Of a stretch of 64,000 nt of DNA, positions 1 to 64,000 are shown piece after piece; the first letter of the stretch is position 1, and each line of letters opens with the position of its first letter. The stretch is from an uncultured Verrucomicrobiota bacterium. GTDB taxonomy: Bacteria > Verrucomicrobiota > Kiritimatiellia > JAAZAB01. Location of the stretch: the NCBI GenBank assembly GCA_964630555.1, contig CAZVVD010000002.1, positions 1,334-65,333 on the forward strand, in the 5' to 3' direction. The translations under genes were made by a program, and so were the position numbers. The notes below the pieces were generated by a model, which had not been told where the DNA came from, did not search any database, and worked only from the letters and a program-made list of their open reading frames with translations.

Positions 1-381
1 CTGGGCAGTTACTTGGGCGGATTGGGGTTTTCCCTGGGCCGCCTGGGCGTGGTCCACGGCCTGGCACATCCCCTGGGCCTGCGCTACCACGTTCCGCACG
101 GGCTGGTCTGCGGCGTCTGTTTGCCGCACGCCATCGCGTTGAATCGGGAGGCCATGGGTGCGAAATACGACGCGCTGGGCCGGGCGGTGGGCGCCGACCT
201 GCTGGAGTGGACGCGGCGGATGCTTGACGTCCTGGGGATCATCTCGCCATTCAAAGGCCAGGCGATCATCGCGAAGGATGTGATCATCAAGGAAACCCTG
301 CCGGCCTGGTCCACCCAGGCCAATCCCAAGACGATCACGGCCGGGGATGTCGAGTGGCTGCTGGACAGGCTGTTCCACTAA
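1..381 (+). CDS. iron-containing alcohol dehydrogenase, C-terminal part (gene starts upstream of window)
   Basis: ORF running in from window edge; C-terminal Fe-ADH family signature (HGLAHPLG...VPHG... helical C-terminal domain); stop at 379-381. Confidence 0.7.
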   Translation: MGSYLGGLGFSLGRLGVVHGLAHPLGLRYHVPHGLVCGVCLPHAIALNREAMGAKYDALGRAVGADLLEWTRRMLDVLGIISPFKGQAIIAKDVIIKETLPAWSTQANPKTITAGDVEWLLDRLFH

Positions 382-612
382 AGCGGACCAAGCCTGCCAC
401 GTCAGCCCCGCCTGCGGGGCTAAGTGGCCACTTTGTTTCAGACGTGGCAACCCAAAAGGATTAACCGCAAAGAACGCAAATCGCATAGAAAATAGGATCG
501 TTTTTTTACCTTTGTGTTCTGTGCGTTCTATTGTGGTGAAATCGTTGGACTATCCATCTTCTTGTGTTTCATCGTGGTTTCTGATGTGTCAGGTGCTAAT
601 GGGGAAGGCACA

Positions 613-894
613 ATGATCATCGGCGTGGTGCGGGCGAGGATCAGCATCCCGGATGCGCGCTCGCTCAAGGACAAGCGGTGCGTCGTGCGCAGCCTCAAGG
701 ACCGGATCCTCAACCGGATGAACGTCAGCGTGGCGGAGGTCGGCGACCAGGACCTGTGGCAGACCGCGGCGTTGGCGTTCGTCACCGTGGCGGCCGAGCA
801 GGCGGTTGTGCAGGAGCGCGTTTCGGGGATCAGCCAGATCCTGCAATCCGATCCGCGTTACGTGTTGCTGGATCTCCAGACCGAGCTGATCTGA
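613..894 (+). CDS. DUF503 family protein (YlxP-like)
   Basis: ATG at 613 preceded by GGGGAAGG; 93 aa, MIIGVVRARISIPDARSLKDKR... typical DUF503 fold protein. Confidence 0.6.
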   Translation: MIIGVVRARISIPDARSLKDKRCVVRSLKDRILNRMNVSVAEVGDQDLWQTAALAFVTVAAEQAVVQERVSGISQILQSDPRYVLLDLQTELI

Positions 895-898
895 TCCA

Positions 899-971
899 TG
901 GAGAGTGGAAGCGACGCCCCCGTCACTTTGATTCAGAACCGGAAGCGGCGAGGGCGCCGCTTCCACTCCTC
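899..971. terminator. bidirectional hairpin between convergent genes (inner perfect 10-bp stem GGAAGCGGCG/CGCCGCTTCC at 941-964 nested in a longer imperfect approximately 20-bp stem)
   Basis: Inverted repeat read directly; lies between the + gene ending 894 and the - gene ending 1069. Confidence 0.45.
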
Positions 972-1068
972 AGGTTCTACATTGGCGGGCGGCACTGCCG
1001 CAGGGGATCGGGGCACGGTTCCTAACCGCTGAACCGTGAACCTCCGAACCGTTGAACCCTCCGGGGGG

Positions 1069-1596
1069 TCACATCCCGCGGCTCTGGATCAGGCGGGTCA
1101 GCTCCTGCTGGAAGGCCTGCAAGTCCGCCGGGCTGGGGCGGTAGCCTTTCTGGCCGACGTTCAGCCCCAGGCGCCCGAACTGGTCGAGGGCCCAGCTGGC
1201 GGAGGTGCCGTCACTGAAGCGCACCGAGCCGCTGACCAGGGCGCCGGGTTTAAGCACCCGGTCGATTTCCACCGTGACCTTGGTTCCGGGCGGCGGTCCT
1301 TCCCCCGGCGCGAGCGCCTCGCCCTCCAGGGGCTCTTCCTCCTCCGGCAGGGCGGCGTCCTCGTCCGGGAGCGCCGTTTCCTTGGCCGGGGGCTTCTCCA
1401 GCTTGAGATCCCGGAGGGGCTTGGGCGGTTCCTTTTCCTTCAGGGCGATTCCCAGATCGAGAACCAGGAAGCGGACGTCCATGAAGGTCAGCGTCAGGCC
1501 GCATTCGTCCCGCAGGCGTTTCTGGATTTCGGACAAGCCGCAGCCTTCGGCCACCCACTGCCTGACTTTTGCTTTCTGCTCGTCGGTGAGTTGCAT
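1069..1596 (-). CDS. hypothetical protein
   Basis: ORF; chosen start MQLTDEQKAKVRQW (ATG at 1596); no recognisable family; acidic/proline-rich linker. Confidence 0.5.
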   Translation of the reverse strand: MQLTDEQKAKVRQWVAEGCGLSEIQKRLRDECGLTLTFMDVRFLVLDLGIALKEKEPPKPLRDLKLEKPPAKETALPDEDAALPEEEEPLEGEALAPGEGPPPGTKVTVEIDRVLKPGALVSGSVRFSDGTSASWALDQFGRLGLNVGQKGYRPSPADLQAFQQELTRLIQSRGM

Positions 1597-1775
1597 GGTT
1601 GTATTCCGGATTCCTGGGGGTTGGCGGATCCTGTTGGATAGCGTCAGTCTAGCGCGGGCAAACCGGCAGGTCAACCCTTGGCGTTACACCCTTGGCGTTA
1701 CAGAGCCAGCATTGGTTGGCCTCCTGCCGCCGTGTGCGGCAGGGTACAAGCCATAACACGAATGCTGTCGACCCG

Positions 1776-2114
1776 TTACCGCACCAGCGCGGCCAGGGCG
1801 GCGTCGACGGTGTCGAAGACCTGGAAAATGGAAGCAAAGCCGGAAATCTCGAACACCTCCTTGACCGTGCCGCTCAGCCCGCACAGCACCAGGGCGCCGC
1901 CGGCGCTCTTGATTTTTTTATAAGCGCCCAGGATGCTGCGCAGGCCGGCGCTGGATACGTAGTCCAGTCCGCTCATGTCCAGCGCGACCTTCAGGCCGCC
2001 ATCCCGGATCAGGCTGTCGAAGGCGCCTTCGAATTCCGTGGCCATCAGGGCGTCCATGCGTCCCCGGACCGCGACCAGCAGGCCCTGATCCTTGCGTTGG
2101 GTTTGGATATCCAT
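1776..2114 (-). CDS. STAS-domain anti-sigma factor antagonist (SpoIIAA-like)
   Basis: 112 aa; conserved DYVSSAGL motif with phosphorylatable Ser; 15 nt downstream of the preceding STAS gene. Confidence 0.8.
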   Translation of the reverse strand: MDIQTQRKDQGLLVAVRGRMDALMATEFEGAFDSLIRDGGLKVALDMSGLDYVSSAGLRSILGAYKKIKSAGGALVLCGLSGTVKEVFEISGFASIFQVFDTVDAALAALVR

Positions 2115-2129
2115 GTCGTCTCCTGGGGG

Positions 2130-2459
2130 TTACAGCGCCGCGAGGAAATCGTCCAGGCCGGCGATCTTGAAGAGCTGGGTCACTTCCGGCCGGGCCTTGA
2201 CCACGGCGAAGTTGCCCCGGCGCACCTGCTTGGCCGCGCCCAGGCAGATGCGGAAAAAGGCGGAGCTGACGAAGTCCACGGCCTGGAGGTCGAACACGGC
2301 GCGCAGGGGCTTGCCGAGCCCTCCCGGCTCTTCGGCCGCCGCCCTGGCCAGGGCGGCGGCGACCGCGTCGGCCTCGGCGGCGCTTTGGGCGCTGTCCATG
2401 CTGCCGGAGAAAACGAAGGTCACGGTGTGCGCGGCGGCGTCATAGCTGGAGGTCATCAT
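2130..2459 (-). CDS. STAS-domain protein (anti-sigma factor antagonist family)
   Basis: 109 aa; VDFVSSAFFRI motif; clear paralogue of the N-terminal domain of the downstream Acs ORF. Confidence 0.75.
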   Translation of the reverse strand: MMTSSYDAAAHTVTFVFSGSMDSAQSAAEADAVAAALARAAAEEPGGLGKPLRAVFDLQAVDFVSSAFFRICLGAAKQVRRGNFAVVKARPEVTQLFKIAGLDDFLAAL

Positions 2460-2600
2460 AAGGCGGTCCCTTCACGCTGTACATCCGAGGAGCCTGTGTT
2501 CGCTGTTCAGGACGGTTGAGTTCCAGAGGGTTTCCCTTTCTATACCGGTGTTATTCGTTGGCCATCCCCGCACGCTGAACCCCGAACGCCGCGCTGCGCG

Positions 2601-4910
2601 CTATTCCTCTTCCCCGCTGAGCCGGGCCAGGACATTGAAATCTTCCAGCGTGGTCAAGTCGCCGGTGACCTCGGTGCCGGCCGCCAGCTGTTTGAGCAGG
2701 CGGCGCATGATCTTGCCGGAGCGGGTTTTGGGAAGGGCCTGGGCGAAGCGGATTTCATCCGGCTTGGCGACCGCGCCCAGTTCGTTGCCGACCCGCTTGC
2801 GGAGCTCGTCCCGCAGGGCGGGGCTGGCCTGCTGTCCCGTCCGGAGGGTCACGAAGACCACCACGGCAAAGCCCTTGGTGTCGTCGGGCCGCCCCACCGC
2901 CGCGGCTTCGGCGACCGCCGGGTGGCCGACCAGGGCGCTTTCCACTTCCGCCGTCCCGATGCGGTGCCCGGAGACGTTGAGCACATCGTCGATGCGCCCG
3001 ACGATCCAGAAGTAGCCGTCCGCGTCGCGGCGGGCGCCGTCGCCGGTCAGGTAGTTGCCGGGCGCATCTTTCCAGTAGGTCCAGGCAAACCGGTCGGGAT
3101 CGCCCCAGACTCCCCGCAGCATGCTGGGCCAGGGCCGGCGGATGACGAGCTTGCCGCCCGCGTTGTCGGGCACGGGCTGGCCGCGCTCGTCGATGACGTC
3201 CGGGAGCACGCCCGGCAGGGGCAATCCGGCGGACCCCGCTTTGGCCGGCACGGCGCCGGGAAAGGTGGAGATCATGATACTGCCGGTTTCCGTTTGCCAC
3301 CAGGTGTCCACGATCGGGCAGCGGCCGCCGCCGATATGCTCGTGGTACCAGAGCCAGGCCTGGGGGTTGATCGGCTCGCCCACCGTGCCCAGCAGGCGCA
3401 GGGACCCAAGGTCGTGTTTTTTGGGCCAGGCGTCGCCCCACTGCATGAAGGCCCGGATGGCGGTGGGCGCGGTGTAGAACAGGGTGATCTTCCGCCGGGC
3501 GATGATGTCCCAGAAGCGGTCCGGGCCGGGGAAATTCGGGGCGCCCTCGTAGATGAACACGGTGGCGCCGTTGGCCAGGGGGCCGTAGACGACGTAGCTA
3601 TGGCCCGTGATCCAGCCGATATCCGCCGTGCACCAGAAAATATCGCTGTCGCGGAGGTCGAAGATCAGCTGGTGGGTCAGCTTGGCGCCCAGCAGGTAGC
3701 CCGCGGTGCTGTGGAAAATGCCCTTGGGCTTGCCGGTGGATCCGCTGGTGTAGAGAATGAACAGGACGTCCTCGCTCTCCATGGACTCGGGCGGGCAGAT
3801 CGCCTCCGCCTGGGCCAGCTCCTCGTGCCACCAGAGGTCGCGTCCGGCGCGCATCGGCGTGTCGCCGCCGGCGCGGCGGAAGACGATGACCTTATCCACG
3901 CTGGCGCCCAGCCGCTGGCCGTCGGCGTTCTTGAGCTCCAGGGCTTCGTCCACGCTGGCCTTCAGCGGGACGCGGCTCCCGCGGCGGAACCCGCAGTCGG
4001 CCGTGATGACCAGCCTGGCCGCACAGTCGCGGATGCGTTCGGCGACGGCCTGGGCGCTGAACCCGCCGAAGACCACCGAGTGGATCGCCCCGATGCGGGC
4101 GCAGGCCAGCATGGCGATCACGGCCTCCGGGATCATCGGCAGGTAGATGATCGCGCGCTCGCCCCGGGCGAGGCCGTGGCGCTTCAGCACGTTGGCGAAC
4201 CGGCAGACCTCGGCGTGCAGCTGCCGGTAGGTGAGCGTCCGTTCCTCGCCGGGTCGGTCGGGTGCGTAGGGTTCGCCTTCCCAGATCAGGGCGAGCCGGT
4301 CGGCCGCGGGGGTGTCCAGGTGCCGGTCCAGGCAGTTGGCGCAGGCGTTGAGCCGCCCGCCGCGGAACCATTTGGCGTCCGGCAGGTTCCACTCGCAGAC
4401 CGATTCCCAGGGCTTGAGCCAGGCCAGGTGCTGCCGCGCCTGGTCGGCCCAGAAAGACTCGGGGTCGTTCAGTGACGCGCGGTAAAGCTCCCGGTAGGCA
4501 TCCGGCGAGTTGATGCGGGCGGCGCCGGCGAAAGCGGGCGGGACGGGGAAGACCCGGCCGTCCCGGGCATGGCACTCGATGTTGGCGCCGGCATCCGCCA
4601 GTAATTGCTCCAATCCCGAGGTGCGGATGAGCTCCTTGACGAAGGGATTGGGCTTGACCATGCGGAAGTGGCCGGGCCGGACCTTTTTGGCCGTGGTCAG
4701 CACGATGCGGATGAAGACCGAGGAGAGGAAGTCAACCTTTTCGAGGTCGAAGACGATCGTGAACGTGTCCGGCAGCTTGCCTCCGTCGGCGCCGGCGCGC
4801 AGCTTGGCCTCCAGGTCCTTGGCGAGGGCCGCGCAAGAGGCGCTGTTCAGGTCGCCGCGGAAGCGGCAGGTCATCTGCCGGGCCGCTGTGTCGAGGGTGC
4901 AATCGAGCAT
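2601..4910 (-). CDS. acs: acetyl-CoA synthetase with N-terminal STAS domain fusion
   Basis: 769-aa continuous ORF. Residues from approximately 130 onward are canonical Acs ([12 protein letters not shown]-loop, [32 protein letters not shown]). The N-terminal approximately 125 aa are a STAS domain ([13 protein letters not shown]...) paralogous to ORF 2130-2459. There is no in-frame ATG between the two domains. Confidence 0.85.
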
Positions 4911-4916
4911 GGGAGC

Positions 4917-6398
4917 TCAGTAGTTCCGGTTGTATTCCGCGAGGATGTCAGGGAGCCCGCGGGCCTCGTCGAGGAACCGCTCCTTTGCAAACGCCTGCCA
5001 GCGCTCGTTGACGCGCCGGCGGCAGATGCGTTTGACGTTCAGCAGGTGGCGAGCCGTGAGGTTGGCGCCGGCGTCCGCCCGGCCGCCCGGGCCGAAGCCC
5101 GGCAGGAACGAGGTCTTGAGCCGGTTGAGGATTCCGCCCATCGCCCCCAGCGTCACCGGGGTGTTGACCAGGATGGCGCCGGCCTTGAGGCAGGTTGCAA
5201 AGGTCCGGATGGCCTCCTCGTCGTTGGCGTAGATCCCGGCGATGCGGCCGGCCCCGGGCAGGGAATTCAGCTCGACGCACAGGTTGACGGCGGCCTCGAA
5301 GGTGGGTCGGACATACAAGGTCAGCACGGGCGCCAGCTTGGCGCCCGCCAGGGGATGCGCGTCCCCCGGGCCGGCCTGCCGGGCCACCAGCAGGCGCGTG
5401 CCGGCCGGCGCGGCGATCCCGGCCATCTTCGCCAGCGCTTCTGCGGACTGGCCGATGCCCTCCGGCCGCAGCGCGCCCTCGTCCTCCTCCTGGAACAGGA
5501 CGGCGGCCAGCTTCGCGGCGTCCGCCGCGTCCAGGAAATGGGCGCCCTGGCCTTGCAGCTCGCGGGCGACTGCCGCGGCGATTTTTTCCTCCGCCACCAC
5601 GGACTGCTCACTGGCGAAGAAGACGCCGTGGTCGAAGGTCTTCGAGCGCGCGATCTCCCGGATCGCGAAAGGGAGGTCGGCGCTGGCGTCGAGCAGGACC
5701 GGGACGTTGTCGGGCGTGGAAACGATGGCGGGCGTGCCCAGGCCGGCGGCCGCCCCGGCCCGGTCCGGGCGGCCCATGGCCACGATCAGGGCCAGGCCCG
5801 GCTGGCTCATGATGGCATGGTCCATTTCGCGCGAGGATTCGCCCAGGCACTGGAGGCAGTCCTCGGGCGCCCCGGCCGCCAGGGCCGCCTCCCCGCACAC
5901 CCGCACGGCCTCGGCGCAGCAGCGCAGCGCCCGGGATGGGGGGCTCACCAGCAGGGGGTTGCGGGTCTTCAGGGCCACCAGGATCATGAAGAGGACCGTG
6001 GAGGTCGGGCTCGGCAGGGGGGCCTTGAAGAAAACGGGCCCGATGGGCTCGGCGATTTCGGTCAGGCCGGCGGCCTCGTCGCGGCCGATCACGCCGACCG
6101 TCGGCTCGTGCCGGAGGGTCTCGTGGACGCACTGGGTGGCGAACACGTTTTTCAGGACCTTGTCCTGCCAGACGCCGAGCCCGGATTCCTCGCAGGCCAG
6201 TTTGGCCAGGCGCACGCGGGCGTCGAACCCGGCATGGCAGGCGCGCTCGACGATCCGGTCCACCTGCTGCTGGTTGAGCTGGTGAAAGACGGCGGCGGCC
6301 ATAGCCGCCTTGTCGAGGAGTTCCTTGGCCCGGAAGTGATCCTTGGAGAGCACCGTGCTCTCGCCGAAGACGGCCATCCGATGTCCTGAAACGGCCAT
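4917..6398 (-). CDS. CoA-acylating (acetylating) aldehyde dehydrogenase, AdhE N-terminal domain / EutE-PduP family
   Basis: Matches the AdhE ALDH domain over its length (MAVxG..., ...KTRNPLLVSP..., catalytic Cys region FASEQS). Stop is 6 nt upstream of the acs ATG (translational coupling). Start chosen at ATG 6398 (MAVSGHRMAVFGE); the longer ORF start would overlap the 6472 palindrome. Confidence 0.75.
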   Translation of the reverse strand: MAVSGHRMAVFGESTVLSKDHFRAKELLDKAAMAAAVFHQLNQQQVDRIVERACHAGFDARVRLAKLACEESGLGVWQDKVLKNVFATQCVHETLRHEPTVGVIGRDEAAGLTEIAEPIGPVFFKAPLPSPTSTVLFMILVALKTRNPLLVSPPSRALRCCAEAVRVCGEAALAAGAPEDCLQCLGESSREMDHAIMSQPGLALIVAMGRPDRAGAAAGLGTPAIVSTPDNVPVLLDASADLPFAIREIARSKTFDHGVFFASEQSVVAEEKIAAAVARELQGQGAHFLDAADAAKLAAVLFQEEDEGALRPEGIGQSAEALAKMAGIAAPAGTRLLVARQAGPGDAHPLAGAKLAPVLTLYVRPTFEAAVNLCVELNSLPGAGRIAGIYANDEEAIRTFATCLKAGAILVNTPVTLGAMGGILNRLKTSFLPGFGPGGRADAGANLTARHLLNVKRICRRRVNERWQAFAKERFLDEARGLPDILAEYNRNY

Positions 6399-6471
6399 AA
6401 CCTGCCCTTCCCGTTGATGTCGCTTTCGCAAAAAGTCAGCCGCTGAACCACCTTCCGTATGTTCGCACCTG

Positions 6472-6818
6472 AATATTGCACGATGATCGTGCAATATTCA
6501 CTTTTGCCTAAGCGGGCATTGCCCGCTGGCAAAAGACGTGAAGTTTTGCAGATAACCTATCCGGTTATCTGCAAAACTAACGTGGTTTCCGCTGCCTGCG
6601 GATCCGCTTATGGCGGAAAACCCCGTTTGGCCGCGTTTTCGCGGCCATCATCCCGTGACCACGTTGGCACGTGGAACGTGACTCACGTGGCGGCCCTTCG
6701 GGTGAATTTTGCGCCAGTTCGGCGCAAAATTCAGGTCGCAAAAAACAAAGGAAGTATGATACGGCCGGCAGGGCGGCGTCAACAGGAAAAACCGGCCGCC
6801 GTTGCATGCGGCGGCCGG
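6472..6818. repeat. cluster of six perfect palindromes/hairpins in the divergent intergenic region
   Basis: Read directly: AATATTGCACGAT-G-ATCGTGCAATATT (6472-6498); CTTTTGCC..AGCGGGCA-TTG-CCCGCT..GGCAAAAG (6502-6536); AGTTTTGCAGATAACC-N5-GGTTATCTGCAAAACT (6542-6578); GGCCGCG-TTTT-CGCGGCC (6629-6646); GAATTTTGCGCC-N5-GGCGCAAAATTC (6704-6732); CCGGCCGCCG-TTGCATG-CGGCGGCCGG (6793-6818). TTTTGC/GCAAAA recurs at the cores. Confidence 0.6.
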
Positions 6819-6838
6819 GTTTGCTACCTTCGGCCTCG

Positions 6839-9377
6839 CATGCGCTACCTGTTCTACAAGCGCGAGATTTCCTTCCAGCGCCCGGACTCACCCCTGGCCC
6901 AGCCGCCCGAGCGCTGGGACGCTTTTTTCGCCGAAATCGTCCGCCGCGGGTTCAACGGGTTCGTGATCTATTCAACCTATCATCCGTTCCAGTTCATCCT
7001 CGACTACCGGGGATTCCCCGCCGCCGCCGAGGCTTCCCCCGCCGGCCGGCGCCGGACGCGGGAAAGACTCAACCGGGTTCTCGCGCTGGCGCACCGCCGC
7101 GGGCTGACCACCTTTCTCCAGCACTATGTCGGGCACTTCACCCCCGCCCTGGGACGCCGTCTCGGCCTCGGCCTGCGCGAGTCCGAGGCGACCCGCCTGG
7201 CGGGCTTCGAGCACCCCCTGATCCGGAACTACCTGCGCTATGGCTACCGCGCGATTTTCAGGCAGTGTCCCGACCTGGACGGACTGTACTTCAACTACGA
7301 AAGCTGCGGCGCCAACGCCGGCCTCGTCCTCGACACCGCCATCCGCGAGGCCAACCGAATGGCCCGGCACCCCGTGTTCCTGCACCGGCTCTGGGGCTTC
7401 AGCGTGCCCCGGCTGATGCGCCGGCTGGTGGACGCCTACCGCGGGCTTTCGCTCGTCAGCCACAAGATCTCGGACACCAAGGATACGTATTTCTACCCGT
7501 CCGCCGACACGCGTGTCCGGGAGTGGAAGCGGCATCTGCCGGGCGCGCCCTTCCTGTTCGAGGTCGGCCCCTGCCACAACTGCGCCGCCAACCTGGCGCG
7601 GACCTTGTGGAGCGACTACGATTTCGTGCGGGATCTCCTCGACGACGCGGCCAGGAAAGGCTGTGACGGCTTCTCGTTCCACCAGGTCAATGACGCCGTG
7701 GCGGCGGACACCCCCCTCGGACGGCTGAACGTCCTGCACCTGGAGGCCATGACCGATTTTATCCGCGGCGTCAGGAAAACCCCGCGTCAACAGGCGGCCG
7801 CCCTGGCGGCGGCGACCGGCAGTCGCGGACGGAACGCCGCCCGGCTCTACCGGGCGATCACCGCCGCCAGTCGGCCCGTGATCCTCGCGCATCAGCAGTT
7901 CTGCCTGGACTCCGCCTTCGACGGCTGGCTCAATCCCGGCCGGCACTCGCTGACCCAGGAGCCGTTCTTTTACTACCCGGCCACGGAACTCAACGACCAG
8001 ACCCGCCTGTCCTGGTCGAGCGTGCGCACGGACACTTCCTGGCTGCAGAAGACGGAACGGAACAACGTCACGCCGCCCCGCTACACCCAGTACATCCTTG
8101 ACTACGTCAACCCGCGCCGCCCGCGGGCGCTCCTGCCGCCCCCGGCCATCGCCGCCGAAATCGCCCGCTGCTGCAACACCGCGGCCCGCGCGCTCCGGGG
8201 TTATCGGGACGCGCCGGGCGCCGTGCGGCGCGCCGAGATCGAACCGTACATCCGGGCGCATGGCGCCTCCGGCCTGCACGCGGCCCACGAGATCCGGGCG
8301 GCGATCGAGACGTATGCTCTTTACTTTGCGCCGTCGCCGGCGGCGTGCCTCCGGCATATCGAGCGGGCGCTCGGGCGCCTGCGGCGGGACCGGCAGGCGC
8401 CCGCCGTCAGGCTGCCGGGGAACCTGAAACCGTGGTATGCCGGTATGCCGGCCCGGGCGGCGATCGAAAAACTCCTGCGCCTGCGGCAGTTCGTGGCTGG
8501 CGGCCGGTTCCGGCCGGACGCCTTCCGCACCTTCGTGCGGTCCCGCGCGGAATACAACGAGATCCGGCGCACGGCCCGCGCCTTCCGCCTCCTGCGCGGC
8601 CCGGTGCTCGCTGCGGCCGCCCGGCAGCTGCAAGCATCCCTGCGGCTTGCCGATGAGGCCGTTGGCCTCGCGCGCGGAACGCCGCAGGAGACGCCCTGCG
8701 CGGCGTGGCGCGATTTCGTGCGGTTGGAGCTGGATCGGATGCGCCCGCCGGAGACGGACTGTCCGCGGCGCGGGCCGTCCGGCGCCCTGCGGCTGTATCA
8801 CGACGACTGCTTCCGCACCGGCGAGGACCATCTCGATGATTTTCTCGGCTTCTTTGAGCCGCAGGACTACACATACCGCGCCGACCTGTGGTTCTCGGTT
8901 GGCCAGGACGGCAACGGGATCACCGTGACGCTCGAGGAGCGCGGCGTGGACCCGAAGGCGCGCCGGGCGCGCTGGCGCGAATTTGCGCGCGCCTCGGACC
9001 TGACCTACGTCATGCGGCTGTATTTTGACGTCGGGAACGACGCCCGCGAGGTGCAAAGCTACCTGGTCCTGCCCCTCGGCGCCCGCGCCTACCGAACCGG
9101 CTTTTCGATCGAGGGGGAGCGCGACCTCCTGCACCGCCCGCTGGCGGCTCTCGACGCGCGCGGCCGGACCGCTTACCGCGAACGGGCCGACGGCTATTCC
9201 CTGGCGTTCCGCATTCCGTTTGCCGAACTGGGGGTGGGGCGGGCGCGGGGCGCGTGGGGCTTCAACCTCACGGCCAACCCTTCGATCCAAAGGAACCGGC
9301 AGTACACCTGGTCCGCGCAGTACGACTCGGGCTGCGGGAATCCCTATCTCTTCGGCAAACTCGGCTTTCAGCAATGA
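6839..9377 (+). CDS. large hypothetical protein, possible glycoside-hydrolase-like TIM-barrel with C-terminal CBM9/DOMON-like domain
   Basis: Long ORF with GC3-rich coding bias. Start placed at ATG 6839 (MRYLFYKREISF) because the upstream in-frame extension is packed with perfect hairpins. An alternative ATG at 6756 has an AAAGGAAG RBS. Function is inferred only from weak motif resemblance. Confidence 0.55.
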
Positions 9378-9481
9378 CGCCTCGCGGGCGTGCCAGCCCG
9401 CCATGGCAGGGCGCCGGCGGGACCTTGTCAAGAGGTCTCCCCCGGCTCGCGAACACCACCTCAGTGGCGGGTCATTTCATG

Positions 9482-9501
9482 ATTTCAACAATTGTTGAAA
9501 T
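9482..9501. promoter_or_regulatory. perfect 20-bp palindrome ATTTCAACAATTGTTGAAAT inside a 650-bp non-coding gap
   Basis: Read directly. Flanked by further TTTCA/TGAAA half-sites (9475-9508). No credible protein ORF in 9380-10026. Confidence 0.35.
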
Positions 9502-10026
9502 GTGAAAACGGGGGCTTTCCGCGGGGAAGCCGGAGGGCCCGAGGCGGAAGCGGCCCCCGCGCCGCCTTGCGTATTGACCAATCCGTTGAACCTGGATTCG
9601 GCAGTAGAAAACCACGAAGGAACACAAATTGCCGCTGGATTTTGTCTCGACAAGCTGCGGGGCCGGCGACACTATTCGCTGAAACCTTCGCGTGACATGA
9701 ACAATGCCTCGGCCCCATGGTCTGGGTTCGCATGCCGGCTGGGTGGACGAAAATGCGCAAGCTCCTTGACCCCCCGCCCTCGAGGCGATCCTTCCCCTGG
9801 CGCTCTGCATCGCCACGCTGTTCACGAAGGGCTTCACCCATGACCTGCTCCTGGAAGCGGGGGGAGCCTGGGCGCGGTGAAGCTTTTCATGATGATGCAC
9901 GCCAACCATATGACGGCCGGGAGAATCGACTGGAAACTCGGCACCCTCCTCGCAAAAGCAGGGTCTGCCGCCGGCGGCGCCCGGAACGTCCCGGCATGAA
10001 CCCTGAGGCATAAAAGGACAGGAAAC

Positions 10027-10956
10027 GTGGCGTCATCGAAAGAGAGCCAGGAGTTTTGGCAGGCGGGCCGCGGCCGGCAGCCATTCGGCGCGCCGGGCAA
10101 TCCGTTTGACCTGGCTGGACTGCGCCGGTGCATGGAGGCGCGGCAGGCGCCGGCCGACCGGGAGGTCCGCTGCGCCCGCCTGGACCTTGACGGCATGCCC
10201 TGCGAGTGGGTGCTGGCGCCCGGCGCGGATCCCGATGTGCGGCTGCTGTACCTGCATGGCGGCGGCTTTGTTTCCGGTTCCGGCGCCAACTACCTCCCCC
10301 TGGCGGCCGACCTTTCGGCGGCGGCCGGGTGCGCCGTGCTCCTGCCCGACTACCGGCTGGCCCCGGAAAACCCTTTCCCGGCCGGGCTTGAGGACTGCCT
10401 CCGCGCCCAGGACTGGATGACCCGAACGGGCCCTGCCGGCCCCGCGGCGGCAAAAGCGACCTTCATCGCGGGCGACTCCGCCGGCGGCGGCTTGACCCTG
10501 GCGACCCTGCTGGCGCTGAGGGACCGCGGCCGCGCGTTGCCGCAGGGCGCCATCCCGATGTCGGCCTTCGCGGACTTGACCCTGGCCAGCGAGTCCATCC
10601 GGAGCCAGGCCGGCAATGAGATCTACATGCATCCCGCTTGCCTGCCGGAGTTCGTCAAACTTTACGCCGGCGGCCAGGATACCCGCCATCCCCTGGTCTC
10701 GCCGGTCTTTGGGGATTACACGGGGATCCCGCCGCTGCTCATCCAGGTCGGCGAGTACGAGGTCATTCGCGATGACAGCCTCCGGGTGGCCGCCAAGGCC
10801 CGCGCGGACGGCGTCAGAGTGCAGCTTGAAGTCTGGCCGGGGCAGGTCCACGTGTTCCAGGTTCGCGGGCTCCCGGAGAGCCGCGCGGCCATCGCCCGTG
10901 TCGGGGCCTTCATCCGGAATCTCTGCGCCGGCCACGCCGCGGCCGCGCGCTCGTGA
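10027..10956 (+). CDS. alpha/beta hydrolase, esterase/lipase of hormone-sensitive-lipase family
   Basis: HGGGF oxyanion motif, GDSAGG nucleophile elbow, C-terminal His region; GTG start. Confidence 0.8.
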   Translation: MASSKESQEFWQAGRGRQPFGAPGNPFDLAGLRRCMEARQAPADREVRCARLDLDGMPCEWVLAPGADPDVRLLYLHGGGFVSGSGANYLPLAADLSAAAGCAVLLPDYRLAPENPFPAGLEDCLRAQDWMTRTGPAGPAAAKATFIAGDSAGGGLTLATLLALRDRGRALPQGAIPMSAFADLTLASESIRSQAGNEIYMHPACLPEFVKLYAGGQDTRHPLVSPVFGDYTGIPPLLIQVGEYEVIRDDSLRVAAKARADGVRVQLEVWPGQVHVFQVRGLPESRAAIARVGAFIRNLCAGHAAAARS

Positions 10957-11004
10957 CGGGCGGCGTGGGCAAGGCCGCCGAGAATGCGTTTGATCTCCGA
11001 TGGG

Positions 11005-12129
11005 CTATGTCTGATCAGGCGCGTTGAATGAAATGTTCAGGCGGTAGCGGGTGCCCTTCAGTTGCCCGCTCTTCTTCAAGGCTCCATTGGCCGCCAGTTC
11101 CGCGAGATCGCGGGTGGCCGTCGCGCGCGATGTTTTCGTGATGCGGATATATTTTTCCGCGCTGAGCCCACCGACAAACCCGTCCGGGCCTTCCAGGAAA
11201 AGACGCGTGATGACTTTCTTCTGCCGCTCGTTGAATACCCCCCGGTGCCGGTCGTAAAATTTTGCTTTCGCGATCAGGAATTCGATCCGGCTCACCGTGT
11301 GCGCCTGCGCTTCCAACACGGTCTCAGCAAAATACACCAGCCAGTCGGTTATCTCGTTGTCACGGTTGACCCGTTCGAGCGCGGCATAGTACGCCGGCTT
11401 GCTGCGTTCGATGGTCTGAGCCAAGGCGATCAGGGTAGGTTGACCCAGGCACTGCGCCAGGGCTTTTTCCGCGAGCGCCCGGCCGATCCGTCCGTTGCCG
11501 TCCTCGAAGGGATGGATGCTGACGAAGTAAAGATGAGCGATTCCCGCCCGCGCGAGCGCGGCGACTGGTTTCGCTCCTCCAGGCGCGGAATCGTTGAACC
11601 AGTGGACGAACCGGTCCATTTCAAGCTGCACCCGGCCGGAGGGCGGTGCCTCGAAATGGATGGTGGGCTCGTGAATCGGACCGGAGATCACTTGCATGGG
11701 TTCATCATGGGTTCGGTAACCGTCCGTCGCCGTAAGGTCGCGGCGCCCTTTGACCAGGGCGGCATACCATGCAAAGAGCGCGCCGTGGGTCAGCGCTTCG
11801 CCATAGGTCGAGTAAAGGTTCACCATCATTTCCGCGAGGCCCTGCTCGGCGGCGGGAACCCGGCGGTGATCGGCCTGCAGGCCAAACTGCCTGCGAATGG
11901 ACGACTGCAGGCTGTCCCGGTCCAGGTATTCGCCCTCGATCTCAGCGGTCTTGAGCGCTTCGTCGCTGATCAAATCGATGGTCAAGGCCTCCTTGTCTCC
12001 CTGCGCCAGGTGTTTGACCGCCCCGCACAACTCGCCCGCCAGGCGCTGAAAACGGCTCTCCAGCGCTGGGAGCGCTGTCAGTTTATACCTGAAATTGGGC
12101 CAATCAGACCGCTGCCAGTTCCAAGTCAT
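11005..12129 (-). CDS. fic: Fic family protein (Fic/DOC adenylyltransferase-type with C-terminal wHTH)
   Basis: Canonical FIC motif HPFEDGNGRIGR; 374 aa; gene GC is clearly lower than its surroundings. Confidence 0.85.
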   Translation of the reverse strand: MTWNWQRSDWPNFRYKLTALPALESRFQRLAGELCGAVKHLAQGDKEALTIDLISDEALKTAEIEGEYLDRDSLQSSIRRQFGLQADHRRVPAAEQGLAEMMVNLYSTYGEALTHGALFAWYAALVKGRRDLTATDGYRTHDEPMQVISGPIHEPTIHFEAPPSGRVQLEMDRFVHWFNDSAPGGAKPVAALARAGIAHLYFVSIHPFEDGNGRIGRALAEKALAQCLGQPTLIALAQTIERSKPAYYAALERVNRDNEITDWLVYFAETVLEAQAHTVSRIEFLIAKAKFYDRHRGVFNERQKKVITRLFLEGPDGFVGGLSAEKYIRITKTSRATATRDLAELAANGALKKSGQLKGTRYRLNISFNAPDQT

Positions 12130-12148
12130 GAGTTATATCCCCCTTTTT

Positions 12149-12182
12149 TATAACTCACAATACAGCAGAATTGTGAGTTATA
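12149..12182. promoter_or_regulatory. 13-bp inverted repeat TATAACTCACAAT-N8-ATTGTGAGTTATA 20-50 nt upstream of fic start
   Basis: Read directly; sits in an AT-rich spacer; TGAGTTATATC also occurs as a direct repeat (12128-12138, 12172-12182). Confidence 0.4.
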
Positions 12183-12400
12183 TCAAGTTATTTTTTGAAT
12201 CAGGCGTCACCCAGGCAGGATCAATCCCTGAGATGTTTGCACCGACCCTGTCGGCACTCCGCGCGCCGTAGTCCATGCCGTTCTCCTCGTTGGAGTGGGT
12301 AGGGGGAGTCACTTGGGCGAAATGGGATGGGTTCTGAAGCATGGTTCACTGGCCGGATCTGGATGTCGATTTGACGCTCGATATGATCGACCATCCCGAA

Positions 12401-12746
12401 TGGTATCCGCTCAGATACAAGTAGATGCAAACATTCTTCTTGTTCACGGCGCGGGGCAGGGCGGGTGGTGCTGGGGGCAGCTGACCCCGCTCCTGCGCGC
12501 CGCCGGGCACGAGGCGCTCGCGCCCACCCTGACCGGGCTTGGCGAGCGCGCGCACCTCGCGAGCCCGGAGATCGGCCTGGAAACGCATGCCGCGACATGC
12601 TGGGCGCGCTGGCATGCGAGGACCTGCGCGGCGTGGTGCGGGTGGGGTACAACTACGGCGGCATGGTGATCGCCGCCGTGGCCGAGTTGCTGCTCGGGCG
12701 GCTGAAAAGATGCCCCTTGGCGCCAAGTGACCGCTCTGCCGTCTGA
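12401..12746 (+). pseudogene. alpha/beta hydrolase (methylesterase-like) remnant, frameshifted and truncated
   Basis: N-terminal ILLVHGAGQGGWCWGQL...PTLTGLGER in one frame continues as DMLGAL...VRVGYNYGGMVIAAVAE in another frame near 12590. It ends at approximately 115 aa, whereas intact members of the family are approximately 260 aa. Confidence 0.45.
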
Positions 12747-12859
12747 CGGCGCGGCGACTTTTTCGAAAAATCATTTTGACCTGGCGGGAGGAAGAGAGGA
12801 AACTGCCGGCCCGGCCCCCGCCGCCGGCCAGTAGCGGCGCGGCCGGCGAGGGAGGACGC

Positions 12860-13213
12860 ATGGCCAAGTATCGCATCGCGCAACTCGACAAGGTCAAGGC
12901 CCGGCCATGCCCGTGCGGGCGGACGCGGCGGGCCTTCGTGGCGCCCGACAATCCCGTGGCGACCCTGCACCTGGTGGACATTGCGAAGACCAGCCGGGTG
13001 CATTACCACCGGAAGCTGACGGAACTCTACCTCGTCCTGGCCGGCAAGGGGCACCTGGAGCTCGACGGCCGGCGGGTGCCGGTGAAGCCCATGACGGCTG
13101 TCCTCATCAAGCCCGGCTGCCGCCACCGCGCGGTCGGCCGCCTGCGGATCGTCAACGTGCCGGTCCCGGCGTTCGATCCTGCCGACGAGTGGTTTGACGA
13201 GGGGAGCGACTGA
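12860..13213 (+). CDS. cupin domain protein
   Basis: ATG 12860 after GGGAGGAC; small beta-barrel cupin-like sequence (HYHRKLTELYLVLAGKGHLELDG). Confidence 0.65.
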   Translation: MAKYRIAQLDKVKARPCPCGRTRRAFVAPDNPVATLHLVDIAKTSRVHYHRKLTELYLVLAGKGHLELDGRRVPVKPMTAVLIKPGCRHRAVGRLRIVNVPVPAFDPADEWFDEGSD

Positions 13214-13248
13214 CGCCGGTCCGGCCGGCCCCGGGGGAACGAATCAGC

Positions 13249-14545
13249 ATGGCAAAAGCCCGGCAGGTTATTTTCGCGCGGCGGGTGCCGGTTCGGCACG
13301 AGGTGGACGTGTGCGTGGCCGGGCGCGGCCGCGGCGGTCACGGCGGCCCGGCAGGGCGCGCGCGTGCTGCTCATCGAGGGGCAGTCCTGTTTCGGCGGCT
13401 CGGGGACCGCCGGGATGCTGCCCGTGTTCATGAACTTCGGCGACCGCCGGCACTTCTACGCCGACGGCTTCGGCCGCGAGGTGCTCGACCGCCTGGAACG
13501 CGCCGGGGGACTATGGCCCGGCGCGGGCCGCTGCTACAAGGGCGAGGCGCTCAAGCGCGTCTACGACGACCTGGTCGAGGCGAGCGGGGCGCGTTTTGCG
13601 CTCTGCACCCAGCTCGTGGGCGTCGAGGCCGGGGCCGGACGGGTGGCCCTGGCCGTCTGCTGGGGCAAGAGCGGGCTTTTCGGCGTGCGTGCGCGGGTCT
13701 TCGTGGACGCCACCGGCGCGCCGTTTGAGAAGGGCGACGCGCGCGGGCGGATGATGCCCGGCACGCTCTGCTCGTTCTGGACGGGGGTGGACTGGAAGAA
13801 GGCCGAGGCCGCCGGCACCGGCGCCTGGAGCCAGCAGGGCTACCTGCCGCGGGCCTTCAAGGACGGCGTGTTCACGGTCAAGGATCCCCACCTGCCCGGC
13901 ATGGTGCCCGTCGGCCGGACCAACGGGGGCGGCAACATCGGGCACGCGTTCGGGGTGGACGGCACCGACGAGCGCTCGGTCACGCGGGCCCTCCTGGCCG
14001 CGCGCCGGTCGCTGGTGGAATACCAGCGCTTTTACCGCGACTACCTGGCGGGCTACGGGGAGGCCGAGATGTCGGTCTCGGCGCCCCTGCTGGGCATCCG
14101 CGAGACGCGGCGGATCCTGGGAGATTACGTCCTGGACAAAAAGGATTACGCCCGGCGCGCCGTGTTCGCCGACGAGATCGGGCGCTTCAACTACTGGATC
14201 GACATCCATTGCGCCCGGCCGACGCCAAAGGAATTCCGGGCCCACCTGCGGCGACACCGGGCGACGCCCTACCGGGAGGGCGAGAGCTACGGCATCCCCT
14301 ACCGCTGTCTCCTTCCGCGGCGGCTGGACAATGTCCTGGTCGCCGGCCGCTGCGTGAGCGCCGACCGCTGGCTGCAGTCGTCGCTCCGCGTCATGCCGGG
14401 CTGTTACCTCACGGGCCAGGCCGCGGGCCTGGCGGCGGCGCTGGCGGCGGACCGGGGGCAGACGCCGCGGCAGGTGAACGTGGCCGAGCTGCAGGCGCGG
14501 CTGGCGAACATGGGCGCCTTCCTTCCGAACCGCGGCAAGCCCTGA
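13249..14545 (+). CDS. FAD-dependent oxidoreductase (FAD_oxidored family) with apparent +1 frameshift near 13321-13325
   Basis: N-terminus MAKARQVIFARRVPVRHEVDVCVAG is in one frame. The Rossmann continuation AAAAVTAARQGARVLLIEGQSCFGGSGT and the remaining approximately 390 aa are in the +1 frame. The junction lies in the run GCCGGGCGCGGCCGCGGCGG. Confidence 0.6.
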
Positions 14546-14602
14546 GCGTTTTTTGAGGGCAGCGTTGCTTGCGGGCGACAGGCGCCCGGGAGCGCCTGGG
14601 GG

Positions 14603-15232
14603 TTAGCCCAAGTTTCGCAGGCGGCGCACCAGGGTTTGCCCGAGGTTGAAGGCCGCGTGCAGGTGACGCTCCGATGCGCGGGGGCTATCCATGCCGACCG
14701 CGCAGGCGTACAGCAGGCCGACGATCGGCGCGTTCAAGGTGCAGGGAATCGTGTCCTTGAACACCCGGCCCACGCTGCCGAACAGGCGCGCCATGACGCC
14801 GGGAATCAATCCTGTGCTGGTGATGCAGACGGCGGCCTTGGGCCGCGAATTGCGCGGCTCGGGACAGCCTTGCATGGGCCGGCGGCCCGGTCGGGCCATG
14901 ACCCAGCAAATCCGTTCCAGGAAGCACTTCATCACGGCGGTCACGGTGGCTTCATACATCGGGCAGGCGAAGAGGTAGCCGTCGGCCTGATCCAGCCGGC
15001 GGCAGAGGTCGGCCATGTCGTCCGGGATCGCGCACCGGGCCACGGGTTTGGCCGGGTCGTCGTTGCGGCAGACCATGCAGCCCCGGCAATACTCGATGCG
15101 CCGGTCGATCAGGCGGATGGTTTCCACCGCGGCCTGTGGTTCCAGGGCGCGCACCCCCTTGAGCGCCTCCGCGAGCAGCGTGTCGGTGGTGCGGCCGCGC
15201 TGGTAGCTGCCGCTGATGGCGACGATGCGCAT
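14603..15232 (-). CDS. flavodoxin-like fold protein, NADPH-dependent FMN reductase / iron-sulfur flavoprotein family
   Basis: MRIVAISGSYQRGRTTDTL N-terminus plus a CxxCxxC cluster; start ATG 15232. Confidence 0.65.
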   Translation of the reverse strand: MRIVAISGSYQRGRTTDTLLAEALKGVRALEPQAAVETIRLIDRRIEYCRGCMVCRNDDPAKPVARCAIPDDMADLCRRLDQADGYLFACPMYEATVTAVMKCFLERICWVMARPGRRPMQGCPEPRNSRPKAAVCITSTGLIPGVMARLFGSVGRVFKDTIPCTLNAPIVGLLYACAVGMDSPRASERHLHAAFNLGQTLVRRLRNLG

Positions 15233-15381
15233 GGATGCCCCCGCCCGGGCAGCGCGGTCAGTTTCCGCGCCGTCCGGGGTGAAGGTAGCACGGTCCGCGC
15301 GGGCTGGCCAGTCCCGATCCCGGCTGACGGCCGCAAAGCGGCTTGACAGCGATGGCCGACCGCCTAAGCTTTCGGCCATCG

Positions 15382-16470
15382 ATGAAAATCATGGATAAAT
15401 ACATCCTGGGCCGGTTCTTCGTGCCCCTGGGATACTGCCTGGCGGCGTTCACGATGGTGTTCGTCATTTTCGACCTGTTCGAGCACCTGTCGGATTTCAT
15501 TGACGCCAAAACGCCCCTGTTCCTGGTCTTGCGCTACTACCTGATGATCGTCCCGGCCCTGCTGGTGTACATCGCCCCGATTTCCCTCCTGCTGGGCGTG
15601 CTCTACAGCCTGTGGCAATTGACCAAGAACAACGAGCTGACGGCCATGCGCGCCAGCGGGATCAGTCTCGCCCGGATCGCGGTCCCGATCATCGGGGTCG
15701 GGCTGGGCTTCAGCCTCCTGGTGAACGTCTTCCAGGAAACCGTGGCGCCCTGGGCGAGTTACTGGGCCAGCCAGTTCATTGCGCAACAGGAAAGCCGGGA
15801 CGCCGCCTCGACCCGCTATGCGCATGAACTGCCCTTCACCAACGAGCGCGAGCACCGCTTCTGGGTGGTGCGCCAGTTCGATCTCAAGCTGCACAACATG
15901 CGCGACATCAAGGTGGTGCAGCAGCGGCCGGACGGCAGCGACCAGGAAATCCTCCTGGCCGAGGAGGGCCGCTACTACGACGGCTGCTGGTGGCTGTTCA
16001 ACGTCCGGATTCAGAAATACGATTTTTACAACAACCCGGTCGGGGCGGTCGAGACGCACGCCCGGCGCCAGATGACGGAGTGGACGGAAACGCCGCGGGA
16101 TTTCATCAACGAGGTCAAGGACCCGGTCTTCCTCTCGGCCCGGGAGCTGTGGACCTTCATGGCCACCCACCGGAAACTGTCCGACAAAACCTACGCGCGC
16201 ATTTCGGTGGACATGCATTTCCGCCTGGCGATGCCGTGGACCTGCCTGGTGGTGACCCTCTTCGGCATTCCCTGCGGCCTGCGCACCGCCCGCAAGGGCG
16301 CCTTCCTGGGGATCGTGGTCGCCCTGGCGACGTTCTTCTGCTTTTACCTGTTGATGACCTTCTGCCAGTGGCTCGGCAAGAACCAAATCCTCGATCCGAT
16401 CACCAGCGCCTGGCTGCCCAACGCGGTGTTTCTCCTGGTCGGCGTCCTGCTGATGGTGCGGTTGAGGTAA
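15382..16470 (+). CDS. LptF/LptG family permease (YjgP/YjgQ)
   Basis: N-terminal and C-terminal TM bundles with a periplasmic beta-jellyroll middle; typical MDKYILGRFF start region. Confidence 0.8.
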   Translation: MKIMDKYILGRFFVPLGYCLAAFTMVFVIFDLFEHLSDFIDAKTPLFLVLRYYLMIVPALLVYIAPISLLLGVLYSLWQLTKNNELTAMRASGISLARIAVPIIGVGLGFSLLVNVFQETVAPWASYWASQFIAQQESRDAASTRYAHELPFTNEREHRFWVVRQFDLKLHNMRDIKVVQQRPDGSDQEILLAEEGRYYDGCWWLFNVRIQKYDFYNNPVGAVETHARRQMTEWTETPRDFINEVKDPVFLSARELWTFMATHRKLSDKTYARISVDMHFRLAMPWTCLVVTLFGIPCGLRTARKGAFLGIVVALATFFCFYLLMTFCQWLGKNQILDPITSAWLPNAVFLLVGVLLMVRLR

Positions 16471-16474
16471 GCCG

Positions 16475-17629
16475 ATGCGCATCGTCATCGCTCCCAACAG
16501 CTTCAAGCATTGCCTGTCGTCCCCGGCGGTGGCGGCGGCTGTGGCGCGGGGCGTGCGCGCCGCCGCGCCGGACGCCGAGCTTGAACTCATCCCGCTTTCC
16601 GACGGCGGGGACGGACTGTTGGCCGCGCTCAGCGCCCGCCTGCCCGGCCGGGTCGTGGAGGCCGAGACCGAGGACGCCCTGGGCCGCCCCTTGCGGGCCG
16701 CCTGGTTCAAGCACCGGGATTTCGCCCTGATCGAGACCGCGCTGGCCTGCGGCCAGGCCCGCCTGAGCGGTCCGGGGGAATACGCGCCGCTGCGGGCCTC
16801 CACCTTGGGCGCCGGGCTCCTGGTGCGCGCCGCCCTGGACCAGGGGTGTCGGCGGATTGTTATCGGCCTGGGCGGCAGCGCCACGGTGGACGCCGGATGC
16901 GGACTGGCCGCGGCCCTGGGATATGGCCTGCTGGATGCGCACGGCCAGGCCCTGGCGCCCGGGGGCGGCGTCCTGGGACAGCTGGATCGGATCATCCCGG
17001 ACTGGCGCGCCCAGGGGGAGGGCAAAGGGGGGGTGGCCGCGGCTGCCGGCGTGGACGGCGCGACCTTCATCGCCTTGACCGACGTCCGCAACCCCCTGCT
17101 GGGTCCGTCGGGCGCGGCGCGGGTGTTTGGACCCCAGAAAGGCGCGTCCCCGGCCGAGGTGGAGGTGTTGGAATCCAATTTGACGCATTGGGCGCGGGTG
17201 GCGGAGCGCGACCTGGGACGGTCCGTGGCCGCGCTCCCGGGCGCCGGCGCCGCCGGCGGACTGGGCGCCGGTTGCGCCGCTTTCCTCGGCGCCCGCTTGA
17301 CGCCGGGCGCCGAGTGGGTTGCCGAGCGGACCGGATTGCGGGAGGCCGTCAGCCGGGCCGACCTGGTGTTGACCGGCGAGGGGCGGCTGGATCGCCAGAC
17401 GGGGTTTGGCAAGGTTCCGGGGTATGTGGCCCGGCTGGCCCGGGAAATGGGAAAGCCGGTCCTGGCCCTGGCGGGCAGCGTCGAGGACGGGCTGGACCTC
17501 GCGGCCCTGGGGATTGCCCGGTGCGCGGTGATTGCGCCGCCGGGCGCCGGCCTGGCGGAATCCATCAAAATGGCCGAAACAAATCTTGAAAAAAAGGCGG
17601 CGGCTCTTATGCTGGGGGGTTGGAGGTAA
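16475..17629 (+). CDS. glxK: glycerate kinase
   Basis: MRIVIAPNSFKHCLSS N-terminus and GlxK/GarK family architecture; starts 5 nt after the upstream stop. Confidence 0.85.
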   Translation: MRIVIAPNSFKHCLSSPAVAAAVARGVRAAAPDAELELIPLSDGGDGLLAALSARLPGRVVEAETEDALGRPLRAAWFKHRDFALIETALACGQARLSGPGEYAPLRASTLGAGLLVRAALDQGCRRIVIGLGGSATVDAGCGLAAALGYGLLDAHGQALAPGGGVLGQLDRIIPDWRAQGEGKGGVAAAAGVDGATFIALTDVRNPLLGPSGAARVFGPQKGASPAEVEVLESNLTHWARVAERDLGRSVAALPGAGAAGGLGAGCAAFLGARLTPGAEWVAERTGLREAVSRADLVLTGEGRLDRQTGFGKVPGYVARLAREMGKPVLALAGSVEDGLDLAALGIARCAVIAPPGAGLAESIKMAETNLEKKAAALMLGGWR

Positions 17630-17632
17630 GCC

Positions 17633-18553
17633 ATGTCCCAACCCGTCTCGGTCATTGCGCCGGTCAGGTCGGCCATTGACACCACCCGGCGTTTGCTGTT
17701 TGCCCCGTTCGACCTGGTCAAGTGGCTGGGGCTGGGATTCACCGCCTGGCTGGCCATGTTGAGCGACGGCGGATGGCCGGCGAATTTCGGCAACCTGCTT
17801 GGCGGCCCGCCGGACGCCCAGCCGTTCCAGGCCGCCTCGGCCTGGATCCAAGCCCACGTGGTGCTGGTCGTCGCCCTGGCGGCCTGCGCGGGCGTGGCCA
17901 TCCTGGCGGCCGCGCTGGCCGTCGCCTGGGTCAGCAGCCGCGGGAAGTTCATGTTCCTGGACAACGTCGTCCGCGACCGCGCCGAGATTGTAGAGCCCTG
18001 GCAGCGCACCCGGCGGCAGGGCAATTCCTATTTCCTGTTTTCGATCGGCTTTGGGCTGGCATGCCTGGCGGCGCTGGGCGTGATCGTGCTGGTTGGCGTG
18101 CTGATTGCCATGCCGGATCTATCGCGCCAGACGGTGGGGGCCAACGCCGTGGCCGCCCTCGCGCTGGGCGGACTGCTGTTCGGGCTGTACCTGCTGGCGC
18201 TGACCGCGGCCTTGATCTTTCTCGAGGATTTCATCATCCCGATCATGTTCCTGCGGTCCTGCCGGGCGCTCGAGGCCTGGAGCGAGTTTTTCGGGCTGTT
18301 CCAAGGTCATGCCGGCGTCTTCCTGCTGTACGCGCTGTTCAAGATCGCGCTGGGGTGGGCCTTGGCCATGGTCAGCCTCGGGGTCTGCTGCTGCCTGTGC
18401 TGCGTGATGTGGATCCCCTACGTCAGCACCGTGATCCTGCTGCCATTGTTCGTGTTCCTGCGCTGCTATGCGCTCCATTTTCTCGAGCAGTTCGGCGCCC
18501 GCTACCGGCTGTTTGCGGACTCCGGCGCGGATTACCTGGCGCTGGCGCCATAA
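17633..18553 (+). CDS. polytopic membrane protein, hypothetical (Cys-rich TM segment GVCCCLCCVMW)
   Basis: ORF starting 4 nt after the glxK stop; multiple hydrophobic helices. Confidence 0.6.
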   Translation: MSQPVSVIAPVRSAIDTTRRLLFAPFDLVKWLGLGFTAWLAMLSDGGWPANFGNLLGGPPDAQPFQAASAWIQAHVVLVVALAACAGVAILAAALAVAWVSSRGKFMFLDNVVRDRAEIVEPWQRTRRQGNSYFLFSIGFGLACLAALGVIVLVGVLIAMPDLSRQTVGANAVAALALGGLLFGLYLLALTAALIFLEDFIIPIMFLRSCRALEAWSEFFGLFQGHAGVFLLYALFKIALGWALAMVSLGVCCCLCCVMWIPYVSTVILLPLFVFLRCYALHFLEQFGARYRLFADSGADYLALAP

Positions 18554-18616
18554 CCCGGCGCCGCCGCCTCCGGCCGGACCGGCCGGGTGGAGGCCACCTC
18601 GGAAGGAAAAGCCGCC

Positions 18617-19708
18617 ATGTCGATCATCAAGGCCCTGCTGCAGCAAGCGGTGGAACGCGATGCCTCGGACATCCACCTCAAGGTCGGCGAGCCGCCTTTT
18701 TTCCGCATTCACGGCGAGCTGGCCCCGTCCGACTTGTCCAAGATGAGCGCCGACGACCTGAAGTGCGTCGTCATCGACATCCTGCCCGAGCACATCAAGC
18801 GCAAGGCCGAGCCGGACAACGAGATGGACTTCTCCCACTACGAGGAGGGCGTCGGCCGCTTCCGTGTCAACGTCTTCCTGTCCCACCACGTGCCGACCCT
18901 GGCCCTGCGCCACGTCAAGACCGAGATTCCTTCGATCGCCGCTCTGCACCTGCCGCCGATCCTCGAGCGGCTGGTGAACGTGGACAACGGCATTCTCATG
19001 GTGTGCGGCGCCACCAGTTCGGGAAAGTCCACCACCCTGGCCGCGATGATTCATTCGATCAATACCAACCGGCGCGACCGGATCATCACCATCGAGGACC
19101 CGGTGGAGTACGTGTTCCAGGACATCCGCTCGGTGATCACCCAGCGCGAGGTGGGGTTGGACACGCCGTCCTTCCACTCGGCGCTCAAGCACGTGCTCCG
19201 TCAGGATCCGGACGTGATCATGATCGGGGAAATGCGCGACCCGGTCAGCCTGTCGGTCGCCCTGAGCGCGGCCGAAACCGGGCACCTGGTCCTCTCGACC
19301 CTGCATTCCACCACCGCCGACCAGTCCATCCACCGCATCCTCAGCTTTTTCCCCTCCGAGGAGCGGGAGCAAGTGCGCCTGGCGGTGGCGGCCAACCTGG
19401 CGGCCGTCCTGTGCCAGCGGCTGGTGCCCGCGATCCGCGGCGGCGTTCTGCCGGCGGTGGAAATCATGATCAACACGCCCACGATCCACAAGCTGCTGCT
19501 GGGCAACAAGCTCGAGACCCTGCATGCCGCCATCGAAACCGGCAAGGAAGACGGAATGCAGACGTTCAACCAGGCCTTGTTCCAGCTGATCAAGAGCGGA
19601 CAAGTCACCGAGAAGGAGGGCCTGGCGCAGTCCCCGAGTCCGGAAGCCCTCAAGATGAATCTCCAAGGGATTTTCCTGGACGAGGGCCAACGCATTCTCG
19701 GGGAATGA
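18617..19708 (+). CDS. pilT: type IV pilus retraction ATPase PilT
   Basis: Walker A GATSSGKSTTLAAMI, Asp/His boxes, PilT-specific C-terminal region; RBS GGAAGGAAAAG upstream of ATG 18617. Confidence 0.9.
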   Translation: MSIIKALLQQAVERDASDIHLKVGEPPFFRIHGELAPSDLSKMSADDLKCVVIDILPEHIKRKAEPDNEMDFSHYEEGVGRFRVNVFLSHHVPTLALRHVKTEIPSIAALHLPPILERLVNVDNGILMVCGATSSGKSTTLAAMIHSINTNRRDRIITIEDPVEYVFQDIRSVITQREVGLDTPSFHSALKHVLRQDPDVIMIGEMRDPVSLSVALSAAETGHLVLSTLHSTTADQSIHRILSFFPSEEREQVRLAVAANLAAVLCQRLVPAIRGGVLPAVEIMINTPTIHKLLLGNKLETLHAAIETGKEDGMQTFNQALFQLIKSGQVTEKEGLAQSPSPEALKMNLQGIFLDEGQRILGE

Positions 19709-20066
19709 TACGGAATGGTTAATGGTTGATGGTTAATGGTGGAAGGTGTGCCGCGGCGAAGTCCGGCAGCCGCCGGACGAAGCCGGGTGGATGGTTGGTA
19801 ATGCATGGATTGTGATATCTTATCCCCTCCCAGGAGGAGCATGGGGTGGGTTCCTTGATCTTCTGAAGATAATTACCTGAATATCTATAGGCGGGCAGGC
19901 ATCCCTGGCCGATGGGCAGGCAGCGCGCGCGTTTCGCTCCAAACGCGCGGCGGTTGAGCTTGACAGCGGGTCATAAAAAGAGCAAACTGCTTTGGAAAAA
20001 CAGACATTTTTAATAGACGTGTCGATAATTGTCCTGGAAATAGCGTAAAGTTTCCCATTCGGCTTA

Positions 20067-23000
20067 TTGGCTGGTCGTAAAATGAAAATGACCTCGGTAA
20101 AAATATGGTGTTGCGTGGCGGCGGTTGCCTTGGCCTTAAACGCGTTCACGACCGCTTTGGCGGGGTATGTATGGACCAACCTTAACTACGGTACAAGCGC
20201 GGACGTTGAGGCTCTCGCTCATGACGGGGCTACTCTATACGCAGGCGGTGAGTTCATGCACATCGACATACGGCCGTTGAATTATATAGCGAGATGGAAC
20301 GGCACGAGTTGGAACGGTCTCGGCACCGGTATGGACGGCTACGTATGGGCTTTGGTCCATGACGGAACTAGTTTGTACGCGGGTGGGAATTTCACGACAG
20401 CGGGCGGGGTGGCAGCGAATCGAGTGGCGAAGTGGAATGGCTTGAGCTGGACCAGCCTTGGCAGCGGCTTTGGCAACAGAGTCTTTGCCTTGGCACATAA
20501 CGGGACGAACCTGTACGCAGGCGGTTTATTCACGAACTCCGGCGGTATGGCGGCGAATTATGTGGCCGTGTGGAATGGCGCGAGTTGGACAAACCTTGGC
20601 ATTGGCATGAATGACCGAGTGCGTGCCTTAGCCCATGATGGGACGAACCTGTACGCGGGTGGGAATTTCACGACAGCAGGCGGGGTGGCGGCGAATTATA
20701 TCGCCATGTGGAATGGCGCGAGTTGGACCAATCTCGGAAGTGGTATGGATGGTCACGTTCTCGCTTTGGTCCATGACGGCAGGAGCCTGTATGCAGGAGG
20801 GGAGTTCAGGAACGCCGGCGGGGTAACTGTGAACTATGTGGCGAAGTGGAACGGACGGATTTGGACCATGTTTGGCAGCGGTATGGACGGTTCCGTACGC
20901 GCCTTGGACTACGACGGGACGAACCTGTACGCGGGTGGGAATTTCACGACAGCAGGCGGGGTGGCGGCGAATTATATCGCCATGTGGAATGGCGCGAGTT
21001 GGACCAATCTCGATAGCGGTATGAGCACCAACGTGTGCACCTTGACACATAACGGACTGAGTCTGTATGCGGGTGGTGAGTTCATGTTCGCCGGCGGGGT
21101 AAGGGTGTACTATGTGGCGATGAGATGTTTTACGAGTATAGCAGTATTGGGCACGAACATGGCGGAGATCGGCAATGGCGAAGCGGTGAGTGCGGCCAAA
21201 GGGACGGATTTCGGTTCCCTCGCATGGGGTGGCATTTTAAGCCATACTTTAACGATTACCAACGGTGGTGGCACCACCTTGGTAATCAGTGGAATCACGA
21301 CGAACGGGGCTGGTGCGTCGGCCTTCCGGATTGCAGGAATGCCGTCTTCCATTCCTCCCGGTCATGCCTCCAATTTTTCCGTTCAGTTCGCTCCTGCCAA
21401 CCCGGGGTTTTACACGGCAGCAGTGTTAATTGCCAATAGTTCTTTACCCTCACCGTATATCGTCAATCTGGCCGGCACGTACGCAAAGCAAAACCAGACG
21501 ATCACCAATTTTCCGAATCCGGGAAGCCAGTTAATAACCAATACAGTGCAGTTGTATGCCCAGGCCAGTTCAGGCTTGCCGATAAGCTTTATGAATTCAC
21601 CCGGCTGTCCGGTAATCTGGCAGAACGCGACCACGATCACGTTCTGCGCAACCGGCGTGGTCAACATCGTGGCTTCGCAGGCGGGTGACGCCAACTGGAA
21701 TGCCGCGCCAAATGTGACGCAGACGTTCAACGTGGTTAGTGGTTGGATCGAGGTGGATCTTGCGCTCAATGGGTATGTCTATGGGGTGACCAATACCGTG
21801 ATCCAGGGATATAACGCTACTCCACAGGTTTTCGTGGTCTATAATAGCGCCGGGCCCAATGCTATGTTTTACCAAGTCTCTGATGACATGCCATGGCTTA
21901 TGGAGAGTCCGGCGAGTGGATCAACCACAGGCGAAGTTGATACGATTGTCATGTCATATAGCGTAGCGGCGCTGAATGCAGGGACATATCACGCGGTGAT
22001 CACGGTGGTGGGCACTAACGAACTGGAGACGCTGACGACGACCAATACAGTGTCGGTGACGCTAGTGGTGCGGCCGTTGGCAAAGCTGGGGTGCGACGGA
22101 GTCGATCTTCAGTCGCAGTCCCGCCAGGGCCATTCGCCGGCGTCCGCAGTTTTCACGGTGTGGAATGCGAGCGAACCGGGAACCATCGCCTGGACGGCAG
22201 AGGCCGACTCCGACTGGCTGGCCGCCACGCCCGCCTCGGGAACGAGCGCGGGCGAACCGGACACGGTGACGCTGAATTTCGACACCTCCGCCCTGGGCAT
22301 GGGCCGCTACCGCGGGCACCTCACGCTGCGCGGGACCGACGCCCTGACCGGGACCGAGGCGCTGCAGTCGCCGAAAGCGCTGACGGTGGACTTGGCTGTC
22401 CTGGGGACGAAAGACCTGGACTTCCTGGGCGACGGCAACGTTTCGGACCTGGCGGTGTACCAGGAAAGCACGGGCAACTGGTACATCCAGCGGCTGTCCG
22501 ACCGGGCGCGCCTGGTGGAATGGATGGGCGGGCCCGGCTACCTGCCGGCTCCCGGCGATTATGACGGCGACGGGCGCGCGGACCTGGGGATCTACCGTCC
22601 GGAAAACGGGGCGGGCTATGCCCGGCGGATTGGCAGCGACTGGATCACCACCCTGGGCGCCTGGGGCAGCCTGGGGTGCCGGCCGGTGCCCGGCGATTAC
22701 GACGGCGATGGTCGCACCGATTTCATGATCTACCAGGAGTCGTCCGGCACGTGGTATCTCAGGCGTTCCTCGGACGAGGCGGTCGTATCCGGGCAATTCG
22801 GCGGCCCGGGTTTTTCTGCCCAGGCCGGCGATTTTGACGGGGACGGCGCTTCGGACGCCGCCATTTACGACGAGGCGAGCGGCCGCTGGTACATCATCAC
22901 CGTGGGCGGCGTGGTGATCGCCTGGGACCTGCTCTGGGGCGGCGTAGAATACACCCCGGTGACGGGCGACTTCGACGGCGACCGGCGGACTGACGTGGGG

Positions 23001-23243
23001 GCCTACCGCGAGGACACCGGGCTGTGGTTCATGGCGGACGCCGCCGGCAACACGATCGGGTGGTGGCTGTCGTGGGGCGCGCCCGGCCACCAGCCGGTGG
23101 CCAAGGATTACGACGGCGACGGTGTCGCGGACATGGCGGTTTACGAGACCATGACGGGGCGCTGGTATATCCGGACGGTTGCCGGCGCGGTCCTGGAATA
23201 CGGCCTGGTCTGGGGCGGGCCGGGTTTCACGCCCGCGCCGTAG
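20067..23243 (+). CDS. large secreted repeat protein: signal peptide, approximately 8 tandem approximately 46-aa beta-propeller-type repeats (WNGxSWxxLGxGxxxxVxALxxDGxxLYAGGxFTxAGG), Ig-like middle, five C-terminal FG-GAP-like repeats (GDYDGDGxxD...WY)
   Basis: Single continuous 1058-aa ORF. Repeats are visible at both protein and DNA level. GC is approximately 50% for 20067-22080 and rises to the approximately 65-68% genome background for the rest. Confidence 0.75.
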   Translation: MAGRKMKMTSVKIWCCVAAVALALNAFTTALAGYVWTNLNYGTSADVEALAHDGATLYAGGEFMHIDIRPLNYIARWNGTSWNGLGTGMDGYVWALVHDGTSLYAGGNFTTAGGVAANRVAKWNGLSWTSLGSGFGNRVFALAHNGTNLYAGGLFTNSGGMAANYVAVWNGASWTNLGIGMNDRVRALAHDGTNLYAGGNFTTAGGVAANYIAMWNGASWTNLGSGMDGHVLALVHDGRSLYAGGEFRNAGGVTVNYVAKWNGRIWTMFGSGMDGSVRALDYDGTNLYAGGNFTTAGGVAANYIAMWNGASWTNLDSGMSTNVCTLTHNGLSLYAGGEFMFAGGVRVYYVAMRCFTSIAVLGTNMAEIGNGEAVSAAKGTDFGSLAWGGILSHTLTITNGGGTTLVISGITTNGAGASAFRIAGMPSSIPPGHASNFSVQFAPANPGFYTAAVLIANSSLPSPYIVNLAGTYAKQNQTITNFPNPGSQLITNTVQLYAQASSGLPISFMNSPGCPVIWQNATTITFCATGVVNIVASQAGDANWNAAPNVTQTFNVVSGWIEVDLALNGYVYGVTNTVIQGYNATPQVFVVYNSAGPNAMFYQVSDDMPWLMESPASGSTTGEVDTIVMSYSVAALNAGTYHAVITVVGTNELETLTTTNTVSVTLVVRPLAKLGCDGVDLQSQSRQGHSPASAVFTVWNASEPGTIAWTAEADSDWLAATPASGTSAGEPDTVTLNFDTSALGMGRYRGHLTLRGTDALTGTEALQSPKALTVDLAVLGTKDLDFLGDGNVSDLAVYQESTGNWYIQRLSDRARLVEWMGGPGYLPAPGDYDGDGRADLGIYRPENGAGYARRIGSDWITTLGAWGSLGCRPVPGDYDGDGRTDFMIYQESSGTWYLRRSSDEAVVSGQFGGPGFSAQAGDFDGDGASDAAIYDEASGRWYIITVGGVVIAWDLLWGGVEYTPVTGDFDGDRRTDVGAYREDTGLWFMADAAGNTIGWWLSWGAPGHQPVAKDYDGDGVADMAVYETMTGRWYIRTVAGAVLEYGLVWGGPGFTPAP

Positions 23244-23323
23244 CGGCAACGCCGCCTGGCAAACGGGGATGCCCCGGGGGCCCCTCCGAGGAGAGGAGTC
23301 GGTTTGGGAAGGACATCACGCGC

Positions 23324-24370
23324 ATGAAAGCGGCGGTCATCAAGCAACCGGGCGTGATCGCGGTGGAAGACGTGCCGACGCCGGCGCCGGGTCCGGGAGA
23401 AGTCCTGCTCAAGGTCGAGGCCTGCGCCCTGTGCGGCACCGACCAGCGCGTCTTGAGCGGCGAGAAGCACGTGGACGTTCCCATCGTGGGCCACGAGATC
23501 GCCGGCACGGCCGCGGCCCTGGGCGCCCACGTGGCAGGCATCATCAAGGGCGCGCGTTACATCGTGCAGACCGTCATCGGCTGCGGCGCCTGCTGCATGT
23601 GCCGGCGACACCGCGAGAACCTCTGCGAGAAGGGGTTCATCGCCATGGGTTACCAGTTCAACGGCGGGTTCGCCGAGTACATCCTCATGCCCAGGGTGGC
23701 GGTGGCCCAGGGCTGTCTGATCCCGATCCCGGCCGATTTTCCGGCCGAAACCGGAACATTGATCGAGCCCCTGAGCTGCTGCGTCAACGGCATGAAGTAC
23801 ATCCCCATGGAGCAGACGGAGCATGTCGTGATCTTCGGGGGGGGCATCATCGGGGTGCTGAACGGGCTGGTGGCCCGCGCCCGCGGCGCCGGCAAGGTGA
23901 CGATCATGGACGTCTCCCAGCCGCGGCTGGACCTGCTGAAAAAGCTTGGATTGCCGTTCGATCACCTGGTGAACACCAGCCAGGTCAAGCCCGCGGACTG
24001 GGTCAAGGCCGCCACCGGCGGGCGGGGGGTGGACGCCGTGGTCGTGGCCGCCTCGGTGAAGGCGCTGGTCGCCCAGGGGATGGGCCTGCTGCGGCGGGCC
24101 GGGCACCTGTCCATTTTCGCCGGCATGCCGAAGTCCGATCCCCTGGAAGCCATCGACCTCAACCAGATCCATTACCGGGAATTGAACCTGCACGGGGCCA
24201 ACAGCTCGGCGCTGGCGGACTACCTTGCGGCCCGTGATTTCCTGGTGTCCGGAAAAATCGACGGGCGCCCCCTGGTGACGCACCGCTTCCCGCTGGACCG
24301 CTTCCATGAGGCCGTGAAGGTCCAGTCCGACCCCGCCCAGGGATCCCTGAAGGTCATCGTGATCCCGTGA
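23324..24370 (+). CDS. zinc-dependent alcohol dehydrogenase (MDR family, sorbitol/threonine DH-like)
   Basis: CxxC...GHE catalytic zinc motifs, structural zinc Cys cluster GCGACCMCRRHRENLC, GGGIIG Rossmann. Confidence 0.85.
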   Translation: MKAAVIKQPGVIAVEDVPTPAPGPGEVLLKVEACALCGTDQRVLSGEKHVDVPIVGHEIAGTAAALGAHVAGIIKGARYIVQTVIGCGACCMCRRHRENLCEKGFIAMGYQFNGGFAEYILMPRVAVAQGCLIPIPADFPAETGTLIEPLSCCVNGMKYIPMEQTEHVVIFGGGIIGVLNGLVARARGAGKVTIMDVSQPRLDLLKKLGLPFDHLVNTSQVKPADWVKAATGGRGVDAVVVAASVKALVAQGMGLLRRAGHLSIFAGMPKSDPLEAIDLNQIHYRELNLHGANSSALADYLAARDFLVSGKIDGRPLVTHRFPLDRFHEAVKVQSDPAQGSLKVIVIP

Positions 24371-24385
24371 CGTTGCCGCAGCAGT

Positions 24386-24414
24386 GGAAGCGGCGCCCTC
24401 GCCGCTTTTCTGTT
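24386..24414. terminator. hairpin GGAAGCGGCG-CCCT-CGCCGCTT followed by TTTCTGTTT
   Basis: Read directly, 14 nt after the ADH stop. Exact reverse complement of the hairpin at 941-964. Confidence 0.5.
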
Positions 24415-24617
24415 TACGCAGAAGCGGTCGTGCGGCCGGATCGGCCCGGTAGGCGCCGCGCTACGAGCGGCGCCCTGCAGGGCAGCCATATGCCGCAGCA
24501 TCATAGGGTAGGGTGCTTTCGTTGCCGCGCCCTGCGAAGCCCTGGGGGCCAGCAGGGAAGCGCCGCGGACGGCTCGGCGAGCCCTCCCTAGTGGGCGGCC
24601 ATGCGGCGCGGGTGCGA

Positions 24618-25847
24618 TTACTCCGGGCCTGATTTTGCCGCCGGGCGCGTGAGGCGCCAGGCCAGGGCCAGCCAGGCCAGCAGGGCGGCGGCGGCGATCG
24701 CCGGGTAAGCGGCGATCGGCATCATCCCGCAGCGGCCGGCGCCCGCCAGGACGGCCGAGGTTCCCCCCTTGGCCAGCCGGTAGCCGAAGGCGTCAATGAG
24801 CTCCTTGGACCGGTAGCGGGCGTCGAAGGAAAGGGGCACGTAGAGCAGCTCCTTGGCGGCGCGGAAGACCGAGTAGTCGAGTGCCTTGAACAGGTAATAC
24901 GCCAGGCCCGCGGTGAGCAGCGAAGGCGCCAGGATGGCGGCCAGGCAGGCGCCCAGGTGCGCCAGCGGGATCCCGAGATGCACCCGCCGCGGCGGCGCGC
25001 AATGCAGCAGCAGCGGGGTGGCGACAAACTGGAAAAGGGCGGCGCCCAGGTTGAGCCCGGCATAAAAGCCGCCAAACCACCGGGTGCGCGCATCCAGGTC
25101 CGGGATGGCCTGTTCCACGAACCGGCTGAGATTCAGGTCAAGCACGGTCGAGACGACCTGGGTGGCGGCGACCAGCAGCGCCAGGAGCAGCAGGGTGCGA
25201 TCGCGCAGCAGGAGCCGGCCGCCAAGGTGACCCTGGCGGCCGCCGGCCTCCCCGGGCGCGGGCAGCGGTTCGCCGCCGAGCCGGTAAGCGGCGGCGGCCA
25301 GCAACCCGGTTGGCGCGAGCAAGAGGGCGGCCAGCACCAGCAGGTTGGCGCTGCCGAGGGACGCCGCCAGGAGGTGCGCCAGCCAGGCGCCGCCGATGGC
25401 GCCGAGCGAGGCGATCCCGCAGATCGCCCCGTTGAGCTTGCGGCACTCGCCGGCGCGGAAAACGCTGTTGATGAACGACCAGATTTGCTCCACCATCAGG
25501 ACGATGTAGGCTTCCCGGAGGACATACAGGCAGCCGGTCGCCACCTTGGCGCCGGCCGCGATGGCCGCGTGGCAGGCCAGCAGGGCGGCGCCGGTGCAGA
25601 GGCAGGTCAGGAGCATGGCGCGCCGGGCGCCCGCCAGGGACAGCAGGCGGCCGTAGCCCCAGATCATCAGCAGGGTGCCGACCGGCGCCAGGGCCATGAC
25701 CCCCGGCAGGTTGTGCGCCCCGTAGGCCCCGATGAACAGCGATTGCGAAGCGCTGCGCACCAATTCATAGCCGCCCAGCAGGCCGCTGGCCGAAAGGGCG
25801 ATGGCCGCGGCCGCCAGGAGGCGGTGACGCTCAAGAAAGAGTTTCAT
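24618..25847 (-). CDS. MFS-type transporter (12-TM; possibly nucleotide/ATP:ADP antiporter-like)
   Basis: 409-aa ORF with 12 predicted hydrophobic segments; family assignment is tentative. Confidence 0.55.
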   Translation of the reverse strand: MKLFLERHRLLAAAAIALSASGLLGGYELVRSASQSLFIGAYGAHNLPGVMALAPVGTLLMIWGYGRLLSLAGARRAMLLTCLCTGAALLACHAAIAAGAKVATGCLYVLREAYIVLMVEQIWSFINSVFRAGECRKLNGAICGIASLGAIGGAWLAHLLAASLGSANLLVLAALLLAPTGLLAAAAYRLGGEPLPAPGEAGGRQGHLGGRLLLRDRTLLLLALLVAATQVVSTVLDLNLSRFVEQAIPDLDARTRWFGGFYAGLNLGAALFQFVATPLLLHCAPPRRVHLGIPLAHLGACLAAILAPSLLTAGLAYYLFKALDYSVFRAAKELLYVPLSFDARYRSKELIDAFGYRLAKGGTSAVLAGAGRCGMMPIAAYPAIAAAALLAWLALAWRLTRPAAKSGPE

Positions 25848-25933
25848 ATTATCCGGCCCATGTTTATAGTGCCTGCCGAGATGCCTGTCACGCAGGAAAC
25901 CGCTTGGGCAACTGGATCGTAGGAGGAGGGGTG

Positions 25934-27031
25934 ATGGTCAAGAAGAGCAAGGGCAGTGAAAAGCCTTGGACCATGGGGCGGCTGATGGACCTGGCCACCG
26001 CGTATTGGCGCTCGGCGACGCTGTCGGCGGCGGTGGAGCTGGATCTGTTCTCGGCGCTGGCGGGCCGGGGACTGACCGCGGCGGCGGCGGCGCGCCGGCT
26101 GGGCGCCTCGCGGCAGCGCGTTGAAGATCTGCTCCGCGCCCTGGCGGCGCTGGGCTTGGCGCGGAAGCGCGGGCCGCGTTTTGTGCCGGCGCCCGGAACT
26201 TCGCGCCTGCTGGACCGGTCCAGCCCGGAAAACATCCTCGATGCCCTGAAGTTCAACCTGGACCTCTACGCCCTCTGGGGCCGGCTGGCGTCCACGGTCA
26301 GGACCGGGGTGCCGGCCCTGCCGCCGGCGGCGCATCTCGGCCGGTCGGCGGAGCAGACCCGGCGCTTCGCCCTGGCCATGCATGCCCGCGCCCAGGCGCT
26401 GGCGCCGTCCATTTTCCCGGCCCTCGATCTGCGGGGCTGCCGGAGCCTGCTGGACCTGGCGTCCGGTCCCGGCACCTTCGGCTGCCTGCTGGCGGAAAAA
26501 CATCCCGCCCTGAAAGTCACTCTCTTCGACCTGCCGCCGATCCTCGAGGTGGCCAGGGAGCTGGCCGGCCGGACCGCGGCGGCGGACCGAATCGGGTTTC
26601 ACCCGGGCGATTATCGCGCCGATCCCCTGCCAGGTCCGTTTGACGCCGTGCTGTATTGCGGGGCCGCGCACCAGGAGACGCCGGCCGGCCTGCGCCGGCT
26701 TTTTTCCAAGATTCGCGGAGCCCTGCGGCCGGGCGGCCGGCTGTGGATCGTGGACATGATGCTGGCGCCGGGCGGGACCGCGCCGCTGTTTTCAACCCTG
26801 TTTTCGCTCAATATGGCCCTGATGAGCGCCCGGGGGCGGGTGCACGAAGGCGCGGAATTGGCGCGGATGCTGGTCCGATCCGGGTTGGTCAGCCCCGCTT
26901 GCATTCCGTTGCCGCCCGGCCCTTATTGGGTAGTCACCGCAGTCAAGCCGGCCGCGCCTGCGCGGGGCGGCCGACCTGGTTCCGGGGGCATCGGGATCCG
27001 GCCGCCCGGCCGAGGCGATCGGCCCGTTTGA
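25934..27031 (+). CDS. SAM-dependent O-methyltransferase (COMT/Methyltransf_2 family with dimerisation domain)
   Basis: RBS GGAGGAGG then ATG 25934; SAM-binding LDLASGPG motif and overall COMT-like layout. Confidence 0.75.
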   Translation: MVKKSKGSEKPWTMGRLMDLATAYWRSATLSAAVELDLFSALAGRGLTAAAAARRLGASRQRVEDLLRALAALGLARKRGPRFVPAPGTSRLLDRSSPENILDALKFNLDLYALWGRLASTVRTGVPALPPAAHLGRSAEQTRRFALAMHARAQALAPSIFPALDLRGCRSLLDLASGPGTFGCLLAEKHPALKVTLFDLPPILEVARELAGRTAAADRIGFHPGDYRADPLPGPFDAVLYCGAAHQETPAGLRRLFSKIRGALRPGGRLWIVDMMLAPGGTAPLFSTLFSLNMALMSARGRVHEGAELARMLVRSGLVSPACIPLPPGPYWVVTAVKPAAPARGGRPGSGGIGIRPPGRGDRPV

Positions 27032-27118
27032 GGCCAGGGTGTTTGCGGCCCCGGAATGAAGCAGCCCCTTTCCCCGGCTGCCCGCGCCGGAGCGGGCCGG
27101 TCGAATGCTGGCGGGGGA

Positions 27119-27919
27119 TCAGATTTTCACGCCCAGGCCCCCGAGAAGCTGCAGGTCGTTTTTCTTTTTATCCGGGGCGGGTTGGTTGTTGTATTGGTCC
27201 GTGAAGACCAGGCGGAGGTTGATGAGGTCGGTCATGGCGGATTCGGCGCCGATCTCGAAGTTGACGAAGTAATTGTCGAAATCCTCGAAGGCCGGTGAGA
27301 ATTCAACCGACTCCCAGAGCTTGGACTTGGCCAGCAGCTGGATTTCATAGCGTTGGGCTACGCGCAGGTTGAGGGTGTCTTCGGCATCTTGATCGGTCAT
27401 CACCTTGCGGACGTAGGCCAAGCCGGCGTCGGCGCTCAGGACCTGGCGGTCGCTTTTCAGAAAATAGCGTCCGACGCCGGGGCCGATGAGGGCGCGGTAG
27501 TCGATTCCCGCGATGTGATCGTGCATGATTTCGCCGTTGGCGTAGGCGTACTCGCGCTCATTGAGCAGGCGCTTGTAGTCGGCCGTGCCCGTGGCATTTT
27601 GCAGGGTCGTCTGCTCGGTGAGGTTCGAGCTGCCACTGTCCTTCGTTTCGCTTTCGCCGTAATTGCCGGCGATCTCCAGGCGGAACTCGTTGCGGCCCCG
27701 GTGGTATTCCGAGAGCAAGCCGCCGTTCAGCAGCAGGTTCTTGCTGTTGCCGCGGGCCAGGCTTAAGGCCGCGTTGAGGCCGGTCTCCCAGCCCTCCTTT
27801 TTGACCTTGGCTTTCGCCTCCTCCTGGGCGTTCGCCAGGGACGTTGTCAAGCAAGCCACGGCCGCCGCGAGCAGCAGCCGCGCGCCAAGAAGCGGAACGG
27901 ATGAAAGCGGGGTGTGCAT
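27119..27919 (-). CDS. DUF481 family outer-membrane beta-barrel protein (YdiY-like)
   Basis: Signal peptide MHTPLSSVPLLGARLLLAAAVA; alternating amphipathic beta strands; C-terminal aromatic residue. Confidence 0.7.
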   Translation of the reverse strand: MHTPLSSVPLLGARLLLAAAVACLTTSLANAQEEAKAKVKKEGWETGLNAALSLARGNSKNLLLNGGLLSEYHRGRNEFRLEIAGNYGESETKDSGSSNLTEQTTLQNATGTADYKRLLNEREYAYANGEIMHDHIAGIDYRALIGPGVGRYFLKSDRQVLSADAGLAYVRKVMTDQDAEDTLNLRVAQRYEIQLLAKSKLWESVEFSPAFEDFDNYFVNFEIGAESAMTDLINLRLVFTDQYNNQPAPDKKKNDLQLLGGLGVKI

Positions 27920-28145
27920 GGCGATCCTTTCTGTGATGGCGGCCTGGACAGTCGGGCTTGAATACCCGTTCGCCCGGCAAGGCGACCTGTCGCCTGCCGA
28001 CGCTTTGCGACATACCAGACTCCTGGCGAATGTCAAGCCGGTTGTCGGAAGACAATTTCCGTTGGCATCAGGGCGCGAGGTGACCGGCCGGGCGCCTGCG
28101 CGCCTGATCTCGCCGCCGGGGCAGCAGCAGGGGGTGGGCATGGCG

Positions 28146-29270
28146 TCAGCCGGGCCGTGGCGGAAGGTGGGAGTCCGTCATCAGCCAACGGCGTCGGCAG
28201 GCCTCGAAAACGGTGTCCGCGGTCAAGCCGGTCAGGCAGGGCCGCTCGGCGCAGGCGGCCGCGTTGCCGCTCCGGTCCACGCAGCCCGTGCAGTCCAGGC
28301 CCAGGCTGACAGGGGTGGTCCAGGCGGGGTGCGCGAAGCGGGCGGGGGAGGACGGACCGTAGAGGATCACCGCCGGCCGGCGGAGCGCGGCGGCGACGTG
28401 CGCATGCCCGCTGCAGGATCCCACCAGCAGGCGCGCCTTGGCGACCAGGGCGGCCATCTCCATGAAGGTGGTTTGCCCGGCCAGGTTGACGCAATGATCG
28501 AGGGCGCCGGCCAGGGCGCGATCGCGCTCCGATTGGCCGGCGATCACGACCGGGCAAGCCCCCAAGTCTTCTTTCAGCCGCCTGATCAAGGCCCGGTAAT
28601 AGGCGAGGGGCCATTCGCGGTGATGGACAGCGGTGAAAGGGGCCACGAGGGCCATATGCTCGGGGTCGCGGACGCGCTCCCGGATCAGGGTTTCAGCGCG
28701 CTGGAGTTCACCGGCTGAGAACGCGGGGATTGCCAGGTCACGGAGGTCGGCAATCGCGCCCAGATCGAGGCCTAGGGAGCGGCGGATGATTTCGGCCGCG
28801 GTTTCAGGCTGGTATCGGGATGTCTGATCCCAGCCGCGCATGTCCGTCCCGCAGGTCAGGTGGCGGGAGCGATGTCCATTGGCGCCCGCCCGCACGGGGA
28901 CCCGCGCGAGCCAGGCCAAGTTGGTGCTGCGCTGGCCCAGGTCGAGGCTGATGACGGCATCTTGCCGCCGCAGGATTTGGAAAAGCCGGTATCCGGCGCG
29001 CAGCCCCCGGCGATAACTCACGACCTCGTCGAACCATCCGTACCGCGCGCCGAAGTCCCGGCCCTGGGGATCCGTGAGCAGGGTCATGCGGGCAGCGGGA
29101 TACAGGCGGCGCAGAGCCCTGAAAACAGGAGATAAAAGGATCAAGTCGCCCAGGCCGCCCCGGGCGGACAGGAACAGCCGCGTGGCGCGCGGACACAATC
29201 CCTGCCCGGCCGGGATTCGCGTGCCCTGAGCCCGGTGTTGAGCCTGGACCTCCCTGGCGGGGCTGGGCAT
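28146..29270 (-). CDS. glycosyltransferase family 9 (LPS heptosyltransferase-like)
   Basis: GT9 fold: N-terminal GGLGDLILLSPVFRALRRLYP, C-terminal GxxSGxxHVAAAL motif. Confidence 0.75.
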   Translation of the reverse strand: MPSPAREVQAQHRAQGTRIPAGQGLCPRATRLFLSARGGLGDLILLSPVFRALRRLYPAARMTLLTDPQGRDFGARYGWFDEVVSYRRGLRAGYRLFQILRRQDAVISLDLGQRSTNLAWLARVPVRAGANGHRSRHLTCGTDMRGWDQTSRYQPETAAEIIRRSLGLDLGAIADLRDLAIPAFSAGELQRAETLIRERVRDPEHMALVAPFTAVHHREWPLAYYRALIRRLKEDLGACPVVIAGQSERDRALAGALDHCVNLAGQTTFMEMAALVAKARLLVGSCSGHAHVAAALRRPAVILYGPSSPARFAHPAWTTPVSLGLDCTGCVDRSGNAAACAERPCLTGLTADTVFEACRRRWLMTDSHLPPRPG

Positions 29271-29420
29271 TGGATCCCCTTCGAAAAGGGATAAAGGTTG
29301 AAGCGTGTGCGTTCGGCGCCTGCTGGCCTTGTTATCATCTTCCCCGCCTGGGGCGTCAAGCGGAAAAAGCCGGGAGAGAAGACGCTTGCCTCGACCTGGC
29401 CGAAAGTCCATAATGTATTC

Positions 29421-31688
29421 ATGCGATTACGGATACGAGTCGCCGGTTTGGTGGTGGCGGTTGGGTGCCTGGCCTGGATGGGGCTCAGTCCGTCCGCCGG
29501 GGCCGATCCGGTGGATGCCGCCGGGGCCAGGGCCGTGGTGCGGGGCTGGCTGGCCTCCAATGCGCGGCCGCTGGGCGCCGCGCTCGGCGGCGAAATCGAA
29601 GCCGTGGCGACCACCGCCGATGACACCGGCGCGGCAGCCTGGCATGTGGTATCCCTCCGGGGGGGTGGGTTCGTCATTGTCCCGGCCGACGATTGGCTGG
29701 AGCCTATCCTGGCGTTCGCGTCCCGGGGCGGTTTTGCGAACAATCCCCGCTATCCCTTGTCCGCCCTGGTCGCCGCCGACGTCAACGGCCGGCTGGCCGC
29801 CGTGCGGCAGGTTCGGAAGGGGGGCGCCTCCGTTCGGCTGCCGGACGGCTACCGCGCCGGGCAGGCGCGCTGGCGCGCACTCCGGAACAATGCGGTTTTG
29901 GCCGGGGACGGGGTTGGACTGCTCCCGTCCGTTTCCGACGAGCGCGTGCCGCCGCTGATCCAAAGCGCGTGGGATCAGGAAGAGGTGGGCTTTGCCTATA
30001 ACTACTGCTTCAATTACTACACGCCCAACCACTATCCTTGCGGTTGCGGGCCGACCGCGGTCGCCCAGCTCATGCGCTACCACCGGCACCCAGCCGCCGG
30101 GGTCGGTCCGAGATCGTTCGAAGTCGTGGTCGAGAACGATCCAAATGCCTACTGGACCCTGACTCTCAAGGGCGGGGACGGCGCCGGGGGGCCCTACCGC
30201 TGGGACCAGATGCCCCTCGATCCCGCCGGCGACACCCCGGAGGCCCAGCGGCAGGCCATCGGGGCCCTGTGCCACGACGTCGGCGCGGCCGCGCAGGCGC
30301 GTTACGGACCGATGGGCACGAGCTCGGATTTCTTCACCCTGGGCCGCGTGCTGAAATCGGTTTTTTACTACAGCCAGGCCATTGCCGGCTTCAACCAGTA
30401 CGAATCCATCGGCCTGGCCGCCCTGTATGGCATGCTGAATGCCAGCCTGGACGCGGGCCTGCCGGCCCTGTTGGCCATTGACGGGGATGGCGGAGGGCAC
30501 GCCGTGGCCTGCGACGGCTACGGGTACGATGGCGGGACGCTTTATCACCATCTTAACATGGGTTGGGGCGCGTACTACACGGCCGACAATGCCTGGTACG
30601 CCCTGCCGCAGATTGATTCCGTCGGGATCGCCTTCGATGCCGTGCACGCCTGTCTTTATAATGTGTACCCGAGCGGATCCGGCGAGATCATCAGCGGGCG
30701 GATCACCGACAGCGGCGGCCGGCCGGTCGCCGGGGCCACGGTGACGGCCCAGCAGTCCGGCGCCGGCGCCCGCGCCGTGACCTCCGATAGCCGCGGCATT
30801 TACGCGTTCTCGCGACTGCCGTCGTCAACCCAGTTCTCGCTGCGGGCGGAGAAGGCCGGGCTCGCCTTTTCCGACCGCACGGTCTCCACGGGCCGCTCCG
30901 AGGATTACGCTAATACCAGCGGCAACCAATGGGGCATCGATTTCGTGGGGAGCGGAGGGGTCGGGCCCGATCCGGACCCGGCCAACCAGGCGGCGGCGTC
31001 GGATTATGACGGGGACCGGCTGGCCGATCCGGCGGTCTATCTGCCTGCCGCCGGCAGGCTGTATGTCTGGCTCTCCTCGCAGAACTATGTGCTCTCCGGG
31101 CCTCATGCCTTTGCCGTGGCGGGCTACTCAAACGCCGTGCCCGCGGATTACGACGGGGACGGCAAGGCTGACCCGGCGGTTTGCCGGGCCGCCACGGGCG
31201 ACTGGCAGGTCTGGCTCTCGGCCTCCGGTTATGCCGGCGCGGGCGGGTCGTTCTATCGGTCGGGGTTCAGTCGGCCGGCGGCGGCGGATTATGACGGGGA
31301 CGGCCGGGCCGACCCGGCCGCGTTCAATCCGTCGTCCGGGGAGTGGACCGTGTGGCTGTCGTCGGCCGGTTATGCCGGCAGCGGGCCGCACGCGTTTGGC
31401 CATGCGGACTACTCCATGCCGGTGGCGGCGGATTACGACGGGGACCAGCTGGCCGACCCGGCCGTTTTCAGCGCCGGGCCGGGAAGTTGGTATGTCTGGC
31501 TGTCTTCCGCCGGATATGGCGGCTCAGGGCCGCACGCCCTGGGGCTGGCCGGCTATTCGGTCCCGGCGCCGGCGGATTACGACGGCGACCGGGTGGCCGA
31601 CCCCGGCGTGTTCAGCGCCGCCGCCGGCAGCTGGTGCGTCTGGCTGTCCGCCAGCGGCTACGCCCGCGTCGGGCCGATGACGTTTTAG
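29421..31688 (+). CDS. secreted C10 family cysteine peptidase (streptopain/SpeB-like) with carboxypeptidase-regulatory-like domain and five C-terminal FG-GAP-like repeats
   Basis: Signal peptide; catalytic Cys context YPCGCGPTAVAQLMRYH resembles the SpeB active site; propeptide-like N-domain; repeats ADYDGDGxADPAVxxxxxGxWxVWLS x5. Confidence 0.8.
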   Translation: MRLRIRVAGLVVAVGCLAWMGLSPSAGADPVDAAGARAVVRGWLASNARPLGAALGGEIEAVATTADDTGAAAWHVVSLRGGGFVIVPADDWLEPILAFASRGGFANNPRYPLSALVAADVNGRLAAVRQVRKGGASVRLPDGYRAGQARWRALRNNAVLAGDGVGLLPSVSDERVPPLIQSAWDQEEVGFAYNYCFNYYTPNHYPCGCGPTAVAQLMRYHRHPAAGVGPRSFEVVVENDPNAYWTLTLKGGDGAGGPYRWDQMPLDPAGDTPEAQRQAIGALCHDVGAAAQARYGPMGTSSDFFTLGRVLKSVFYYSQAIAGFNQYESIGLAALYGMLNASLDAGLPALLAIDGDGGGHAVACDGYGYDGGTLYHHLNMGWGAYYTADNAWYALPQIDSVGIAFDAVHACLYNVYPSGSGEIISGRITDSGGRPVAGATVTAQQSGAGARAVTSDSRGIYAFSRLPSSTQFSLRAEKAGLAFSDRTVSTGRSEDYANTSGNQWGIDFVGSGGVGPDPDPANQAAASDYDGDRLADPAVYLPAAGRLYVWLSSQNYVLSGPHAFAVAGYSNAVPADYDGDGKADPAVCRAATGDWQVWLSASGYAGAGGSFYRSGFSRPAAADYDGDGRADPAAFNPSSGEWTVWLSSAGYAGSGPHAFGHADYSMPVAADYDGDQLADPAVFSAGPGSWYVWLSSAGYGGSGPHALGLAGYSVPAPADYDGDRVADPGVFSAAAGSWCVWLSASGYARVGPMTF

Positions 31689-31729
31689 ATTCCGCGCGGC
31701 CGGTATGCCGGACGGCGGTTTCCGGAGGG

Positions 31730-32851
31730 ATGAAAAACATGCGCGCTCTGCTCCAGGCGGCCGTGTTCCTGTGCTGGCTGGCCTTTCCGGCCCTGGCCGG
31801 CCCGGCGCCGGCGTCCGGAGGCGTCACGTCCGCGCCGGCCGCCTTCCAAGCCGGCCCCGTTCCGGGCGCGGCCGAGGATGACCTCTTGGCGATGGAGCGG
31901 CGGACCATCGCCATCTTCAAGGAGGTTTCGCCCTCAGTCGTTGCCGTGGCCAACCGGGCCGTGCTGCGCGACCTGAACAGCCTGATGATGTTCGAGGTGC
32001 CGCAGGGGGCGGGGTCGGGATTCGTCTGGGACAAGCAGGGGCACATCATCAGTAATTTCCACGTGGTGTTCGAGGCGGCTTCCCTGCAGGTGACGCTGCA
32101 CGACGGCAACACTTACGAGGCCAAGGTGGTGGGGGTCGATCCCGATCATGACCTGGCCGTTCTCAAGATCACGGCCCCGGAGTCCGTGCTGGTCCCGATC
32201 CGGCATGGCGCCTCCGCCTACGTGCGGGTGGGCCAGACCGTGCTGGCGATCGGCAACCCCTATGGCCTGGACACCTCGCTCAGCGTCGGGGTCGTGAGCG
32301 CCCTGGGACGCAGCATCATATCCATGACCCAGCGTCCGATCTTTGACCTGATCCAGACCGATGCGGCCATCAACCCCGGCAACTCGGGCGGCCCGCTCTT
32401 GGATACCGCCGGCCGGCTGGTCGGGATCAACACGATGATTGTCAGCCCCAGCGGCGGCTACTCCGGCGTCGGCTTTGCCATCCCCTCCGACACCGTGCGG
32501 CGGGTGGTGCCGCAGTTGATCGCCACCGGCAAGGTCCGCCGCGCCGGGCTGGGCGTCCAACTCCTGCCCGAGCATGTGACCATCCAGGCCGGGGTAACCG
32601 GGGCCGCGATTCTGCGGGTCTTTCCCGGCACCGCCGCGGCCCGGGCGGGCCTCCAGGGCGTGCGCTCCACCCGCGCGGGCGGCCTGGGGCTTGGCGACGT
32701 CATCGTGGAGATTGACCGGACGCCCGTCCGCCGGAACGACGATTTCCTGGCGGCGCTTGACCGGCGCCAGGTCGGCGACTCCGTCAACCTCGTGGTCGTG
32801 CGGGACGGGCAGCGGCGCGAGGTCGCCGTGAAGCTGCAGACCATTGACTGA
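31730..32851 (+). CDS. HtrA/DegP family serine protease (trypsin-like domain plus PDZ)
   Basis: RBS GGAGGG; catalytic triad regions (HVV, DLAVLKI, GNSGGPL) and a C-terminal PDZ domain. Confidence 0.85.
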   Translation: MKNMRALLQAAVFLCWLAFPALAGPAPASGGVTSAPAAFQAGPVPGAAEDDLLAMERRTIAIFKEVSPSVVAVANRAVLRDLNSLMMFEVPQGAGSGFVWDKQGHIISNFHVVFEAASLQVTLHDGNTYEAKVVGVDPDHDLAVLKITAPESVLVPIRHGASAYVRVGQTVLAIGNPYGLDTSLSVGVVSALGRSIISMTQRPIFDLIQTDAAINPGNSGGPLLDTAGRLVGINTMIVSPSGGYSGVGFAIPSDTVRRVVPQLIATGKVRRAGLGVQLLPEHVTIQAGVTGAAILRVFPGTAAARAGLQGVRSTRAGGLGLGDVIVEIDRTPVRRNDDFLAALDRRQVGDSVNLVVVRDGQRREVAVKLQTID

Positions 32852-32869
32852 ACCCGGACCGGGGCCGGG

Positions 32870-33838
32870 TCAACCCGCGCCCGCCCGCCGGCGGCCGGCC
32901 AGGTATTCGACCAGCAGGCCGTCGCGCAGGCCCCGGTCGCTGACGGTCAGGCGCTCGATGCCCAAGTCCTCCAGCAGGGTGTCCAGGATGGCGGCCCCTC
33001 CGATGACAATGTCGGCCCGGTCCGGCTGCAGGCCGGGCACCAGCCGGCGCCGGGCCAGGGGCAGAGCGCAGAGGTGCCCGATGACCTCCCGCAGGCGCGC
33101 CGCGCTGACCTCGGCCGGGCATTGCAGGGCCTGTTGCGTCCAGCGGCGCGCGGCGATATCGGCCAGGGTCAGCACCGTCCCGGAGATGCCGATTGCCAGA
33201 TCCACGCGGTGGGACTTGAGCTGGCCAATGACCTTCTGGGCGCGGGCGCGGACCTCCTCCCGGAGGCGGTGGTAGAGGCGCGGGGGAACCGGTTGTTCGC
33301 GGGTCGGCTTGAGGAAGCGGTTGCTCAGACGGACCGCGCCCAGCTTCAGCATCGCCAGGTAGCGCGCCTGGTCCCGGTCGCCGACGGCCAGCTCCGTGCT
33401 GCCGCCGCCGATGTCCAGGCACAAAACCTGCCGGCCGCCCGGCCGCAGGGCCCGCGTGACCCCGAGGTACACGAGGCGGGCCTCCTCCTCCCCGGTCAGC
33501 ACGCGAACCTCGATCCCGGCCTGCGCGCGCAGCAGGCGCAGGAAGGCCCGCCGGTTGCCCGCGTCGCGCGTGGCTGAGGTCGCCACGGCGACGACCTCGC
33601 CGGCGCCGGCCGCGCAGGCCGCCCGGACCCACTGGCGGCAGAGCAGGGCGGTGCGGCGCATGGCGGCGGGGCCGAGGCGTCCGCCGGCGAAGCTGTCCTC
33701 GCCCAGGTGCACGACCTGGCGGCGTTGGTCCAGCACGCGGGGGCGCCGGCCGGGGGCCGCCTGGACCACCAGCATCCGGACGGCGTGGGTGCCGATGTCG
33801 ATAAAGGCGACGGTTGAGCTTTTTAGGGAACGGGGCAT
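32870..33838 (-). CDS. Ppx/GppA family phosphatase (exopolyphosphatase / guanosine pentaphosphate phosphohydrolase N-domains)
   Basis: ASKHA-fold motifs AFIDIGTHAVRMLV, LDIGGGSTELAV. Confidence 0.8.
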   Translation of the reverse strand: MPRSLKSSTVAFIDIGTHAVRMLVVQAAPGRRPRVLDQRRQVVHLGEDSFAGGRLGPAAMRRTALLCRQWVRAACAAGAGEVVAVATSATRDAGNRRAFLRLLRAQAGIEVRVLTGEEEARLVYLGVTRALRPGGRQVLCLDIGGGSTELAVGDRDQARYLAMLKLGAVRLSNRFLKPTREQPVPPRLYHRLREEVRARAQKVIGQLKSHRVDLAIGISGTVLTLADIAARRWTQQALQCPAEVSAARLREVIGHLCALPLARRRLVPGLQPDRADIVIGGAAILDTLLEDLGIERLTVSDRGLRDGLLVEYLAGRRRAGAG

Positions 33839-34263
33839 GGGGGAATTGCTGATTGATGATTTCTGATTGCTGATTGTCAGATAAAGTCATTCACCGCGGC
33901 TGGCGCGGATCACGCGGATAATCAGTCCTGATATCAGCGGCCAGCGGCGAAATCCGCGGTCAAACATCCTAGCATTCTTTGATGCTGGGCGTGAATCCCG
34001 GATCATAGCGCGTTAGGGATAACGCGCTCCACCCTGTTTGCCACCAAAAATCACATAAGCCAACCATGTCATCCGCGATCATCCGGCATCATGCTGAGCG
34101 CGTAGTACGATAGCATGGATGCTGTTGTTCAATTTTTTGATTTATATTATCGATCATCTGTTCTGGGTATCTATTCATATTCGCGGACGAGACGGACATG
34201 TTTCGCTCCGGAAAGTTCCCGAAGGTTTGGGCGACACAATCACACGACGCATAACATGATCAG

Positions 34264-34445
34264 GGTGCCACCGTGGGTTGAATTCGGTTTCCCGAGCTTG
34301 TCGAGGGATTCGAAAAAACAAGGCCAGCTTGGGTCGGATGCGGGCGCGCCGCGCGATGCGCCATACTCGCGTATGCGCGAGCGCGGGAAACCCGCAGACG
34401 GCCCAAGATCGCCAACGTCTTTTTCGAACCGAATTCAACCCGCCC
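34264..34445. repeat. approximately 180-bp imperfect palindromic element with terminal inverted repeats GGGTTGAATTCGGTT / AACCGAATTCAACCC
   Basis: Read directly. Arms also share CGAAAAA(A/G)AC. GC-rich palindromic centre. Lies in a 640-bp low-GC gap between rtcB and ppx. The 5' 24 nt (GGGTGCCACCGTGGRTYGAATTCG) recur at 39081-39104. Confidence 0.45.
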
Positions 34446-34474
34446 GGCTTGTGGGCAGTGAGCCATCATCGCTA

Positions 34475-35905
34475 TCACCCCTTGACGCAGACCAGCGGGA
34501 CCAGGCGGGCCACCGGCCGCGCCAGCCGCGCGCGCACCGCGGCGTCCACGACCGCCTCGACGTCCTTGTAGGCGCCGGGCGCCTCCTCGGCCGCGCCCCG
34601 CAGGGAGCGGGTGCGCACCAGGATGCGCCGCTGCGCCAGGTTCTCAATCACGTCCCGGCCCTGCCACTGCCGCGTCGCCTGGCTCCGGCTCAGCCGGCGC
34701 CCGGCGCCGTGGCAGGCGGAGCTGAAGGAGACGGAGGCGTCCGCGCCCAGCCCCGCCAGGATGTAGGAGGACGTCCCCATGCTGCCTCCGACGAGGACAG
34801 GCTGGCCGATCGCCCGCAGGTCCGGCGGCAGCTCCGGGTGGCCGGGCCCGAACGCCCGCGTGGCCCCCTTGCGGTGCACGAACAGCTCCTTTTCCACGCC
34901 GTTGACGACGTGCTTCTCCAGCGAGCAGGTGTTGTGGGAGACGTCGTAGAGCAGGGGCAGGGAGAGGCCGTCGAACAGCCGGCCGAAGACCTCGCGGACC
35001 AGGCGCGTGAGGATCTGCCGGTTGGCGATGGCGCAGTTGCAGGCGGCGCGCATGGCGCCAAGGTAGGCCTGGCCTTCCGCGGAATTGAGCGGCGCGCAGG
35101 CCAGCTCGCGATCGGGCAGGGCGATCCCGTGGGCCCGGGCGGCCTGGAGCATGGAGCGCGAGTATTCCGTGGCCACCTGGTGGCCCAGCCCGCGCGAGCC
35201 GCAGTGGATGCTGACGACGATCTCGTTCACGCGCAGGCCGAAAACGCGGGCGGCCTCGGCGTCCAGGATTTCGACGACCTGCTGGACCTCCAGGTAATGG
35301 TTGCCGGAGCCGAGCGTGCCCATCTCGTCCTGCTGGCGCCGGCGGGCCTGGTCGGAAATGTTCTCCGGGCAGGCCCCCAACACCTCGCCGCGGTGCTCGA
35401 TGCGGTCGAGGTCGGCCTGGACGCCGTGGCCCGCCTGGACCGCCCAGCGCGCGCCGCCGGAGAGCATGGCGTCCATTTCCCGGCGGGAGAGATGCAGGCT
35501 CCCGGTGCTGCCGACGCCGGCGGGGATGGCGGCGAACAGGGCGTCGGCCAGGCGCTCCTGGCGGGGACGGAGCTCGTCGGCGGGCAGGCCGGTCAGGAGG
35601 CTGCGGACGCCGCAGGAGATGTCGAAGCCGACGCCGCCAGCGGAGACCACGCCGCCGCGGTTGGCATCGAAGGCGGCGACGCCGCCGATGGGGAAGCCGT
35701 AGCCCCAGTGGGCGTCGGGCATGGCATAGGCCGAGGTCTCGATGCCGGGCAGGGTGGCCACGTGGCGGATCTGCTCCAGGACCTTCGCGTCCATCCCGCG
35801 GATCAGCTCCTCGGAGCCGTAGAGCACGGCCGGGACCCGCATCGGGCCGCCGGGCGGCAGCAGCCACCGGCATTCGGATTCGCGTTGGAACAGGGCGGTA
35901 TCCAT
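34475..35905 (-). CDS. rtcB: RNA-splicing ligase RtcB (3'-phosphate/5'-OH RNA ligase)
   Basis: Conserved RtcB motifs (MPDAHWGYGFPIGGV, HCGSRGLGHQV, HNTC, catalytic His in SACHGAGR region). Confidence 0.85.
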   Translation of the reverse strand: MDTALFQRESECRWLLPPGGPMRVPAVLYGSEELIRGMDAKVLEQIRHVATLPGIETSAYAMPDAHWGYGFPIGGVAAFDANRGGVVSAGGVGFDISCGVRSLLTGLPADELRPRQERLADALFAAIPAGVGSTGSLHLSRREMDAMLSGGARWAVQAGHGVQADLDRIEHRGEVLGACPENISDQARRRQQDEMGTLGSGNHYLEVQQVVEILDAEAARVFGLRVNEIVVSIHCGSRGLGHQVATEYSRSMLQAARAHGIALPDRELACAPLNSAEGQAYLGAMRAACNCAIANRQILTRLVREVFGRLFDGLSLPLLYDVSHNTCSLEKHVVNGVEKELFVHRKGATRAFGPGHPELPPDLRAIGQPVLVGGSMGTSSYILAGLGADASVSFSSACHGAGRRLSRSQATRQWQGRDVIENLAQRRILVRTRSLRGAAEEAPGAYKDVEAVVDAAVRARLARPVARLVPLVCVKG

Positions 35906-36008
35906 GCGGGAACATCTCCGCGAGCGCATTCCATGCTAACACCCCGCCCCGTGGAAGCCAAGCCGTCTTTTCGGAAACGGCGTCCGCCGAACCGGTGCTA
36001 CAAAGAGT

Positions 36009-36036
36009 TTGACAGCGTCATGGAAAGGCATACTTT
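36009..36036 (+). promoter_or_regulatory. sigma70-like promoter candidate TTGACA-N16-TACTTT for the SGNH-yhcH-GH4 operon
   Basis: Hexamers read directly, approximately 40 nt upstream of ATG 36078; divergent from rtcB. Confidence 0.3.
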
Positions 36037-36077
36037 ATGCGCCCATGGAGCGCTCCCGGAAAGGAGATGGGCAGGAG

Positions 36078-36722
36078 ATGACCACAAAAATCCAAAGCGG
36101 TCAGAAGGTCCTTTTCATCGGCGACAGCATCACGGATTGCGGGCGGCGCGGCGCCGAGCGCCCGCTGGGATCGGGCTACGTCAAGTGGTTCGGCGATCTG
36201 CTGATCCTGCGCGAGCCGGCCAAGCGGGTGGAGATCATCAACAAGGGCATTGGCGGCGATACCGTTGTCGGCTTGCGGAACCGCTGGGAGGACGACGTGC
36301 TCCGCCACCGGCCGGATTGGCTCTCGATCAAGATCGGCATCAACGACCTGCACAACCACCTGGGCGACCCGGCCGGGGGCATCTCGCCCCGGCGCTATGC
36401 CGAGGCCTATGCCGCGATCCTGGAGCGGACGGCGTCCCGGCTGCCGAAGTGCCGCCTCCTCCTGATTGATCCTTTCTACCTCAGCACGGAGAGCGCCGCC
36501 GGCAGCTTTCGCCGGGAGGTGCTGAAGGCCCTGCCGGAATACCTGGCGGTGGTGGAACGGCTCGGGCGCCAGTTCAACACGCGCCGGGTCAGAACCCACG
36601 CCCTGTTCGCCGCCCAACTTCGATACCGGGATCCGGACACCTTCGGCGCCGAACCCGTGCATCCCAACCTGACCGGGCACCTGCTGATCGCCGAAGCCGT
36701 CTACCAAGCTTTATCAAAATGA
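36078..36722 (+). CDS. SGNH/GDSL hydrolase (esterase, possibly carbohydrate O-acetylesterase)
   Basis: GDSIT block I (VLFIGDSITDCG), GGD block, DxxH C-terminal block. Confidence 0.8.
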   Translation: MTTKIQSGQKVLFIGDSITDCGRRGAERPLGSGYVKWFGDLLILREPAKRVEIINKGIGGDTVVGLRNRWEDDVLRHRPDWLSIKIGINDLHNHLGDPAGGISPRRYAEAYAAILERTASRLPKCRLLLIDPFYLSTESAAGSFRREVLKALPEYLAVVERLGRQFNTRRVRTHALFAAQLRYRDPDTFGAEPVHPNLTGHLLIAEAVYQALSK

Positions 36723-37168
36723 TCGTTGACGTCCTCGAGCGGGCCGCCTGTTATGACGGACTCGGGCCGCGCGTGGCCGCCGGCCTGCGGTTCCTCTGCG
36801 AAACGGAACTCGGGTCCCTGGCTCCCGGCCGGCATTCCATTGCCGGCGAGGAGGTCTTTGCCATGGTCTCCGAGTACCGGACCCGGCCGCGGGCGGAGGG
36901 GCGCTGGGAGGCACACCGGCGCTGCCTGGACATCCAGTGCCTGGCCGCCGGCGAGGAGGTCATGGGGTTTGCGCCGCTGGCCGGCCTGAAGGTCGCACAG
37001 GACTACGACCGCGCGCGCGATTGCCTGTTCCTGGAGGGGCCGGGCGAGTTCCTGACGCTCCGGCCGGGGCGATTCGTCCTGTTCATGCCGCAGGATGCGC
37101 ACATGCCGGGGCTGGCGGCGGCCGGGCCGGGGCGGGTGAAAAAGATTGTGGTCAAGGCGCGGGTGTAA
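36719..37168 (+). CDS. YhcH/YjgK/YiaL family protein (DUF386, beta-galactosidase beta-subunit-like cupin)
   Basis: ATGA overlap with the upstream stop; family-typical length and FxMPQDAHMP motif. Confidence 0.7.
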   Translation: MIVDVLERAACYDGLGPRVAAGLRFLCETELGSLAPGRHSIAGEEVFAMVSEYRTRPRAEGRWEAHRRCLDIQCLAAGEEVMGFAPLAGLKVAQDYDRARDCLFLEGPGEFLTLRPGRFVLFMPQDAHMPGLAAAGPGRVKKIVVKARV

Positions 37169-37201
37169 TCGTCAATCCGTAATTCTCCAACAGGAGGCGT
37201 C

Positions 37202-37390
37202 ATGGAAAAAATCGTCTGCAAGGGATCGCACCGGGGGCACTTGTGCGTGCTGGCCAGCGGCGGCAAGTTCGAGGAGATCCAGCGGCTGGCCGCGCGGCCG
37301 CGCTTCATCTGCTTCAACTGCGGGCGGGTGGCCAACTGCGCCAGGAATCTCTGCAACCCCATGGCCCTGGAAAAACCCGCGGAGCGGTGA
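37202..37390 (+). CDS. small Cys-rich hypothetical protein (62 aa; C6,H10,H13,C15...C37,C40,C46,C51)
   Basis: Perfect AGGAGG RBS 7 nt upstream of ATG. Located between yhcH and GH4 in the same orientation. Not recognisable as a known family. Confidence 0.45.
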   Translation: MEKIVCKGSHRGHLCVLASGGKFEEIQRLAARPRFICFNCGRVANCARNLCNPMALEKPAER

Positions 37391-37470
37391 CCGGGGGGCG
37401 TTCGCCCGCCGCCGGCGGTTTGCGCCGCTGGGATTGAATTCAGGCAGATCTTCAACAGGAGGATTATTCC

Positions 37471-38946
37471 ATGGGCATCAAGATTGCCATGATCGGCGCC
37501 GGGAGCATCTACTTCACGCGGACCCTGATGCACGACGTCCTGCAGGTGCCGGAACTGCAGGACACGACCTTCGCCCTGACCGACATCAACCCGCGCGCTC
37601 TCGACATGATGGTTCAATTGAGCGAGCGCGATCTCCGGGCCAACAAGCTTCCCGCCCGGATCACCGCCACGCGCAACCGGCGGCAGGCGATTGCCGGCGC
37701 TGATTTCGTCATCAGCATGGTGCGCATCGGCGGGCTGGAGGGGTTTCAGACGGACATCGACATCCCCCTGAAATACGGCGTGGACCAGTGCGTGGGGGAC
37801 ACGCTCTGCGCCGGCGGGATCATGTACGGCCAGCGCAATATCGCCGCCATCCTGGGCTTCTGCAAGGATATCCGCGAGGTGGCCAAGCCGGGCGCGCTCT
37901 TCCTGAACTACGCCAACCCCAACGCCATGAATACCTGGGCGGCCAACCACTTCGGCGGCGTGAACTGCGTCGGCCTCTGCCACGGGGTGCAGGGCGGGCA
38001 CTGGATGATCACCGAGGTCATCAAGCGGATGATCAACGGGGATAAGAAGCCGGAGGCCAAGGGCTACCTTCCCGTCGCCATGGACGACGTCGACATCGTC
38101 TGCGCCGGGATCAACCACCAGACCTGGTACATCAGGATTCTTTACAAGGGCGAAGATTGGACCGGGCGCATGGCGGAAGGTTTTGCCGCCCATCCCGAGT
38201 TCCGCAAGACCGAAAAGGTCCGCATCGACATGCTCAAGCGCTTTGGCTACTTCTCCACCGAGTCCAATGGGCACCTCTCGGAATACGTGCCCTGGTACCG
38301 CAAGAACCCCGCCGAGATCCGCAAATGGATCGACCTCTCGAGCTGGATCAACGGCGAAACCGGCGGCTACCTGCGGGTCTGCATTGAGGGGCGGAACTGG
38401 GCCAGGACCGAGTTCCCGAAATGGCTGCGCGAGCCGCCGGTGGACCTCGCCAAGCGCAAGCGCAGCATGGAGCACGGCAGCCGGATCATCGAGTCCATGG
38501 TCACCGGCCGGGTCTACCGCGGCCATTTCAACGTGGTCAACCACGGGATCATCAGCAATCTGCCGCCGGACTGCATCGTCGAGGTGCCGGGGTTCGTCAA
38601 CCGGCTGGGCCTGAGCATCCCGCGGGTCGGCGAGCTGCCGCCCGGCTGCGCCGCCGTCTGCAACGCCTCGGTCAACGTCCAGCGCCTGGCGGTCCTGGCC
38701 GGGGTGCGCGGCGACGTGGCCCTGCTCAAGCAGGCCATGATGCTGGACCCGCTGGTCGGGGCGATGTGCACGCCGCCGGCGATCTCGCAGATGACCGACG
38801 AGATGCTCGTGGCCCAGGCGCAGTGGCTGCCGCAGTACCGCCGCGCAATCCCGGCGGCCAGGCGCCGCCTGGCCAGCGAGCGCCGGCTGGGGACGCGCCG
38901 AACCCGCGGCGCCGCCCGCCTCCCGGTCAAGGGCGCGAGGAAATAA
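37471..38946 (+). CDS. glycoside hydrolase family 4 (NAD+/Mn2+-dependent alpha-glucosidase/alpha-galactosidase type)
   Basis: N-terminal Rossmann MGIKIAMIGAGSIYFT; GH4 catalytic Cys/His region; AGGAGG RBS. Confidence 0.85.
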   Translation: MGIKIAMIGAGSIYFTRTLMHDVLQVPELQDTTFALTDINPRALDMMVQLSERDLRANKLPARITATRNRRQAIAGADFVISMVRIGGLEGFQTDIDIPLKYGVDQCVGDTLCAGGIMYGQRNIAAILGFCKDIREVAKPGALFLNYANPNAMNTWAANHFGGVNCVGLCHGVQGGHWMITEVIKRMINGDKKPEAKGYLPVAMDDVDIVCAGINHQTWYIRILYKGEDWTGRMAEGFAAHPEFRKTEKVRIDMLKRFGYFSTESNGHLSEYVPWYRKNPAEIRKWIDLSSWINGETGGYLRVCIEGRNWARTEFPKWLREPPVDLAKRKRSMEHGSRIIESMVTGRVYRGHFNVVNHGIISNLPPDCIVEVPGFVNRLGLSIPRVGELPPGCAAVCNASVNVQRLAVLAGVRGDVALLKQAMMLDPLVGAMCTPPAISQMTDEMLVAQAQWLPQYRRAIPAARRRLASERRLGTRRTRGAARLPVKGARK

Positions 38947-39150
38947 CCGCCGAAAGGGGTAGAAGCGGCGCCCTCATCGTTTCCCCATCATGTCAAAAAA
39001 ATGGCAAGCGACGGGGGCGTCGCTTCCACGAGCACCGCGGTTCGTGCGCCAGTGTTTTCCTTAGCGCTTTGGCGAAGGTTGGGTGCCACCGTGGATCGAA
39101 TTCGAGCCGCATGGCTTGCAGGCAAAGCCCGTGCCAAGCGGAACCTGGCG

Positions 39151-40275
39151 ATGCCGAATCCCAACAGCAGCTACCGCGAACGCTTCGCCCTGACCCTGGC
39201 CCGCCGGCCCGTGGACCGCTGCCCCCTCGATCTCGGCGGCACGCCCCAGTCCACGATCGATGACCCGGCCATGCAGGCACGCCTCGCCCGCGCTCTCGGG
39301 CTCGCGGGGCCGGCGCCGGCCGATTACGACAAGTTCGACCGGCGCGTCCTCGAACGGTTCGACGTCGATTTCCGGCGCGTCGGCGCGCTGATCGCTTTCA
39401 AGACGGAACGGAACCGGACCGTGTCCACCACGGAATCGGTGGACGCATACGGCATCCGCCACCGGTGCGCCGACGGGCGCTGGAGCATGGTGGAGTTTCC
39501 GCTCGCCGGGGCGGACCTAAACGACCTCGCGGCCTACGAACTGCCGCGGCTGGACCAGGCGGTCACCCCGCTGGACGAGCTGGCGCAGCGGGCGGAATTC
39601 CTGTTCCGGCGCACCCCCTATGTCGTCGTCGGCGAGCATCCCGTCTACGGCGTCCTGGAGCTGGCCTGCTGGCTGTGCGGCTACGACCAGCTCATGCTCA
39701 AGCTGGCCCTCGAGCCGGAGTTCGTGCGCCGGCTGTTCGCGAAGATCCTCGAGTTCCAGAAGGGGATTATCCGCGAATACTACGCCCGGCTCGGGCCGTT
39801 CCTGCACCTCACGACCAGCGGGGACGATTTCGGGACCCAGCACGGGCTGTTCATGTCCCCGGCCATGTGGCGCGAGTTCGTCAAGCCGGCCATGCGCGAG
39901 CGCATTGCCTTCACCGCCCGGTTCACGGACGCCGCCTTCATGCATCACTCCTGCGGGGCGATCGCGCCGATCATCCCCGACCTGGCCGAGATCGGCGTGC
40001 GCATCCTGAACCCGATCCAGCCCGGCGCCGCCGGGATGGACCCGGCCGTCCTGAAAAAGGAATTCGGCGACCGGTTGACGTTCCACGGCGGGCTGGATAC
40101 CCAGGCGGTGCTTCCCTCCAACGACCCGGCCAGGATCGAGCGGGCGGTGGGGGACCTCCTCGGGATCATGAAGCCGCGGGAAGGCGGCGGCTACATCTTT
40201 GCGCCGGCCCACAACATCCAGCGGGACGTCCGGCCGGACGCCGTGATCGCCATGTACCGGGCGGCTGCGCGCTGA
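39151..40275 (+). CDS. uroporphyrinogen decarboxylase (URO-D) family protein (MtaA/CmuA-like)
   Basis: URO-D TIM-barrel family motifs across the ORF; start chosen at MPNPNSSYRERF downstream of the repeated GGGTGCCACCGTGG motif. Confidence 0.7.
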   Translation: MPNPNSSYRERFALTLARRPVDRCPLDLGGTPQSTIDDPAMQARLARALGLAGPAPADYDKFDRRVLERFDVDFRRVGALIAFKTERNRTVSTTESVDAYGIRHRCADGRWSMVEFPLAGADLNDLAAYELPRLDQAVTPLDELAQRAEFLFRRTPYVVVGEHPVYGVLELACWLCGYDQLMLKLALEPEFVRRLFAKILEFQKGIIREYYARLGPFLHLTTSGDDFGTQHGLFMSPAMWREFVKPAMRERIAFTARFTDAAFMHHSCGAIAPIIPDLAEIGVRILNPIQPGAAGMDPAVLKKEFGDRLTFHGGLDTQAVLPSNDPARIERAVGDLLGIMKPREGGGYIFAPAHNIQRDVRPDAVIAMYRAAAR

Positions 40276-40557
40276 ACGGAGGACGTGCGGATTGCTTTTT
40301 TGGGGCCGATTTCAACCGCATCCGATTGTCGCCCGGCACGGTTGGTCCCGCCGGGGCGCCTCGGGGTAGGGGCGTGGGATCGCGAGGAAGAAACGTTGCC
40401 CCAAAAGAAACGAGCACGCCTGTGTGTTTTGGGAGGGTTCCGCATGCGGGTCTGCGGTGGGGAGCATGCCCGCTTGGGAATGGCGGGAGGGCCGGCGCGC
40501 CGCCGGCCGAGTGCGATGGTTCCTCATTGAAAGTCGGGCCGCGGCCCTGGCGCCGCG

Positions 40558-43761
<3,204 letters not shown>

Positions 43762-43806
43762 CTAAGCGGGAAGAAAAGACTTCCCCGATGGGGGCGATCG
43801 CGACGG

Positions 43807-44181
43807 CTAGATGTGCCGGCTATCGCCTTCGTCCTTGGCGGTGTAGCCGGAGTCCTGGCGCTTGAAATTGACCTTATTCTTGGCGACGTAGGCGGCGTGG
43901 ATGTCGCCGGCGCTCATGCCCAGCACCTGGGCCAGCGAGACCAGGAAGTGAAACAGGTCTACCACCTCGACCCGCGCGTTCTGCTTGTCGAACTTCTGGT
44001 ACTTGGCCCACCACTTCCAGGGGACGCTGTCGGTCAGTTCCGCCAGCTCCTGGGACATGGCCCGGCAGTAGTTCAGAATCCATTCCGGCTGGCGCTCCTC
44101 CGGCATCGCCGGCGTGTCGACCCCGATGCGACGGTTCAGTTCGCCCTGGAGGCGGAAGATGTCCTCGAGCATGTCCGGCAT
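43807..44181 (-). CDS. all-alpha NTP pyrophosphohydrolase (MazG-like / dimeric dUTPase family)
   Basis: 124 aa, helical, EExxE-type acidic motifs; immediately upstream of lacZ on the same strand. Confidence 0.55.
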   Translation of the reverse strand: MPDMLEDIFRLQGELNRRIGVDTPAMPEERQPEWILNYCRAMSQELAELTDSVPWKWWAKYQKFDKQNARVEVVDLFHFLVSLAQVLGMSAGDIHAAYVAKNKVNFKRQDSGYTAKDEGDSRHI

Positions 44182-44463
44182 GGCGCGATCCTTTCACTGG
44201 CGGTTAACGCGGAGCGTTTGCAAGGTCTGCCGGCAGACAATACCATTCCTGCCAAATTGTCAAGCGCATTGGCCTGTTGACAGGGGCGGCGCTGCCCCCG
44301 CCGCCCCTGTGTCCTGCTGAATTCGTGGGGGCTGCAGGCTTGAATGCGTTTTCCGGACTGCGTCGATAGGGCAAATTTGGAATGGAATTGGGCGGGGGGG
44401 TGCGGTAGGATTGAAAGCACGCTTGATTTTGCCGCCATCGCGGCGTTACCCGGGAGCGACAAC

Positions 44464-45381
44464 ATGGAAAACCTGGTCATCATCGGAACGGGGCCGGCGG
44501 GCCTGACCGCCGCGATCTACACGGCGCGCGCGGGCCTGGCGCCCGTGGTGCTGGAGGGCGTCCAGCCCGGCGGCCAGCTTGTCTCCACGACCCTGGTCGA
44601 AAACTTTCCGGGCTTCCCCGACGGCGTTGACGGCCCGACGCTGATGCTGTCCATGCGCAGCCAGGCCGAGCGGTTCGGCGCCCGGCTGAACAGCGGGGAG
44701 GCGACCTCCGTGGATTTCGCGCGCCGCCCGTTCCGGGTGACCGTGGACGGCGCCGAGGCGCTGGAGGCGAAGTGCGTCATCATCGCCACCGGCGCCAGCG
44801 CGGTTTACCTGGGGCTGCCCTCGGAGCAGGCCCTCATCGGCCGCGGGGTCTCGGCCTGCGCCACCTGCGACGCCGCCCTCTACCGCGGCAAGGCCGTGGC
44901 CGTGGTCGGGGGGGGGGACACCGCCCTCGAGGACGCCCTCCTGCTCGCGCGCTTCGCCTCGCGGGTGACCATCCTCCATCGGCGGGATCAGTTCCGGGCC
45001 TCGAAGATCATGGCGGAGCGCGCGCTGAAGGAGCCGAAGATCCGGGTGCTCTGGGACAGCGTCGTGGACGAGGTGCTGGACGTGGCCCGCAAGGAAGTGA
45101 CCGGCTTGAAGATCAAAAATGTCAAAACCGGCGCGGTCTCCGAGCTGGCAGTGGACGGCCTGTTCGTGGCCATCGGGCACCGGCCCAACACGGAGCCGTT
45201 TGCCGGCCAGGTGACCCTGAACGGGCAGGGGTATGTCGTCGCCGAGGGGGGCCGGACGAATATCCCCGGCGTGTTCGCGGCCGGCGACGTCCAGGACCCG
45301 GTCTACCGGCAGGCGGTCACGGCCGCAGGCTCCGGCTGCATGGCCGGCCTGGAAGCGGTGCGGTATTTGAACGACAGGTGA
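44464..45381 (+). CDS. trxB: thioredoxin-disulfide reductase
   Basis: FAD GxGxxG (IIGTGPAG), redox CATC motif, NADPH GGGDTA motif. Confidence 0.9.
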   Translation: MENLVIIGTGPAGLTAAIYTARAGLAPVVLEGVQPGGQLVSTTLVENFPGFPDGVDGPTLMLSMRSQAERFGARLNSGEATSVDFARRPFRVTVDGAEALEAKCVIIATGASAVYLGLPSEQALIGRGVSACATCDAALYRGKAVAVVGGGDTALEDALLLARFASRVTILHRRDQFRASKIMAERALKEPKIRVLWDSVVDEVLDVARKEVTGLKIKNVKTGAVSELAVDGLFVAIGHRPNTEPFAGQVTLNGQGYVVAEGGRTNIPGVFAAGDVQDPVYRQAVTAAGSGCMAGLEAVRYLNDR

Positions 45382-45500
45382 CGGCCCCGTCCCCCAGGAC
45401 CTCGGCGGATGGGCCCTGGGGCGGCGCCCAAAGCGGCGGGCCTGATTGACCGGAAGAGACTCCCCAACAAACGCAACCGTCCGAAGCGGGAAGGGTCCCA

Positions 45501-48500
45501 ATGAACACGCGGAAAGGTTGGGTGTTGACGGCGATCCTGGCGGGCGCCGGCGCCCTGGGCCTGCGAGCGGCCGAACCGGCGCCGGCGTTTCCGCCGCTAC
45601 CGCAGATCGCGATCCTGCAGGCGGACAAGGCCCCGGTGGTGGATGGCGTGCTGGACGACGCCTGCTGGGCTCAGGCCGAGGAATCCTCGGTGCTCACCGA
45701 TGAGTACTCGTTCCCGGTCAAGCTGCAGACCACCTTCCAGGTCGCCCAGAAGGACGCCACGCTCTACCTGGCGATCCGGGGGCGCTACGACGAGAAGCCG
45801 GCCCGGCAGACCAACAAGGGCGCCACCCACAACGGGAACATGTGGGACGAGGAGGTCGTCGAGATTTTCCTGGATCCCGACAACGAGGATACGCCGGGCT
45901 ACTACCAGTTGATCGTCACGCCCTTCGACGTCACCGCGGAGTTTTTCAACCGCGCGGCCCGCGATACCGAGAAGCGCTGGACGCCGGACTACGAGGTCAA
46001 GAGCCGGTGGACCACCAACGCCTGGACCATTGAGTACGGGATCCCCCTGGCGGCCTTCGACCAGACCGCGACCCTGTACGAGAACTTCGGGCTCAACGTG
46101 CACCGGGTGGACGCGGTCTACTGGGGGGTGGCGACCTGGGCGCCGCTGCACAGCGAGAACCTGCACTTCCCGCACCGCTTCGGCGAGGCGCGCGGCCTTC
46201 GGGGCGTGGGGGTGAAAACCAACGCGGCCGGCCGGCTGCGGATGCCGGAACTGCGGGTCAACGACCGGGTGATCCGGGCCAAGGCGAATCCCTCGCTCGT
46301 GCCCGAAAAGCCGCCGGCGCTGGTGTCCGGACCGGAGGTCAAGGCCTCGGGCGGCTCGGCCGAGATCGGCTTCGAGGTCAACACGCCCACGGACGTGGCG
46401 GTGTGGCTTGAGGACGCGCGCGGCGAGCGGGTGCGGCACCTGGCGGCGGGCCTGCTGGGGGCGAATCCGCCGGCGCCGCTGCAGAAGGACACGCTCCGGC
46501 AGGTCCTGGCCTGGGATTACAAGGACGATGTCGGCAAGAAAGTCCCGGCCGGATCTTACCAGGTCAAGGTGGGTGTGGGGTCCCAGGCCAGGCTGGACAA
46601 GGAGCTCGACCGCAGCGAAGCCCCGCGCGCGATTCACGGGGTGGCGGTGGATCCGCAGGGGGCGGTGTTCACGATCAGCGGCGCCTGGGACGAATGGACC
46701 GAAATCCGCAAGTACGACCGCGCCGGCAAGTTCGTCTCGATGCTGATGCCGCCGCCGGCGGACGTGCCCGCCGAGAAGCTCAAAGGGTTGAACATCATTG
46801 ACTACGGGCCCGACGGCCAGGTGCGGTTCGGCAGCCACCGGTTCGGGGCGACGCTGCCCCACCTCGACCTGCCGATGCCCCAGACCCTGCTGGTCAACGG
46901 CAAGGGACAGCTGATCTTTTTCGGCGGCGAATACCCGGGCGGGCCGGCGCGGCTCTACAAGATCAACGGCGACGGCAGCCTGCCGGCCGATTTCATCGGC
47001 CCGCGGATCGTGGACTGGAACTGGATGGCCTGGTGGGAGCTGCACGCCAAGCGGTTTCACTTCGCGCTCGATCCCCGCGACGGAGAAACCGTCTACGTGA
47101 GCGGGCTGAAATCCATCCATCGCGGCGACACGGCGGTGGCCGAAACCAATCCCGAGCTGGTTGCCGGCAAGCGCGAGACCTTCCACAACGCCGTCTTCCG
47201 CGTCCGCTGGGCGCCGGACGCGCCCCTCGAGGTTTTCGCGGGCAAACCCAACACCCACGGCACGGCCGGCTCGGACAAGCCGGGCGAGTTTTTCGATCCG
47301 CAGGGCATCGCCTTCGACAACGACGGCCACCTGTGGGTCTGCGACCGGCGCAACAACCGCATCCAGGTGCTGAATCGCGACGGCAAGTTCCTGCGCCAGT
47401 TTTCGCACACCGGGCCCTACGAGGCGCGCATCAGCCGCAAAACCGGGGAAGCCTACGTCCTGGGGATCGTGCCCACGAATTTTCTGTACAAGGGCAAGAA
47501 GATCCTCAGCCACATGTCGGCCGTCGAGCTGACGAAATATTCGGCGGACGCGCAGCCGAAAGTCCTGGCCCGGACCCGGCTCCTCGGAATGGAGCGCAAG
47601 GAACTGTTCGGCGTGACCGGGATGGACTGGGGGTTCTGGAGCTACTGGTGGACCCTGGCCCTGGACGACTCGGGCGCCCAGCCCGCGGTCTGGGTGGTCT
47701 GGGGGGCCGGCAATGTCAATCCCGGCCACGGCTCCGGCAGCGCCGGCGCCAAATCGCTGGCGCGGGTGGCGGACCTGGGGGACAAGTTCGGGGAACCCGA
47801 AGTCCTGATTGGCAAGACCCCGCCGCGTTTCCATTCCCGCATCACGGTGGGATGGGAGTCGGATGTCATTCCTTTGCACACCGGCTACCTCGACGCCAAC
47901 GCCGGGCGGGCGGTTACGGAGGGCTTGCCCGCCCGCGCCGGCGGCGAGAAGGTTGCCGCGCGGGACGGGCGCTGGGTGGTGCGCAACGCCAACGAATATC
48001 TGTCGGTCTACCCGGAAGCCTGGGGGACAAACCCGGCGGCGCCCTCGCTCTGCTCGTGGGCGCTGACCCCCCCCGCCTTTGCGGAACACCAGCCCGGGTT
48101 GGCCGTGGCGCCCGGCGGCGACCTGTATGTGGCGCGTTATTATAACTACCGGTATGCCGAGGGCGCGCCCGGCGGCATCGAGGGTCCGGATCATCATGTC
48201 GCCATCGACCGCTACAGCCTGGACGGCAAGCTGCTGGCCCAGCGCGTGGTGTACGAGCTGTCGCCGGCCGCGTGTTCGCCGGCGGTGGACCTCCGGGGCA
48301 ACATCTACGTCGGCGATAATTTCGGACGCCGGATCGGCGGCGAGTTTTTTTACGAGCGGGATATCGCCGCCAACCTGCCGGCCTGGATGCCGGATTACCG
48401 CATCGGCGCGGCGGAATGGGACCGGCTGCGGGCGGGCGACAAGCTCGAGGCCGGCTACCAGAAGTTCGTGATCAATCCCCTCATCCAGCGGGTGGGCGCG

Positions 48501-49106
48501 GTCTACAAGTTCGGCCCGCGCGGCGGCGGCATCCTCTGGCGCGCGGCCCAGGCCCGGCACACGCCCGCCTATGTCGCGCACCAACCCCAGACCAACAAGG
48601 ATGGCAGGGTGATGTTTGCGGATTGGCACTATCCCTGCACCCCCGCCCCCAAGCGGCCGGCGACGCATTGGAGCTCGGCCGTGACCGCCAAGAACTCGCA
48701 GAGCGAGCACGGCATGTATCCCTGCTGGACCGAGGGGGTCGAGTGGGAATTCCTGGGCGCCAGCCCGGTCCCGGGCCGCTTCAGCAAGACCCGCGAGTCG
48801 AGCCTGGCCGGCGGACTGCGGTTCTGCGTGGACGATTTCGGACGCCTCTACCTGCCGGCCGCGCACCGGAACACGGTCCGCCTGCTCGACACCGCCGGCA
48901 ACGAACTGCTGCGCATCGGGAGCTACGGCAACCTGGATTCCGGGCCCGGCGGGCGGCTAAAAACGCCGGAAGTTCCCCTGTGGTATCCCTGCGCCGCGGC
49001 GCTGTCGAAGCGCTATCTGTATATCGGCGAGCGCTACCTCCCGCGCCTGCTGCGCATCCGGATGGGGTATTGCCAGGAAAAGACCGCGGACCTGGCGGTT
49101 CCCTAG
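45501..49106 (+). CDS. large secreted protein with N-terminal CBM9/DOMON-like carbohydrate-binding domain and NHL-repeat beta-propeller
   Basis: Signal peptide; CBM9-like block (ATLYLAIRG...NMWDEEVVEIFLDPDNE); NHL repeat (GEFFDPQGIAFDNDGHLWVCDRRNNRIQVL). Confidence 0.75.
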   Translation: MNTRKGWVLTAILAGAGALGLRAAEPAPAFPPLPQIAILQADKAPVVDGVLDDACWAQAEESSVLTDEYSFPVKLQTTFQVAQKDATLYLAIRGRYDEKPARQTNKGATHNGNMWDEEVVEIFLDPDNEDTPGYYQLIVTPFDVTAEFFNRAARDTEKRWTPDYEVKSRWTTNAWTIEYGIPLAAFDQTATLYENFGLNVHRVDAVYWGVATWAPLHSENLHFPHRFGEARGLRGVGVKTNAAGRLRMPELRVNDRVIRAKANPSLVPEKPPALVSGPEVKASGGSAEIGFEVNTPTDVAVWLEDARGERVRHLAAGLLGANPPAPLQKDTLRQVLAWDYKDDVGKKVPAGSYQVKVGVGSQARLDKELDRSEAPRAIHGVAVDPQGAVFTISGAWDEWTEIRKYDRAGKFVSMLMPPPADVPAEKLKGLNIIDYGPDGQVRFGSHRFGATLPHLDLPMPQTLLVNGKGQLIFFGGEYPGGPARLYKINGDGSLPADFIGPRIVDWNWMAWWELHAKRFHFALDPRDGETVYVSGLKSIHRGDTAVAETNPELVAGKRETFHNAVFRVRWAPDAPLEVFAGKPNTHGTAGSDKPGEFFDPQGIAFDNDGHLWVCDRRNNRIQVLNRDGKFLRQFSHTGPYEARISRKTGEAYVLGIVPTNFLYKGKKILSHMSAVELTKYSADAQPKVLARTRLLGMERKELFGVTGMDWGFWSYWWTLALDDSGAQPAVWVVWGAGNVNPGHGSGSAGAKSLARVADLGDKFGEPEVLIGKTPPRFHSRITVGWESDVIPLHTGYLDANAGRAVTEGLPARAGGEKVAARDGRWVVRNANEYLSVYPEAWGTNPAAPSLCSWALTPPAFAEHQPGLAVAPGGDLYVARYYNYRYAEGAPGGIEGPDHHVAIDRYSLDGKLLAQRVVYELSPAACSPAVDLRGNIYVGDNFGRRIGGEFFYERDIAANLPAWMPDYRIGAAEWDRLRAGDKLEAGYQKFVINPLIQRVGAVYKFGPRGGGILWRAAQARHTPAYVAHQPQTNKDGRVMFADWHYPCTPAPKRPATHWSSAVTAKNSQSEHGMYPCWTEGVEWEFLGASPVPGRFSKTRESSLAGGLRFCVDDFGRLYLPAAHRNTVRLLDTAGNELLRIGSYGNLDSGPGGRLKTPEVPLWYPCAAALSKRYLYIGERYLPRLLRIRMGYCQEKTADLAVP

Positions 49107-49160
49107 CCTGAATCATTCGCACGCAGCGAATTATTCACCGCTCCGCGGCCGCCACGTGAG

Positions 49161-49237
49161 TCACGTCTCTGGCGCAATGTGTTGCGCCAGAGTGACCTAT
49201 TCAACAACCTGAAAAGTTGATGAATAGGTCAGGCTAG
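49161..49237. repeat. 77-bp double-hairpin element, copy 1
   Basis: TCACGTCTCTGGCGCAATGTGTTGCGCCAGAGTGACCTATTCAACAACCTGAAAAGTTGATGAATAGGTCAGGCTAG. Near-identical to 57238-57313. Hairpin 1 is an 11-bp perfect stem CTCTGGCGCAA/TTGCGCCAGAG; hairpin 2 is CCTATTCAACAAC/GTTGATGAATAGG. Confidence 0.55.
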
Positions 49238-49243
49238 CCGCCG

Positions 49244-49269
49244 GTCGGGCTTTGGCCCTCCCGTCTGCC
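49244..49269 (+). promoter_or_regulatory. conserved upstream motif GTCGGGCTTTGGCCCTCCCGTCTGCC (second copy at 50510-50535)
   Basis: 24/26 identity between two sites, each shortly upstream of a + strand gene (hisC; DUF1080-like). Confidence 0.35.
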
Positions 49270-49327
49270 GCCGTTTTGCCCTCCGCCCGCGCGCCGGTTC
49301 CGCTTGCTTTCCGTCGTTCCCCGTGCC

Positions 49328-50410
49328 ATGGTGTCCGGCAACACGCAGCCCTCTATCATGATGAATGCCTGGATCAAGCAATCGGTGCGGGCGATGACCG
49401 GATACGTTCCCGGCGAGCAGCCGGCGGACCTGTCCGTGATCAAACTCAACACCAACGAGAATCCTTATCCGCCGTCGCCGGGGATCCGGAAGGTTTTGGC
49501 GGGGCTGGACCTGGATGCGCTCCGCCGCTATCCGGACCCGCTCAGCGGCTCCCTGCGCCGCGAGCTGGCCAACCTGCACGGGTGCGACCCGGAAAGGGTG
49601 TTTGCGGGGAACGGCTCCGACGAGATTTTGTCCCTGTGCACGCGGGCGTTCGTGGAGGACAAGGGGGCCATCGGCTTTTTCACCCCGTCCTATTCCCTGT
49701 ATCCCGTGTTGGCCGATATCCGCGATGTCGCGTCCCGGCCGGTGGCGCTGGGCCGGCGCTTCGAATGGCGGATGCCGAAGGGGTATGCCGCCTCGCTGTT
49801 TTTCCTGACCAACCCCAACGCGCCCACCGGGATCCTCTACCCGAAACCCCTCGTGCGGGACTTCTGCCGCCGGTTCCGGGGCGTGGTGGTGATCGACGAG
49901 GCCTACGTGGATTTTTCGCGCGAACATTGCATGGACTTGGCTCTGGCCTCCGATCATGTCCTGGTCCTGCGCACCCTGTCGAAGGCCTACTCGCTGGCGG
50001 GGCTGCGGCTGGGCTACGCCGTGGGGTCGGCGCCGCTGATTGCGGCCCTCACTAAGATCAAGGATTCCTACAACCTGGACCGGCTGACGCAGGAGGTCGG
50101 GAAGGCGGCGGTTCTGGACCAGCCCGCCATGCGCGCCAATGTCGCGCGGGTCAAGCAGACCCGCGCGCGGCTGGCGGGCGCTCTGGCGCGCCTGGGGTTT
50201 GACGTGTTTCCGTCGGAGACCAATTTCCTGTGGGTCAAGCCCCCGCGGCTGGCGGCCGGGGCGGTGTACCGGCGCCTGGCCGCGCGCAAGATCTTCGTGC
50301 GCTATTTCGCCGGCCGCCGTACCGGCGCTTACCTCCGCATCACCGTCGGCACCGATCCCCAGGTCGACACGCTCCTGGCTTCACTTCGCCAGATCTTCGG
50401 CGCAAAGTGA
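49328..50410 (+). CDS. hisC: histidinol-phosphate aminotransferase
   Basis: Class II aminotransferase; PLP Lys context LRTLSKAYSLAGLRLGY; NENP N-terminal motif. Confidence 0.85.
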   Translation: MVSGNTQPSIMMNAWIKQSVRAMTGYVPGEQPADLSVIKLNTNENPYPPSPGIRKVLAGLDLDALRRYPDPLSGSLRRELANLHGCDPERVFAGNGSDEILSLCTRAFVEDKGAIGFFTPSYSLYPVLADIRDVASRPVALGRRFEWRMPKGYAASLFFLTNPNAPTGILYPKPLVRDFCRRFRGVVVIDEAYVDFSREHCMDLALASDHVLVLRTLSKAYSLAGLRLGYAVGSAPLIAALTKIKDSYNLDRLTQEVGKAAVLDQPAMRANVARVKQTRARLAGALARLGFDVFPSETNFLWVKPPRLAAGAVYRRLAARKIFVRYFAGRRTGAYLRITVGTDPQVDTLLASLRQIFGAK

Positions 50411-50414
50411 AACG

Positions 50415-50442
50415 TTGGCGGCTCATCCGACAGAGCCGCCAA
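50415..50442. terminator. hairpin TTGGCGGCTC-ATCCGACA-GAGCCGCCAA after hisC
   Basis: Perfect 10-bp stem read directly, 5 nt after the stop, followed by an AT-rich stretch. Confidence 0.45.
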
Positions 50443-50509
50443 GAACGAAAGATATAGTATAATATCAAGTCCTGTTCCGGCGGCTGGCCCTAATCAGTGC
50501 TCGCAGCCT

Positions 50510-50535
50510 GTCGGGCTTTGGGCCTCCGGTCTGCC
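50510..50535 (+). promoter_or_regulatory. second copy of GTCGGGCTTTGG(G)CCTCC(G)GTCTGCC motif
   Basis: See 49244-49269; ends 21 nt before ATG 50557. Confidence 0.35.
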
Positions 50536-50556
50536 AATCAAGGAAGGTGGAGGACT

Positions 50557-51621
50557 ATGAAGCGATTCGCGTCTTGCGTCCTGGCTCTCATCGTAGCGGC
50601 GCTGGCCGGAGCGGCCTGGGCGGAACAGCCGCTTTCTCTTGAGCTGACCCTGAAAGACGGCTCGCGCATCATCGGGGTTCCCGTTATTGAATCGGTGCCG
50701 GTGGAGACATCCTACGCTAAGATGGACTTGTCCCTGCGGCAGATCGTGGCCCTGGAGATGGGCGCGGATCAGGAAACGGTCACCTTCGACCTACGGAACG
50801 GAGACAGGCTGAAGGGGGTTGTCGCCCTTGAGGCGCTGTCCCTTGAGACGGCGTTCGGGAAGGTGTCGATCAACCTCGGGCACCTGCAGCGCCTGCGCGT
50901 CAGGTCGGCGGGCCGGGCGCTGCCGGGTGGCGAAGGGGCCTTGGCCTTCGGCGGTCTGCACTGGATGGCTTGGCGAACGGCGTTCGAGGTGCAGGGGGAC
51001 AAGTTGGTGGCACTGCCCAAGGCGCGGCCGGGGTTCAACTACGGCCATGACGGCAACGGGCGCTCGTCCTGGCTCGTGAGCAACGTTGGCAATCCGGATT
51101 GGAAGGATTACACCGTGGAGTTCGAGTATTGCATGAGCGGGGTGGATCCGGCGTTCAACCCATGCGGGCTGCCCCTGGACTATAGATCCGGCCAGATCAT
51201 GTTCCATGTCGCCGACGCGAAGGAGAGCTGGAACGAGCGCGGCGCCAGCATGTACACCCTCAGCCTGGGTTGCGACGGCTTCGGTTCTGCCCCCAGGTTC
51301 ATGCGGTGGAGACTCGCTGGTTACTACAACGCGTATTGCCGCGCGCCGGCTGGCTGTAGCGCCTGGCAGAGCGACGACGAGCGGCGGCTGGCGGAGGGCC
51401 AGGGCCTGGAGCTGGATCCTAAGACGGGAAACAAGTTTCGGATTGACGTGTGCGGGACGCGCATCCAGATCTGGGTGGATGGAAGCCAGATCGCGGACGT
51501 GCGGGACGAAAAAATGGCCGAGAGCATCGGGGGTCAGACGCTGGACCACGGCGGCATCGGTTTCAATTGGCAGGCCGAATGCATGGGGTGGATCCGCAAC
51601 CTTTCCGCGAAGCAGTTATAA
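50557..51621 (+). CDS. secreted protein with C-terminal DUF1080 (LamG-like / 3-keto-disaccharide hydrolase-like) domain
   Basis: RBS AGGTGGAGG; signal peptide; C-terminal FRIDVCGTRIQIWVDGSQIADV...GGIGFNWQAECMGWIRNLS pattern typical of DUF1080. Confidence 0.6.
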   Translation: MKRFASCVLALIVAALAGAAWAEQPLSLELTLKDGSRIIGVPVIESVPVETSYAKMDLSLRQIVALEMGADQETVTFDLRNGDRLKGVVALEALSLETAFGKVSINLGHLQRLRVRSAGRALPGGEGALAFGGLHWMAWRTAFEVQGDKLVALPKARPGFNYGHDGNGRSSWLVSNVGNPDWKDYTVEFEYCMSGVDPAFNPCGLPLDYRSGQIMFHVADAKESWNERGASMYTLSLGCDGFGSAPRFMRWRLAGYYNAYCRAPAGCSAWQSDDERRLAEGQGLELDPKTGNKFRIDVCGTRIQIWVDGSQIADVRDEKMAESIGGQTLDHGGIGFNWQAECMGWIRNLSAKQL

Positions 51622-51631
51622 AGGGCACAGC

Positions 51632-53650
51632 GTGCGCAGATTATTTCCAATCCGGGCGGGCAAAAGTCCGGCAGTCGCCGGAGCGCGTTTTGGCCTGCGA
51701 GCCCCATGGACGCTGGTCGTACTGGGGCTGGCGTGTGCCGTCAGCTGCCCGGGGCTTGCCGGCGAGGAGCTCACCGGCGTTCAGCGGCGCGACCGGTTCC
51801 TCGAACAGCGCCGGCAGTACCGGGGAGAAATTCTCGCCAAGCGCGAATGCATGAACGCGGCCGAAGCGCTGGTCCTCATGCAGAACGGGCTGGAATCGAA
51901 CAAGGTCAGCGCGTTCGTCACTCACAGCCTGGCCAGCCGTCCCTACCGCTCGCTGGACACGCCGATCCTTTACCAGGTCCTGGTCCGGGGCCGGGGTCAG
52001 CTGGCCCCCGAAGCCGCCGGCGCCCTGCGCAAGCGGTTGGACGATCACTGGGGCACCAACCTGCCGATGTACGTCAGCCTGGAAACGCCGTTCGATCCCT
52101 GGGACTACAACTTCATCGACCCGCCGACCGAAAACTGCCTGCTCAACGACATCGTCAACCGCCTGCTGGATACCCTGGCCTCCCCGGAACGGGTTTATTC
52201 GGACGGCCATTCCGCGGCCGAGCACCGGGCGTACTGGGAGGATGCGTTTCGCCAGTTCGTGGCCGCGCGGATCACCCACGGGTTCCGCGAGTGGGATTCC
52301 ACCGTCTACCTGCATGTCATCGCCGAGGATGCCATGGCGGTCTACAACTGCCTGCCCGACGGCCCGACCCGCTCGGCGGCGGGCGTGTTCCTGGATGCCA
52401 TCCTGCTTAACGTCGCCCGCACCCTGCGGGGCAAGGTGTGGACGGGGCCCCATAACCGCGTCTATAACCATCCCGGTTATTGCATGCTCAACCTGACCCA
52501 GCACTCCTGGTTCTACTGCATGCGCTGGATTTTCGACACCGACTGGTCCGAGCTGACGCCCGGCGGCTTCCGGCCGAATGATCCCTTCAATGCGGGCCTG
52601 CTGGCCGGCGACTACGTGCCGCCGGCGGCCATCCTGGCCCTGCCGCACCGCGCCGATCGCTACGTGTCGCTCGAAAAAACCGGGCCGCGCCAGCATCCCC
52701 GCGGGATGGGACAGGGCGCGTTTTATCCCGACCGCAACAATGTCTGCCTTTGCCGGGAGGACCGGGAGGACCCGGGGGAGCTGGGCCTGATCTATAACTA
52801 TCTTGGGCCCAGGTTTGCCCTGGGCTCGGCGCAGAACTGGGGCCGCTACGGCGCCGAGTGGCACATGCACTGCATGCCCTGGAACCTGGTGGTGCGCCTG
52901 CCGTCGAACGACGGGATGATCCTCTCGTTCGCCGGGGGGCCGAAGGAAGGCGGCAGCATGGGCGGCTACATGACCTGGGGGCAGAGCGCGGACTGGACGG
53001 CCACGATTTTCCAGCATAAGACCGTCCTGTTTTCCCAGATCCGCGCGGCCGCGCAGGTCCATGTCATGCGGCCCCATCCCAGCGGGTTCCTGGAGCGGCC
53101 GTTCGGGCCCTACTGGGACCTGGCCGGCTTCCGCGAGCCCAAGGCGAAGCGGGCGACCCGCATTTACATTGCCCATAGCTTGGGGCCCCTGACCGAGGAA
53201 AAAGGGTGGGTGCTGGGCGAAACTAACGGCGTCTGCTTCGCGGTCCGGCCCGTGCGCGGCGGCTACAGCTACGAGCCCCAGCCGGACTGGATTCCCGGCC
53301 GGGTCCTGCTCTGCCAGGTCTGGGACGACGTGGTCCTGTTGGAGGTGCAGGAAACGGAGCAGGCCGGCGGTTTCCCGGAGTTCAAGAAGAGGATCCTGGC
53401 GGCGGAATTGCGGAGCGATCCAACCAACGTTGCTTACACCGCCCTCAGCGGCGATCGCTATGTTTTCCGCTGGAAAACCGATGGCCCGCCGAGGGTCAAC
53501 GACACAGTGCCCGACTACGGCGTTCAACGCTTCGACGACCCGTGGATCCGGGCCGAGGCCGGCGCGGGGCGGATCGTCGTCAGCGCGCCCGGGGCCCGCT
53601 GCGAATTGATCGCCACGAATACGATGAATATCCGGAGGATCGAGGAATAG
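51632..53650 (+). CDS. secreted hypothetical protein
   Basis: Long GC3-biased ORF; GTG start chosen just upstream of a signal-like segment WTLVVLGLACAVSCPGLAG; start uncertain. Confidence 0.5.
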   Translation: MRRLFPIRAGKSPAVAGARFGLRAPWTLVVLGLACAVSCPGLAGEELTGVQRRDRFLEQRRQYRGEILAKRECMNAAEALVLMQNGLESNKVSAFVTHSLASRPYRSLDTPILYQVLVRGRGQLAPEAAGALRKRLDDHWGTNLPMYVSLETPFDPWDYNFIDPPTENCLLNDIVNRLLDTLASPERVYSDGHSAAEHRAYWEDAFRQFVAARITHGFREWDSTVYLHVIAEDAMAVYNCLPDGPTRSAAGVFLDAILLNVARTLRGKVWTGPHNRVYNHPGYCMLNLTQHSWFYCMRWIFDTDWSELTPGGFRPNDPFNAGLLAGDYVPPAAILALPHRADRYVSLEKTGPRQHPRGMGQGAFYPDRNNVCLCREDREDPGELGLIYNYLGPRFALGSAQNWGRYGAEWHMHCMPWNLVVRLPSNDGMILSFAGGPKEGGSMGGYMTWGQSADWTATIFQHKTVLFSQIRAAAQVHVMRPHPSGFLERPFGPYWDLAGFREPKAKRATRIYIAHSLGPLTEEKGWVLGETNGVCFAVRPVRGGYSYEPQPDWIPGRVLLCQVWDDVVLLEVQETEQAGGFPEFKKRILAAELRSDPTNVAYTALSGDRYVFRWKTDGPPRVNDTVPDYGVQRFDDPWIRAEAGAGRIVVSAPGARCELIATNTMNIRRIEE

Positions 53651-53680
53651 CGGAGACGGGTCGGACACGGGCGGACACGG

Positions 53681-54781
53681 ATGAACACGGACACGGGCAA
53701 CTCAGCAGAATTGATTCGGGCCCTCACCCTGCCGGCCCCAATCCGCGCCCATCCGCGCCCATCCGCGGCGCTTCTGCCGGCCTGCCTCTGGCTTCTCTGC
53801 GCGGGCCTGGCCGCCGGACAGGGCAGCAACAGCGCGCCGGCGCCGGTGAGCCGGTCCGTGACAACGTTGTACCCGGTCCTGGTCAGCAACCAATGGGGCT
53901 ACATAAATCGCGCCGGCAAGGTGGTCATCCCCCCGCAGTTCGCCACCGGCTTCGGGTTTTCCGAGGGACTGAGCCCGACGCGCAAGGGGGGCACGGTGGG
54001 CTATATCGACACCAACGGCGCGTTCGTCATCAAGCCGCAGTTCGTGGCCGGCCTGCAGTTCCAGGAGGGGCTGGCCGCGGTGCGGGTCGGCCGGAAATGG
54101 GGCTTCATCGACCGGCAGGGACGAATGGCGATCCCCCTGCAGTTCGACCGACCCGGCAATTTTTCGGAGGGCTTGGCGCCGGTGGGCGTGGATTTCAAGT
54201 GGGGCTATGTGGATACGAACGGCGGATTCGTGGTGCCGCCCCGCCTCGAGGAGGTCCGGGAGTTTGCCGACGGCCTGGCGCCGGCCCGCGAGGCCGGACA
54301 GTGGGGCTACCTGGATCGCCAGGGGGGGTGGGTGTTGCCGCCGCAATACGAGGATGGCCGGCCGTTTGCGGAAGGGCTGGCGGCCGTAAAACGCGCCGGC
54401 AAATACGGCTTTATCGATCGAACCGGGAACATCGTTATCCCGCCGAAATTCGACCTGGTGTACGAGTTCAGCGAGGGCCTGGCGCCGGCCCGGGTGGAAG
54501 ACGGCGGCAAGTGGGGCTATATCGACCGCGCCGGCCGGTGGGTCATCCAGCCGCAGTTCGACTGGGCCTTCGGCTTCAGCGAAGGCCGGGCCGCGGTGGA
54601 CATCGGACTGTTCTTCGGCTATATTGACCGCCAGGGGAAATATGTCACCAAGGTCGAGTGGGATTGCGCCGAGCCGTTCGACGGCGGGCTCGGGCTGGTG
54701 GGGTATTTTGAGCGGCGGGTTTGGCCCGCCTACGGCTATGTGGATTGCGACGGGAAGTATGTCTGGCCGCTGTCGCGCTGA
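53681..54781 (+). CDS. WG-repeat (KWG) containing secreted protein
   Basis: Approximately 8 tandem repeats of WGYIDxxGxxVIPPQFDxAxxFSEGLAxV; signal peptide after an unusual N-terminal extension; start uncertain. Confidence 0.7.
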   Translation: MNTDTGNSAELIRALTLPAPIRAHPRPSAALLPACLWLLCAGLAAGQGSNSAPAPVSRSVTTLYPVLVSNQWGYINRAGKVVIPPQFATGFGFSEGLSPTRKGGTVGYIDTNGAFVIKPQFVAGLQFQEGLAAVRVGRKWGFIDRQGRMAIPLQFDRPGNFSEGLAPVGVDFKWGYVDTNGGFVVPPRLEEVREFADGLAPAREAGQWGYLDRQGGWVLPPQYEDGRPFAEGLAAVKRAGKYGFIDRTGNIVIPPKFDLVYEFSEGLAPARVEDGGKWGYIDRAGRWVIQPQFDWAFGFSEGRAAVDIGLFFGYIDRQGKYVTKVEWDCAEPFDGGLGLVGYFERRVWPAYGYVDCDGKYVWPLSR

Positions 54782-54813
54782 GCGCTAATGCCTATTGTCT
54801 GGGGCTGACCTGA

Positions 54814-56592
54814 TTGGATGCGTGCCTGTACAGTTTTATACCCTCCGTTCTGGCCGGGAACTACGACCGGCTCGTGGCCGCCTGCCGGGCCCAGGGGATT
54901 GCGCGGGTCGGGCTGCTGGTTTCCGTGACCGGCAAGCTCACCGCCAACCTGGCCGAGCTGCGCGCCCTCAAGGCGCGGCTGGAGGCCGACGGCCTGGGCG
55001 TGTGGGCCGAGGTGTTCGCGGTGGGGCACCCGGCCATCGAGCGCGTCTATGCCCAGTACGGCGATCGGGCAGATGAGCCGATGTTCTATGATGGCGGCGA
55101 GGTCGCCAGCGGCGCGCGGGGATCGCTCCTGCCGCGCGGCTGGCACTATGCCCGCAACGAGTTCGGCAAGCCGGTCTACAACGTCGCCTGCCCGGACGAG
55201 TCCTGGCTGGCGGCGAACCGGAAGATCGCGCGCGACCTGGCCGGCGTGTTCGGGGAAATCTGGTACGACGACGAATTCCGGATGGACGGCGACATGGGGG
55301 GCGGCGCGCCCCACCGCAGCACGGCGGTGTGCTATTGCGACCGCTGCATGCAGGAGCTCTCCGGACGGGCCGGCCGGCCGGTCCGCCCGGCCGACGTGCT
55401 GGCCAGCCAGGAGCTTCATGACCTCTGGACGCGGATGAAGACCGACCGGCTCTCCCGGGCCTGGCAGGCCTTGGCCGGCGCCGCGCGCGAGGCCCGGCCG
55501 GATGTGGTCCTCGGGCTCATGGTCCGCTGGGGCGGGGAGGAGCGGGATGGGCTGGACATCGGCCGGCTGCTGCCCGCCTTCGGCGGCGCGGTGAACCTGC
55601 GCCTGGGCGAAGGCCATTTTTGCCGGCACGAGTACGGGCCGCCGCAGGGCCAGGTGATGGAATACCTGGCCGCAACCTACCACGCCGGCTGGTTCCCGCG
55701 CGAGGTGCCGCTGCTGACGGAGACGACCTACTGCGATCCCCTGCCTCCCGAATGGATCCTGAAGAAGGTTGTGCTCGGCCTGGCCGCCGGCGCCTCGGTC
55801 GTCGCCTATTGCCCCTGCGTCAAGGAACATGTCGAATACCAGGACTTCATCCGCGATCGGCTGGCCGACCTGCGGGCCTGGTCCGACGCCCTGGGGGACA
55901 AGGCGGCCTTGCACCGGCCGATCCATATCCTGCGGTCGCTCTCCGCGGCGCGGGGGGACAAGGACCCCCTCCGTCGCTCGCTCGATCGCCAGTATTTCCC
56001 CCTCTTCAACCTGGCGGGCCTCTGCGCCGTCGTGGTCCGCCGGGGCGGGTGGTGCGACGACGGCGCCTCGGAGGTCGTGGCCGTCACCGGGCGGACCGCG
56101 CTGGATGTCCGGCTCGACGAGTTCACGGGCCGCCAAGTTGTTGTGGACGGGGAGGCCCTGCTGGAGGCCTGCCCGTTCCTGGCGGATATCGGGGTGAGCG
56201 GCGCGGCGGCGGGCGCCGGCGGGCGGGTGACGTTTTCCGGCGCGTATACCGGCGACGGCCTGCTCTATCGCCGGGAGAATATCATTCTCATCCCTTACCT
56301 CTGGCGCGAAGTGTCCCCCGGCCTCATGCCGGAACTGCTGGCCGACATTCGGCGCGTCGTCGGGGCGGGGGTGGCGTCGGCGGTCGTCGAGGGCGGCCTC
56401 GAGGTGATGCCGGTTCATTTCCGTAAATCCGCGCGCGACATCATCCTGCTGGTCAACCTGCGCCACGAGGCCCGCGAGATCGAACTTCGTCTGCCGCCCG
56501 GGCGCGGCCGGCTGCAGACGCTTGCCGGCGCGGCCCTGTCCCCGCGGTTGCGCCTGGAGGCGGACGAGATCCGTCTTCTGGCGGCGGTCTAA
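54814..56592 (+). CDS. hypothetical protein (possible TIM-barrel glycoside-hydrolase-like)
   Basis: ORF with TTG start per ORF track; coding bias consistent; no family recognised. Confidence 0.5.
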   Translation: MDACLYSFIPSVLAGNYDRLVAACRAQGIARVGLLVSVTGKLTANLAELRALKARLEADGLGVWAEVFAVGHPAIERVYAQYGDRADEPMFYDGGEVASGARGSLLPRGWHYARNEFGKPVYNVACPDESWLAANRKIARDLAGVFGEIWYDDEFRMDGDMGGGAPHRSTAVCYCDRCMQELSGRAGRPVRPADVLASQELHDLWTRMKTDRLSRAWQALAGAAREARPDVVLGLMVRWGGEERDGLDIGRLLPAFGGAVNLRLGEGHFCRHEYGPPQGQVMEYLAATYHAGWFPREVPLLTETTYCDPLPPEWILKKVVLGLAAGASVVAYCPCVKEHVEYQDFIRDRLADLRAWSDALGDKAALHRPIHILRSLSAARGDKDPLRRSLDRQYFPLFNLAGLCAVVVRRGGWCDDGASEVVAVTGRTALDVRLDEFTGRQVVVDGEALLEACPFLADIGVSGAAAGAGGRVTFSGAYTGDGLLYRRENIILIPYLWREVSPGLMPELLADIRRVVGAGVASAVVEGGLEVMPVHFRKSARDIILLVNLRHEAREIELRLPPGRGRLQTLAGAALSPRLRLEADEIRLLAAV

Positions 56593-56729
56593 CGGGACTG
56601 CGCCGGGCGGGAGGGGATGGCGGAATATTCCTTTCCGGTTCCGGCCGACTTGACGCCGGAGGGGGAGGGGCGTAGGCTTGCGGTGCAGGTCGGATCTCAG
56701 CGGGGGCGCTGGAACGGAAGGTGGCGGGG

Positions 56730-57191
56730 ATGAAACGGAATCCAATCCTGTGGATCGGGATCGCTGCCGGTATGCTGGCGTGCGTCCTGCCCAGCCGCGG
56801 CGGAGAGCCGGCGGCGTCGCCGTCGCCGGCCAAGGATGCGGCGGCCTTCCAGGCCGCGGACACCAACGCCGATGGCAAGGTCACCTGCGCCGAAATGACC
56901 GCGGCCGCCTGCCGGGAGGCTTTTGCCCGGATCGACCGAAACGGCGACAAGGCCGTCACCCCCGAGGAGTGGGCCGCGGCAGACAAGCGGCCGGGCGCGC
57001 GCGAGCGCTTCGACGCCATCGACCGGAACAAGGACGCCCAGATCACGTTCCTCGAGTTTTCGGAGACCGCCCGCAAGGCGGCCGATCACGACAGGGCTTT
57101 CACAGTGCTGGATAAGAACGCGGACGGAACCCTGTCCCGGGACGAGTATTCGGGGCATCCGCACTTCAAGCTGTTTTCGATTCAGTTCTAA
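56730..57191 (+). CDS. secreted EF-hand calcium-binding protein
   Basis: Signal peptide; four EF-hand loops (DTNADGKVT, DRNGDKAVT, DRNKDAQIT, DKNADGTLS). Confidence 0.7.
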   Translation: MKRNPILWIGIAAGMLACVLPSRGGEPAASPSPAKDAAAFQAADTNADGKVTCAEMTAAACREAFARIDRNGDKAVTPEEWAAADKRPGARERFDAIDRNKDAQITFLEFSETARKAADHDRAFTVLDKNADGTLSRDEYSGHPHFKLFSIQF

Positions 57192-57237
57192 CGGGGCGGC
57201 CCGCCGCGGAGTTTGGGCATCGCCGCAGCGATGCCCA

Positions 57238-57313
57238 TCACGTCTCTGGCGCAATGTGTTGCGCCAGAGTGACCTATTAACAACTTGAAAAGTTGATGAA
57301 TAGGTCAGGCTAG
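57238..57313. repeat. 76-bp double-hairpin element, copy 2
   Basis: Same sequence as 49161-49237 with 2 differences (one C deletion, one C>T); preceded by a terminator-like hairpin GGGCATCGC-C-GCAGCGATGCCC. Confidence 0.55.
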
Positions 57314-57338
57314 AGACCGACCGCCCGCGGGCCGGCTG

Positions 57339-58187
57339 TCATGAACAGGCCGCGCCGGCGACGGGCCGGGCGCCGGGGCCGGGGACCACCAGCACCGAGC
57401 AGAGCGACGTGTCAATCAGCTCCTCGGCGAAGCTGCCCTTGAAGATGTGCTTGAGGATGCTTTCCTCCGGCTGGCCGGTGATGATCATGTCCGCGTTGCG
57501 CTCCTTGGCCAGGCGCGACAAATCCTCGGCCGCGTTGGCCGAGAGGATCACAGTGTCCAGGGCCACGCCCGCCTTTCCGGCCGATTCCCGCAGCCGGGCG
57601 GCGACGGTCTCGGCTGCTTCCTTCCGGGGCGGCTTGATTGCCGCCGTCACCCGGCTGCCTTCGACCTTGGCGATCTTGAGCGCTTCCGCCAGGGCGGCGT
57701 CAGAAGAGCGGTCGCCGTTGACGGCGAGGATGAGGTTGTCCCAGTCGATTAGCGCCGCCAGCGGCACGACCAGCACCGGGCAGGGAGCGTAGAACAGGAG
57801 CTGCGAGGTCAGGCTCTGGAACAAGACGCGCTTCATGAAGCTGGACTCCCGGCGCCCGATCATGATCAGGTCGGCGCCGCGGCCCAGGGCCTCGTCCAGG
57901 ATGGTGCGGTAGAACAGCTCTCCCTGGCGGACGATCGTCTCGAACTTGAGGACGCCGTCCCCGGCGGCCAGGCCCTTGAAGGTGTCCAGGAATTTGCGGG
58001 TGGATTCCTGCAGCTGCTGGGTGATGACCACGGACGAGCCGCCCAGCGGGTCAATGGCCACGATGCGGTTGAGAACGTGCAGGAGGTAAATCTCGCTCCC
58101 GTATTTCCGGGCCAATTCCCCGGCCTCGAGGATGGCGGACGAACTGTGCGAGGTACCGTCGGTGGCGATCAGGATTTTTTTATACAT
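57339..58187 (-). CDS. universal stress protein, tandem UspA domains
   Basis: Two USP domains, each with the ATP-binding G-x2-G-x9-G(S/T) region (LVVPLAA..., VLVVPGP). Confidence 0.8.
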   Translation of the reverse strand: MYKKILIATDGTSHSSSAILEAGELARKYGSEIYLLHVLNRIVAIDPLGGSSVVITQQLQESTRKFLDTFKGLAAGDGVLKFETIVRQGELFYRTILDEALGRGADLIMIGRRESSFMKRVLFQSLTSQLLFYAPCPVLVVPLAALIDWDNLILAVNGDRSSDAALAEALKIAKVEGSRVTAAIKPPRKEAAETVAARLRESAGKAGVALDTVILSANAAEDLSRLAKERNADMIITGQPEESILKHIFKGSFAEELIDTSLCSVLVVPGPGARPVAGAACS

Positions 58188-58337
58188 ATGCGCACGCTCC
58201 CGGAGTTGGCTTGCCCGGCCCATAGTCTATGCGGTCGGCGGCCTCCTGACAAACGATTTTATCGTTGAACCGCGCGGCGGGCCTGCTACCATCGGAAGCG
58301 GCATTCCAGTTGGGTGCAATTCGGAATAAAGGATACC

Positions 58338-58928
58338 ATGAAAGCACGCCGCGCCTGCGTTCACCGCCAGACCCGCGAAACCCGGATCCGCGTCCGCCTC
58401 GACCTGGACGGCGCCGGCCGGACCAAGATCGCCTCGGGCGTCGCCTTCCTGGATCACATGCTGGAACTCCTCGCCCGGCACGCCCTCGTGGATCTGACCC
58501 TGCAGGCGCAGGGCGACCTGGCGGTGGACGATCACCACACAGTCGAGGATGTCGGCCTCGCCCTGGGAATGGCCTTCGACAAGGCGCTCGGCGCCCGCCG
58601 GGGCATCGTCCGGTACGGGTTTGCCTTTGTGCCGATGGACGAGGCTCTCAGCCGGGTGGCGGTGGACCTGGGCGGCCGGCCTTACCTCGACTACCGGGTG
58701 ACCGTGCGCCGCCGGAAAATCCGAAATTTCGACGCCGGCCTGATCCGGGAGTTTTTGCGCGCGTTCTGCGTCCAGGCCCGGATGAACCTGCACGTAGCCC
58801 AGCTCTACGGCGATGACCCGCACCACGCCTTCGAGTCGGTCTTCAAGGGGTTGGCCCGCGCCCTGCGCATGGCCGTGGCCCGCGATCCCCGCGAGCCGGG
58901 CATTCCTTCCAGCAAGGGACGCTTGTAA
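58338..58928 (+). CDS. hisB: imidazoleglycerol-phosphate dehydratase
   Basis: TRETRIRVRLDLDG...FLDHMLE...DDHHTVEDVGLALG signature. Confidence 0.9.
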   Translation: MKARRACVHRQTRETRIRVRLDLDGAGRTKIASGVAFLDHMLELLARHALVDLTLQAQGDLAVDDHHTVEDVGLALGMAFDKALGARRGIVRYGFAFVPMDEALSRVAVDLGGRPYLDYRVTVRRRKIRNFDAGLIREFLRAFCVQARMNLHVAQLYGDDPHHAFESVFKGLARALRMAVARDPREPGIPSSKGRL

Positions 58929-58930
58929 TC

Positions 58931-59671
58931 ATGTTCACGGTCATCCCGGCGGTGGATATCAGGGGCGGCCGCTGCGTCCGGCTCCGCCAGGGGCTGGCCG
59001 CGGAGGAAACGGTCTATGCCGACGATCCCGTCCAGGCGGCCCGGGAATGGGAGCGGCAGGGCGCGGCCTGGCTGCATGTCGTGGACCTCGACGGCGCCTT
59101 CGCCGGTCGGCCGGTGAACGCGGACTTAATCGGGCGGCTGATCCGCTCCGTTTCCATTCCCGTCGAGGTGGGCGGGGGGCTGCGCACCGATGCCGACCTC
59201 CGGCGCCTGCTGGACCTCGGCGCCGCCCGGGTGATCCTGGGGACGCGCGCCTGCCGGGATGCCGACGCGCTCGGGCCCCTGGCCGCCCGGTTCGGGGACC
59301 AGCTGGCTGTGGGGATCGACGCCCGCGCCGGCCGGGTGCAGGTCCAGGGTTGGACCGAAACCCTGGGGCTGGAGGCGCTGGAGTTCGCCGCGCGCCTGGA
59401 CCGGGCGGGCGTCCGGACCCTGGTGGTCACGGACACGGCGACGGACGGGATGCTGCAGGGGCCAAACCTGAAGGCCATCGCCGCGATCTGCGGGCAAGTG
59501 TCCTGCGCGGTGATCGCCTCCGGCGGCGTGTCAACGGCGGACGACGTCGCGGCCCTCTGCCGTCTCAAGCGGCCGAACCTGAAGGGCGCCATCGTGGGCA
59601 AGGCGCTTTATGACAGCAAGGTCACGCTGCAGGCCCTGCAGGCGGCGAGCGCCCAGGGCGCCCCAGGATGA
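58931..59671 (+). CDS. hisA: 1-(5-phosphoribosyl)-5-[(5-phosphoribosylamino)methylideneamino]imidazole-4-carboxamide isomerase
   Basis: MFTVIPAVDIRGGRCVRLRQG N-terminus, (beta-alpha)8 HisA family; starts 3 nt after hisB. Confidence 0.9.
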   Translation: MFTVIPAVDIRGGRCVRLRQGLAAEETVYADDPVQAAREWERQGAAWLHVVDLDGAFAGRPVNADLIGRLIRSVSIPVEVGGGLRTDADLRRLLDLGAARVILGTRACRDADALGPLAARFGDQLAVGIDARAGRVQVQGWTETLGLEALEFAARLDRAGVRTLVVTDTATDGMLQGPNLKAIAAICGQVSCAVIASGGVSTADDVAALCRLKRPNLKGAIVGKALYDSKVTLQALQAASAQGAPG

Positions 59672-59735
59672 TTAGGGTTCAGGGTTCGGGGTTCAGACAG
59701 GAGACCCCCGCGACCTTGTGTCGCGGGTGCAAGAG

Positions 59736-59768
59736 ATTGGCTTGAAAGCACGCTTTTCAAGCCAATCT
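59736..59768. terminator. hairpin GATTGGCTTGAAA-GCACGCT-TTTCAAGCCAATC followed by TTTCG
   Basis: 13-bp perfect stem read directly. Flanked by two further 8-bp-stem hairpins (59707-59728, 59775-59795) after the hisA stop. Confidence 0.45.
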
Positions 59769-59868
59769 TTCGCCCCTGCCGCACAAGGCGGCAGGAGGCG
59801 TAAGTCAATTTATTTATGATCGATATTTTCTGCCTGAACCCTAAACACTATTTGACAGGCTTCCTACC

Positions 59869-61155
59869 ATGCTGATGAACGTCAAGGAAACGGTCCTGCC
59901 GAACGGCCTGCGGGTGGTCAGTTCGGCCCTGCCGTCGGCCGAGAGCGTCGCCCTGGGCATCTGGGTCGGGGCCGGCGGGCGCCACGAGGGGCCGGGCGCT
60001 TCCGGCGCCAGCCATTTCATCGAGCACCTGCTGTTCAAGGGCACCGCGCGGCTGTCGGCGCGGGACATCTCCCAGGCCATCGAGGGGCGCGGCGGCTGGT
60101 GCAACGCCTTCACCCAGGAGGAGATGACCGCCTACGTGGCCGGGATCGCCTGTGAGCATGCCTGGGACGCCTTCGGCATCCTGGCCGAGATGTACCTGCG
60201 TCCCCGGCTGGCGGAAACGGACATCGAGAAGGAGCGCCGGGTGATCATCGAGGAGATCATGATGTACCGCGACCGGCCCGACCAGGTGGTCCAGGAGATG
60301 CTGGGCGGGCTCCTCTGGCGGGGCCACCCGCTGGGCCTTCCGCTGACCGGCACGCCCGAGTCCCTGCGCCGCCTGACCCGGGACCGGCTCCTGGCCTACA
60401 AGCGCCGGACCTACGTGCCCCGGAACACGGTCCTGGCTTTTGCCGGCCGCGTGGTCCACGACGCCTGCGTGGAACGCGCAGCCGCGGCCCTGCGGGGGCT
60501 GGAGGACCTGCCGGAGCCGGCCTGCCGGCCGGTGGTCCCGGCGGTGGCCCAGGGGCGGGTGGCCTGGCAAGGCAAGGAGATCGAGCAGGCCCAGCTGGCC
60601 CTGGGGTTCAGGATTTTCGGGCGCTTTGACGCGCGGCGCTACGCCCTGAAGGTGCTCAACGTCATTCTGGGCGAAAACATGAGCTCGCGCCTGTTTCAGG
60701 CGGTGCGCGAGCGGCAGGGCTTGGCGTACTCGATCCACTCGTCGGTCCAGTTGTTCGCGGAAACCGGCGTGTTGGCCGTCAGCGCCGGGCTGGACCGTTC
60801 CCGGCGGGAGCGGGCGCTGGCGTTGATCCTGCGGGAGCTGGGACGCCTGAAACGCGAACCGGTTGGCGCCCGCGAGCTGGCCCGCGCCAAGGAGTACGTG
60901 GTCGGGAACCTGCGCCTGGGCCTGGAAGGATCCTTCGGCCACCTGTCCTGGATGGGGGACCACCTGTTGCGCTACCGGGCCTGCCCCCTGCCGGAGGATG
61001 TCATCCGCGCGGTGCAGGGCGTCGGGGCCGGGGAGGTGCGCGCCGTGGCCGGCGAGGTGTTTGGCGGCCGCCGGGCCAGCTTGGCCCTGCTGGCGCCCGG
61101 CTTGCGCGCGCCGGACGGCGCGCGCCTGAAGGAGATGCTGAAAGAGCTGGGGTGA
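59869..61155 (+). CDS. M16 family zinc peptidase (insulinase/pitrilysin-like)
   Basis: Inverted zinc motif HFIEHLLFKG (HxxEH) plus downstream Glu; two-domain M16 layout. Confidence 0.85.
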   Translation: MLMNVKETVLPNGLRVVSSALPSAESVALGIWVGAGGRHEGPGASGASHFIEHLLFKGTARLSARDISQAIEGRGGWCNAFTQEEMTAYVAGIACEHAWDAFGILAEMYLRPRLAETDIEKERRVIIEEIMMYRDRPDQVVQEMLGGLLWRGHPLGLPLTGTPESLRRLTRDRLLAYKRRTYVPRNTVLAFAGRVVHDACVERAAAALRGLEDLPEPACRPVVPAVAQGRVAWQGKEIEQAQLALGFRIFGRFDARRYALKVLNVILGENMSSRLFQAVRERQGLAYSIHSSVQLFAETGVLAVSAGLDRSRRERALALILRELGRLKREPVGARELARAKEYVVGNLRLGLEGSFGHLSWMGDHLLRYRACPLPEDVIRAVQGVGAGEVRAVAGEVFGGRRASLALLAPGLRAPDGARLKEMLKELG

Positions 61156-61194
61156 GGTCCAAGACAGGCCGGCGCTACAACGGAGATGACATCC

Positions 61195-62373
61195 ATGCTG
61201 AAAAAAACATGCCTGGCATTGGGGGCGGCGGTTGTGCTCCTGCTGGTCGGCGCGCTGCTGTTCCTGCAGCACGGGCTGACCGATTCCATGCGTAAGTATG
61301 TCCTGCCGGCGGTCAAGGAGAAGTTGCAGGCGGACGTGGCGGTGGAAAAATTCGGCGTCAACCTGCTGGGGGGGTCCCTCTCCCTGAGCGGGGTGCGGGT
61401 GGCCAATCCCCCGGGATTCGAGGAGCCGGAGATGGCGTCCTTCCGGCGGCTGCGGATCAAGGTCGGCATGCTGAAGCTGTTGAAGGGCGGGATTGCCGAC
61501 ATCCGCAAGGTTGCCGTCCGCGACGGGGTGCTGACCGTGGCGCGCGGCCGGGACGGCGCCCTGAACATCGCCCCCCTGGTCGGCCTCAAGGAGGACATCC
61601 GGGCGGCCGTCGCCGCGCCTGCGGGACCGGGCGCGCCGCCGGCGGACGGCAAGCCCGTCCACTTCGGCATCAAGCTCCTGGAGGTCAGCACCCTTGTTCA
61701 TTACATCGATCACCGGATGGATCCCGATCCGTTCCGCCTGACGCTGGACCTGCGCGCCCGCCTGCAGAACGTGGCCAATTACGGGGACGAGGATGTGCTT
61801 TCGGGCAGCCTGGCCTTGCAGGGGCGCCTGCTGCTGGCGGGGGGCGAGTCCTGCGCGTTCGACCTGAACGGGCGGATGGCCCCTTTCGTGGATCCGAACC
61901 GCTTGAGCTTCGAAGTGTCCGGGTCCATGCAGGAGTTGGAGATTTCCGCCTTCAAGCAGTTGGCCCGCCGGCGGGGGATCGAAAGCGGGAGAATCAGCGG
62001 CGCCGCGACCTTGCTGTGCAAGCGGGGCGTTCTGGATCCCGAGAAATCCATTCTGCGTTTGACCCTGAAAGACATCAAGCTGACGCCGGACAACCGGGCG
62101 TTCCTGCCCTCCGGCCGCCTGGTCGAGCAGGTCACGGTGGAAGTGCCGGTGCAGGGTACGCTGGATCGGCCGCAGGTGGATTTTTCCGGAGTGCTTGAAA
62201 AAATCCTGACCAACCCCGACAACCTCCGGGCGGTCCTGAAATCCCTCCAAGAGGAGCCCGGCCAGGGCGGCTCCCGGACCGATCAGGTCTCCGGGGCGGA
62301 TTCCGGCGGCGCATCCGCGGCGCTGCCGGCGAGCGATTCTGGAAGCGCGGCGCAGGAACAATCGGAGCCGTGA
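61195..62373 (+). CDS. membrane-anchored hypothetical protein (AsmA-like/DUF748-like)
   Basis: N-terminal TM anchor followed by an extended beta-rich region; alternative ATG at 61186. Confidence 0.5.
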   Translation: MLKKTCLALGAAVVLLLVGALLFLQHGLTDSMRKYVLPAVKEKLQADVAVEKFGVNLLGGSLSLSGVRVANPPGFEEPEMASFRRLRIKVGMLKLLKGGIADIRKVAVRDGVLTVARGRDGALNIAPLVGLKEDIRAAVAAPAGPGAPPADGKPVHFGIKLLEVSTLVHYIDHRMDPDPFRLTLDLRARLQNVANYGDEDVLSGSLALQGRLLLAGGESCAFDLNGRMAPFVDPNRLSFEVSGSMQELEISAFKQLARRRGIESGRISGAATLLCKRGVLDPEKSILRLTLKDIKLTPDNRAFLPSGRLVEQVTVEVPVQGTLDRPQVDFSGVLEKILTNPDNLRAVLKSLQEEPGQGGSRTDQVSGADSGGASAALPASDSGSAAQEQSEP

Positions 62374-62375
62374 CA

Positions 62376-64000
62376 TGATTCCACGCTGGGGCTTCGTTCT
62401 CTTGTGGCTCGGTGCGCTGGCCGGCGCTCTCGGCCTGCTCGCGGCCAACGTGGTCCTGGGCAACCTGAACCAGGACGAGGGCTGGTATCTCTACGCGGCC
62501 GGACAGGTGGCCCGGGGGCACGCGCTCTACCGCGACCTCGCCTTCAGCCAAGGGCCGATGCTGCCGCTGGTTTATGCCTGGATCCAGCCTTGGATTGAGG
62601 CCTGGGGACTGGGCGCCGGGCGGGCGTTCACCGCTTTGCTGGGATTGGCCGCCGCGCTGCTGGCGGCGCTGCTGGCGGCCCGGCTGGTCCCGCCGGAGCG
62701 CGCGCGGGCCGCGGCCCTCGCGGCCTTCACCCTGGCCCTGGTCAATGTTTACCAGGCCTACTATTTCACGCTGGTCAAGACCTATGCCCTGGCCGCGCTG
62801 TTCCTCGCCGGAGGATTTCTTGCCTTGCATTTGGCCCTCTCGCGGCGCGGCGCCTGGATGGCCGCCGCCGCCGGCGCCCTGATGCTTCTCGCCGGGGCGA
62901 CCCGGAGTACCGCGGGGCTCGTCTTGCCGCTGGCGCTGGTCATGCTCCTGATGGAGCGCCGGCGCGTGCGCTTCGAGGCCTGGCTCTGGATGGGGCTGGG
63001 CGCCGGCGCGGCCGCGGGCGTCGTGCTCCTGCCTTTCTGGATCATGGCGCCGGAGGCGTTCCGGTTCTGGATCGTGGACTACCATACCCTGCGGACTGCC
63101 GGTTCGCTGGGGCAGTCCCTGGTTTTCAAGGCCGGATTCCTCTCGCGCCTGCTCCAGGGCTATTTTGTCGCGGTCGCCGTGTGGGTCGCGGTCGTGGGCG
63201 CCCGGCTTTTCACCGGGCGGTCCCGGCCGGAAGCGCCGGCCTGCGCCTTGCCGACGCCCGAAAACTTCGTGCTCCGCCTGCTGTGGATTGGCATCGTCAC
63301 CATCAGCCTGGTCCAGTTCACCGCGCCGTTCCCCTACGAGGATTACCAGGTGTTCATTTACCCGTTCTTCGCCGTGGCCGTGGCGGCCATGGCCGTGCGC
63401 TGCGTGGCCGAGCGGAGCCTGCCATGGCTGGCGGCCGTGCTGCTCGTCCTCTGCCTCGGCGCGGCGTGCTCCTCGCCGGTGAACCAGGACTGGGTGATCG
63501 TGGGACGCGACCGCATCTGGTGGCGCACGAAGACACAGACCTCGCTGGCCCAGCTCCGGGAAGCCGGCGCCTTGCTGCGGGCGATGGCCCGGTCGGGGGA
63601 CCAGCTCCTGACTCAGGATCCCTACCTGGCGGTGGAAGCCGGGCTGACGATTCCGCACGGCCTGGAAATGGGTGAGTTCAGCTATTTTCCCGGACTCGGA
63701 ACGGACCAGGCCCGGCGCCTGAACGTGGTCAACCGACCGCTGTTCGAGGCGCTGCTGAAAACCTGTCCGGCGCCGGTCGCCGCCCTCAGCGGCTACGCCT
63801 TTGCCATGCGCTCCCCCCAGGTCACGCCGACGACCCCGGACGAGCAGGCCGCCTTCTGGCGCCTGGTCGGGGAGCGCTACGAGCTGGTCCGCGAGATCCC
63901 GGAGTTTGGCCAGGCCTTCACGACCTTGCGGATCTTTAGGCTGAAATCGCCGGACGCCAATGCCGCCGCGGCGCCCAGCGGGGAAGCAAACAGCCCTGAA
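62376..64000 (+). CDS. polytopic membrane glycosyltransferase, GT39/GT83-like (ArnT/PMT-type), partial; runs off the window end
   Basis: ATG 62376 3 nt after the upstream stop; continuous GC3-rich frame to the window end (not in the ORF track because no stop is reached); many TM helices. Confidence 0.55.

Follow-up and report, generated by a model that had tools for sequence, protein, structure and literature searches.

A STAS domain fused to acetyl-CoA synthetase in uncultured bacteria and its possible role in partner-switching-like control of acetate metabolism

All4160 of Anabaena sp. PCC 7120 is an N-terminal STAS-glycosyltransferase that forms a partner-switching-like module with HenR and Alr3423. 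It is inhibited when an RsbW-like kinase phosphorylates the STAS serine and is reactivated by the REC-SpoIIE phosphatase HenR (Mol Microbiol 2026, PMC13555669). All4160 is the closest precedent for the gene described here, in which a STAS domain is fused to acetyl-CoA synthetase (Acs). Both have an N-terminal STAS domain on an enzyme, with a conserved Ser at the SpoIIAA-type acceptor position, and both are linked with RsbW-like kinases and REC-SpoIIE phosphatases, the same REC-SpoIIE architecture adjoining STAS-Acs in two related loci (L006 and L010). The output proposed for STAS-Acs is likewise enzyme activity and not a sigma factor. However, All4160 is a cyanobacterial membrane sugar transferase, whereas STAS-Acs is a cytosolic ligase of central metabolism found in MAGs labelled as PVC-group phyla. 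The STAS-Acs domain also falls in a separate subfamily, here called S-x-F, and its cluster adds two free STAS genes and an aldehyde dehydrogenase-like gene (pseudo-ALDH). Also unlike All4160, STAS-Acs is known from sequence alone, and a kinase and phosphatase are absent from the window (the whole 64-kb stretch of DNA that was analyzed). A sequence-only reading of the window had held that STAS domains are normally standalone or fused to SulP transporters, a view contradicted by the phospho-regulated STAS-glycosyltransferase (PMC13555669).

Lysine acetylation of Acs (Pat/AcuA with CobB/AcuC) answers the same need, restraining AMP-forming Acs after translation, and its target lysine is conserved in STAS-Acs (Lys733, SGKIMRR). 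Its chemistry and site are wholly different from those of the proposed STAS control, though, and Pfam found no GNAT or sirtuin gene in the cluster or among the scanned window ORFs.

The fusion gene (2601..4910) belongs to a cluster of four minus-strand genes in the order pseudo-ALDH (4917..6398), STAS-Acs, STAS2 (2130..2459) and STAS3 (1776..2114). The pseudo-ALDH stop codon lies 6 nt before the acs ATG, as previously stated, acs and STAS2 are 141 nt apart, and STAS3 starts 15 nt past the STAS2 stop. Its genes probably form one or two transcription units. No minus-strand terminator-like site was found between acs and STAS2, and a promoter-like site there (2455..2483, minus strand), detected by a consensus scan, could give STAS2-STAS3 a start of their own. 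Ahead of the cluster is a putative leader and control region on the same strand (6470..6822). In it are a hairpin that resembles a terminator and belongs to the upstream unit (6788-6822), a site resembling a promoter (6753-6782) and, at 6703-6733, 6542-6578 and 6470-6500, three inverted repeats without mismatches. Within the window the half-site TGAATWTTGCNC occurs only in this leader, with four matches compared to about one expected.

The 769-aa product of the fusion gene had been read as STAS plus Acs, and domain searches bear this out. Pfam assigned STAS to residues 14-103 (26.1 bits, cut-off 22.6), ACAS_N to 139-193, AMP-binding to 204-601 and AMP-binding_C to 655-733, while the match to the NCBIfam acetate--CoA ligase TIGR02188 (961 bits, cut-off 725) begins at residue 134. 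Across the STAS-Acs alignment there is no variation at the catalytic Lys733 or in the SGKIMRR motif, and the Acs part is, judged from its sequence, an intact AMP-forming acetate-CoA ligase. The search for this architecture in related genomes, suggested earlier, yielded full-length relatives in at least 58 protein clusters (60-80% identity), from MAGs labelled Kiritimatiellae/Verrucomicrobiota, Lentisphaerota/Victivallales and Planctomycetota. Their Acs cores form a single clade in the tree, which points to an architecture that is ancient within one Acs clade. In the full-length AF2 model, pLDDT was 74-88 in STAS, 51-58 at residues 100-120 and mostly above 85 in the N-terminal body of Acs, falling toward the C-terminal domain. 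The STAS domain (residues 1-105; 4596..4910, minus strand) is thus predicted to be tethered to the Acs N-terminus by about 20 flexible residues (about 106-125; 4536..4595, minus strand). Because confidence in this linker was low, the model is uninformative on docking of STAS onto Acs.

One explanation that had to be considered is that the STAS segment is an untranslated leader or a mis-assembly and that Acs starts internally. The NCBI annotation of the closest orthologue (P0004) does start at an internal ATG, leaving out the STAS domain, and the acs ATG here has no clear Shine-Dalgarno sequence. As claimed before, no in-frame ATG separates the two parts, and the translation has none between residues 85 and 258. 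The only start-like codon found in a scan of residues 85-200 was an in-frame TTG at residue 100, but it lacks a usable, properly spaced Shine-Dalgarno sequence and encodes a Leu conserved in 39 of 43 fusions. Compared with the L003 orthologue, the STAS segment differs at 19/15/47 sites in codon positions 1/2/3, with 35 synonymous changes among 76 identical residues; the changes are mostly at third positions, and the segment is therefore translated. In addition, the full-length ORF is common to at least 58 independent assemblies and the STAS segment folds confidently in AF2. An artefact is effectively refuted, and conservation of the fusion, its single Acs clade and the third-position bias dispose of the assembly error about which the sequence-only reading had been cautious. 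Among the papers searched, none connects STAS with Acs or with aldehyde dehydrogenase, in keeping with the suggestion that the fusion is undescribed.

A profile search with the Acs STAS domain gave SpoIIAA and TM1442 as the best PDB matches. The AF2 model of the domain (pLDDT 89.8) was placed by Foldseek closest to kinase-bound Bacillus SpoIIAA (SpoIIAA-SpoIIAB) and RsbV (RsbV-RsbW), with TM 0.72-0.75, ahead of MlaB, RsbS and, well below, SulP-type STAS. As in SpoIIAA and RsbV, helix 2 begins at the acceptor-position Ser (Ser64, codon 4719-4721, minus strand), which aligns to SpoIIAA Ser58. Both model and sequence point to a phosphorylatable-class domain with a SpoIIAA/RsbV-like fold. Unlike the Bacillus antagonists, it is tethered to an enzyme, its cluster neighbourhood has no anti-sigma factor or sigma factor, and [SA]S-x-F-[LI]-R stands where they have DSSGLG, with an invariant Phe (Phe66, codon 4713-4715, minus strand) at the usual Gly position two residues past the acceptor Ser. 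SulP/SLC26 proteins also join STAS covalently to a non-signalling protein, but there it is C-terminal on a transporter, not N-terminal on a soluble enzyme, and the Acs domain is nearer to the antagonist type by Foldseek.

Ser64, Phe54 and Phe66 are invariant in 43/43 fusions, and the acceptor-position Ser, whose conservation within the cluster had been noted, is also present in all 115 free S-x-F members. The more specific claim that the three STAS sequences of the cluster keep DxxSSxG held only in part; the Ser is found in all three (SSVF in Acs, SSAF in STAS2, SSAG in STAS3), but the Gly only in STAS3. MlaB has a conserved residue, Thr52, at the acceptor position that is not known to be a phosphorylation site, and by analogy an invariant Ser at the helix N-cap could be structural. 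SpoIIAA docks SpoIIAB through Asp23. The Asp at this position is kept in 92/115 free members and in just 12/43 fused ones, so the tethered STAS may no longer bind a kinase classically.

Among 1.84 billion representatives, an S-x-F STAS search gave 195 hits at E <= 1e-3, with the motif present in 133 of the 150 best matches. The family HMM scored fused and free members at 85 bits or more and canonical STAS at 55 bits or less, which sets S-x-F STAS apart as a small, distinct subfamily that holds the Acs domain and STAS2. STAS2 (109 aa, minus strand; acceptor-position Ser66, codon 2262-2264) scored 112 bits on this HMM and 31.9 bits on Pfam STAS, with 38.2 bits on TIGR00377 (cut-off 53.45). It had been called a paralogue of the Acs domain on the basis of two peptides, both of which are present, and the two share 42% identity over 107 aa (E about 1e-15). 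The third STAS gene, also noted earlier, proved to be a canonical anti-sigma-factor antagonist, as in Bacillus partner switching. STAS3 (112 aa, minus strand; motif VSSAGLR, Ser55 codon 1950-1952, ribosome-binding site GGAG) reached 77 bits on Pfam STAS and 79.8 bits on TIGR00377, and just 47 bits on the S-x-F HMM.

Ligands are known for some STAS domains, namely nucleotides for Rv1739c and acyl carrier protein for YchM/DauA. The Acs STAS could similarly sense one of these, or a CoA thioester, and tune Acs allosterically with no partner switch, which would suit a signature unlike that of canonical antagonists. We consider this quite improbable, as Foldseek ranked SulP-type STAS structures far lower than SpoIIAA and RsbV, nothing in our data points to a ligand, and the ALDH and kinase neighbourhoods would be left unexplained.

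The first gene of the cluster had been called an acetylating aldehyde dehydrogenase. Its homology to AdhE-type acylating enzymes stood (best solved relatives 3K9D, E 5e-86, and 5J78), but its score was under every NCBIfam equivalog cut-off. Translation that starts with the ATG at 6398 gives a 493-aa protein, and the longest ORF reaches a TTG at 6494. The codon equivalent to the catalytic Cys (5616-5618) is TTC, encoding Phe261, and the Cys is absent from the catalytic-site segment (KTFDHGVFFASEQ versus KTFDNGTICASEQ). Changes were found in 27 of 105 family-invariant columns, compared to 0-11 in leave-one-out controls. Differences from the L003 orthologue at codon positions 1/2/3 number 122/89/222 and therefore indicate purifying selection. 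By its sequence the protein is a catalytically dead pseudoenzyme that is nevertheless selectively maintained. Acetaldehyde activation, proposed earlier, is unlikely because the catalytic Cys and cofactor motifs are gone. All five degenerate ALDH copies share gene cluster and strand with a STAS-Acs gene, and their catalytic Cys is replaced by Phe, Leu or Gln. GRM1 microcompartment loci also have a second acylating ALDH copy with a replaced Cys, for which a scaffolding or regulatory role has been proposed (Axen et al. 2014, PMC4207490), and the same tandem of intact and degenerate copies occurs in L016. Motif decay is far wider in the STAS clusters than in GRM1, however, the partner is a STAS domain, and no shell genes were found in the window (Pfam) or in any fetched relative locus.

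Pfam scans of ORFs and tblastn found no RsbW-like kinase, PP2C phosphatase or sigma factor in the 64-kb window, agreeing with the sequence-only reading on the first two, and Pfam likewise found no SpoIIE-type phosphatase. In related loci of many phyla, S-x-F STAS genes immediately follow AdhE-type ALDH genes, often near RsbW-like kinases and SpoIIE-type phosphatases. In L006 and L010, STAS-Acs is followed by STAS, a HATPase_c_2 kinase and a REC-SpoIIE phosphatase; kinase and phosphatase genes are also nearby in L005, L014, L020, L021, L025, L027 and L039, and an operon in L032 runs from S-x-F STAS to a kinase and a HAMP-SpoIIE phosphatase. The kinase-adjacent STAS of L005, L006 and L010 are also Ser-x-Phe (LSSIFFR), and the relatives' SpoIIE phosphatases have REC or dCache-HAMP sensor domains. 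These genes, near orthologous fusions and free paralogues, and the structural closeness to kinase-bound SpoIIAA and RsbV make the suggested link to partner switching plausible. Among 23 free S-x-F genes (loci from a scan of genome contigs, plus the window), 12 begin 9-36 nt after an ALDH gene, and for another two the gene order is ALDH, STAS-Acs, STAS; in an independent sample found by protein look-up, 2/7 follow an ALDH gene. One free S-x-F gene, in Ruficoccus, adjoins a SulP gene. Fusion genes are solitary in unrelated contexts in L001, L004, L008 and L034-L036, and many have no kinase nearby.

Co-transcription of antagonists with the genes they regulate has precedents such as the sigB operon. 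Another possible explanation, therefore, is that the tethered STAS is an anti-anti-sigma factor that reports acetate metabolism, sequestering an RsbW-like anti-sigma factor according to Acs abundance or conformation while Acs activity goes unregulated. The SpoIIAA/RsbV-like domain and the canonical partner-switching components linked in relatives agree with this. However, no sigma factor adjoins the kinase genes in the flanks for which called genes or Pfam scans are available (those of other loci were screened for ALDH, kinase, phosphatase and STAS only), and the only sigma factors seen were ECF-type, in L031 and L036, two loci in which no kinase gene turned up. Making an antagonist by fusing it covalently, 1:1, to a strongly expressed enzyme would also be costly, and the documented precedent, All4160, regulates the enzyme itself. 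We judge this explanation improbable.

The explanation we favor, tentatively and at somewhat less than even confidence, is that Acs itself is the target of a partner-switching-like module, with the STAS domain as the regulatory handle. Two enzymes with genes beyond the window, a serine kinase of the RsbW type and a phosphatase of the SpoIIE type, would set the phosphorylation state of Ser64. This state, together with competition from the free STAS2 and STAS3, would determine which partner the tethered STAS binds and thereby whether Acs is active or held in a complex. The likeliest partner would be the ALDH-like protein encoded immediately upstream, because an ALDH-like gene with S-x-F STAS directly after it forms the core that these neighbourhoods keep from phylum to phylum; gene order is the basis for this proposed binding. 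In this lineage, the ALDH copy may have turned into a non-catalytic receptor or scaffold. The absence of partner genes from the 64-kb window, the solitary fusions, the Gly to Phe change and the relaxed Asp23 equivalent all point against partner switching.

A rival explanation is a phosphorylation-independent role, in which S-x-F STAS, free and tethered, would be adaptors joining ALDH-like proteins and Acs in a metabolon or a storage or inhibition complex, and the partner-switching genes near them in other genomes would regulate something else. No adjacency is as well conserved as an ALDH-like gene followed by S-x-F STAS, and in the window and in L033 the pair occurs with no kinase in the flanking DNA covered (about 6-7 kb on either side). 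The relaxed kinase-docking Asp of fused domains, a Cys-less ALDH under purifying selection and the proposed scaffolds of GRM1 loci would all fit such assembly. The invariant acceptor-position Ser, the S-x-F STAS heading the kinase-phosphatase operon of L032 and a fold nearest to kinase-bound antagonists argue against it, and we regard it as rather unlikely.

Under partner-switching-like control of Acs, flux at the acetate/acetyl-CoA node would be regulated after translation, and the module would not serve to control a sigma factor. A central carbon enzyme of uncultured anaerobic bacteria has a built-in domain of a kind normally switched by Ser phosphorylation and is encoded next to a dead aldehyde dehydrogenase and two free STAS copies, an arrangement that points to undescribed switching of acetate metabolism at the protein level.

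The four genes of the cluster share the minus strand. An aldehyde dehydrogenase (ALDH)-like gene with an ATG start comes first (4917-6398), and a spacer of only 6 nt, as close as the sequence-only reading had claimed, separates it from the 769-aa STAS-Acs ORF (2601-4910). STAS2 (109 aa, 2130-2459) follows after a 141-nt gap and STAS3 (112 aa, 1776-2114) lies 15 nt beyond STAS2, with a GGAG ribosome-binding site in the spacer. About 100 nt downstream of STAS3 is a 201-aa ORF (1069-1674, minus strand), probably 175 aa when read from an internal ATG. It matched no Pfam or NCBIfam family and had no homologue in the related loci and, therefore, is probably outside the system.

In the 769-aa ORF, Pfam placed a STAS domain at residues 14-103 (PF01740, 26.1 bits; cut-off 22.6), followed by ACAS_N, AMP-binding and AMP-binding_C. 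The Acs part is an acetate--CoA ligase equivalog by NCBIfam, as TIGR02188 scored 961.1 bits from residue 134 (cut-off 724.95); NF001208 gave 997.5 bits on the 769-aa protein (cut-off 657). Lys733 (codon 2712-2714), the catalytic and acetylatable lysine, and its SGKIMRR flanks were invariant in a 60-sequence alignment. A full-length protein search found at least 58 clusters of 759-795 aa with 98-100% query coverage and 60-80% identity, from MAGs labelled Verrucomicrobia/Kiritimatiellae, Lentisphaerota and Planctomycetota. The 158-aa N-terminus used as a query gave no match in a word-index search, but the exhaustive representative and full-length searches did match. In a neighbour-joining tree, the midpoint root separated all fused from all unfused Acs cores, with the exception of P0004. 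This database protein, as which NCBI annotated the closest orthologue (locus L003, 4429-6783), begins at an internal ATG, residue 118 of an ORF that extends upstream through a complete STAS domain. P0004 is therefore only seemingly unfused, since its annotated start omits the STAS domain.

Could the STAS segment be an untranslated leader or a mis-assembly? Between the window and L003, the segment differs at 19/15/47 sites in codon positions 1/2/3; 76 residues are identical, and 35 synonymous changes fall among them. The Acs body shows the same pattern (82/65/245). The segment is thus translated and selected. As had been noted from the sequence, there is no in-frame ATG between the two parts (none from residue 85 to 258), and the sole start-like codon in residues 85-200 is a TTG at the conserved Leu100, with no spaced Shine-Dalgarno. 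Given this, the full-length relatives, the codon-position pattern and the confident fold of the domain, an assembly or annotation artefact is extremely improbable and was rejected. The STAS-Acs fusion is conserved and old. Residues 100-120 fell to a pLDDT of 51-58 in the full-length AF2 model, which indicates a flexible tether between STAS and Acs; with linker confidence this low, the model is uninformative on the position of STAS relative to Acs. Annotation pipelines label the fusions plainly, with database names reaching 'acetate--CoA ligase' at most, and in at least one case the STAS domain is clipped off. The family is under-counted in annotated databases. A different Acs fusion, unrelated to STAS-Acs, was seen in P0046 (1282 aa), in which a single chain carries two acetyl-CoA synthetases in tandem, each with ACAS_N, AMP-binding and AMP-binding_C.

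All three STAS proteins were above the PF01740 cut-off. Residues 1-108 of the fusion, modelled alone, reached an AF2 pLDDT of 89.8 with the element order of the STAS fold (b1-b2-a1-b3-a2-b4-a3), and helix 2 began at residue 64 both in this model and in the full-length one. In Foldseek, SpoIIAA (in complex with SpoIIAB) and RsbV (in complex with RsbW) ranked first at TM 0.72-0.75; SpoIIAA, RsbV and TM1442 were the top matches at probability 1.00, and transporter STAS domains, MlaB and RsbS came lower. The best PDB matches to the profile of the fusion N-domain were likewise SpoIIAA, TM1442 and other antagonists, and Ser64 was aligned with SpoIIAA Ser58, which by count along its sequence we take to be the phosphorylated residue. 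Ligand sensing by the STAS domain, set beside these antagonist matches, is quite improbable.

A serine occupies the acceptor position at the N-terminus of helix 2 in all three proteins (Ser64 in the Acs domain, Ser66 in STAS2, Ser55 in STAS3), and it was invariant in 43/43 fusions and 115/115 free members. The claim that all three carry a DxxSSxG motif was only partly right. The serine is there in each, but the glycine is kept in STAS3 only (VSSAGLR), while the Acs domain (LSSVFIR) and STAS2 (VSSAFFR) have a phenylalanine two residues past the serine. This Phe, replacing the canonical Gly, was invariant across what we call the S-x-F subfamily; in the 43 fusion N-termini F54, S64 and F66 were invariant, and R68, D55, G19, F17 and G99 nearly so. 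STAS3 scored 79.8 bits with TIGR00377 (cut-off 53.45) and by its sequence reads as a textbook antagonist, STAS2 scored 38.2 bits, and the Acs domain had no TIGR00377 match among the 25 families listed. Identity between the Acs N-domain and STAS2 is 42% across 107 residues (E about 1e-15), and STAS2 and STAS3 show a distant likeness of 35% over 52 residues, in keeping with the proposed paralogy of the first pair and the greater divergence of STAS3. An exhaustive phmmer search with the domain against 1.84 billion representatives returned just 195 proteins at E <= 1e-3, nearly all of 95-115 aa, and 133 of the 150 best matches carried [SA]-S-x-F-[LI]-R. An HMM of the 115 free members gave at least 85 bits on all free and Acs-fused members and at most 55 on canonical STAS proteins of the same loci. 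Because of this census and these scores, the Acs domain and STAS2 are placed in one small, distinct subfamily. The G-x-x-D aspartate at the position of SpoIIAA Asp23, presumably the kinase-docking residue, was kept in 92/115 free vs 12/43 fused members.

The first gene had been read as an acetylating ALDH. The homology stands over the full domain (3K9D, E 4.8e-86; 5J78, 9.4e-85; AdhE structures, about 1e-82), but the catalytic cysteine does not. In a residue-by-residue alignment, the Cys motif KTFD[NY]GTICASEQ of 3K9D and 5J78 corresponds to KTFDHGVFFASEQ in the window protein; Phe261 stands in place of the nucleophile (FDHGVFFASEQ vs the motif FDNGxxC[AS]SEQ). Cofactor and active-site motifs are also changed (ATGG to AMGR, GVGPGN to VSTPDN, EKL[AS]P to AKLAP, LGCG to PGFG), and TIGR02518 gave 337.7 bits, under its cut-off of 620.1. 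The extent of decay was measured over 105 columns that do not vary in 12 relatives with the Cys, 3K9D and 5J78 among them. Of these columns, 27 were changed in the window, 26 in L003, 37 in L005 and 35 in the second ALDH of both L013 and L016, compared with 0-11 in leave-one-out controls. All five degenerate copies share a gene cluster and strand with a STAS-Acs gene, and an S-x-F STAS domain, free or fused, comes immediately after each. Codon-position differences of 122/89/222 (window vs L003) and 52/30/127 (L005 vs L013) indicate that these copies are not decaying pseudogenes. Judged by its sequence, the first gene does not encode an active aldehyde dehydrogenase. Pipelines would call such a dead ALDH active, giving a misleading metabolic reconstruction of these MAGs. 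At L013 (4868-7960), the gene for a full-length AdhE that keeps its Cys (863 aa) and an adjacent canonical STAS gene are divergent from the pseudo-ALDH/STAS/STAS-Acs cluster, so that an active and a dead ALDH domain occur at one locus.

The only comparable loss of the catalytic cysteine that we found is the second ALDH of GRM1 microcompartment loci, for which a scaffold role was proposed (PMC4207490). Those loci differ in having shell genes. No BMC Pfam family (BMC-H or BMC-P shell proteins) was present in the window ORFs scanned, and tblastn with PduA found nothing in the window or 40 loci. A microcompartment context was therefore rejected.

Gene neighbourhoods were compared in 28 loci from GTDB genomes, found through the fusion N-terminus (9-sequence alignment), and 10 loci found by exact protein look-up. 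The fusion genes sit in varied settings, often alone, such as between folP and fumarase or beside an SDF or AI-2E transporter gene. The scan loci and the window together contain 23 free S-x-F genes. An AdhE-type ALDH gene precedes 12 of these by 9-36 nt, in MAGs of Cloacimonadota, Thermoguttaceae, Omnitrophota, UBP9, KSB1, Victivallales and Kiritimatiellae, among others. Another two (in the window and L003) are arranged as ALDH, STAS-Acs, STAS. In an independent sample, 2/7 free S-x-F genes came after an ALDH gene. The other free genes are in unrelated settings (DUF2062/AsmA, SulP, GNAT). Clustering of flanking ORFs followed by Pfam identified HATPase_c_2 (RsbW-like) kinases and SpoIIE phosphatases as the recurrent flanking families; in L005, L006, L010, L014, L020, L021, L025, L027, L032, L037 and L039, their genes are a few kb at most from an orthologous fusion or a free S-x-F gene. 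The phosphatase sensors are REC (L006, L010) or dCache-HAMP, and some phosphatases are fused to the kinase (L020, L021). The gene order is STAS-Acs, STAS, kinase, REC-SpoIIE in L006 and L010; S-x-F STAS, kinase, HAMP-SpoIIE in L032; and kinase, ALDH, S-x-F STAS, NMT1, dCache-HAMP-SpoIIE in L039. Ser-x-Phe is also found in the kinase-adjacent STAS of L005, L006 and L010. The S-x-F family is thus strongly tied by gene order to AdhE-type ALDH and is frequently associated with RsbW-like kinases and SpoIIE phosphatases. In the 64-kb window itself, Pfam scans and tblastn found neither a kinase nor a phosphatase, and no sigma factor or shell protein either, which agrees with the sequence-only reading on the lack of an RsbW-like kinase or PP2C phosphatase there.

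Other associations were seen in these loci. In two phyla, a type of protein of about 435 aa recurs close to the ALDH/S-x-F STAS pair (L010 2965-4269, L014 2207-3517); its N-terminus is a canonical STAS, and the C-terminal 320 residues or so are uncharacterised. A 407-aa relative is present in L036. DUF2062 and AsmA/DUF748 genes form a second recurring context of free S-x-F genes (L018 2211-4410, L019 3355-5578, L032 4211-7297), in L032 together with phospholipid synthesis genes; the window has an AsmA/DUF748 gene at 61156-62373, far from the cluster. In L029 (3729-10177), genes for an RsbW-like kinase, a SpoIIE phosphatase and a canonical STAS flank an AMP-binding protein of 992 aa. It was rejected as a second STAS-ligase since it is an NRPS A-T-C module, and the locus is possibly another enzyme-linked partner-switching module.

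The operon leader (6470-6822, minus strand) is untranslated and about 350 nt long. Within it, a hairpin at 6788-6822 resembles a terminator, the site at 6753-6782 resembles a promoter, and perfect inverted repeats lie at three places (6703-6733, 6542-6578, 6470-6500). A riboswitch or other known RNA was rejected because Rfam at gathering thresholds was empty across the whole window. The half-site TGAATWTTGCNC had 4 matches in the leader vs about 1 expected and none elsewhere in the window; it was absent upstream of the closest orthologue (L003) and, since it is not conserved there, no reading was based on it. A 976-aa ORF (6447-9377, plus strand) is divergent from the operon and overlaps the leader by the longest-ORF call. 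Together with ORFs at 51137-53650, 54814-56592 and 62240-64000 (all plus), it is long and has coding-like GC3 (0.80-0.89) with no Pfam match. Elsewhere in the window are a DUF4172-Fic protein (11005-12132, minus), an RtcB RNA ligase beside which neither RtcA nor RtcR is apparent (34475-35935, minus) and an EF-hand protein adjoining a tandem universal stress protein (56676-58226); the remaining genes are mostly for glycan degradation (GH2, GH4, C10 peptidase, GDSL) and housekeeping.

From sequence and gene context, we favor, tentatively and at somewhat less than an even chance, a phospho-switch in which an RsbW-type kinase and a SpoIIE-type phosphatase would act on the Acs-tethered STAS. Ser64 would be the switch residue, the tether would place Acs directly at the output of a partner-switching-like module, and the ALDH-like protein would be a STAS-binding partner. 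Our estimate is held at this level because the window and the surroundings of many fusions lack a kinase, the acceptor motif departs from the canonical one, fused copies have relaxed the docking Asp, and a helix-capping Ser can be invariant for structural reasons alone. Another possible explanation is that the STAS domain serves as a phosphorylation-independent adaptor or builds a metabolon, which we consider doubtful. Transcriptional feedback through the tethered STAS is unlikely. The adjacency of an ALDH-like gene and an S-x-F STAS domain is kept in the window, where the STAS is the N-terminus of Acs, suggesting that an ALDH-STAS pair already existed when Acs was recruited to it. Extending the phospho-switch, a more speculative and rather unlikely model is a partner switch without a sigma factor, operating at a metabolic branch point across phyla. 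In it, a dead AdhE-type ALDH would have turned into a receptor for S-x-F STAS domains, free STAS2 and the Acs-tethered STAS would compete for it, and a distant RsbW-like kinase would decide by serine phosphorylation which STAS wins, so that the whole acetyl-CoA synthetase enzyme would be captured or set free. The family might, in other phyla, gate catalytically intact acetaldehyde dehydrogenases, with extracellular signals entering via dCache-SpoIIE phosphatases.

In the library searched, no paper connected STAS or partner switching to either acetyl-CoA synthetase or aldehyde dehydrogenase, and a review of STAS-only proteins mentions neither enzymes nor metabolism. The only STAS-fused enzyme under documented partner-switching-type control that we found in the literature is a cyanobacterial glycosyltransferase (2026). 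This is All4160 of Anabaena, whose N-terminal STAS is phosphorylated on Ser by RsbW-like kinases and which is reactivated by the REC-SpoIIE phosphatase HenR, described by its authors as a lineage-specific strategy (PMC13555669). STAS-Acs also has an N-terminal STAS with an acceptor-position Ser on a catalytic domain, and the All4160 system is the closest documented one. The general principle of an enzyme-fused STAS under phospho-control thus already has a precedent; what is new here is the class of enzyme involved, the S-x-F subfamily, the link to ALDH genes and the pseudo-ALDH.

AMP-forming Acs needs post-translational restraint, as the unrestrained enzyme drains ATP and CoA, and to our knowledge lysine acetylation is the only well-known bacterial brake on it. 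As a conserved handle on Acs, the STAS domain would add a second brake, independent of lysine acetylation, and would carry partner-switching-type signaling beyond gene expression into central carbon metabolism. An S-x-F STAS directly follows an AdhE-type ALDH in MAGs of Cloacimonadota, Omnitrophota, KSB1, UBP9, Planctomycetota and Kiritimatiellae, and these pairs are often accompanied by dCache-sensor phosphatases. If true, the switch without a sigma factor would be an unrecognised, widespread form of post-translational control at the acetaldehyde/acetyl-CoA/acetate branch point of anaerobic fermentation. The findings bear on bacterial signaling and on the metabolism of uncultured anaerobes, which, as the ALDH/S-x-F pattern suggests, may run the ethanol/acetate branch point by an unexplored signaling route.

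Follow-up and report, generated by a model that had tools for sequence, protein, structure and literature searches.

Class I FicT/FicA and Doc/Phd systems combine a Fido-fold toxin with an inhibitory helix that keeps it inactive, and their promoters are autoregulated. The Fic enzymes with a winged helix-turn-helix (wHTH) that are now actively studied, CbFic2, SoFic and CccR, are AMPylases that depend on dimerisation and DNA. CccR of Yersinia pseudotuberculosis (YPK_0951) is a class II Fic protein with the inhibitory motif SARIEG, a C-terminal HTH and dimerisation via helix alpha1; it is a T6SS effector that AMPylates FtsZ. Its footprint covers two inverted 10-bp boxes at the -35/-10 of its own promoter, which it represses 3.3-fold (PMC9755527). 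CbFic2 of Coxiella burnetii (CBU_0822, PDB 8CIL) has the inhibitory helix TSAIEG and has been proposed to be a host-directed histone H3 AMPylase. Its HTH binds DNA, and DNA-induced dimerisation switches the enzyme from AMPylation to deAMPylation; the DNA tests used random oligonucleotides only, which were bound with nM affinity, with the question of a specific motif left unanswered by the authors (PMC10628234). The dimer of SoFic (Shewanella oneidensis SO_4266) binds in front of its own gene, in the 100 bp directly before the start codon (bioRxiv 10.64898/2026.07.09.737422). SoFic is a single-gene anti-phage defence family (bioRxiv 10.1101/2022.05.11.491447; PMC12249575); in E. coli, Sofic is followed by an antitoxin of 47 aa, AS1 (PMC12249575). 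Among these three enzymes, a DNA site has so far been defined only for CccR.

Here we analyse a Fic-wHTH gene in a 64-kb window, by which we mean the whole stretch of DNA under study. Our preferred reading, to which we assign a probability of roughly 0.75, is that the locus is a solitary mobile one-gene cassette encoding a self-inhibited Fic AMPylase, the wHTH of which would mediate autorepression via four operator boxes. Autorepression by a Fic-wHTH protein has already been shown for CccR and suggested for SoFic; what we describe here is the box layout of the subfamily.

A class II Fic protein with its own inhibitory motif

The Fic gene (11005..12129, minus strand) is an intact ORF of 374 aa, and its product has the domain order DUF4172, Fic and C-terminal winged helix (class II Fic). 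A Pfam search found DUF4172 (PF13776) at residues 3-84 with 91 bits (cut-off 25) and the Fic domain (PF02661) with 52.6 bits (cut-off 24), together with a weak match to DIP2311-like_C in the C-terminal wHTH. The intact HPFEDGNGR motif reported in the first-pass annotation is indeed present: translation and alignment place the catalytic motif H206-PFEDGNGR-214 at 11488..11514 (minus strand). Its H, D, G, N, G and R are unchanged throughout an alignment of 66 sequences, and H206PFEDGNGRIGR217 matches the Fido signature HxFx(D/E)GNGRxxR. That annotation also considered an inhibitory helix within the protein itself, and translation of 11932..11949 (minus strand) yields T61-A-E-I-E65-G66, which fits (S/T)xxxE(G/N). 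Across 66 homologues I64, E65 and G66 do not vary, and T61 is at least 90% conserved; the motif falls in helix 43-64 of the AF2 model (pLDDT 91.5). By this inhibitory motif, located in the same chain and N-terminal to the Fic motif, the protein is a class II Fic protein. The winged helix-turn-helix (11038..11229, minus strand; AF2 secondary structure) consists of helices H301-312 and H324-331, the recognition helix H335-347 and wing strands 351-354 and 361-364. Relatives of the protein are numerous, amounting to at least 7,996 90%-identity clusters at E <= 1e-20.

Given an inhibitory helix of its own, TAEIEG, the Fic gene would need no antitoxin gene. None had been evident on first reading, and this was borne out, with no candidate upstream or downstream and no partner in the relatives. 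The only small ORF on the upstream side (12178-12342, 54 aa) was rejected as an antitoxin: it has no Pfam match and no (S/T)xxxE(G/N) motif, and it is not conserved in the relatives. On the other side, the Fic stop (11005) lies just 48 nt from the stop of a convergent esterase gene (10956), a gap too small for an AS1-like downstream antitoxin. A search for a separate antitoxin gene of the class I type, carrying the inhibitory motif, found none at the locus and no conserved partner in the relatives. The locus is thus best read as a mobile, probably self-regulated single-gene cassette and not as a toxin-antitoxin pair that is missing its partner.

Four half-sites bracket a promoter-like sequence

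The spacer in front of the Fic gene is AT-rich, as first described, with a GC content of 0.28 over 12130-12200. The stretch 12203-12400 has a GC content of about 0.5-0.6. The 13-bp inverted repeat and the direct repeats noted in the first-pass annotation are exact: the arms TATAACTCACAAT (12149-12161) and ATTGTGAGTTATA (12170-12182) are 100% complementary around an 8-nt spacer, and TGAGTTATATC is found at 12129-12139 and again at 12174-12184. The 9-mer TGAGTTATA has three exact copies inside 54 bp and no other copy in 64 kb; allowing one mismatch gives 6 matches versus 1.14 expected, and 0 of 100 shuffles had as many as 6. Block shuffles predict 0.05 perfect inverted repeats per window with arms of 13 or more and a spacer of at most 20, and the window has 12 such registers. 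The palindrome is therefore non-random, yet not unique in the window.

The palindrome is the inner pair (half-sites 2 and 3) among four 10-bp half-sites, nTATAACTCA, arranged as two inverted repeats, each with a 9-bp spacer, that lie about 45 bp from each other and bracket a sigma-70-like promoter. All of these elements are on the minus strand. Half-site 4, ATATAACTCA on the gene strand (12129..12138), ends in the A of the ATG start codon. Within the 9-bp spacer of sites 3 and 4 lies a Shine-Dalgarno-like AGGGGG (12139..12144), a position occupied in homologous loci by the family consensus AaAGG. Half-site 3, TGAGTTATAA on the gene strand (12148..12157), is the core of the left arm of the palindrome, and half-site 2, again ATATAACTCA (12174..12183), is the core of the right arm. 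Half-site 1 (12193..12202), 9 bp from site 2, is degenerate, reading TGATTCAAAA on the gene strand and agreeing with the local half-site at 7/10 bases. The first position of the half-site is A in sites 2 and 4 and T in site 3. A promoter scan identified the -35-like hexamer TTGATA (12181..12186) 18 bp upstream of the -10-like hexamer TATTGT (12157..12162), the last T of which is the first T of site 3, so that the inverted boxes 2 and 3 flank the TTGATA-18-TATTGT promoter. Transcription is predicted to begin near 12150, within site 3. No second paired operator unit was found elsewhere in the 64-kb window.

The array is conserved in register at homologous loci

We compared the region with 81 genome loci (set 1) and 80 metagenome, viral and close-relative loci (set 2). 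The box layout was found, with its ATG register unchanged, in most of these approximately 160 homologous loci, which come from many phyla. Site 4 lies at the ATG register in 75/81 loci of set 1 and 65/80 of set 2, and site 3 at -28 in 74/81 (set 1) and at -28/-27 in 59/80 (set 2). Site 2 is located at -53/-54 in 76/81 and 59/80 loci, and site 1 at -72/-73 in 64/81 and 51/80, respectively. The 9-bp spacer within pairs 1-2 and 3-4 is fixed in 65/69 loci, whereas the spacer between sites 2 and 3 varies, being 15 or 16 bp over the loci and 16 bp in the window. Judged from these loci, it is the 9-bp-spacer inverted repeat (3+4 and 1+2), not the inner palindrome, that is conserved as a unit. The original proposal that the palindrome is an operator would have been refuted by its absence from orthologous loci; it is present there, each arm corresponding to one half-site (2 or 3) of a conserved array, in register at 64-76 of the 81 and 51-65 of the 80 homologous loci depending on the site. 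The proposal is thus supported, with the refinement that the spacing which is conserved is that of the 9-bp pairs.

The half-site sequence itself varies by locus, with a variable-triplet identity of 0.66 within a locus versus 0.47 between loci. Other subfamilies have different boxes, TGCGGnGAAT or GAAGCGATTA-N6-TAATCGCTTC, and keep the layout. In 35/72 loci the last base of the -10-like box is also the first base of site 3; in 15 more the box ends at -2, and other registers have 0-1 loci. The -35 element is weakly defined over the loci, and no family-wide definition of it was possible. When about 13 kb of each of 76 loci was searched for further units, only two extra operator units were detected. 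One, at locus L001, is a truncated second box array directly downstream of the L001 Fic gene itself and represents a cassette remnant; the other sits in L061. Locus-specific half-sites occur at 0.49 per kb in the 300 nt downstream and at 0.15 per kb elsewhere, an approximately 3-fold difference.

Covariation of the winged helix with the half-site

Two places in the wHTH co-vary with the half-site. Codons 358-359 (K-G; 11053..11058, minus strand), at the wing tip, co-vary with operator position 1 with z-scores of 26.6 and 17.3, the next column reaching 8.7. A wing tip of H, Y or F pairs with C at this position, and G, S or A pairs with T or A. For wing residue 359, one set gives counts of 50/1/0/23 (p = 3e-18) and a second, independent set 34/1/3/16 (p = 7e-10), in statistics that count related sequences as independent; among the 20 closest contrasting pairs, the wing residues are identical in 3 despite a different operator position 1. 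Operator position 7, either C or A, co-varies in turn with codons 333-335 (T-S-R; 11125..11133, minus strand) at the recognition-helix N-cap, with MI z-scores of 9-13.6 and Fisher p values of 9e-4 (set 1) and 2e-6 (set 2), where related sequences are likewise counted individually. In the AF2 model the co-varying residues fall on the wing tip and the recognition-helix N-cap. Together with the precedent of CccR, the covariation supports the idea that the C-terminal wHTH reads the boxes. On this view the wing tip would recognise the inner edge of the half-site, and the recognition helix, through its N-cap, the middle.

Composition, neighbourhood and mobility

The Fic gene has a GC content of 0.609 and a GC3 of 0.75, compared with a window GC of 0.672 and a median GC3 of 0.86. 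Its composition is below that of its neighbours, as had been noticed at first sight, the genes flanking it having GC3 values of 0.87 and 0.93. By blastn, the span similar to the closest relatives at the nucleotide level is 11032..12209 (minus strand), that is, operator plus gene: relative L083 is 82% identical over 12209..11032, L086 84% over 12196..11035 and L089 77% over 12188..11035. Outside the operator-plus-gene span, blastn found no similarity to these three. Shared gene order, which would have spoken against an insertion, was not seen either: the relatives on which synteny was assessed, 77-84% identical, retain gene and operator amid unrelated neighbour genes. In addition, 125 relatives are found on IMG/VR contigs. 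No recombinase or partner gene conserved beside the cassette was found in the relatives' neighbourhoods, and screening of about 10800-13000 for flanking direct repeats and target-site duplications yielded nothing beyond GC-rich matches attributable to chance. The missing synteny and the lower GC3 fit horizontal acquisition of the Fic cassette. By these similarity borders, the transferred unit is operator plus gene and nothing else.

Within 3 kb of the Fic gene are the esterase gene, a hydrolase pseudogene, a cupin gene and a FAD oxidoreductase gene. The pseudogene (12430..12746, plus strand) is a SABP2/HNL-like alpha/beta-hydrolase with a frameshift near 12590. ORF 12295-12669 has a sub-threshold match to Abhydrolase_6 (24.5 bits versus 26.3); joining its frame near 12590 to that of 12465-12746 gives a match of the SABP2/hydroxynitrile-lyase type (E 1.4e-8) that covers residues about 4-126 of these 260-290-aa hydrolases. 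The nucleophile elbow GHSxGG appears as GYNYGG, with the nucleophile Ser replaced by Asn, and the homology stops just beyond. Truncation has left about 100 of about 260 residues. Besides the frameshift and the truncation, both of which had been recognised from the start, it has therefore also lost the catalytic Ser. The first-pass annotation, which placed it directly beyond the Fic gene and its spacer, saw a small horizontally acquired insertion here. While the borders, synteny and GC3 agree with insertion of gene and operator, we rejected the pseudogene as part of the transferred unit, as its GC is host-like (0.694) and it has no similarity in the relatives' flanks.

Discussion

In the mechanism that we propose, a class II Fic AMPylase would be restrained by its own TAEIEG helix; homology to CbFic2, SoFic and CccR suggests that it dimerises via the DUF4172 helix at its N terminus. 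The covariation suggests that the C-terminal winged helix reads 10-bp half-sites (T/A)TATAACTCA. The distal half-site pair would flank the -35, and the proximal pair would cover the -10/+1 region, the ribosome-binding site and the start codon. Occupancy of the boxes would then block RNA polymerase, and this negative autoregulation, for which CccR provides the experimental case, would keep a potentially toxic enzyme low. We count the nM affinity of CbFic2 for random DNA against a sequence-specific reading of the operator. The degenerate site 1, the A of sites 2 and 4 where site 3 has T, and the weakly defined -35 also speak against the model.

Three other accounts of the boxes have to be weighed against autorepression by the Fic protein. 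The boxes could act as an RNA switch, in which a hairpin of boxes 3 and 4 hides the ribosome-binding site and AUG and box 2 offers an alternative pairing, as in an attenuator. The boxes are mutually complementary, the last one contains the AUG, and the box copies of one locus change together, which would also be expected from compensatory RNA evolution. However, the mismatches have no G·U bias (3:4, GU 20, AC 12, other 43; 2:3, GU 21, AC 29; 1:2, GU 14, AC 43), which speaks for an operator acting as DNA rather than a hairpin in RNA, and box 3 would be largely untranscribed, given that the conserved -10-like box reaches to its first base. The types of mismatch and the position of the promoter led us to discard the hairpin. 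The boxes also co-vary with the predicted DNA-contacting residues of the Fic protein, and Rfam gave no match (best E-value 1.6); we consider an RNA switch extremely improbable. It is very unlikely, though slightly less so, that the boxes are bound by a different factor or that the mobile cassette uses them for recombination or insertion. Such a role would suit the coincidence of the 5' similarity border to the relatives with the outermost box, the truncated second array downstream of the L001 Fic gene and the excess of half-sites in the downstream 300 nt, but not the fixed register of the boxes to promoter and ATG or the way in which box sequence tracks the wHTH of the adjacent protein. Nor is a conserved recombinase or partner gene present beside the cassette, and flanking direct repeats were not found in the window.

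The Fic protein might also bind the boxes as an activator or a wider transcription factor, with autoregulation incidental. CccR controls further genes in recipient cells (PMC9755527), and the distal pair, upstream of and over the -35, is in a position compatible with activation. The proximal pair, in contrast, lies on the -10/+1, SD and ATG, the position of a repressor. The window has no second paired unit, and of the only two extra units in 76 loci at least one (that of L001) is a cassette remnant, so we regard this account as unlikely.

Autorepression could be accompanied by a further role of the operator. Since CbFic2 becomes a deAMPylating dimer on binding DNA, contact with the operator may likewise determine the enzymatic state of the protein described here, although this is speculative. 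A stronger version, in which the operator is a specific allosteric ligand that holds the Fic enzyme as a harmless deAMPylating dimer, strikes us as doubtful. Were it true, a single chromosomal operator would hold only about two dimers, and operator loss, titration or protein overproduction would release AMPylating monomers. Phage-induced DNA damage and competition by incoming DNA would be possible triggers. The one-gene cassette would then combine sensor and effector in one self-contained unit, which might serve, for instance, in abortive infection, and the covariation of wing tip and recognition helix would be a specificity code insulating paralogous cassettes.

Overall the comparison supplies concrete candidate target sequences for a very large Fic-wHTH subfamily, and two protein positions, the wing tip and the recognition-helix N-cap, are predicted to set box specificity. 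For CbFic2 itself the candidate site is GAAGCGATTA-N6-TAATCGCTTC, with GAAGCGATTAATGTTATAATCGCTTC as the candidate target.

CbFic2 is the closest solved relative of the window protein (phmmer E 6e-64, 34% identity). The two have the DUF4172-Fic-wHTH architecture and the inhibitory helix in common, and Foldseek aligns 8CIL with our model over the full length including the winged helix (E 2.5e-23, TM 0.85-0.90). The upstream region of CbFic2 differs, with GAAGCGATTA-N6-TAATCGCTTC placed around TATAAT and a third copy, and the window organism gives no hint of the histone H3 AMPylase role proposed for CbFic2. Like SoFic, the window protein is a class II Fic that stands alone and carries a wHTH at its C terminus, and the SoFic family is widespread and patchy, as is the case for the window cassette. 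The PADLOC SoFic profile PDLC03963 matches window residues 26-359 (profile 31-345 of 361) with E 3.9e-41. The protein nevertheless falls outside the SoFic equivalog NCBIfam NF046030 (60.3 bits versus a cut-off of 550), its sequence similarity to SoFic is confined to the Fic core (E 1.6e-8), and the AS1 antitoxin of E. coli Sofic has no counterpart in the short gap behind the window gene. In FicT/FicA and Doc/Phd the inhibitory helix and DNA binding are on a separate antitoxin, whereas in the window both are in one polypeptide. CccR is only distantly related to the window protein, judging from entry 7XUX, which we take to be CccR (E 2.4e-4, TM about 0.52). In CccR and at the window locus alike, inverted 10-bp boxes overlap the protein's own -35/-10, and the CccR box AGATAATCAT and the window nTATAACTCAT(G) have the end ..A(A)TCAT in common. 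The layouts differ, CccR having one pair (10 bp - N26 - 10 bp) and the window two 9-bp-spacer pairs with an inner distance of 16 bp; the outward-facing pair of CccR, with its 26-bp spacer, resembles the inner 2-3 pair of the window more than the 9-bp-spacer pairs. A box over the start codon is present at site 4 of the window, whereas none has been reported for CccR.

Domain structure of the Fic protein

The Fic gene (11005-12129, minus strand) encodes a 374-aa protein that matches Pfam DUF4172 (91 bits) and Fic (52.6 bits), with a weak winged-helix-like match at its C-terminus. The intact HPFEDGNGR motif reported by the first-pass annotation is present (H206PFEDGNGRIGR217), and a search for the inhibitory (S/T)xxxE(G/N) motif, which that annotation had proposed, identified T61AEIEG66, whose I, E and G do not vary across 66 homologues. 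Since this motif lies N-terminal to the catalytic motif, the protein is a class II Fic and would not need a separate antitoxin. A confident AlphaFold model built on the 66-homologue alignment (pLDDT 91.5) agrees along its whole length with the Coxiella burnetii CbFic2 crystal structure (8CIL; TM 0.85-0.90; sequence E-value 6e-64). The predicted winged helix consists of helices 301-312 and 324-331, a recognition helix at 335-347 and wing strands at 351-354 and 361-364. At E <= 1e-20 the family comprises at least 7,996 clusters, which makes it very large.

Four boxes in fixed register with the Fic start codon

The 13-bp palindrome (12149-12182) and direct repeats described earlier upstream of the Fic gene are both exact. 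The window contains three copies of TGAGTTATA, all inside one 54-bp stretch, and block shuffles give an expectation of 0.05 perfect 13-bp inverted repeats per window. On the gene strand, four 10-bp half-sites are ordered site 1-N9-site 2-N16-site 3-N9-site 4; read on the minus strand, sites 2 and 4 are both ATATAACTCA, site 3 is TGAGTTATAA and site 1 is the degenerate TGATTCAAAA. Site 4 ends on the A of the Fic ATG, and an AGGGGG ribosome-binding site is predicted within the 3-4 spacer. A promoter scan indicated a sigma-70-like promoter upstream of Fic (TTGATA-18-TATTGT), with the putative -35 placed against site 2 and the putative -10 ending on the first T of site 3.

To follow the array across genomes, we examined 120 nt upstream of the gene at 80 loci from reference genomes (50-64% identity; Alpha- and Gammaproteobacteria, Bacteroidota, Acidobacteriota, Verrucomicrobiota, Planctomycetota and others) for nTATnnnTCA or its complement, with positions counted relative to the ATG and sites counted out of 81. 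These regions carry the same array, and matches pile up at fixed distances: site 4 at -9 (75/81 loci), site 3 at -28 (74/81), site 2 at -53/-54 (76/81) and site 1 at -72/-73 (64/81). Sites 1 and 2 are separated by 9 bp in 65 of 69 loci and register fixes the distance between sites 3 and 4, whereas 15 or 16 bp separate sites 2 and 3; what is conserved, therefore, is the unit TGAGnnATAG-N9-CTATnnCTCA, which each array has twice. The inner palindrome proposed earlier as an operator, formed by sites 2 and 3, is present at these loci with its boxes in register to the ATG, but the conserved unit is the N9 pair instead. A second set of 80 loci (72 metagenome, 5 viral-contig and 3 close-relative) has the same site positions. 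At 35 of 72 loci the last base of a -10-like hexamer coincides with the first base of site 3, and at 15 more it lies two bases upstream, compared with 0-1 loci in any other register.

Additional boxes were seen at two loci. At L061, a paired unit (TGAGCTATAAATGATAGCATTATAGCTCA, 5761-5789) lies outside the four-site array, 225 nt upstream of the Fic start. In the alphaproteobacterial locus L001, a second box array and promoter (..TTTTATAACTCA..GGAGTTATAAAAAGGAATCCTATAACTCATG; 7180-7290) just 3' of the Fic gene is followed by only 12 codons, which suggests a leftover of a second cassette that inserted beside the first.

An mRNA hairpin that hides the Fic AUG was a serious rival explanation, since the boxes are complementary to one another. 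It is disfavoured on three grounds. Where complementary boxes mismatch, there is no G·U bias in the three pairs scored (3:4, 20 G·U, 12 A·C and 43 other; 2:3, 21 G·U and 29 A·C; 1:2, 14 G·U and 43 A·C); the -10 ends at site 3, implying that this site is largely untranscribed; and an Rfam search gave no match. The best reading of the array is negative autoregulation of the Fic gene by its own protein, in which Fic dimers would bind the two inverted repeats of their promoter, blocking access to the -35 and the -10/+1 region as well as to the SD and the ATG.

Box sequence covaries with the winged helix

Half-site sequence varies between loci (TATAACTCA, TATAGCTCA, TATCGCTCA, TATCGATCA and others), and we calculated the mutual information of every operator position with all protein columns. 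Residues 358 and 359 rank highest for position 1 (z = 26.6 and 17.3; next column 8.7), and residues 333-335 are among the top columns for position 7 (z = 9-13.6). C at position 1 pairs with H/Y at residue 359, and T or A with G/S/A (50/1/0/23 in the first set, Fisher p = 3e-18; 34/1/3/16 in the second, p = 7e-10), and position 7 covaries with residue 335 in the two sets (p = 9e-4 and 2e-6), although these p-values overstate independence because the sequences are related. Among the 20 closest contrasting pairs, 3 lack the switch of residues. The window obeys the rule, with K358-G359 and T or A at position 1. The AlphaFold model puts residue 359 at the wing tip and residues 333-335 at the recognition-helix cap, both DNA-contacting elements of a winged helix.

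The picture of protein-matched boxes is strengthened by the differing boxes of distant subfamilies. An IMG/VR subfamily (L101-L123, ~36% identical), which differs in recognition helix (KCSQDTALRDI) and wing (GGRSTSY), has 4-6 copies of TGCGGnGAAT/ATTCnCCGCA in fixed register in the ~130 nt before each Fic start; the start codon is often overlapped (..CCGCATG). CbFic2 and its relatives have GAAGCGATTA-N6-TAATCGCTTC around TATAAT; upstream of CbFic2 itself (L081, 1420-1500) this is a perfect 10-bp inverted repeat, with a third copy present. The right arm of the CbFic2-type repeat abuts the ATG in L250 (of L250-L252), so its Fic mRNA looks leaderless.

Sequence context of the Fic cassette

Consistent with the horizontal acquisition suggested by the first-pass annotation, relatives 77-84% identical keep the gene and boxes amid unrelated neighbours (peptidase and AAA_14 ATPase; HicB-like and BNR-repeat genes; a glycosyltransferase cluster). 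To locate the insertion borders, as had been proposed, nucleotide similarity to these relatives was followed; it runs from 12188-12209, the outer array edge, to ~11032. GC3 of the Fic gene (0.75) falls between the window median (0.86) and these relatives (0.67-0.70), which fits acquisition followed by partial amelioration. We found 125 Fic relatives on IMG/VR contigs and no target-site duplication around the cassette.

The neighbouring decayed esterase gene (12430-12746, plus strand) is indeed truncated and frameshifted: it retains the N-terminal third of a SABP2/hydroxynitrile-lyase-like hydrolase, with a frameshift near 12590 and GYNYGG for GHSxGG, beyond which homology is lost. Because its GC is 0.694 and no relative has it next to Fic, it is a resident pseudogene outside the cassette. 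The first-pass observation was confirmed overall and its interpretation supported, with refinements on this gene and the conserved unit.

Several other features were noted. A terminator-like hairpin followed by a T-run (12737-12756, plus strand) lies at the end of the truncated hydrolase frame. The ~200 bp between operator and pseudogene (12203-12400), intermediate in GC (0.5-0.6), have no similarity to the relatives' flanks, and their sole ORF (54 aa, 12178-12342, minus strand) is unsupported. An AAA_14 + DUF4143 ATPase gene adjoins the cassette in the otherwise unrelated loci L083 (8241-9617) and L250 (1-327), which may be coincidence or a common defence-island context. A long ORF at 20067-23243 (plus strand), low for the window in GC (0.603) and GC3 (0.72), may be another acquired gene.

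Comparison with known Fic systems

The PADLOC 'SoFic' defence profile matches the protein (E 3.9e-41), which falls far short of the NCBIfam SoFic equivalog; we would call it SoFic-like, not SoFic. E. coli Sofic has the AS1 antitoxin, whereas this locus leaves no room for AS1. The closest relative (84% identity) has a 78-aa ORF without Pfam match, absent from the window, that begins 7 nt after the Fic stop (L086, 1918-2154; L088, 1401-1637) and may be a partner of the AS1 kind.

The literature searched contained no earlier description of the four-box grammar, of a box that overlaps the start codon or of covariation with the wing and recognition helix; these features come from sequence comparison and are directly testable. 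Autoregulation itself is already published in principle for other Fic-wHTH proteins. CccR of Yersinia pseudotuberculosis represses its own promoter, where it footprints on AGATAATCAT-N26-ATGATAATCT (PMC9755527), and dimers of Shewanella oneidensis SoFic bind the 100-bp stretch that precedes their start codon (preprint, bioRxiv 10.64898/2026.07.09.737422). CbFic2, tested with random DNA only, binds DNA via its HTH and switches to a deAMPylating dimer (PMC10628234); GAAGCGATTA-N6-TAATCGCTTC is a candidate specific target for this protein.

Follow-up and report, generated by a model that had tools for sequence, protein, structure and literature searches.

The window examined here, by which we mean the whole 64-kb stretch of DNA analysed (64,000 nucleotides from an uncultured Verrucomicrobiota bacterium), carries two copies of a short, strongly folding repeat, both of them intergenic. 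Copy 1 lies 3' of a gene for a 1201-aa NHL/CBM9 protein (45501-49106) and 5' of hisC, and copy 2 occupies the spacer between an EF-hand gene (56721-57191) and a convergent Usp gene, each copy being co-oriented with the gene that ends at its left edge. A preliminary description had reported two near-identical copies with two differences at 49161-49237 and 57238-57313, in the spacers after the NHL and EF-hand genes, and both a search of the window and the ORF positions agree with it: the 77-mer at 49161-49237 is matched exactly, and the second copy departs from it at two places, through a single-base deletion and a C>T substitution. The deletion converts TTCAACAA to TT-AACAA, and both changes fall in the 5' arm/loop region of the second of the two hairpins that make up the repeat. 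Neither half of the repeat, at up to 3 mismatches, was found elsewhere in the window beyond these two copies, and none of 100 shuffles of the window gave either sub-pattern twice. Similarity between the copies ends sharply at both edges of the shared segment, beyond which the flanks are unrelated. Over the shared part the two are 97% identical to each other, compared with approximately 87% identity to copies found elsewhere, and they have private variants in common (the TGTG loop of the first hairpin, and an A in place of a T in the family consensus TTCATCAAC), which together suggest a recent common origin. A proposed connection between the core of the repeat and a palindrome at 9482-9501 turned out to be a chance 8-mer; TTCAACAA occurs 3 times in the window where 0.5 occurrences are expected, and because it is a copy-specific variant of TTCATCAAC the link is not supported.

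In a scan of one genome per species with the first hairpin as query, its loop left free, 13 loci were returned, of which eight are true homologues (on four contigs of one Kiritimatiellia MAG, three contigs of two Victivallales MAGs and one contig of a Verrucomicrobiota MAG) and five are chance palindromes. Loci outside the window are designated here by L numbers. In the homologues conserved sequence continues for approximately 130 nt further upstream, giving elements of 141-223 bp, or 127-223 bp for the family when window copy 1 is included. A full-length example (L009, 831-1026, 196 bp) has six hairpins in succession (Ha to Hf), and the short stretches that link them contain CACGT-like repeats and show conservation between bacterial classes. 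Within the family truncation and internal deletion are frequent, and different copies hold different subsets of the hairpins. Two copies lie in the 64-kb window, and five were counted on the four contigs of the Kiritimatiellia MAG. It could be argued that the window pair is a chance or purely local duplication of intergenic DNA, a reading that the preliminary description had itself set out for the case of only two copies genome-wide with no transcription and no conservation in relatives, and it is true that the window holds just these two, similarly oriented and separated by 8 kb. Against this, homologues are present in many metagenomes as well as in four or more other MAGs, which represent three classes, the flanks of the window copies are unrelated, and the two copies carry different internal deletions, so that we consider the probability of such a duplication to be negligible.

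Each of the two "double hairpins" is the right-hand portion of a longer sequence, a small mobile element without coding capacity that is very probably a miniature inverted-repeat transposable element (MITE), a type of short DNA transposon; its features are collected in Table 1. The boundaries given in the preliminary description must consequently be redrawn: its segment covers the 3' 60% of copy 1 plus a target-site duplication (TSD), its last four bases in either copy (CTAG, 49234-37 and 57310-13) being the duplicated target, and the element itself continues beyond the described segment on the upstream side, as far as 49107 (copy 1) or about 57192 (copy 2). Copy 1 is bounded by CCTG...CAGG inverted termini with a direct CTAG on both sides, and runs in the order left terminal inverted repeat (TIR), Ha, Hb, a CACGT-repeat junction, He, Hf and right TIR. 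Over the first 60 nt it agrees with the 5' end of a 223-bp copy (L013), relative to which it has a 96-bp internal deletion that removed Hc and Hd and that apparently arose between two CACGT repeats. The GC content of copy 1 is 53.5%, as against 67.2% for the window, and elements overall range from 48 to 58%. There is no ORF within the window element.

Table 1. Features of the two putative MITE copies in the 64-kb window.
Feature	Position	Strand	Basis or remark
Copy 1, left TSD (CTAG)	49103..49106	+	Same 4-mer at 49234-49237; 49104-49106 is the TAG stop of the NHL/CBM9 gene
Copy 1, putative MITE, 127 bp, both ends complete	49107..49233	+	Alignments, folds
Copy 1, left TIR CCTGAATCATTCGCA	49107..49121	+	Matches IS1380-type left ends CCTGAATTATTCATCAAG (L050, L109) and the right-end reverse complement
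Copy 1, hairpin Ha	49109-49137	+	5' arm formed by left TIR
Copy 1, hairpin Hb (CCGC tcc GCGG)	49138..49148	+	Fold; homologous hairpin elsewhere has different paired bases
Copy 1, hairpin He, CTCTGGCGCAA-tgtg-TTGCGCCAGAG	49167..49192	+	Hairpin 1 of the preliminary description; 11-bp perfect stem; fold, alignment
Copy 1, hairpin Hf	49193..49231	+	Hairpin 2 of the preliminary description; internal inverted TIR copy (5' arm) pairs with right TIR (3' arm)
Copy 1, right TIR GTTGATGAATAGGTCAGG	49216..49233	+	Terminus on 80-odd metagenome loci with ~30 interiors, including IS1380 transposase carriers
Copy 1, right TSD (CTAG)	49234..49237	+	Matches left CTAG
Copy 2, CTAA at left junction	57188..57191	+	57189-57191 is the TAA stop of the EF-hand gene; CTAG at the orthologous site in relatives
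Copy 2, putative MITE, ~118 bp, without left TIR, Ha, Hb and Hc	57192..57309	+	Alignments; no left-TIR match upstream
Copy 2, linker remnant AACGGGG		+	Alignments, folds
Copy 2, hairpin Hd	57215-57236	+	Alignments, folds
Copy 2, hairpin He	57244-57269	+	Alignments, folds
Copy 2, hairpin Hf	57271-57306	+	Alignments, folds
Copy 2, right TIR	57292-57309	+	Alignments, folds
Copy 2, right TSD (CTAG)	57310..57313	+	Relatives have a single CTAG at this position

The termini are what connect this family to known transposons. The left end of copy 1 reads CCTGAATCATTC and its right end GAATAGGTCAGG, the reverse complement of the latter being CCTGACCTATTC; in full-length relatives the left end is CCTGGATTATTC, to be compared with the same right-end reverse complement, and in the family at large a left end of CCTG[G/A]AT[T/A/C]ATTC and a right end of GAATAG[G/A]TCAGG form inverted repeats. 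The right-end 19-mer is present in 87 metagenome stretches, nearly always followed by CTAG, CTAA, TTAG or TTAA, and the sequence 5' of it falls into approximately 30 unrelated clusters, the hairpin family of the window constituting one cluster plus a single variant (L027). Among the elements with matching ends are some of about 1.6 kb (1603-1620 bp) that encode a 455-aa transposase of the IS1380 family, found at six loci with one long ORF each (L050, L014, L033, L025, L051 and L031) and, as a 1620-bp copy with the same ends, on one contig of a Kiritimatiellae MAG (L109). For the protein encoded by L050 the best-fitting families are Pfam DDE_Tnp_1_4 (6e-150) and the NCBIfam IS1380 family transposase (4e-114), and the left end of the L050 element, CCTGAATTATTCATCAAG, is almost identical to the left end of the hairpin element in L069 and in window copy 1. 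Homologues of the transposase with 70-77% identity, labelled IS1380 family transposase, occur in Kiritimatiellae and Verrucomicrobia MAGs. IS1380 and piggyBac elements have 4-bp TSDs and 5'-CC..GG-3' termini in common (PMC10045372), a rule that the CCTG...CAGG termini of the window element fit. When the 64-kb window was searched with the transposase protein, with a full-length element and with TIR patterns allowing up to 4 mismatches, neither a transposase nor any copy beyond the two came to light; the DDE_Tnp_1_4 / NF033539 gene belongs to the partner elements alone. As it has no transposase ORF, the window element is a derivative of an IS and not an IS in its own right.

For a quantitative view of target-site duplication we assembled 47 non-redundant elements for which both ends were found (111-1619 bp). 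Identical flanking 4-mers are present in 35 of them, compared with 12.8 expected by permutation, and none of 20000 permutations reached 35. The flanking 4-mers are mostly CTAG or CTAA, with TTAA also among those observed. All 10 complete copies of the hairpin family have identical flanks, these being CTAG/CTAG for window copy 1, L069 and L081, CTAA/CTAA for L001, L008, L009, L013, L046 and L061, and TTCA/TTCA for L005. The 12 elements of the 47 whose flanks differ count against an IS1380-type reading, and of the five full-length IS copies, four belong to this group or behave likewise (for example TTAG versus CTAG).

A 4-bp duplication at such sites invites comparison with other DDE families that prefer CTAG. 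Members of the IS5 group typically use a YTAR target with a 4-bp duplication, and IS630/Tc1-mariner elements insert at CTAG, their classical target, with duplication of the TA, so that a derivative of either family might at first sight produce similar junctions. For IS630 this would require a longer TIR and a 2-bp TA duplication, which is excluded by the CTAA/CTAA, ATAG/ATAG and CTAT/CTAT flanks, these being direct and not inverted; TTCA/TTCA is equally incompatible. For IS5, the ends are CC...GG as in IS1380/piggyBac (PMC10045372) and not the GG/GA of IS5. Moreover, all coding elements found with these termini have IS1380-family transposases, and we therefore regard an origin from IS5 or IS630/Tc1-mariner as very unlikely.

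Both window copies are placed exactly at a stop codon, and the target preference offers a simple account of why. Since YTAR holds TAG or TAA and is rare at 67% GC, insertions that are tolerated will often lie exactly at gene stops; only 62 YTAR sites exist in the 64-kb window, approximately a quarter of them at the stop of a long ORF. Across loci, 13 of 49 elements adjoin the stop of an ORF that is 80 or more codons long, and their orientation is inconsistent. Target preference together with selection against intragenic insertion is thus enough to explain the position of both window copies.

Contigs of relatives were reached through HisC and Usp homologues, and their junctions were compared directly with those of the window. 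The copy 2 site is empty in three relatives (five loci: L101, L110/L111 and L112/L113; Usp 77-83% identical). In these the EF-hand gene ends in GTTCAGTTC-TAG, including an intact CTAG, and the 3' end of Usp follows 0-27 nt on with no element between; in the window the order is GTTCAGTTC-TAA, the 118 bp element, CTAG, 25 nt and the Usp stop. The picture is one of insertion at the CTAG that the relatives retain, apparently followed by loss of the left part of the element, and the TAA stop at copy 2 may combine bases of the target with bases of the element. A candidate for a decayed second insertion in L112/L113 (CCTGGATT after CTAG) was judged unsafe, because the matching CCAGG belongs to the coding sequence of Usp. 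Copy 1 lacks a syntenic comparator, as relatives have hisD directly 5' of hisC where the window has the NHL gene (hisD itself is absent from the window), and this lack of synteny at the NHL|hisC junction is a weakness of the IS1380-type interpretation.

When either strand of a window copy is folded as RNA, a pair of neighbouring hairpins results (z-scores -6.3 to -8.5). The 11-bp perfect stem claimed for the first hairpin (He) is recovered in both copies. For the second (Hf), the single mismatch stands, an A/A pair in copy 1, while the stem is 15 bp in that copy and not 13 bp as described; the observation that the differences between the copies fail to preserve its pairing is also correct, the deletion opening an internal loop in copy 2. 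Hf is no independent fold. Its 3' arm is the conserved right TIR and its 5' arm is an internal inverted copy of that TIR which gathers mismatches between copies, and Ha is built in the same manner at the left end. In Hd, six of nine pairs change on both sides with 92.6% of cells paired, and its covariation score is 0.184 as opposed to 0.089 in shuffles and at most 0.066 for slid partners. In Ha, Hb and Hc pairing is likewise kept while the paired sequences vary from genome to genome. All 12 aligned copies have the same He stem around variable loops, a count that is biased because eight of these were found through He itself; L027, found independently of He, has a compensated He variant.

Strong folds with compensatory change are what one would expect of a structured RNA, and the preliminary description had indeed suggested a small RNA gene. 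In such a scenario the hairpin array would be an sRNA or 3'-UTR element that stabilises or terminates the upstream mRNA, in the manner of REP, ERIC or Correia, with mobility serving only as its means of spread or with the copies having become domesticated. The fold z-scores of -6 to -8.5, the covariation in Hd, the retained pairing of Ha, Hb and Hc, and the co-orientation of both window copies with the upstream gene all speak for it. However, Rfam 15 yielded no family match at the gathering score in the window (including 600 nt around copy 1), in the eight homologous loci or for the full-length copy, weak miRNA-like noise being all that appeared at E<=1-10, and the element shows neither a sigma-70-like promoter nor a stem followed by a T-run. 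Stem mismatches comprise 8 G-T versus 11 A-C, and as these are similar in number no one strand is favoured as the folded or transcribed one. Copies are commonly truncated or internally deleted, the interiors of other MITE families that share these termini are wholly different, and the association with ORF stops is limited to the 13 of 49 elements mentioned above, with inconsistent orientation. Template-switch repair of quasi-palindromes can also keep palindromes perfect. Overall we find a functional RNA rather unlikely to be the primary identity of these sequences. Selection on the element, a role in protein binding or as RNA, or template-switch repair itself may each be what maintains the palindromes.

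The preliminary description had also offered a repeat of the REP/MITE kind, of which the MITE half is upheld by the TIRs, the 4-bp TSDs, the IS1380 termini and the empty sites, and the REP half is not. A REP/BIME-type palindrome would be moved by a RAYT acting on single-stranded hairpins, and the intergenic setting, the modular palindrome arrays and the copy-to-copy variation in hairpin subsets do resemble such units. Nevertheless, TIRs of 15-18 nt and a 4-bp TSD are present here and absent from REPs, the termini belong to elements that encode an IS1380-family DDE transposase, and no conserved GTAG-type head of the REP kind is visible in the aligned copies. We accordingly consider a RAYT-mobilised repeat highly improbable. 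Two further candidates were rejected. The sharp 3' boundary and multi-hairpin shape had suggested a TnpB/IscB omega-RNA or an IS200/IS605 end, but no TnpB/IscB lies upstream at any locus, and the elements have TIRs, TSDs and DDE partners. An integron attC site is a single long imperfect hairpin with a GTTRRRY core; the element is not one long imperfect hairpin, and its GTTGATG misfits that core.

Taken together, both window copies very probably belong to a MITE family with IS1380-type terminal inverted repeats. The inverted termini, the TSDs, the small size, the absence of an ORF, an autonomous partner with the same ends and the empty sites are the features of a MITE. The element would be mobilised in trans: a DDE transposase of the IS1380 family, its gene either at another place in the genome or since lost, would bind the ~18-nt termini 5'-CCTGAnnnATTC...GAATAGRTCAGG-3' and insert the element into YTAR, most often CTAG or CTAA, duplicating those four bases. 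Upon insertion at a gene stop the duplicated target would restore the stop, which appears to be the case for both window copies. Copy 1 has retained both ends and lost two internal hairpins, apparently through deletion between CACGT repeats, and copy 2, having lost its left end, should be immobile. The first hairpin of the preliminary description (He) is one of up to six palindromic modules along the full-length element. Besides the differing flanks and the copy 1 junction, two observations weigh against this model, namely that no transposase gene is present in the 64-kb window, and that four internal hairpins with compensatory changes, together with conserved linkers, are not obviously needed by a purely selfish DDE transposon.

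With respect to the latter point it is tempting to think that the six-hairpin string is a selected mobile palindrome cassette, composed of protein-binding sites (for host or transposase) or acting as an RNA 3'-end/insulator module at stop codons. The compensatory change in Ha-Hd, the almost invariant He stem and the CACGT-containing linkers preserved across Kiritimatiellia, Victivallales (Lentisphaerota) and Verrucomicrobiota are consistent with this idea, which we nonetheless think is probably wrong. Were it true, bacteria of the PVC group would have their own equivalent of REP/BIME, put in place by a transposase resembling that of piggyBac.

The hairpin MITE, present in several bacteria of the PVC group, is new as a family, but the selfish DNA that it represents is of an ordinary kind and reveals no new biology; only the arrangement of its co-varying palindromes, like beads on a string, is mildly unusual. 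Our literature searches found no paper linking MITEs to IS1380, and no papers on transposable elements or repeats in Kiritimatiellaeota. The analysis explains two AT-richer, strongly folding intergenic segments as transposon insertions with their true boundaries fixed, and for annotation it means that the stop codons of two genes lie inside duplicated target sites. It also documents in PVC bacteria and environmental metagenomes a widespread IS1380-type group with an identical 19-nt end and approximately 30 interiors, and draws attention to a consequence of insertion into YTAR, namely that in GC-rich genomes a sizeable share of such sites (the quarter or so counted in the window) are stop codons. 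The elements should be useful as markers of recent genome change, and they hold a caution for those who search for RNA motifs, in that co-varying hairpins can be transposon parts.

Several known systems bear comparison with the family. The REP/BIME sequences of proteobacteria likewise have palindromic units arranged in mosaics, are extragenic and have a possible effect at mRNA 3' ends, but REPs lack TIRs and TSDs and are tied to RAYT tyrosine transposases, whereas the window element has a TIR, a TSD and DDE partners. Like the bacterial MITEs Correia/NEMIS (Neisseria), ERIC/IRU, RUP, Nezha and the Tn3-derived TIMEs, the window element is short and non-coding with TIRs and a TSD, and is intergenic, probably multi-copy, often beside gene ends and prone to strong single-strand folding. 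From these MITEs the window family differs in being tied to IS1380, and in consisting of up to six local hairpins, four of them with compensatory changes, in place of one long end-to-end hairpin.

The IS1380 family itself (IS1380, ISEcp1 and ISPme1, bacterial relatives of piggyBac) shares with the window element the 5'-CC...GG-3' termini and the 4-bp TSD (PMC10045372). On a Komagataeibacter plasmid an element annotated to the IS1380 family carries CCCATCTTATTCACGG at its ends (CC...GG), with the same TTATTCAC core, and is flanked by a CTAA/CTAA duplication, and the 1.6-kb copies that encode an IS1380-family transposase have exactly the right end of the window element. Unlike these ISs, the window element is only 127 bp and non-coding, its interior is unrelated to that of the sampled IS copies, and its ends are each palindromic (a TIR with its inverted copy), an arrangement that the IS copies do not have. 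Finally, the eukaryotic MITEs derived from piggyBac, a transposon that excises precisely, offer a parallel in a TA-centred tetranucleotide target (TTAA there, YTAR here), in the 4-bp TSD and CC..GG ends, and in some copies with sub-terminal repeats besides the terminal ones; the family described here differs in being prokaryotic and in having a target relaxed to CTAG, CTAA, TTAG and TTAA.

Relatives carry hisD directly upstream of hisC. The window lacks hisD altogether, and there the NHL gene together with MITE copy 1 (from 49107) occupies its place, and MITE copy 1 therefore lies at a synteny breakpoint. A 26-nt motif, GTCGGGCTTTGGSCCTCCSGTCTGCC, has two occurrences in the window, one 10 nt past MITE copy 1 and ~90 nt upstream of hisC, the other 22 nt upstream of the ATG (50557) of the next gene; the two genes could thus have a promoter or leader element in common. 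Coordinates of these and the following features are collected in the table.

In one of the relatives that have an empty CTAG site where the window has MITE copy 2 (loci L112 and L113), the orthologous EF-hand/Usp spacer, on the minus strand, measures 27 nt and forms a small hairpin. Right behind the CTAG target it starts with CCTGGATT, which exactly matches the initial 8 nt of the MITE left end. The match may have arisen by chance or be left over from an independent insertion. Next to this spacer is a type I-E CRISPR-Cas locus (Cas3, Cse1).

Locus L009 holds, besides a full copy of the hairpin MITE, a second one reduced to its 5' half, comprising Ha-Hc and the start of Hd, which has 99% identity to the full copy 2.8 kb off and ends abruptly; truncated copies are therefore common in this family. 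In the full copy, the 5' arm of Hf reproduces the left end perfectly (CCTGACCTATTCATCAAC), so that its final 45 bp constitute a complete 'mini-MITE', in which two termini directly adjoin each other within the end of the larger element.

Positions of hairpins, repeats and related features
Feature	Location	Strand or orientation
26-nt motif	window 49244-49269, 50510-50535	
EF-hand/Usp spacer	L112 4865-4891, L113 1175-1201	
Hairpin MITE half-copy	L009 3734-3844	-
Hf with left-end 5' arm	L009 982-1026	
Near-palindrome	window 59707-59795	
Second copy of its terminal hairpin	window 1723-1743	-
GC-rich hairpin	window 941-970, 24380-24407, 38955-38984	both
20-bp palindrome	window 9482-9501	
In-frame coding repeats	window 20220-21118, 22524-23145, 30989-31667, 53987-54560	

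The window contains further hairpins and palindromes. An 89-nt near-palindrome has the terminal hairpin CCTGCCGCACAAGGCGGCAGG, which is found again elsewhere in the window and, in near-identical form, on the minus strand of the Victivallales contig L003, directly adjoining another IS1380-type MITE end; it may represent a second dispersed hairpin repeat common to PVC genomes. A GC-rich hairpin, GGAAGCGGCG(A/C)GGGCGCCGCTTCC followed by ACTCCT, has three copies, which may represent either a terminator or a further family of small repeats. A perfect intergenic palindrome, ATTTCAACAATTGTTGAAAT, looks operator-like; the preliminary description gave it a core in common with the double-hairpin element, a claim that reduces to a chance 8-mer in common with MITE copy 1. 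The window's in-frame repeats (138-nt tandem units, 138-144-nt FG-GAP/VCBS-like DYDGDG repeats and WG-containing repeats) are ordinary repeat proteins.

Turning to the full-length, ~1.6-kb IS1380-type elements, the flanking tetranucleotides are non-identical in four of five copies (L014, L031, L051, L109), the left one usually being TTAG and the right one CTAG or CTAA. Identical flanks are seen in ~80% of the MITEs. IS copies may have recombined with one another, or the left end may be cut differently.
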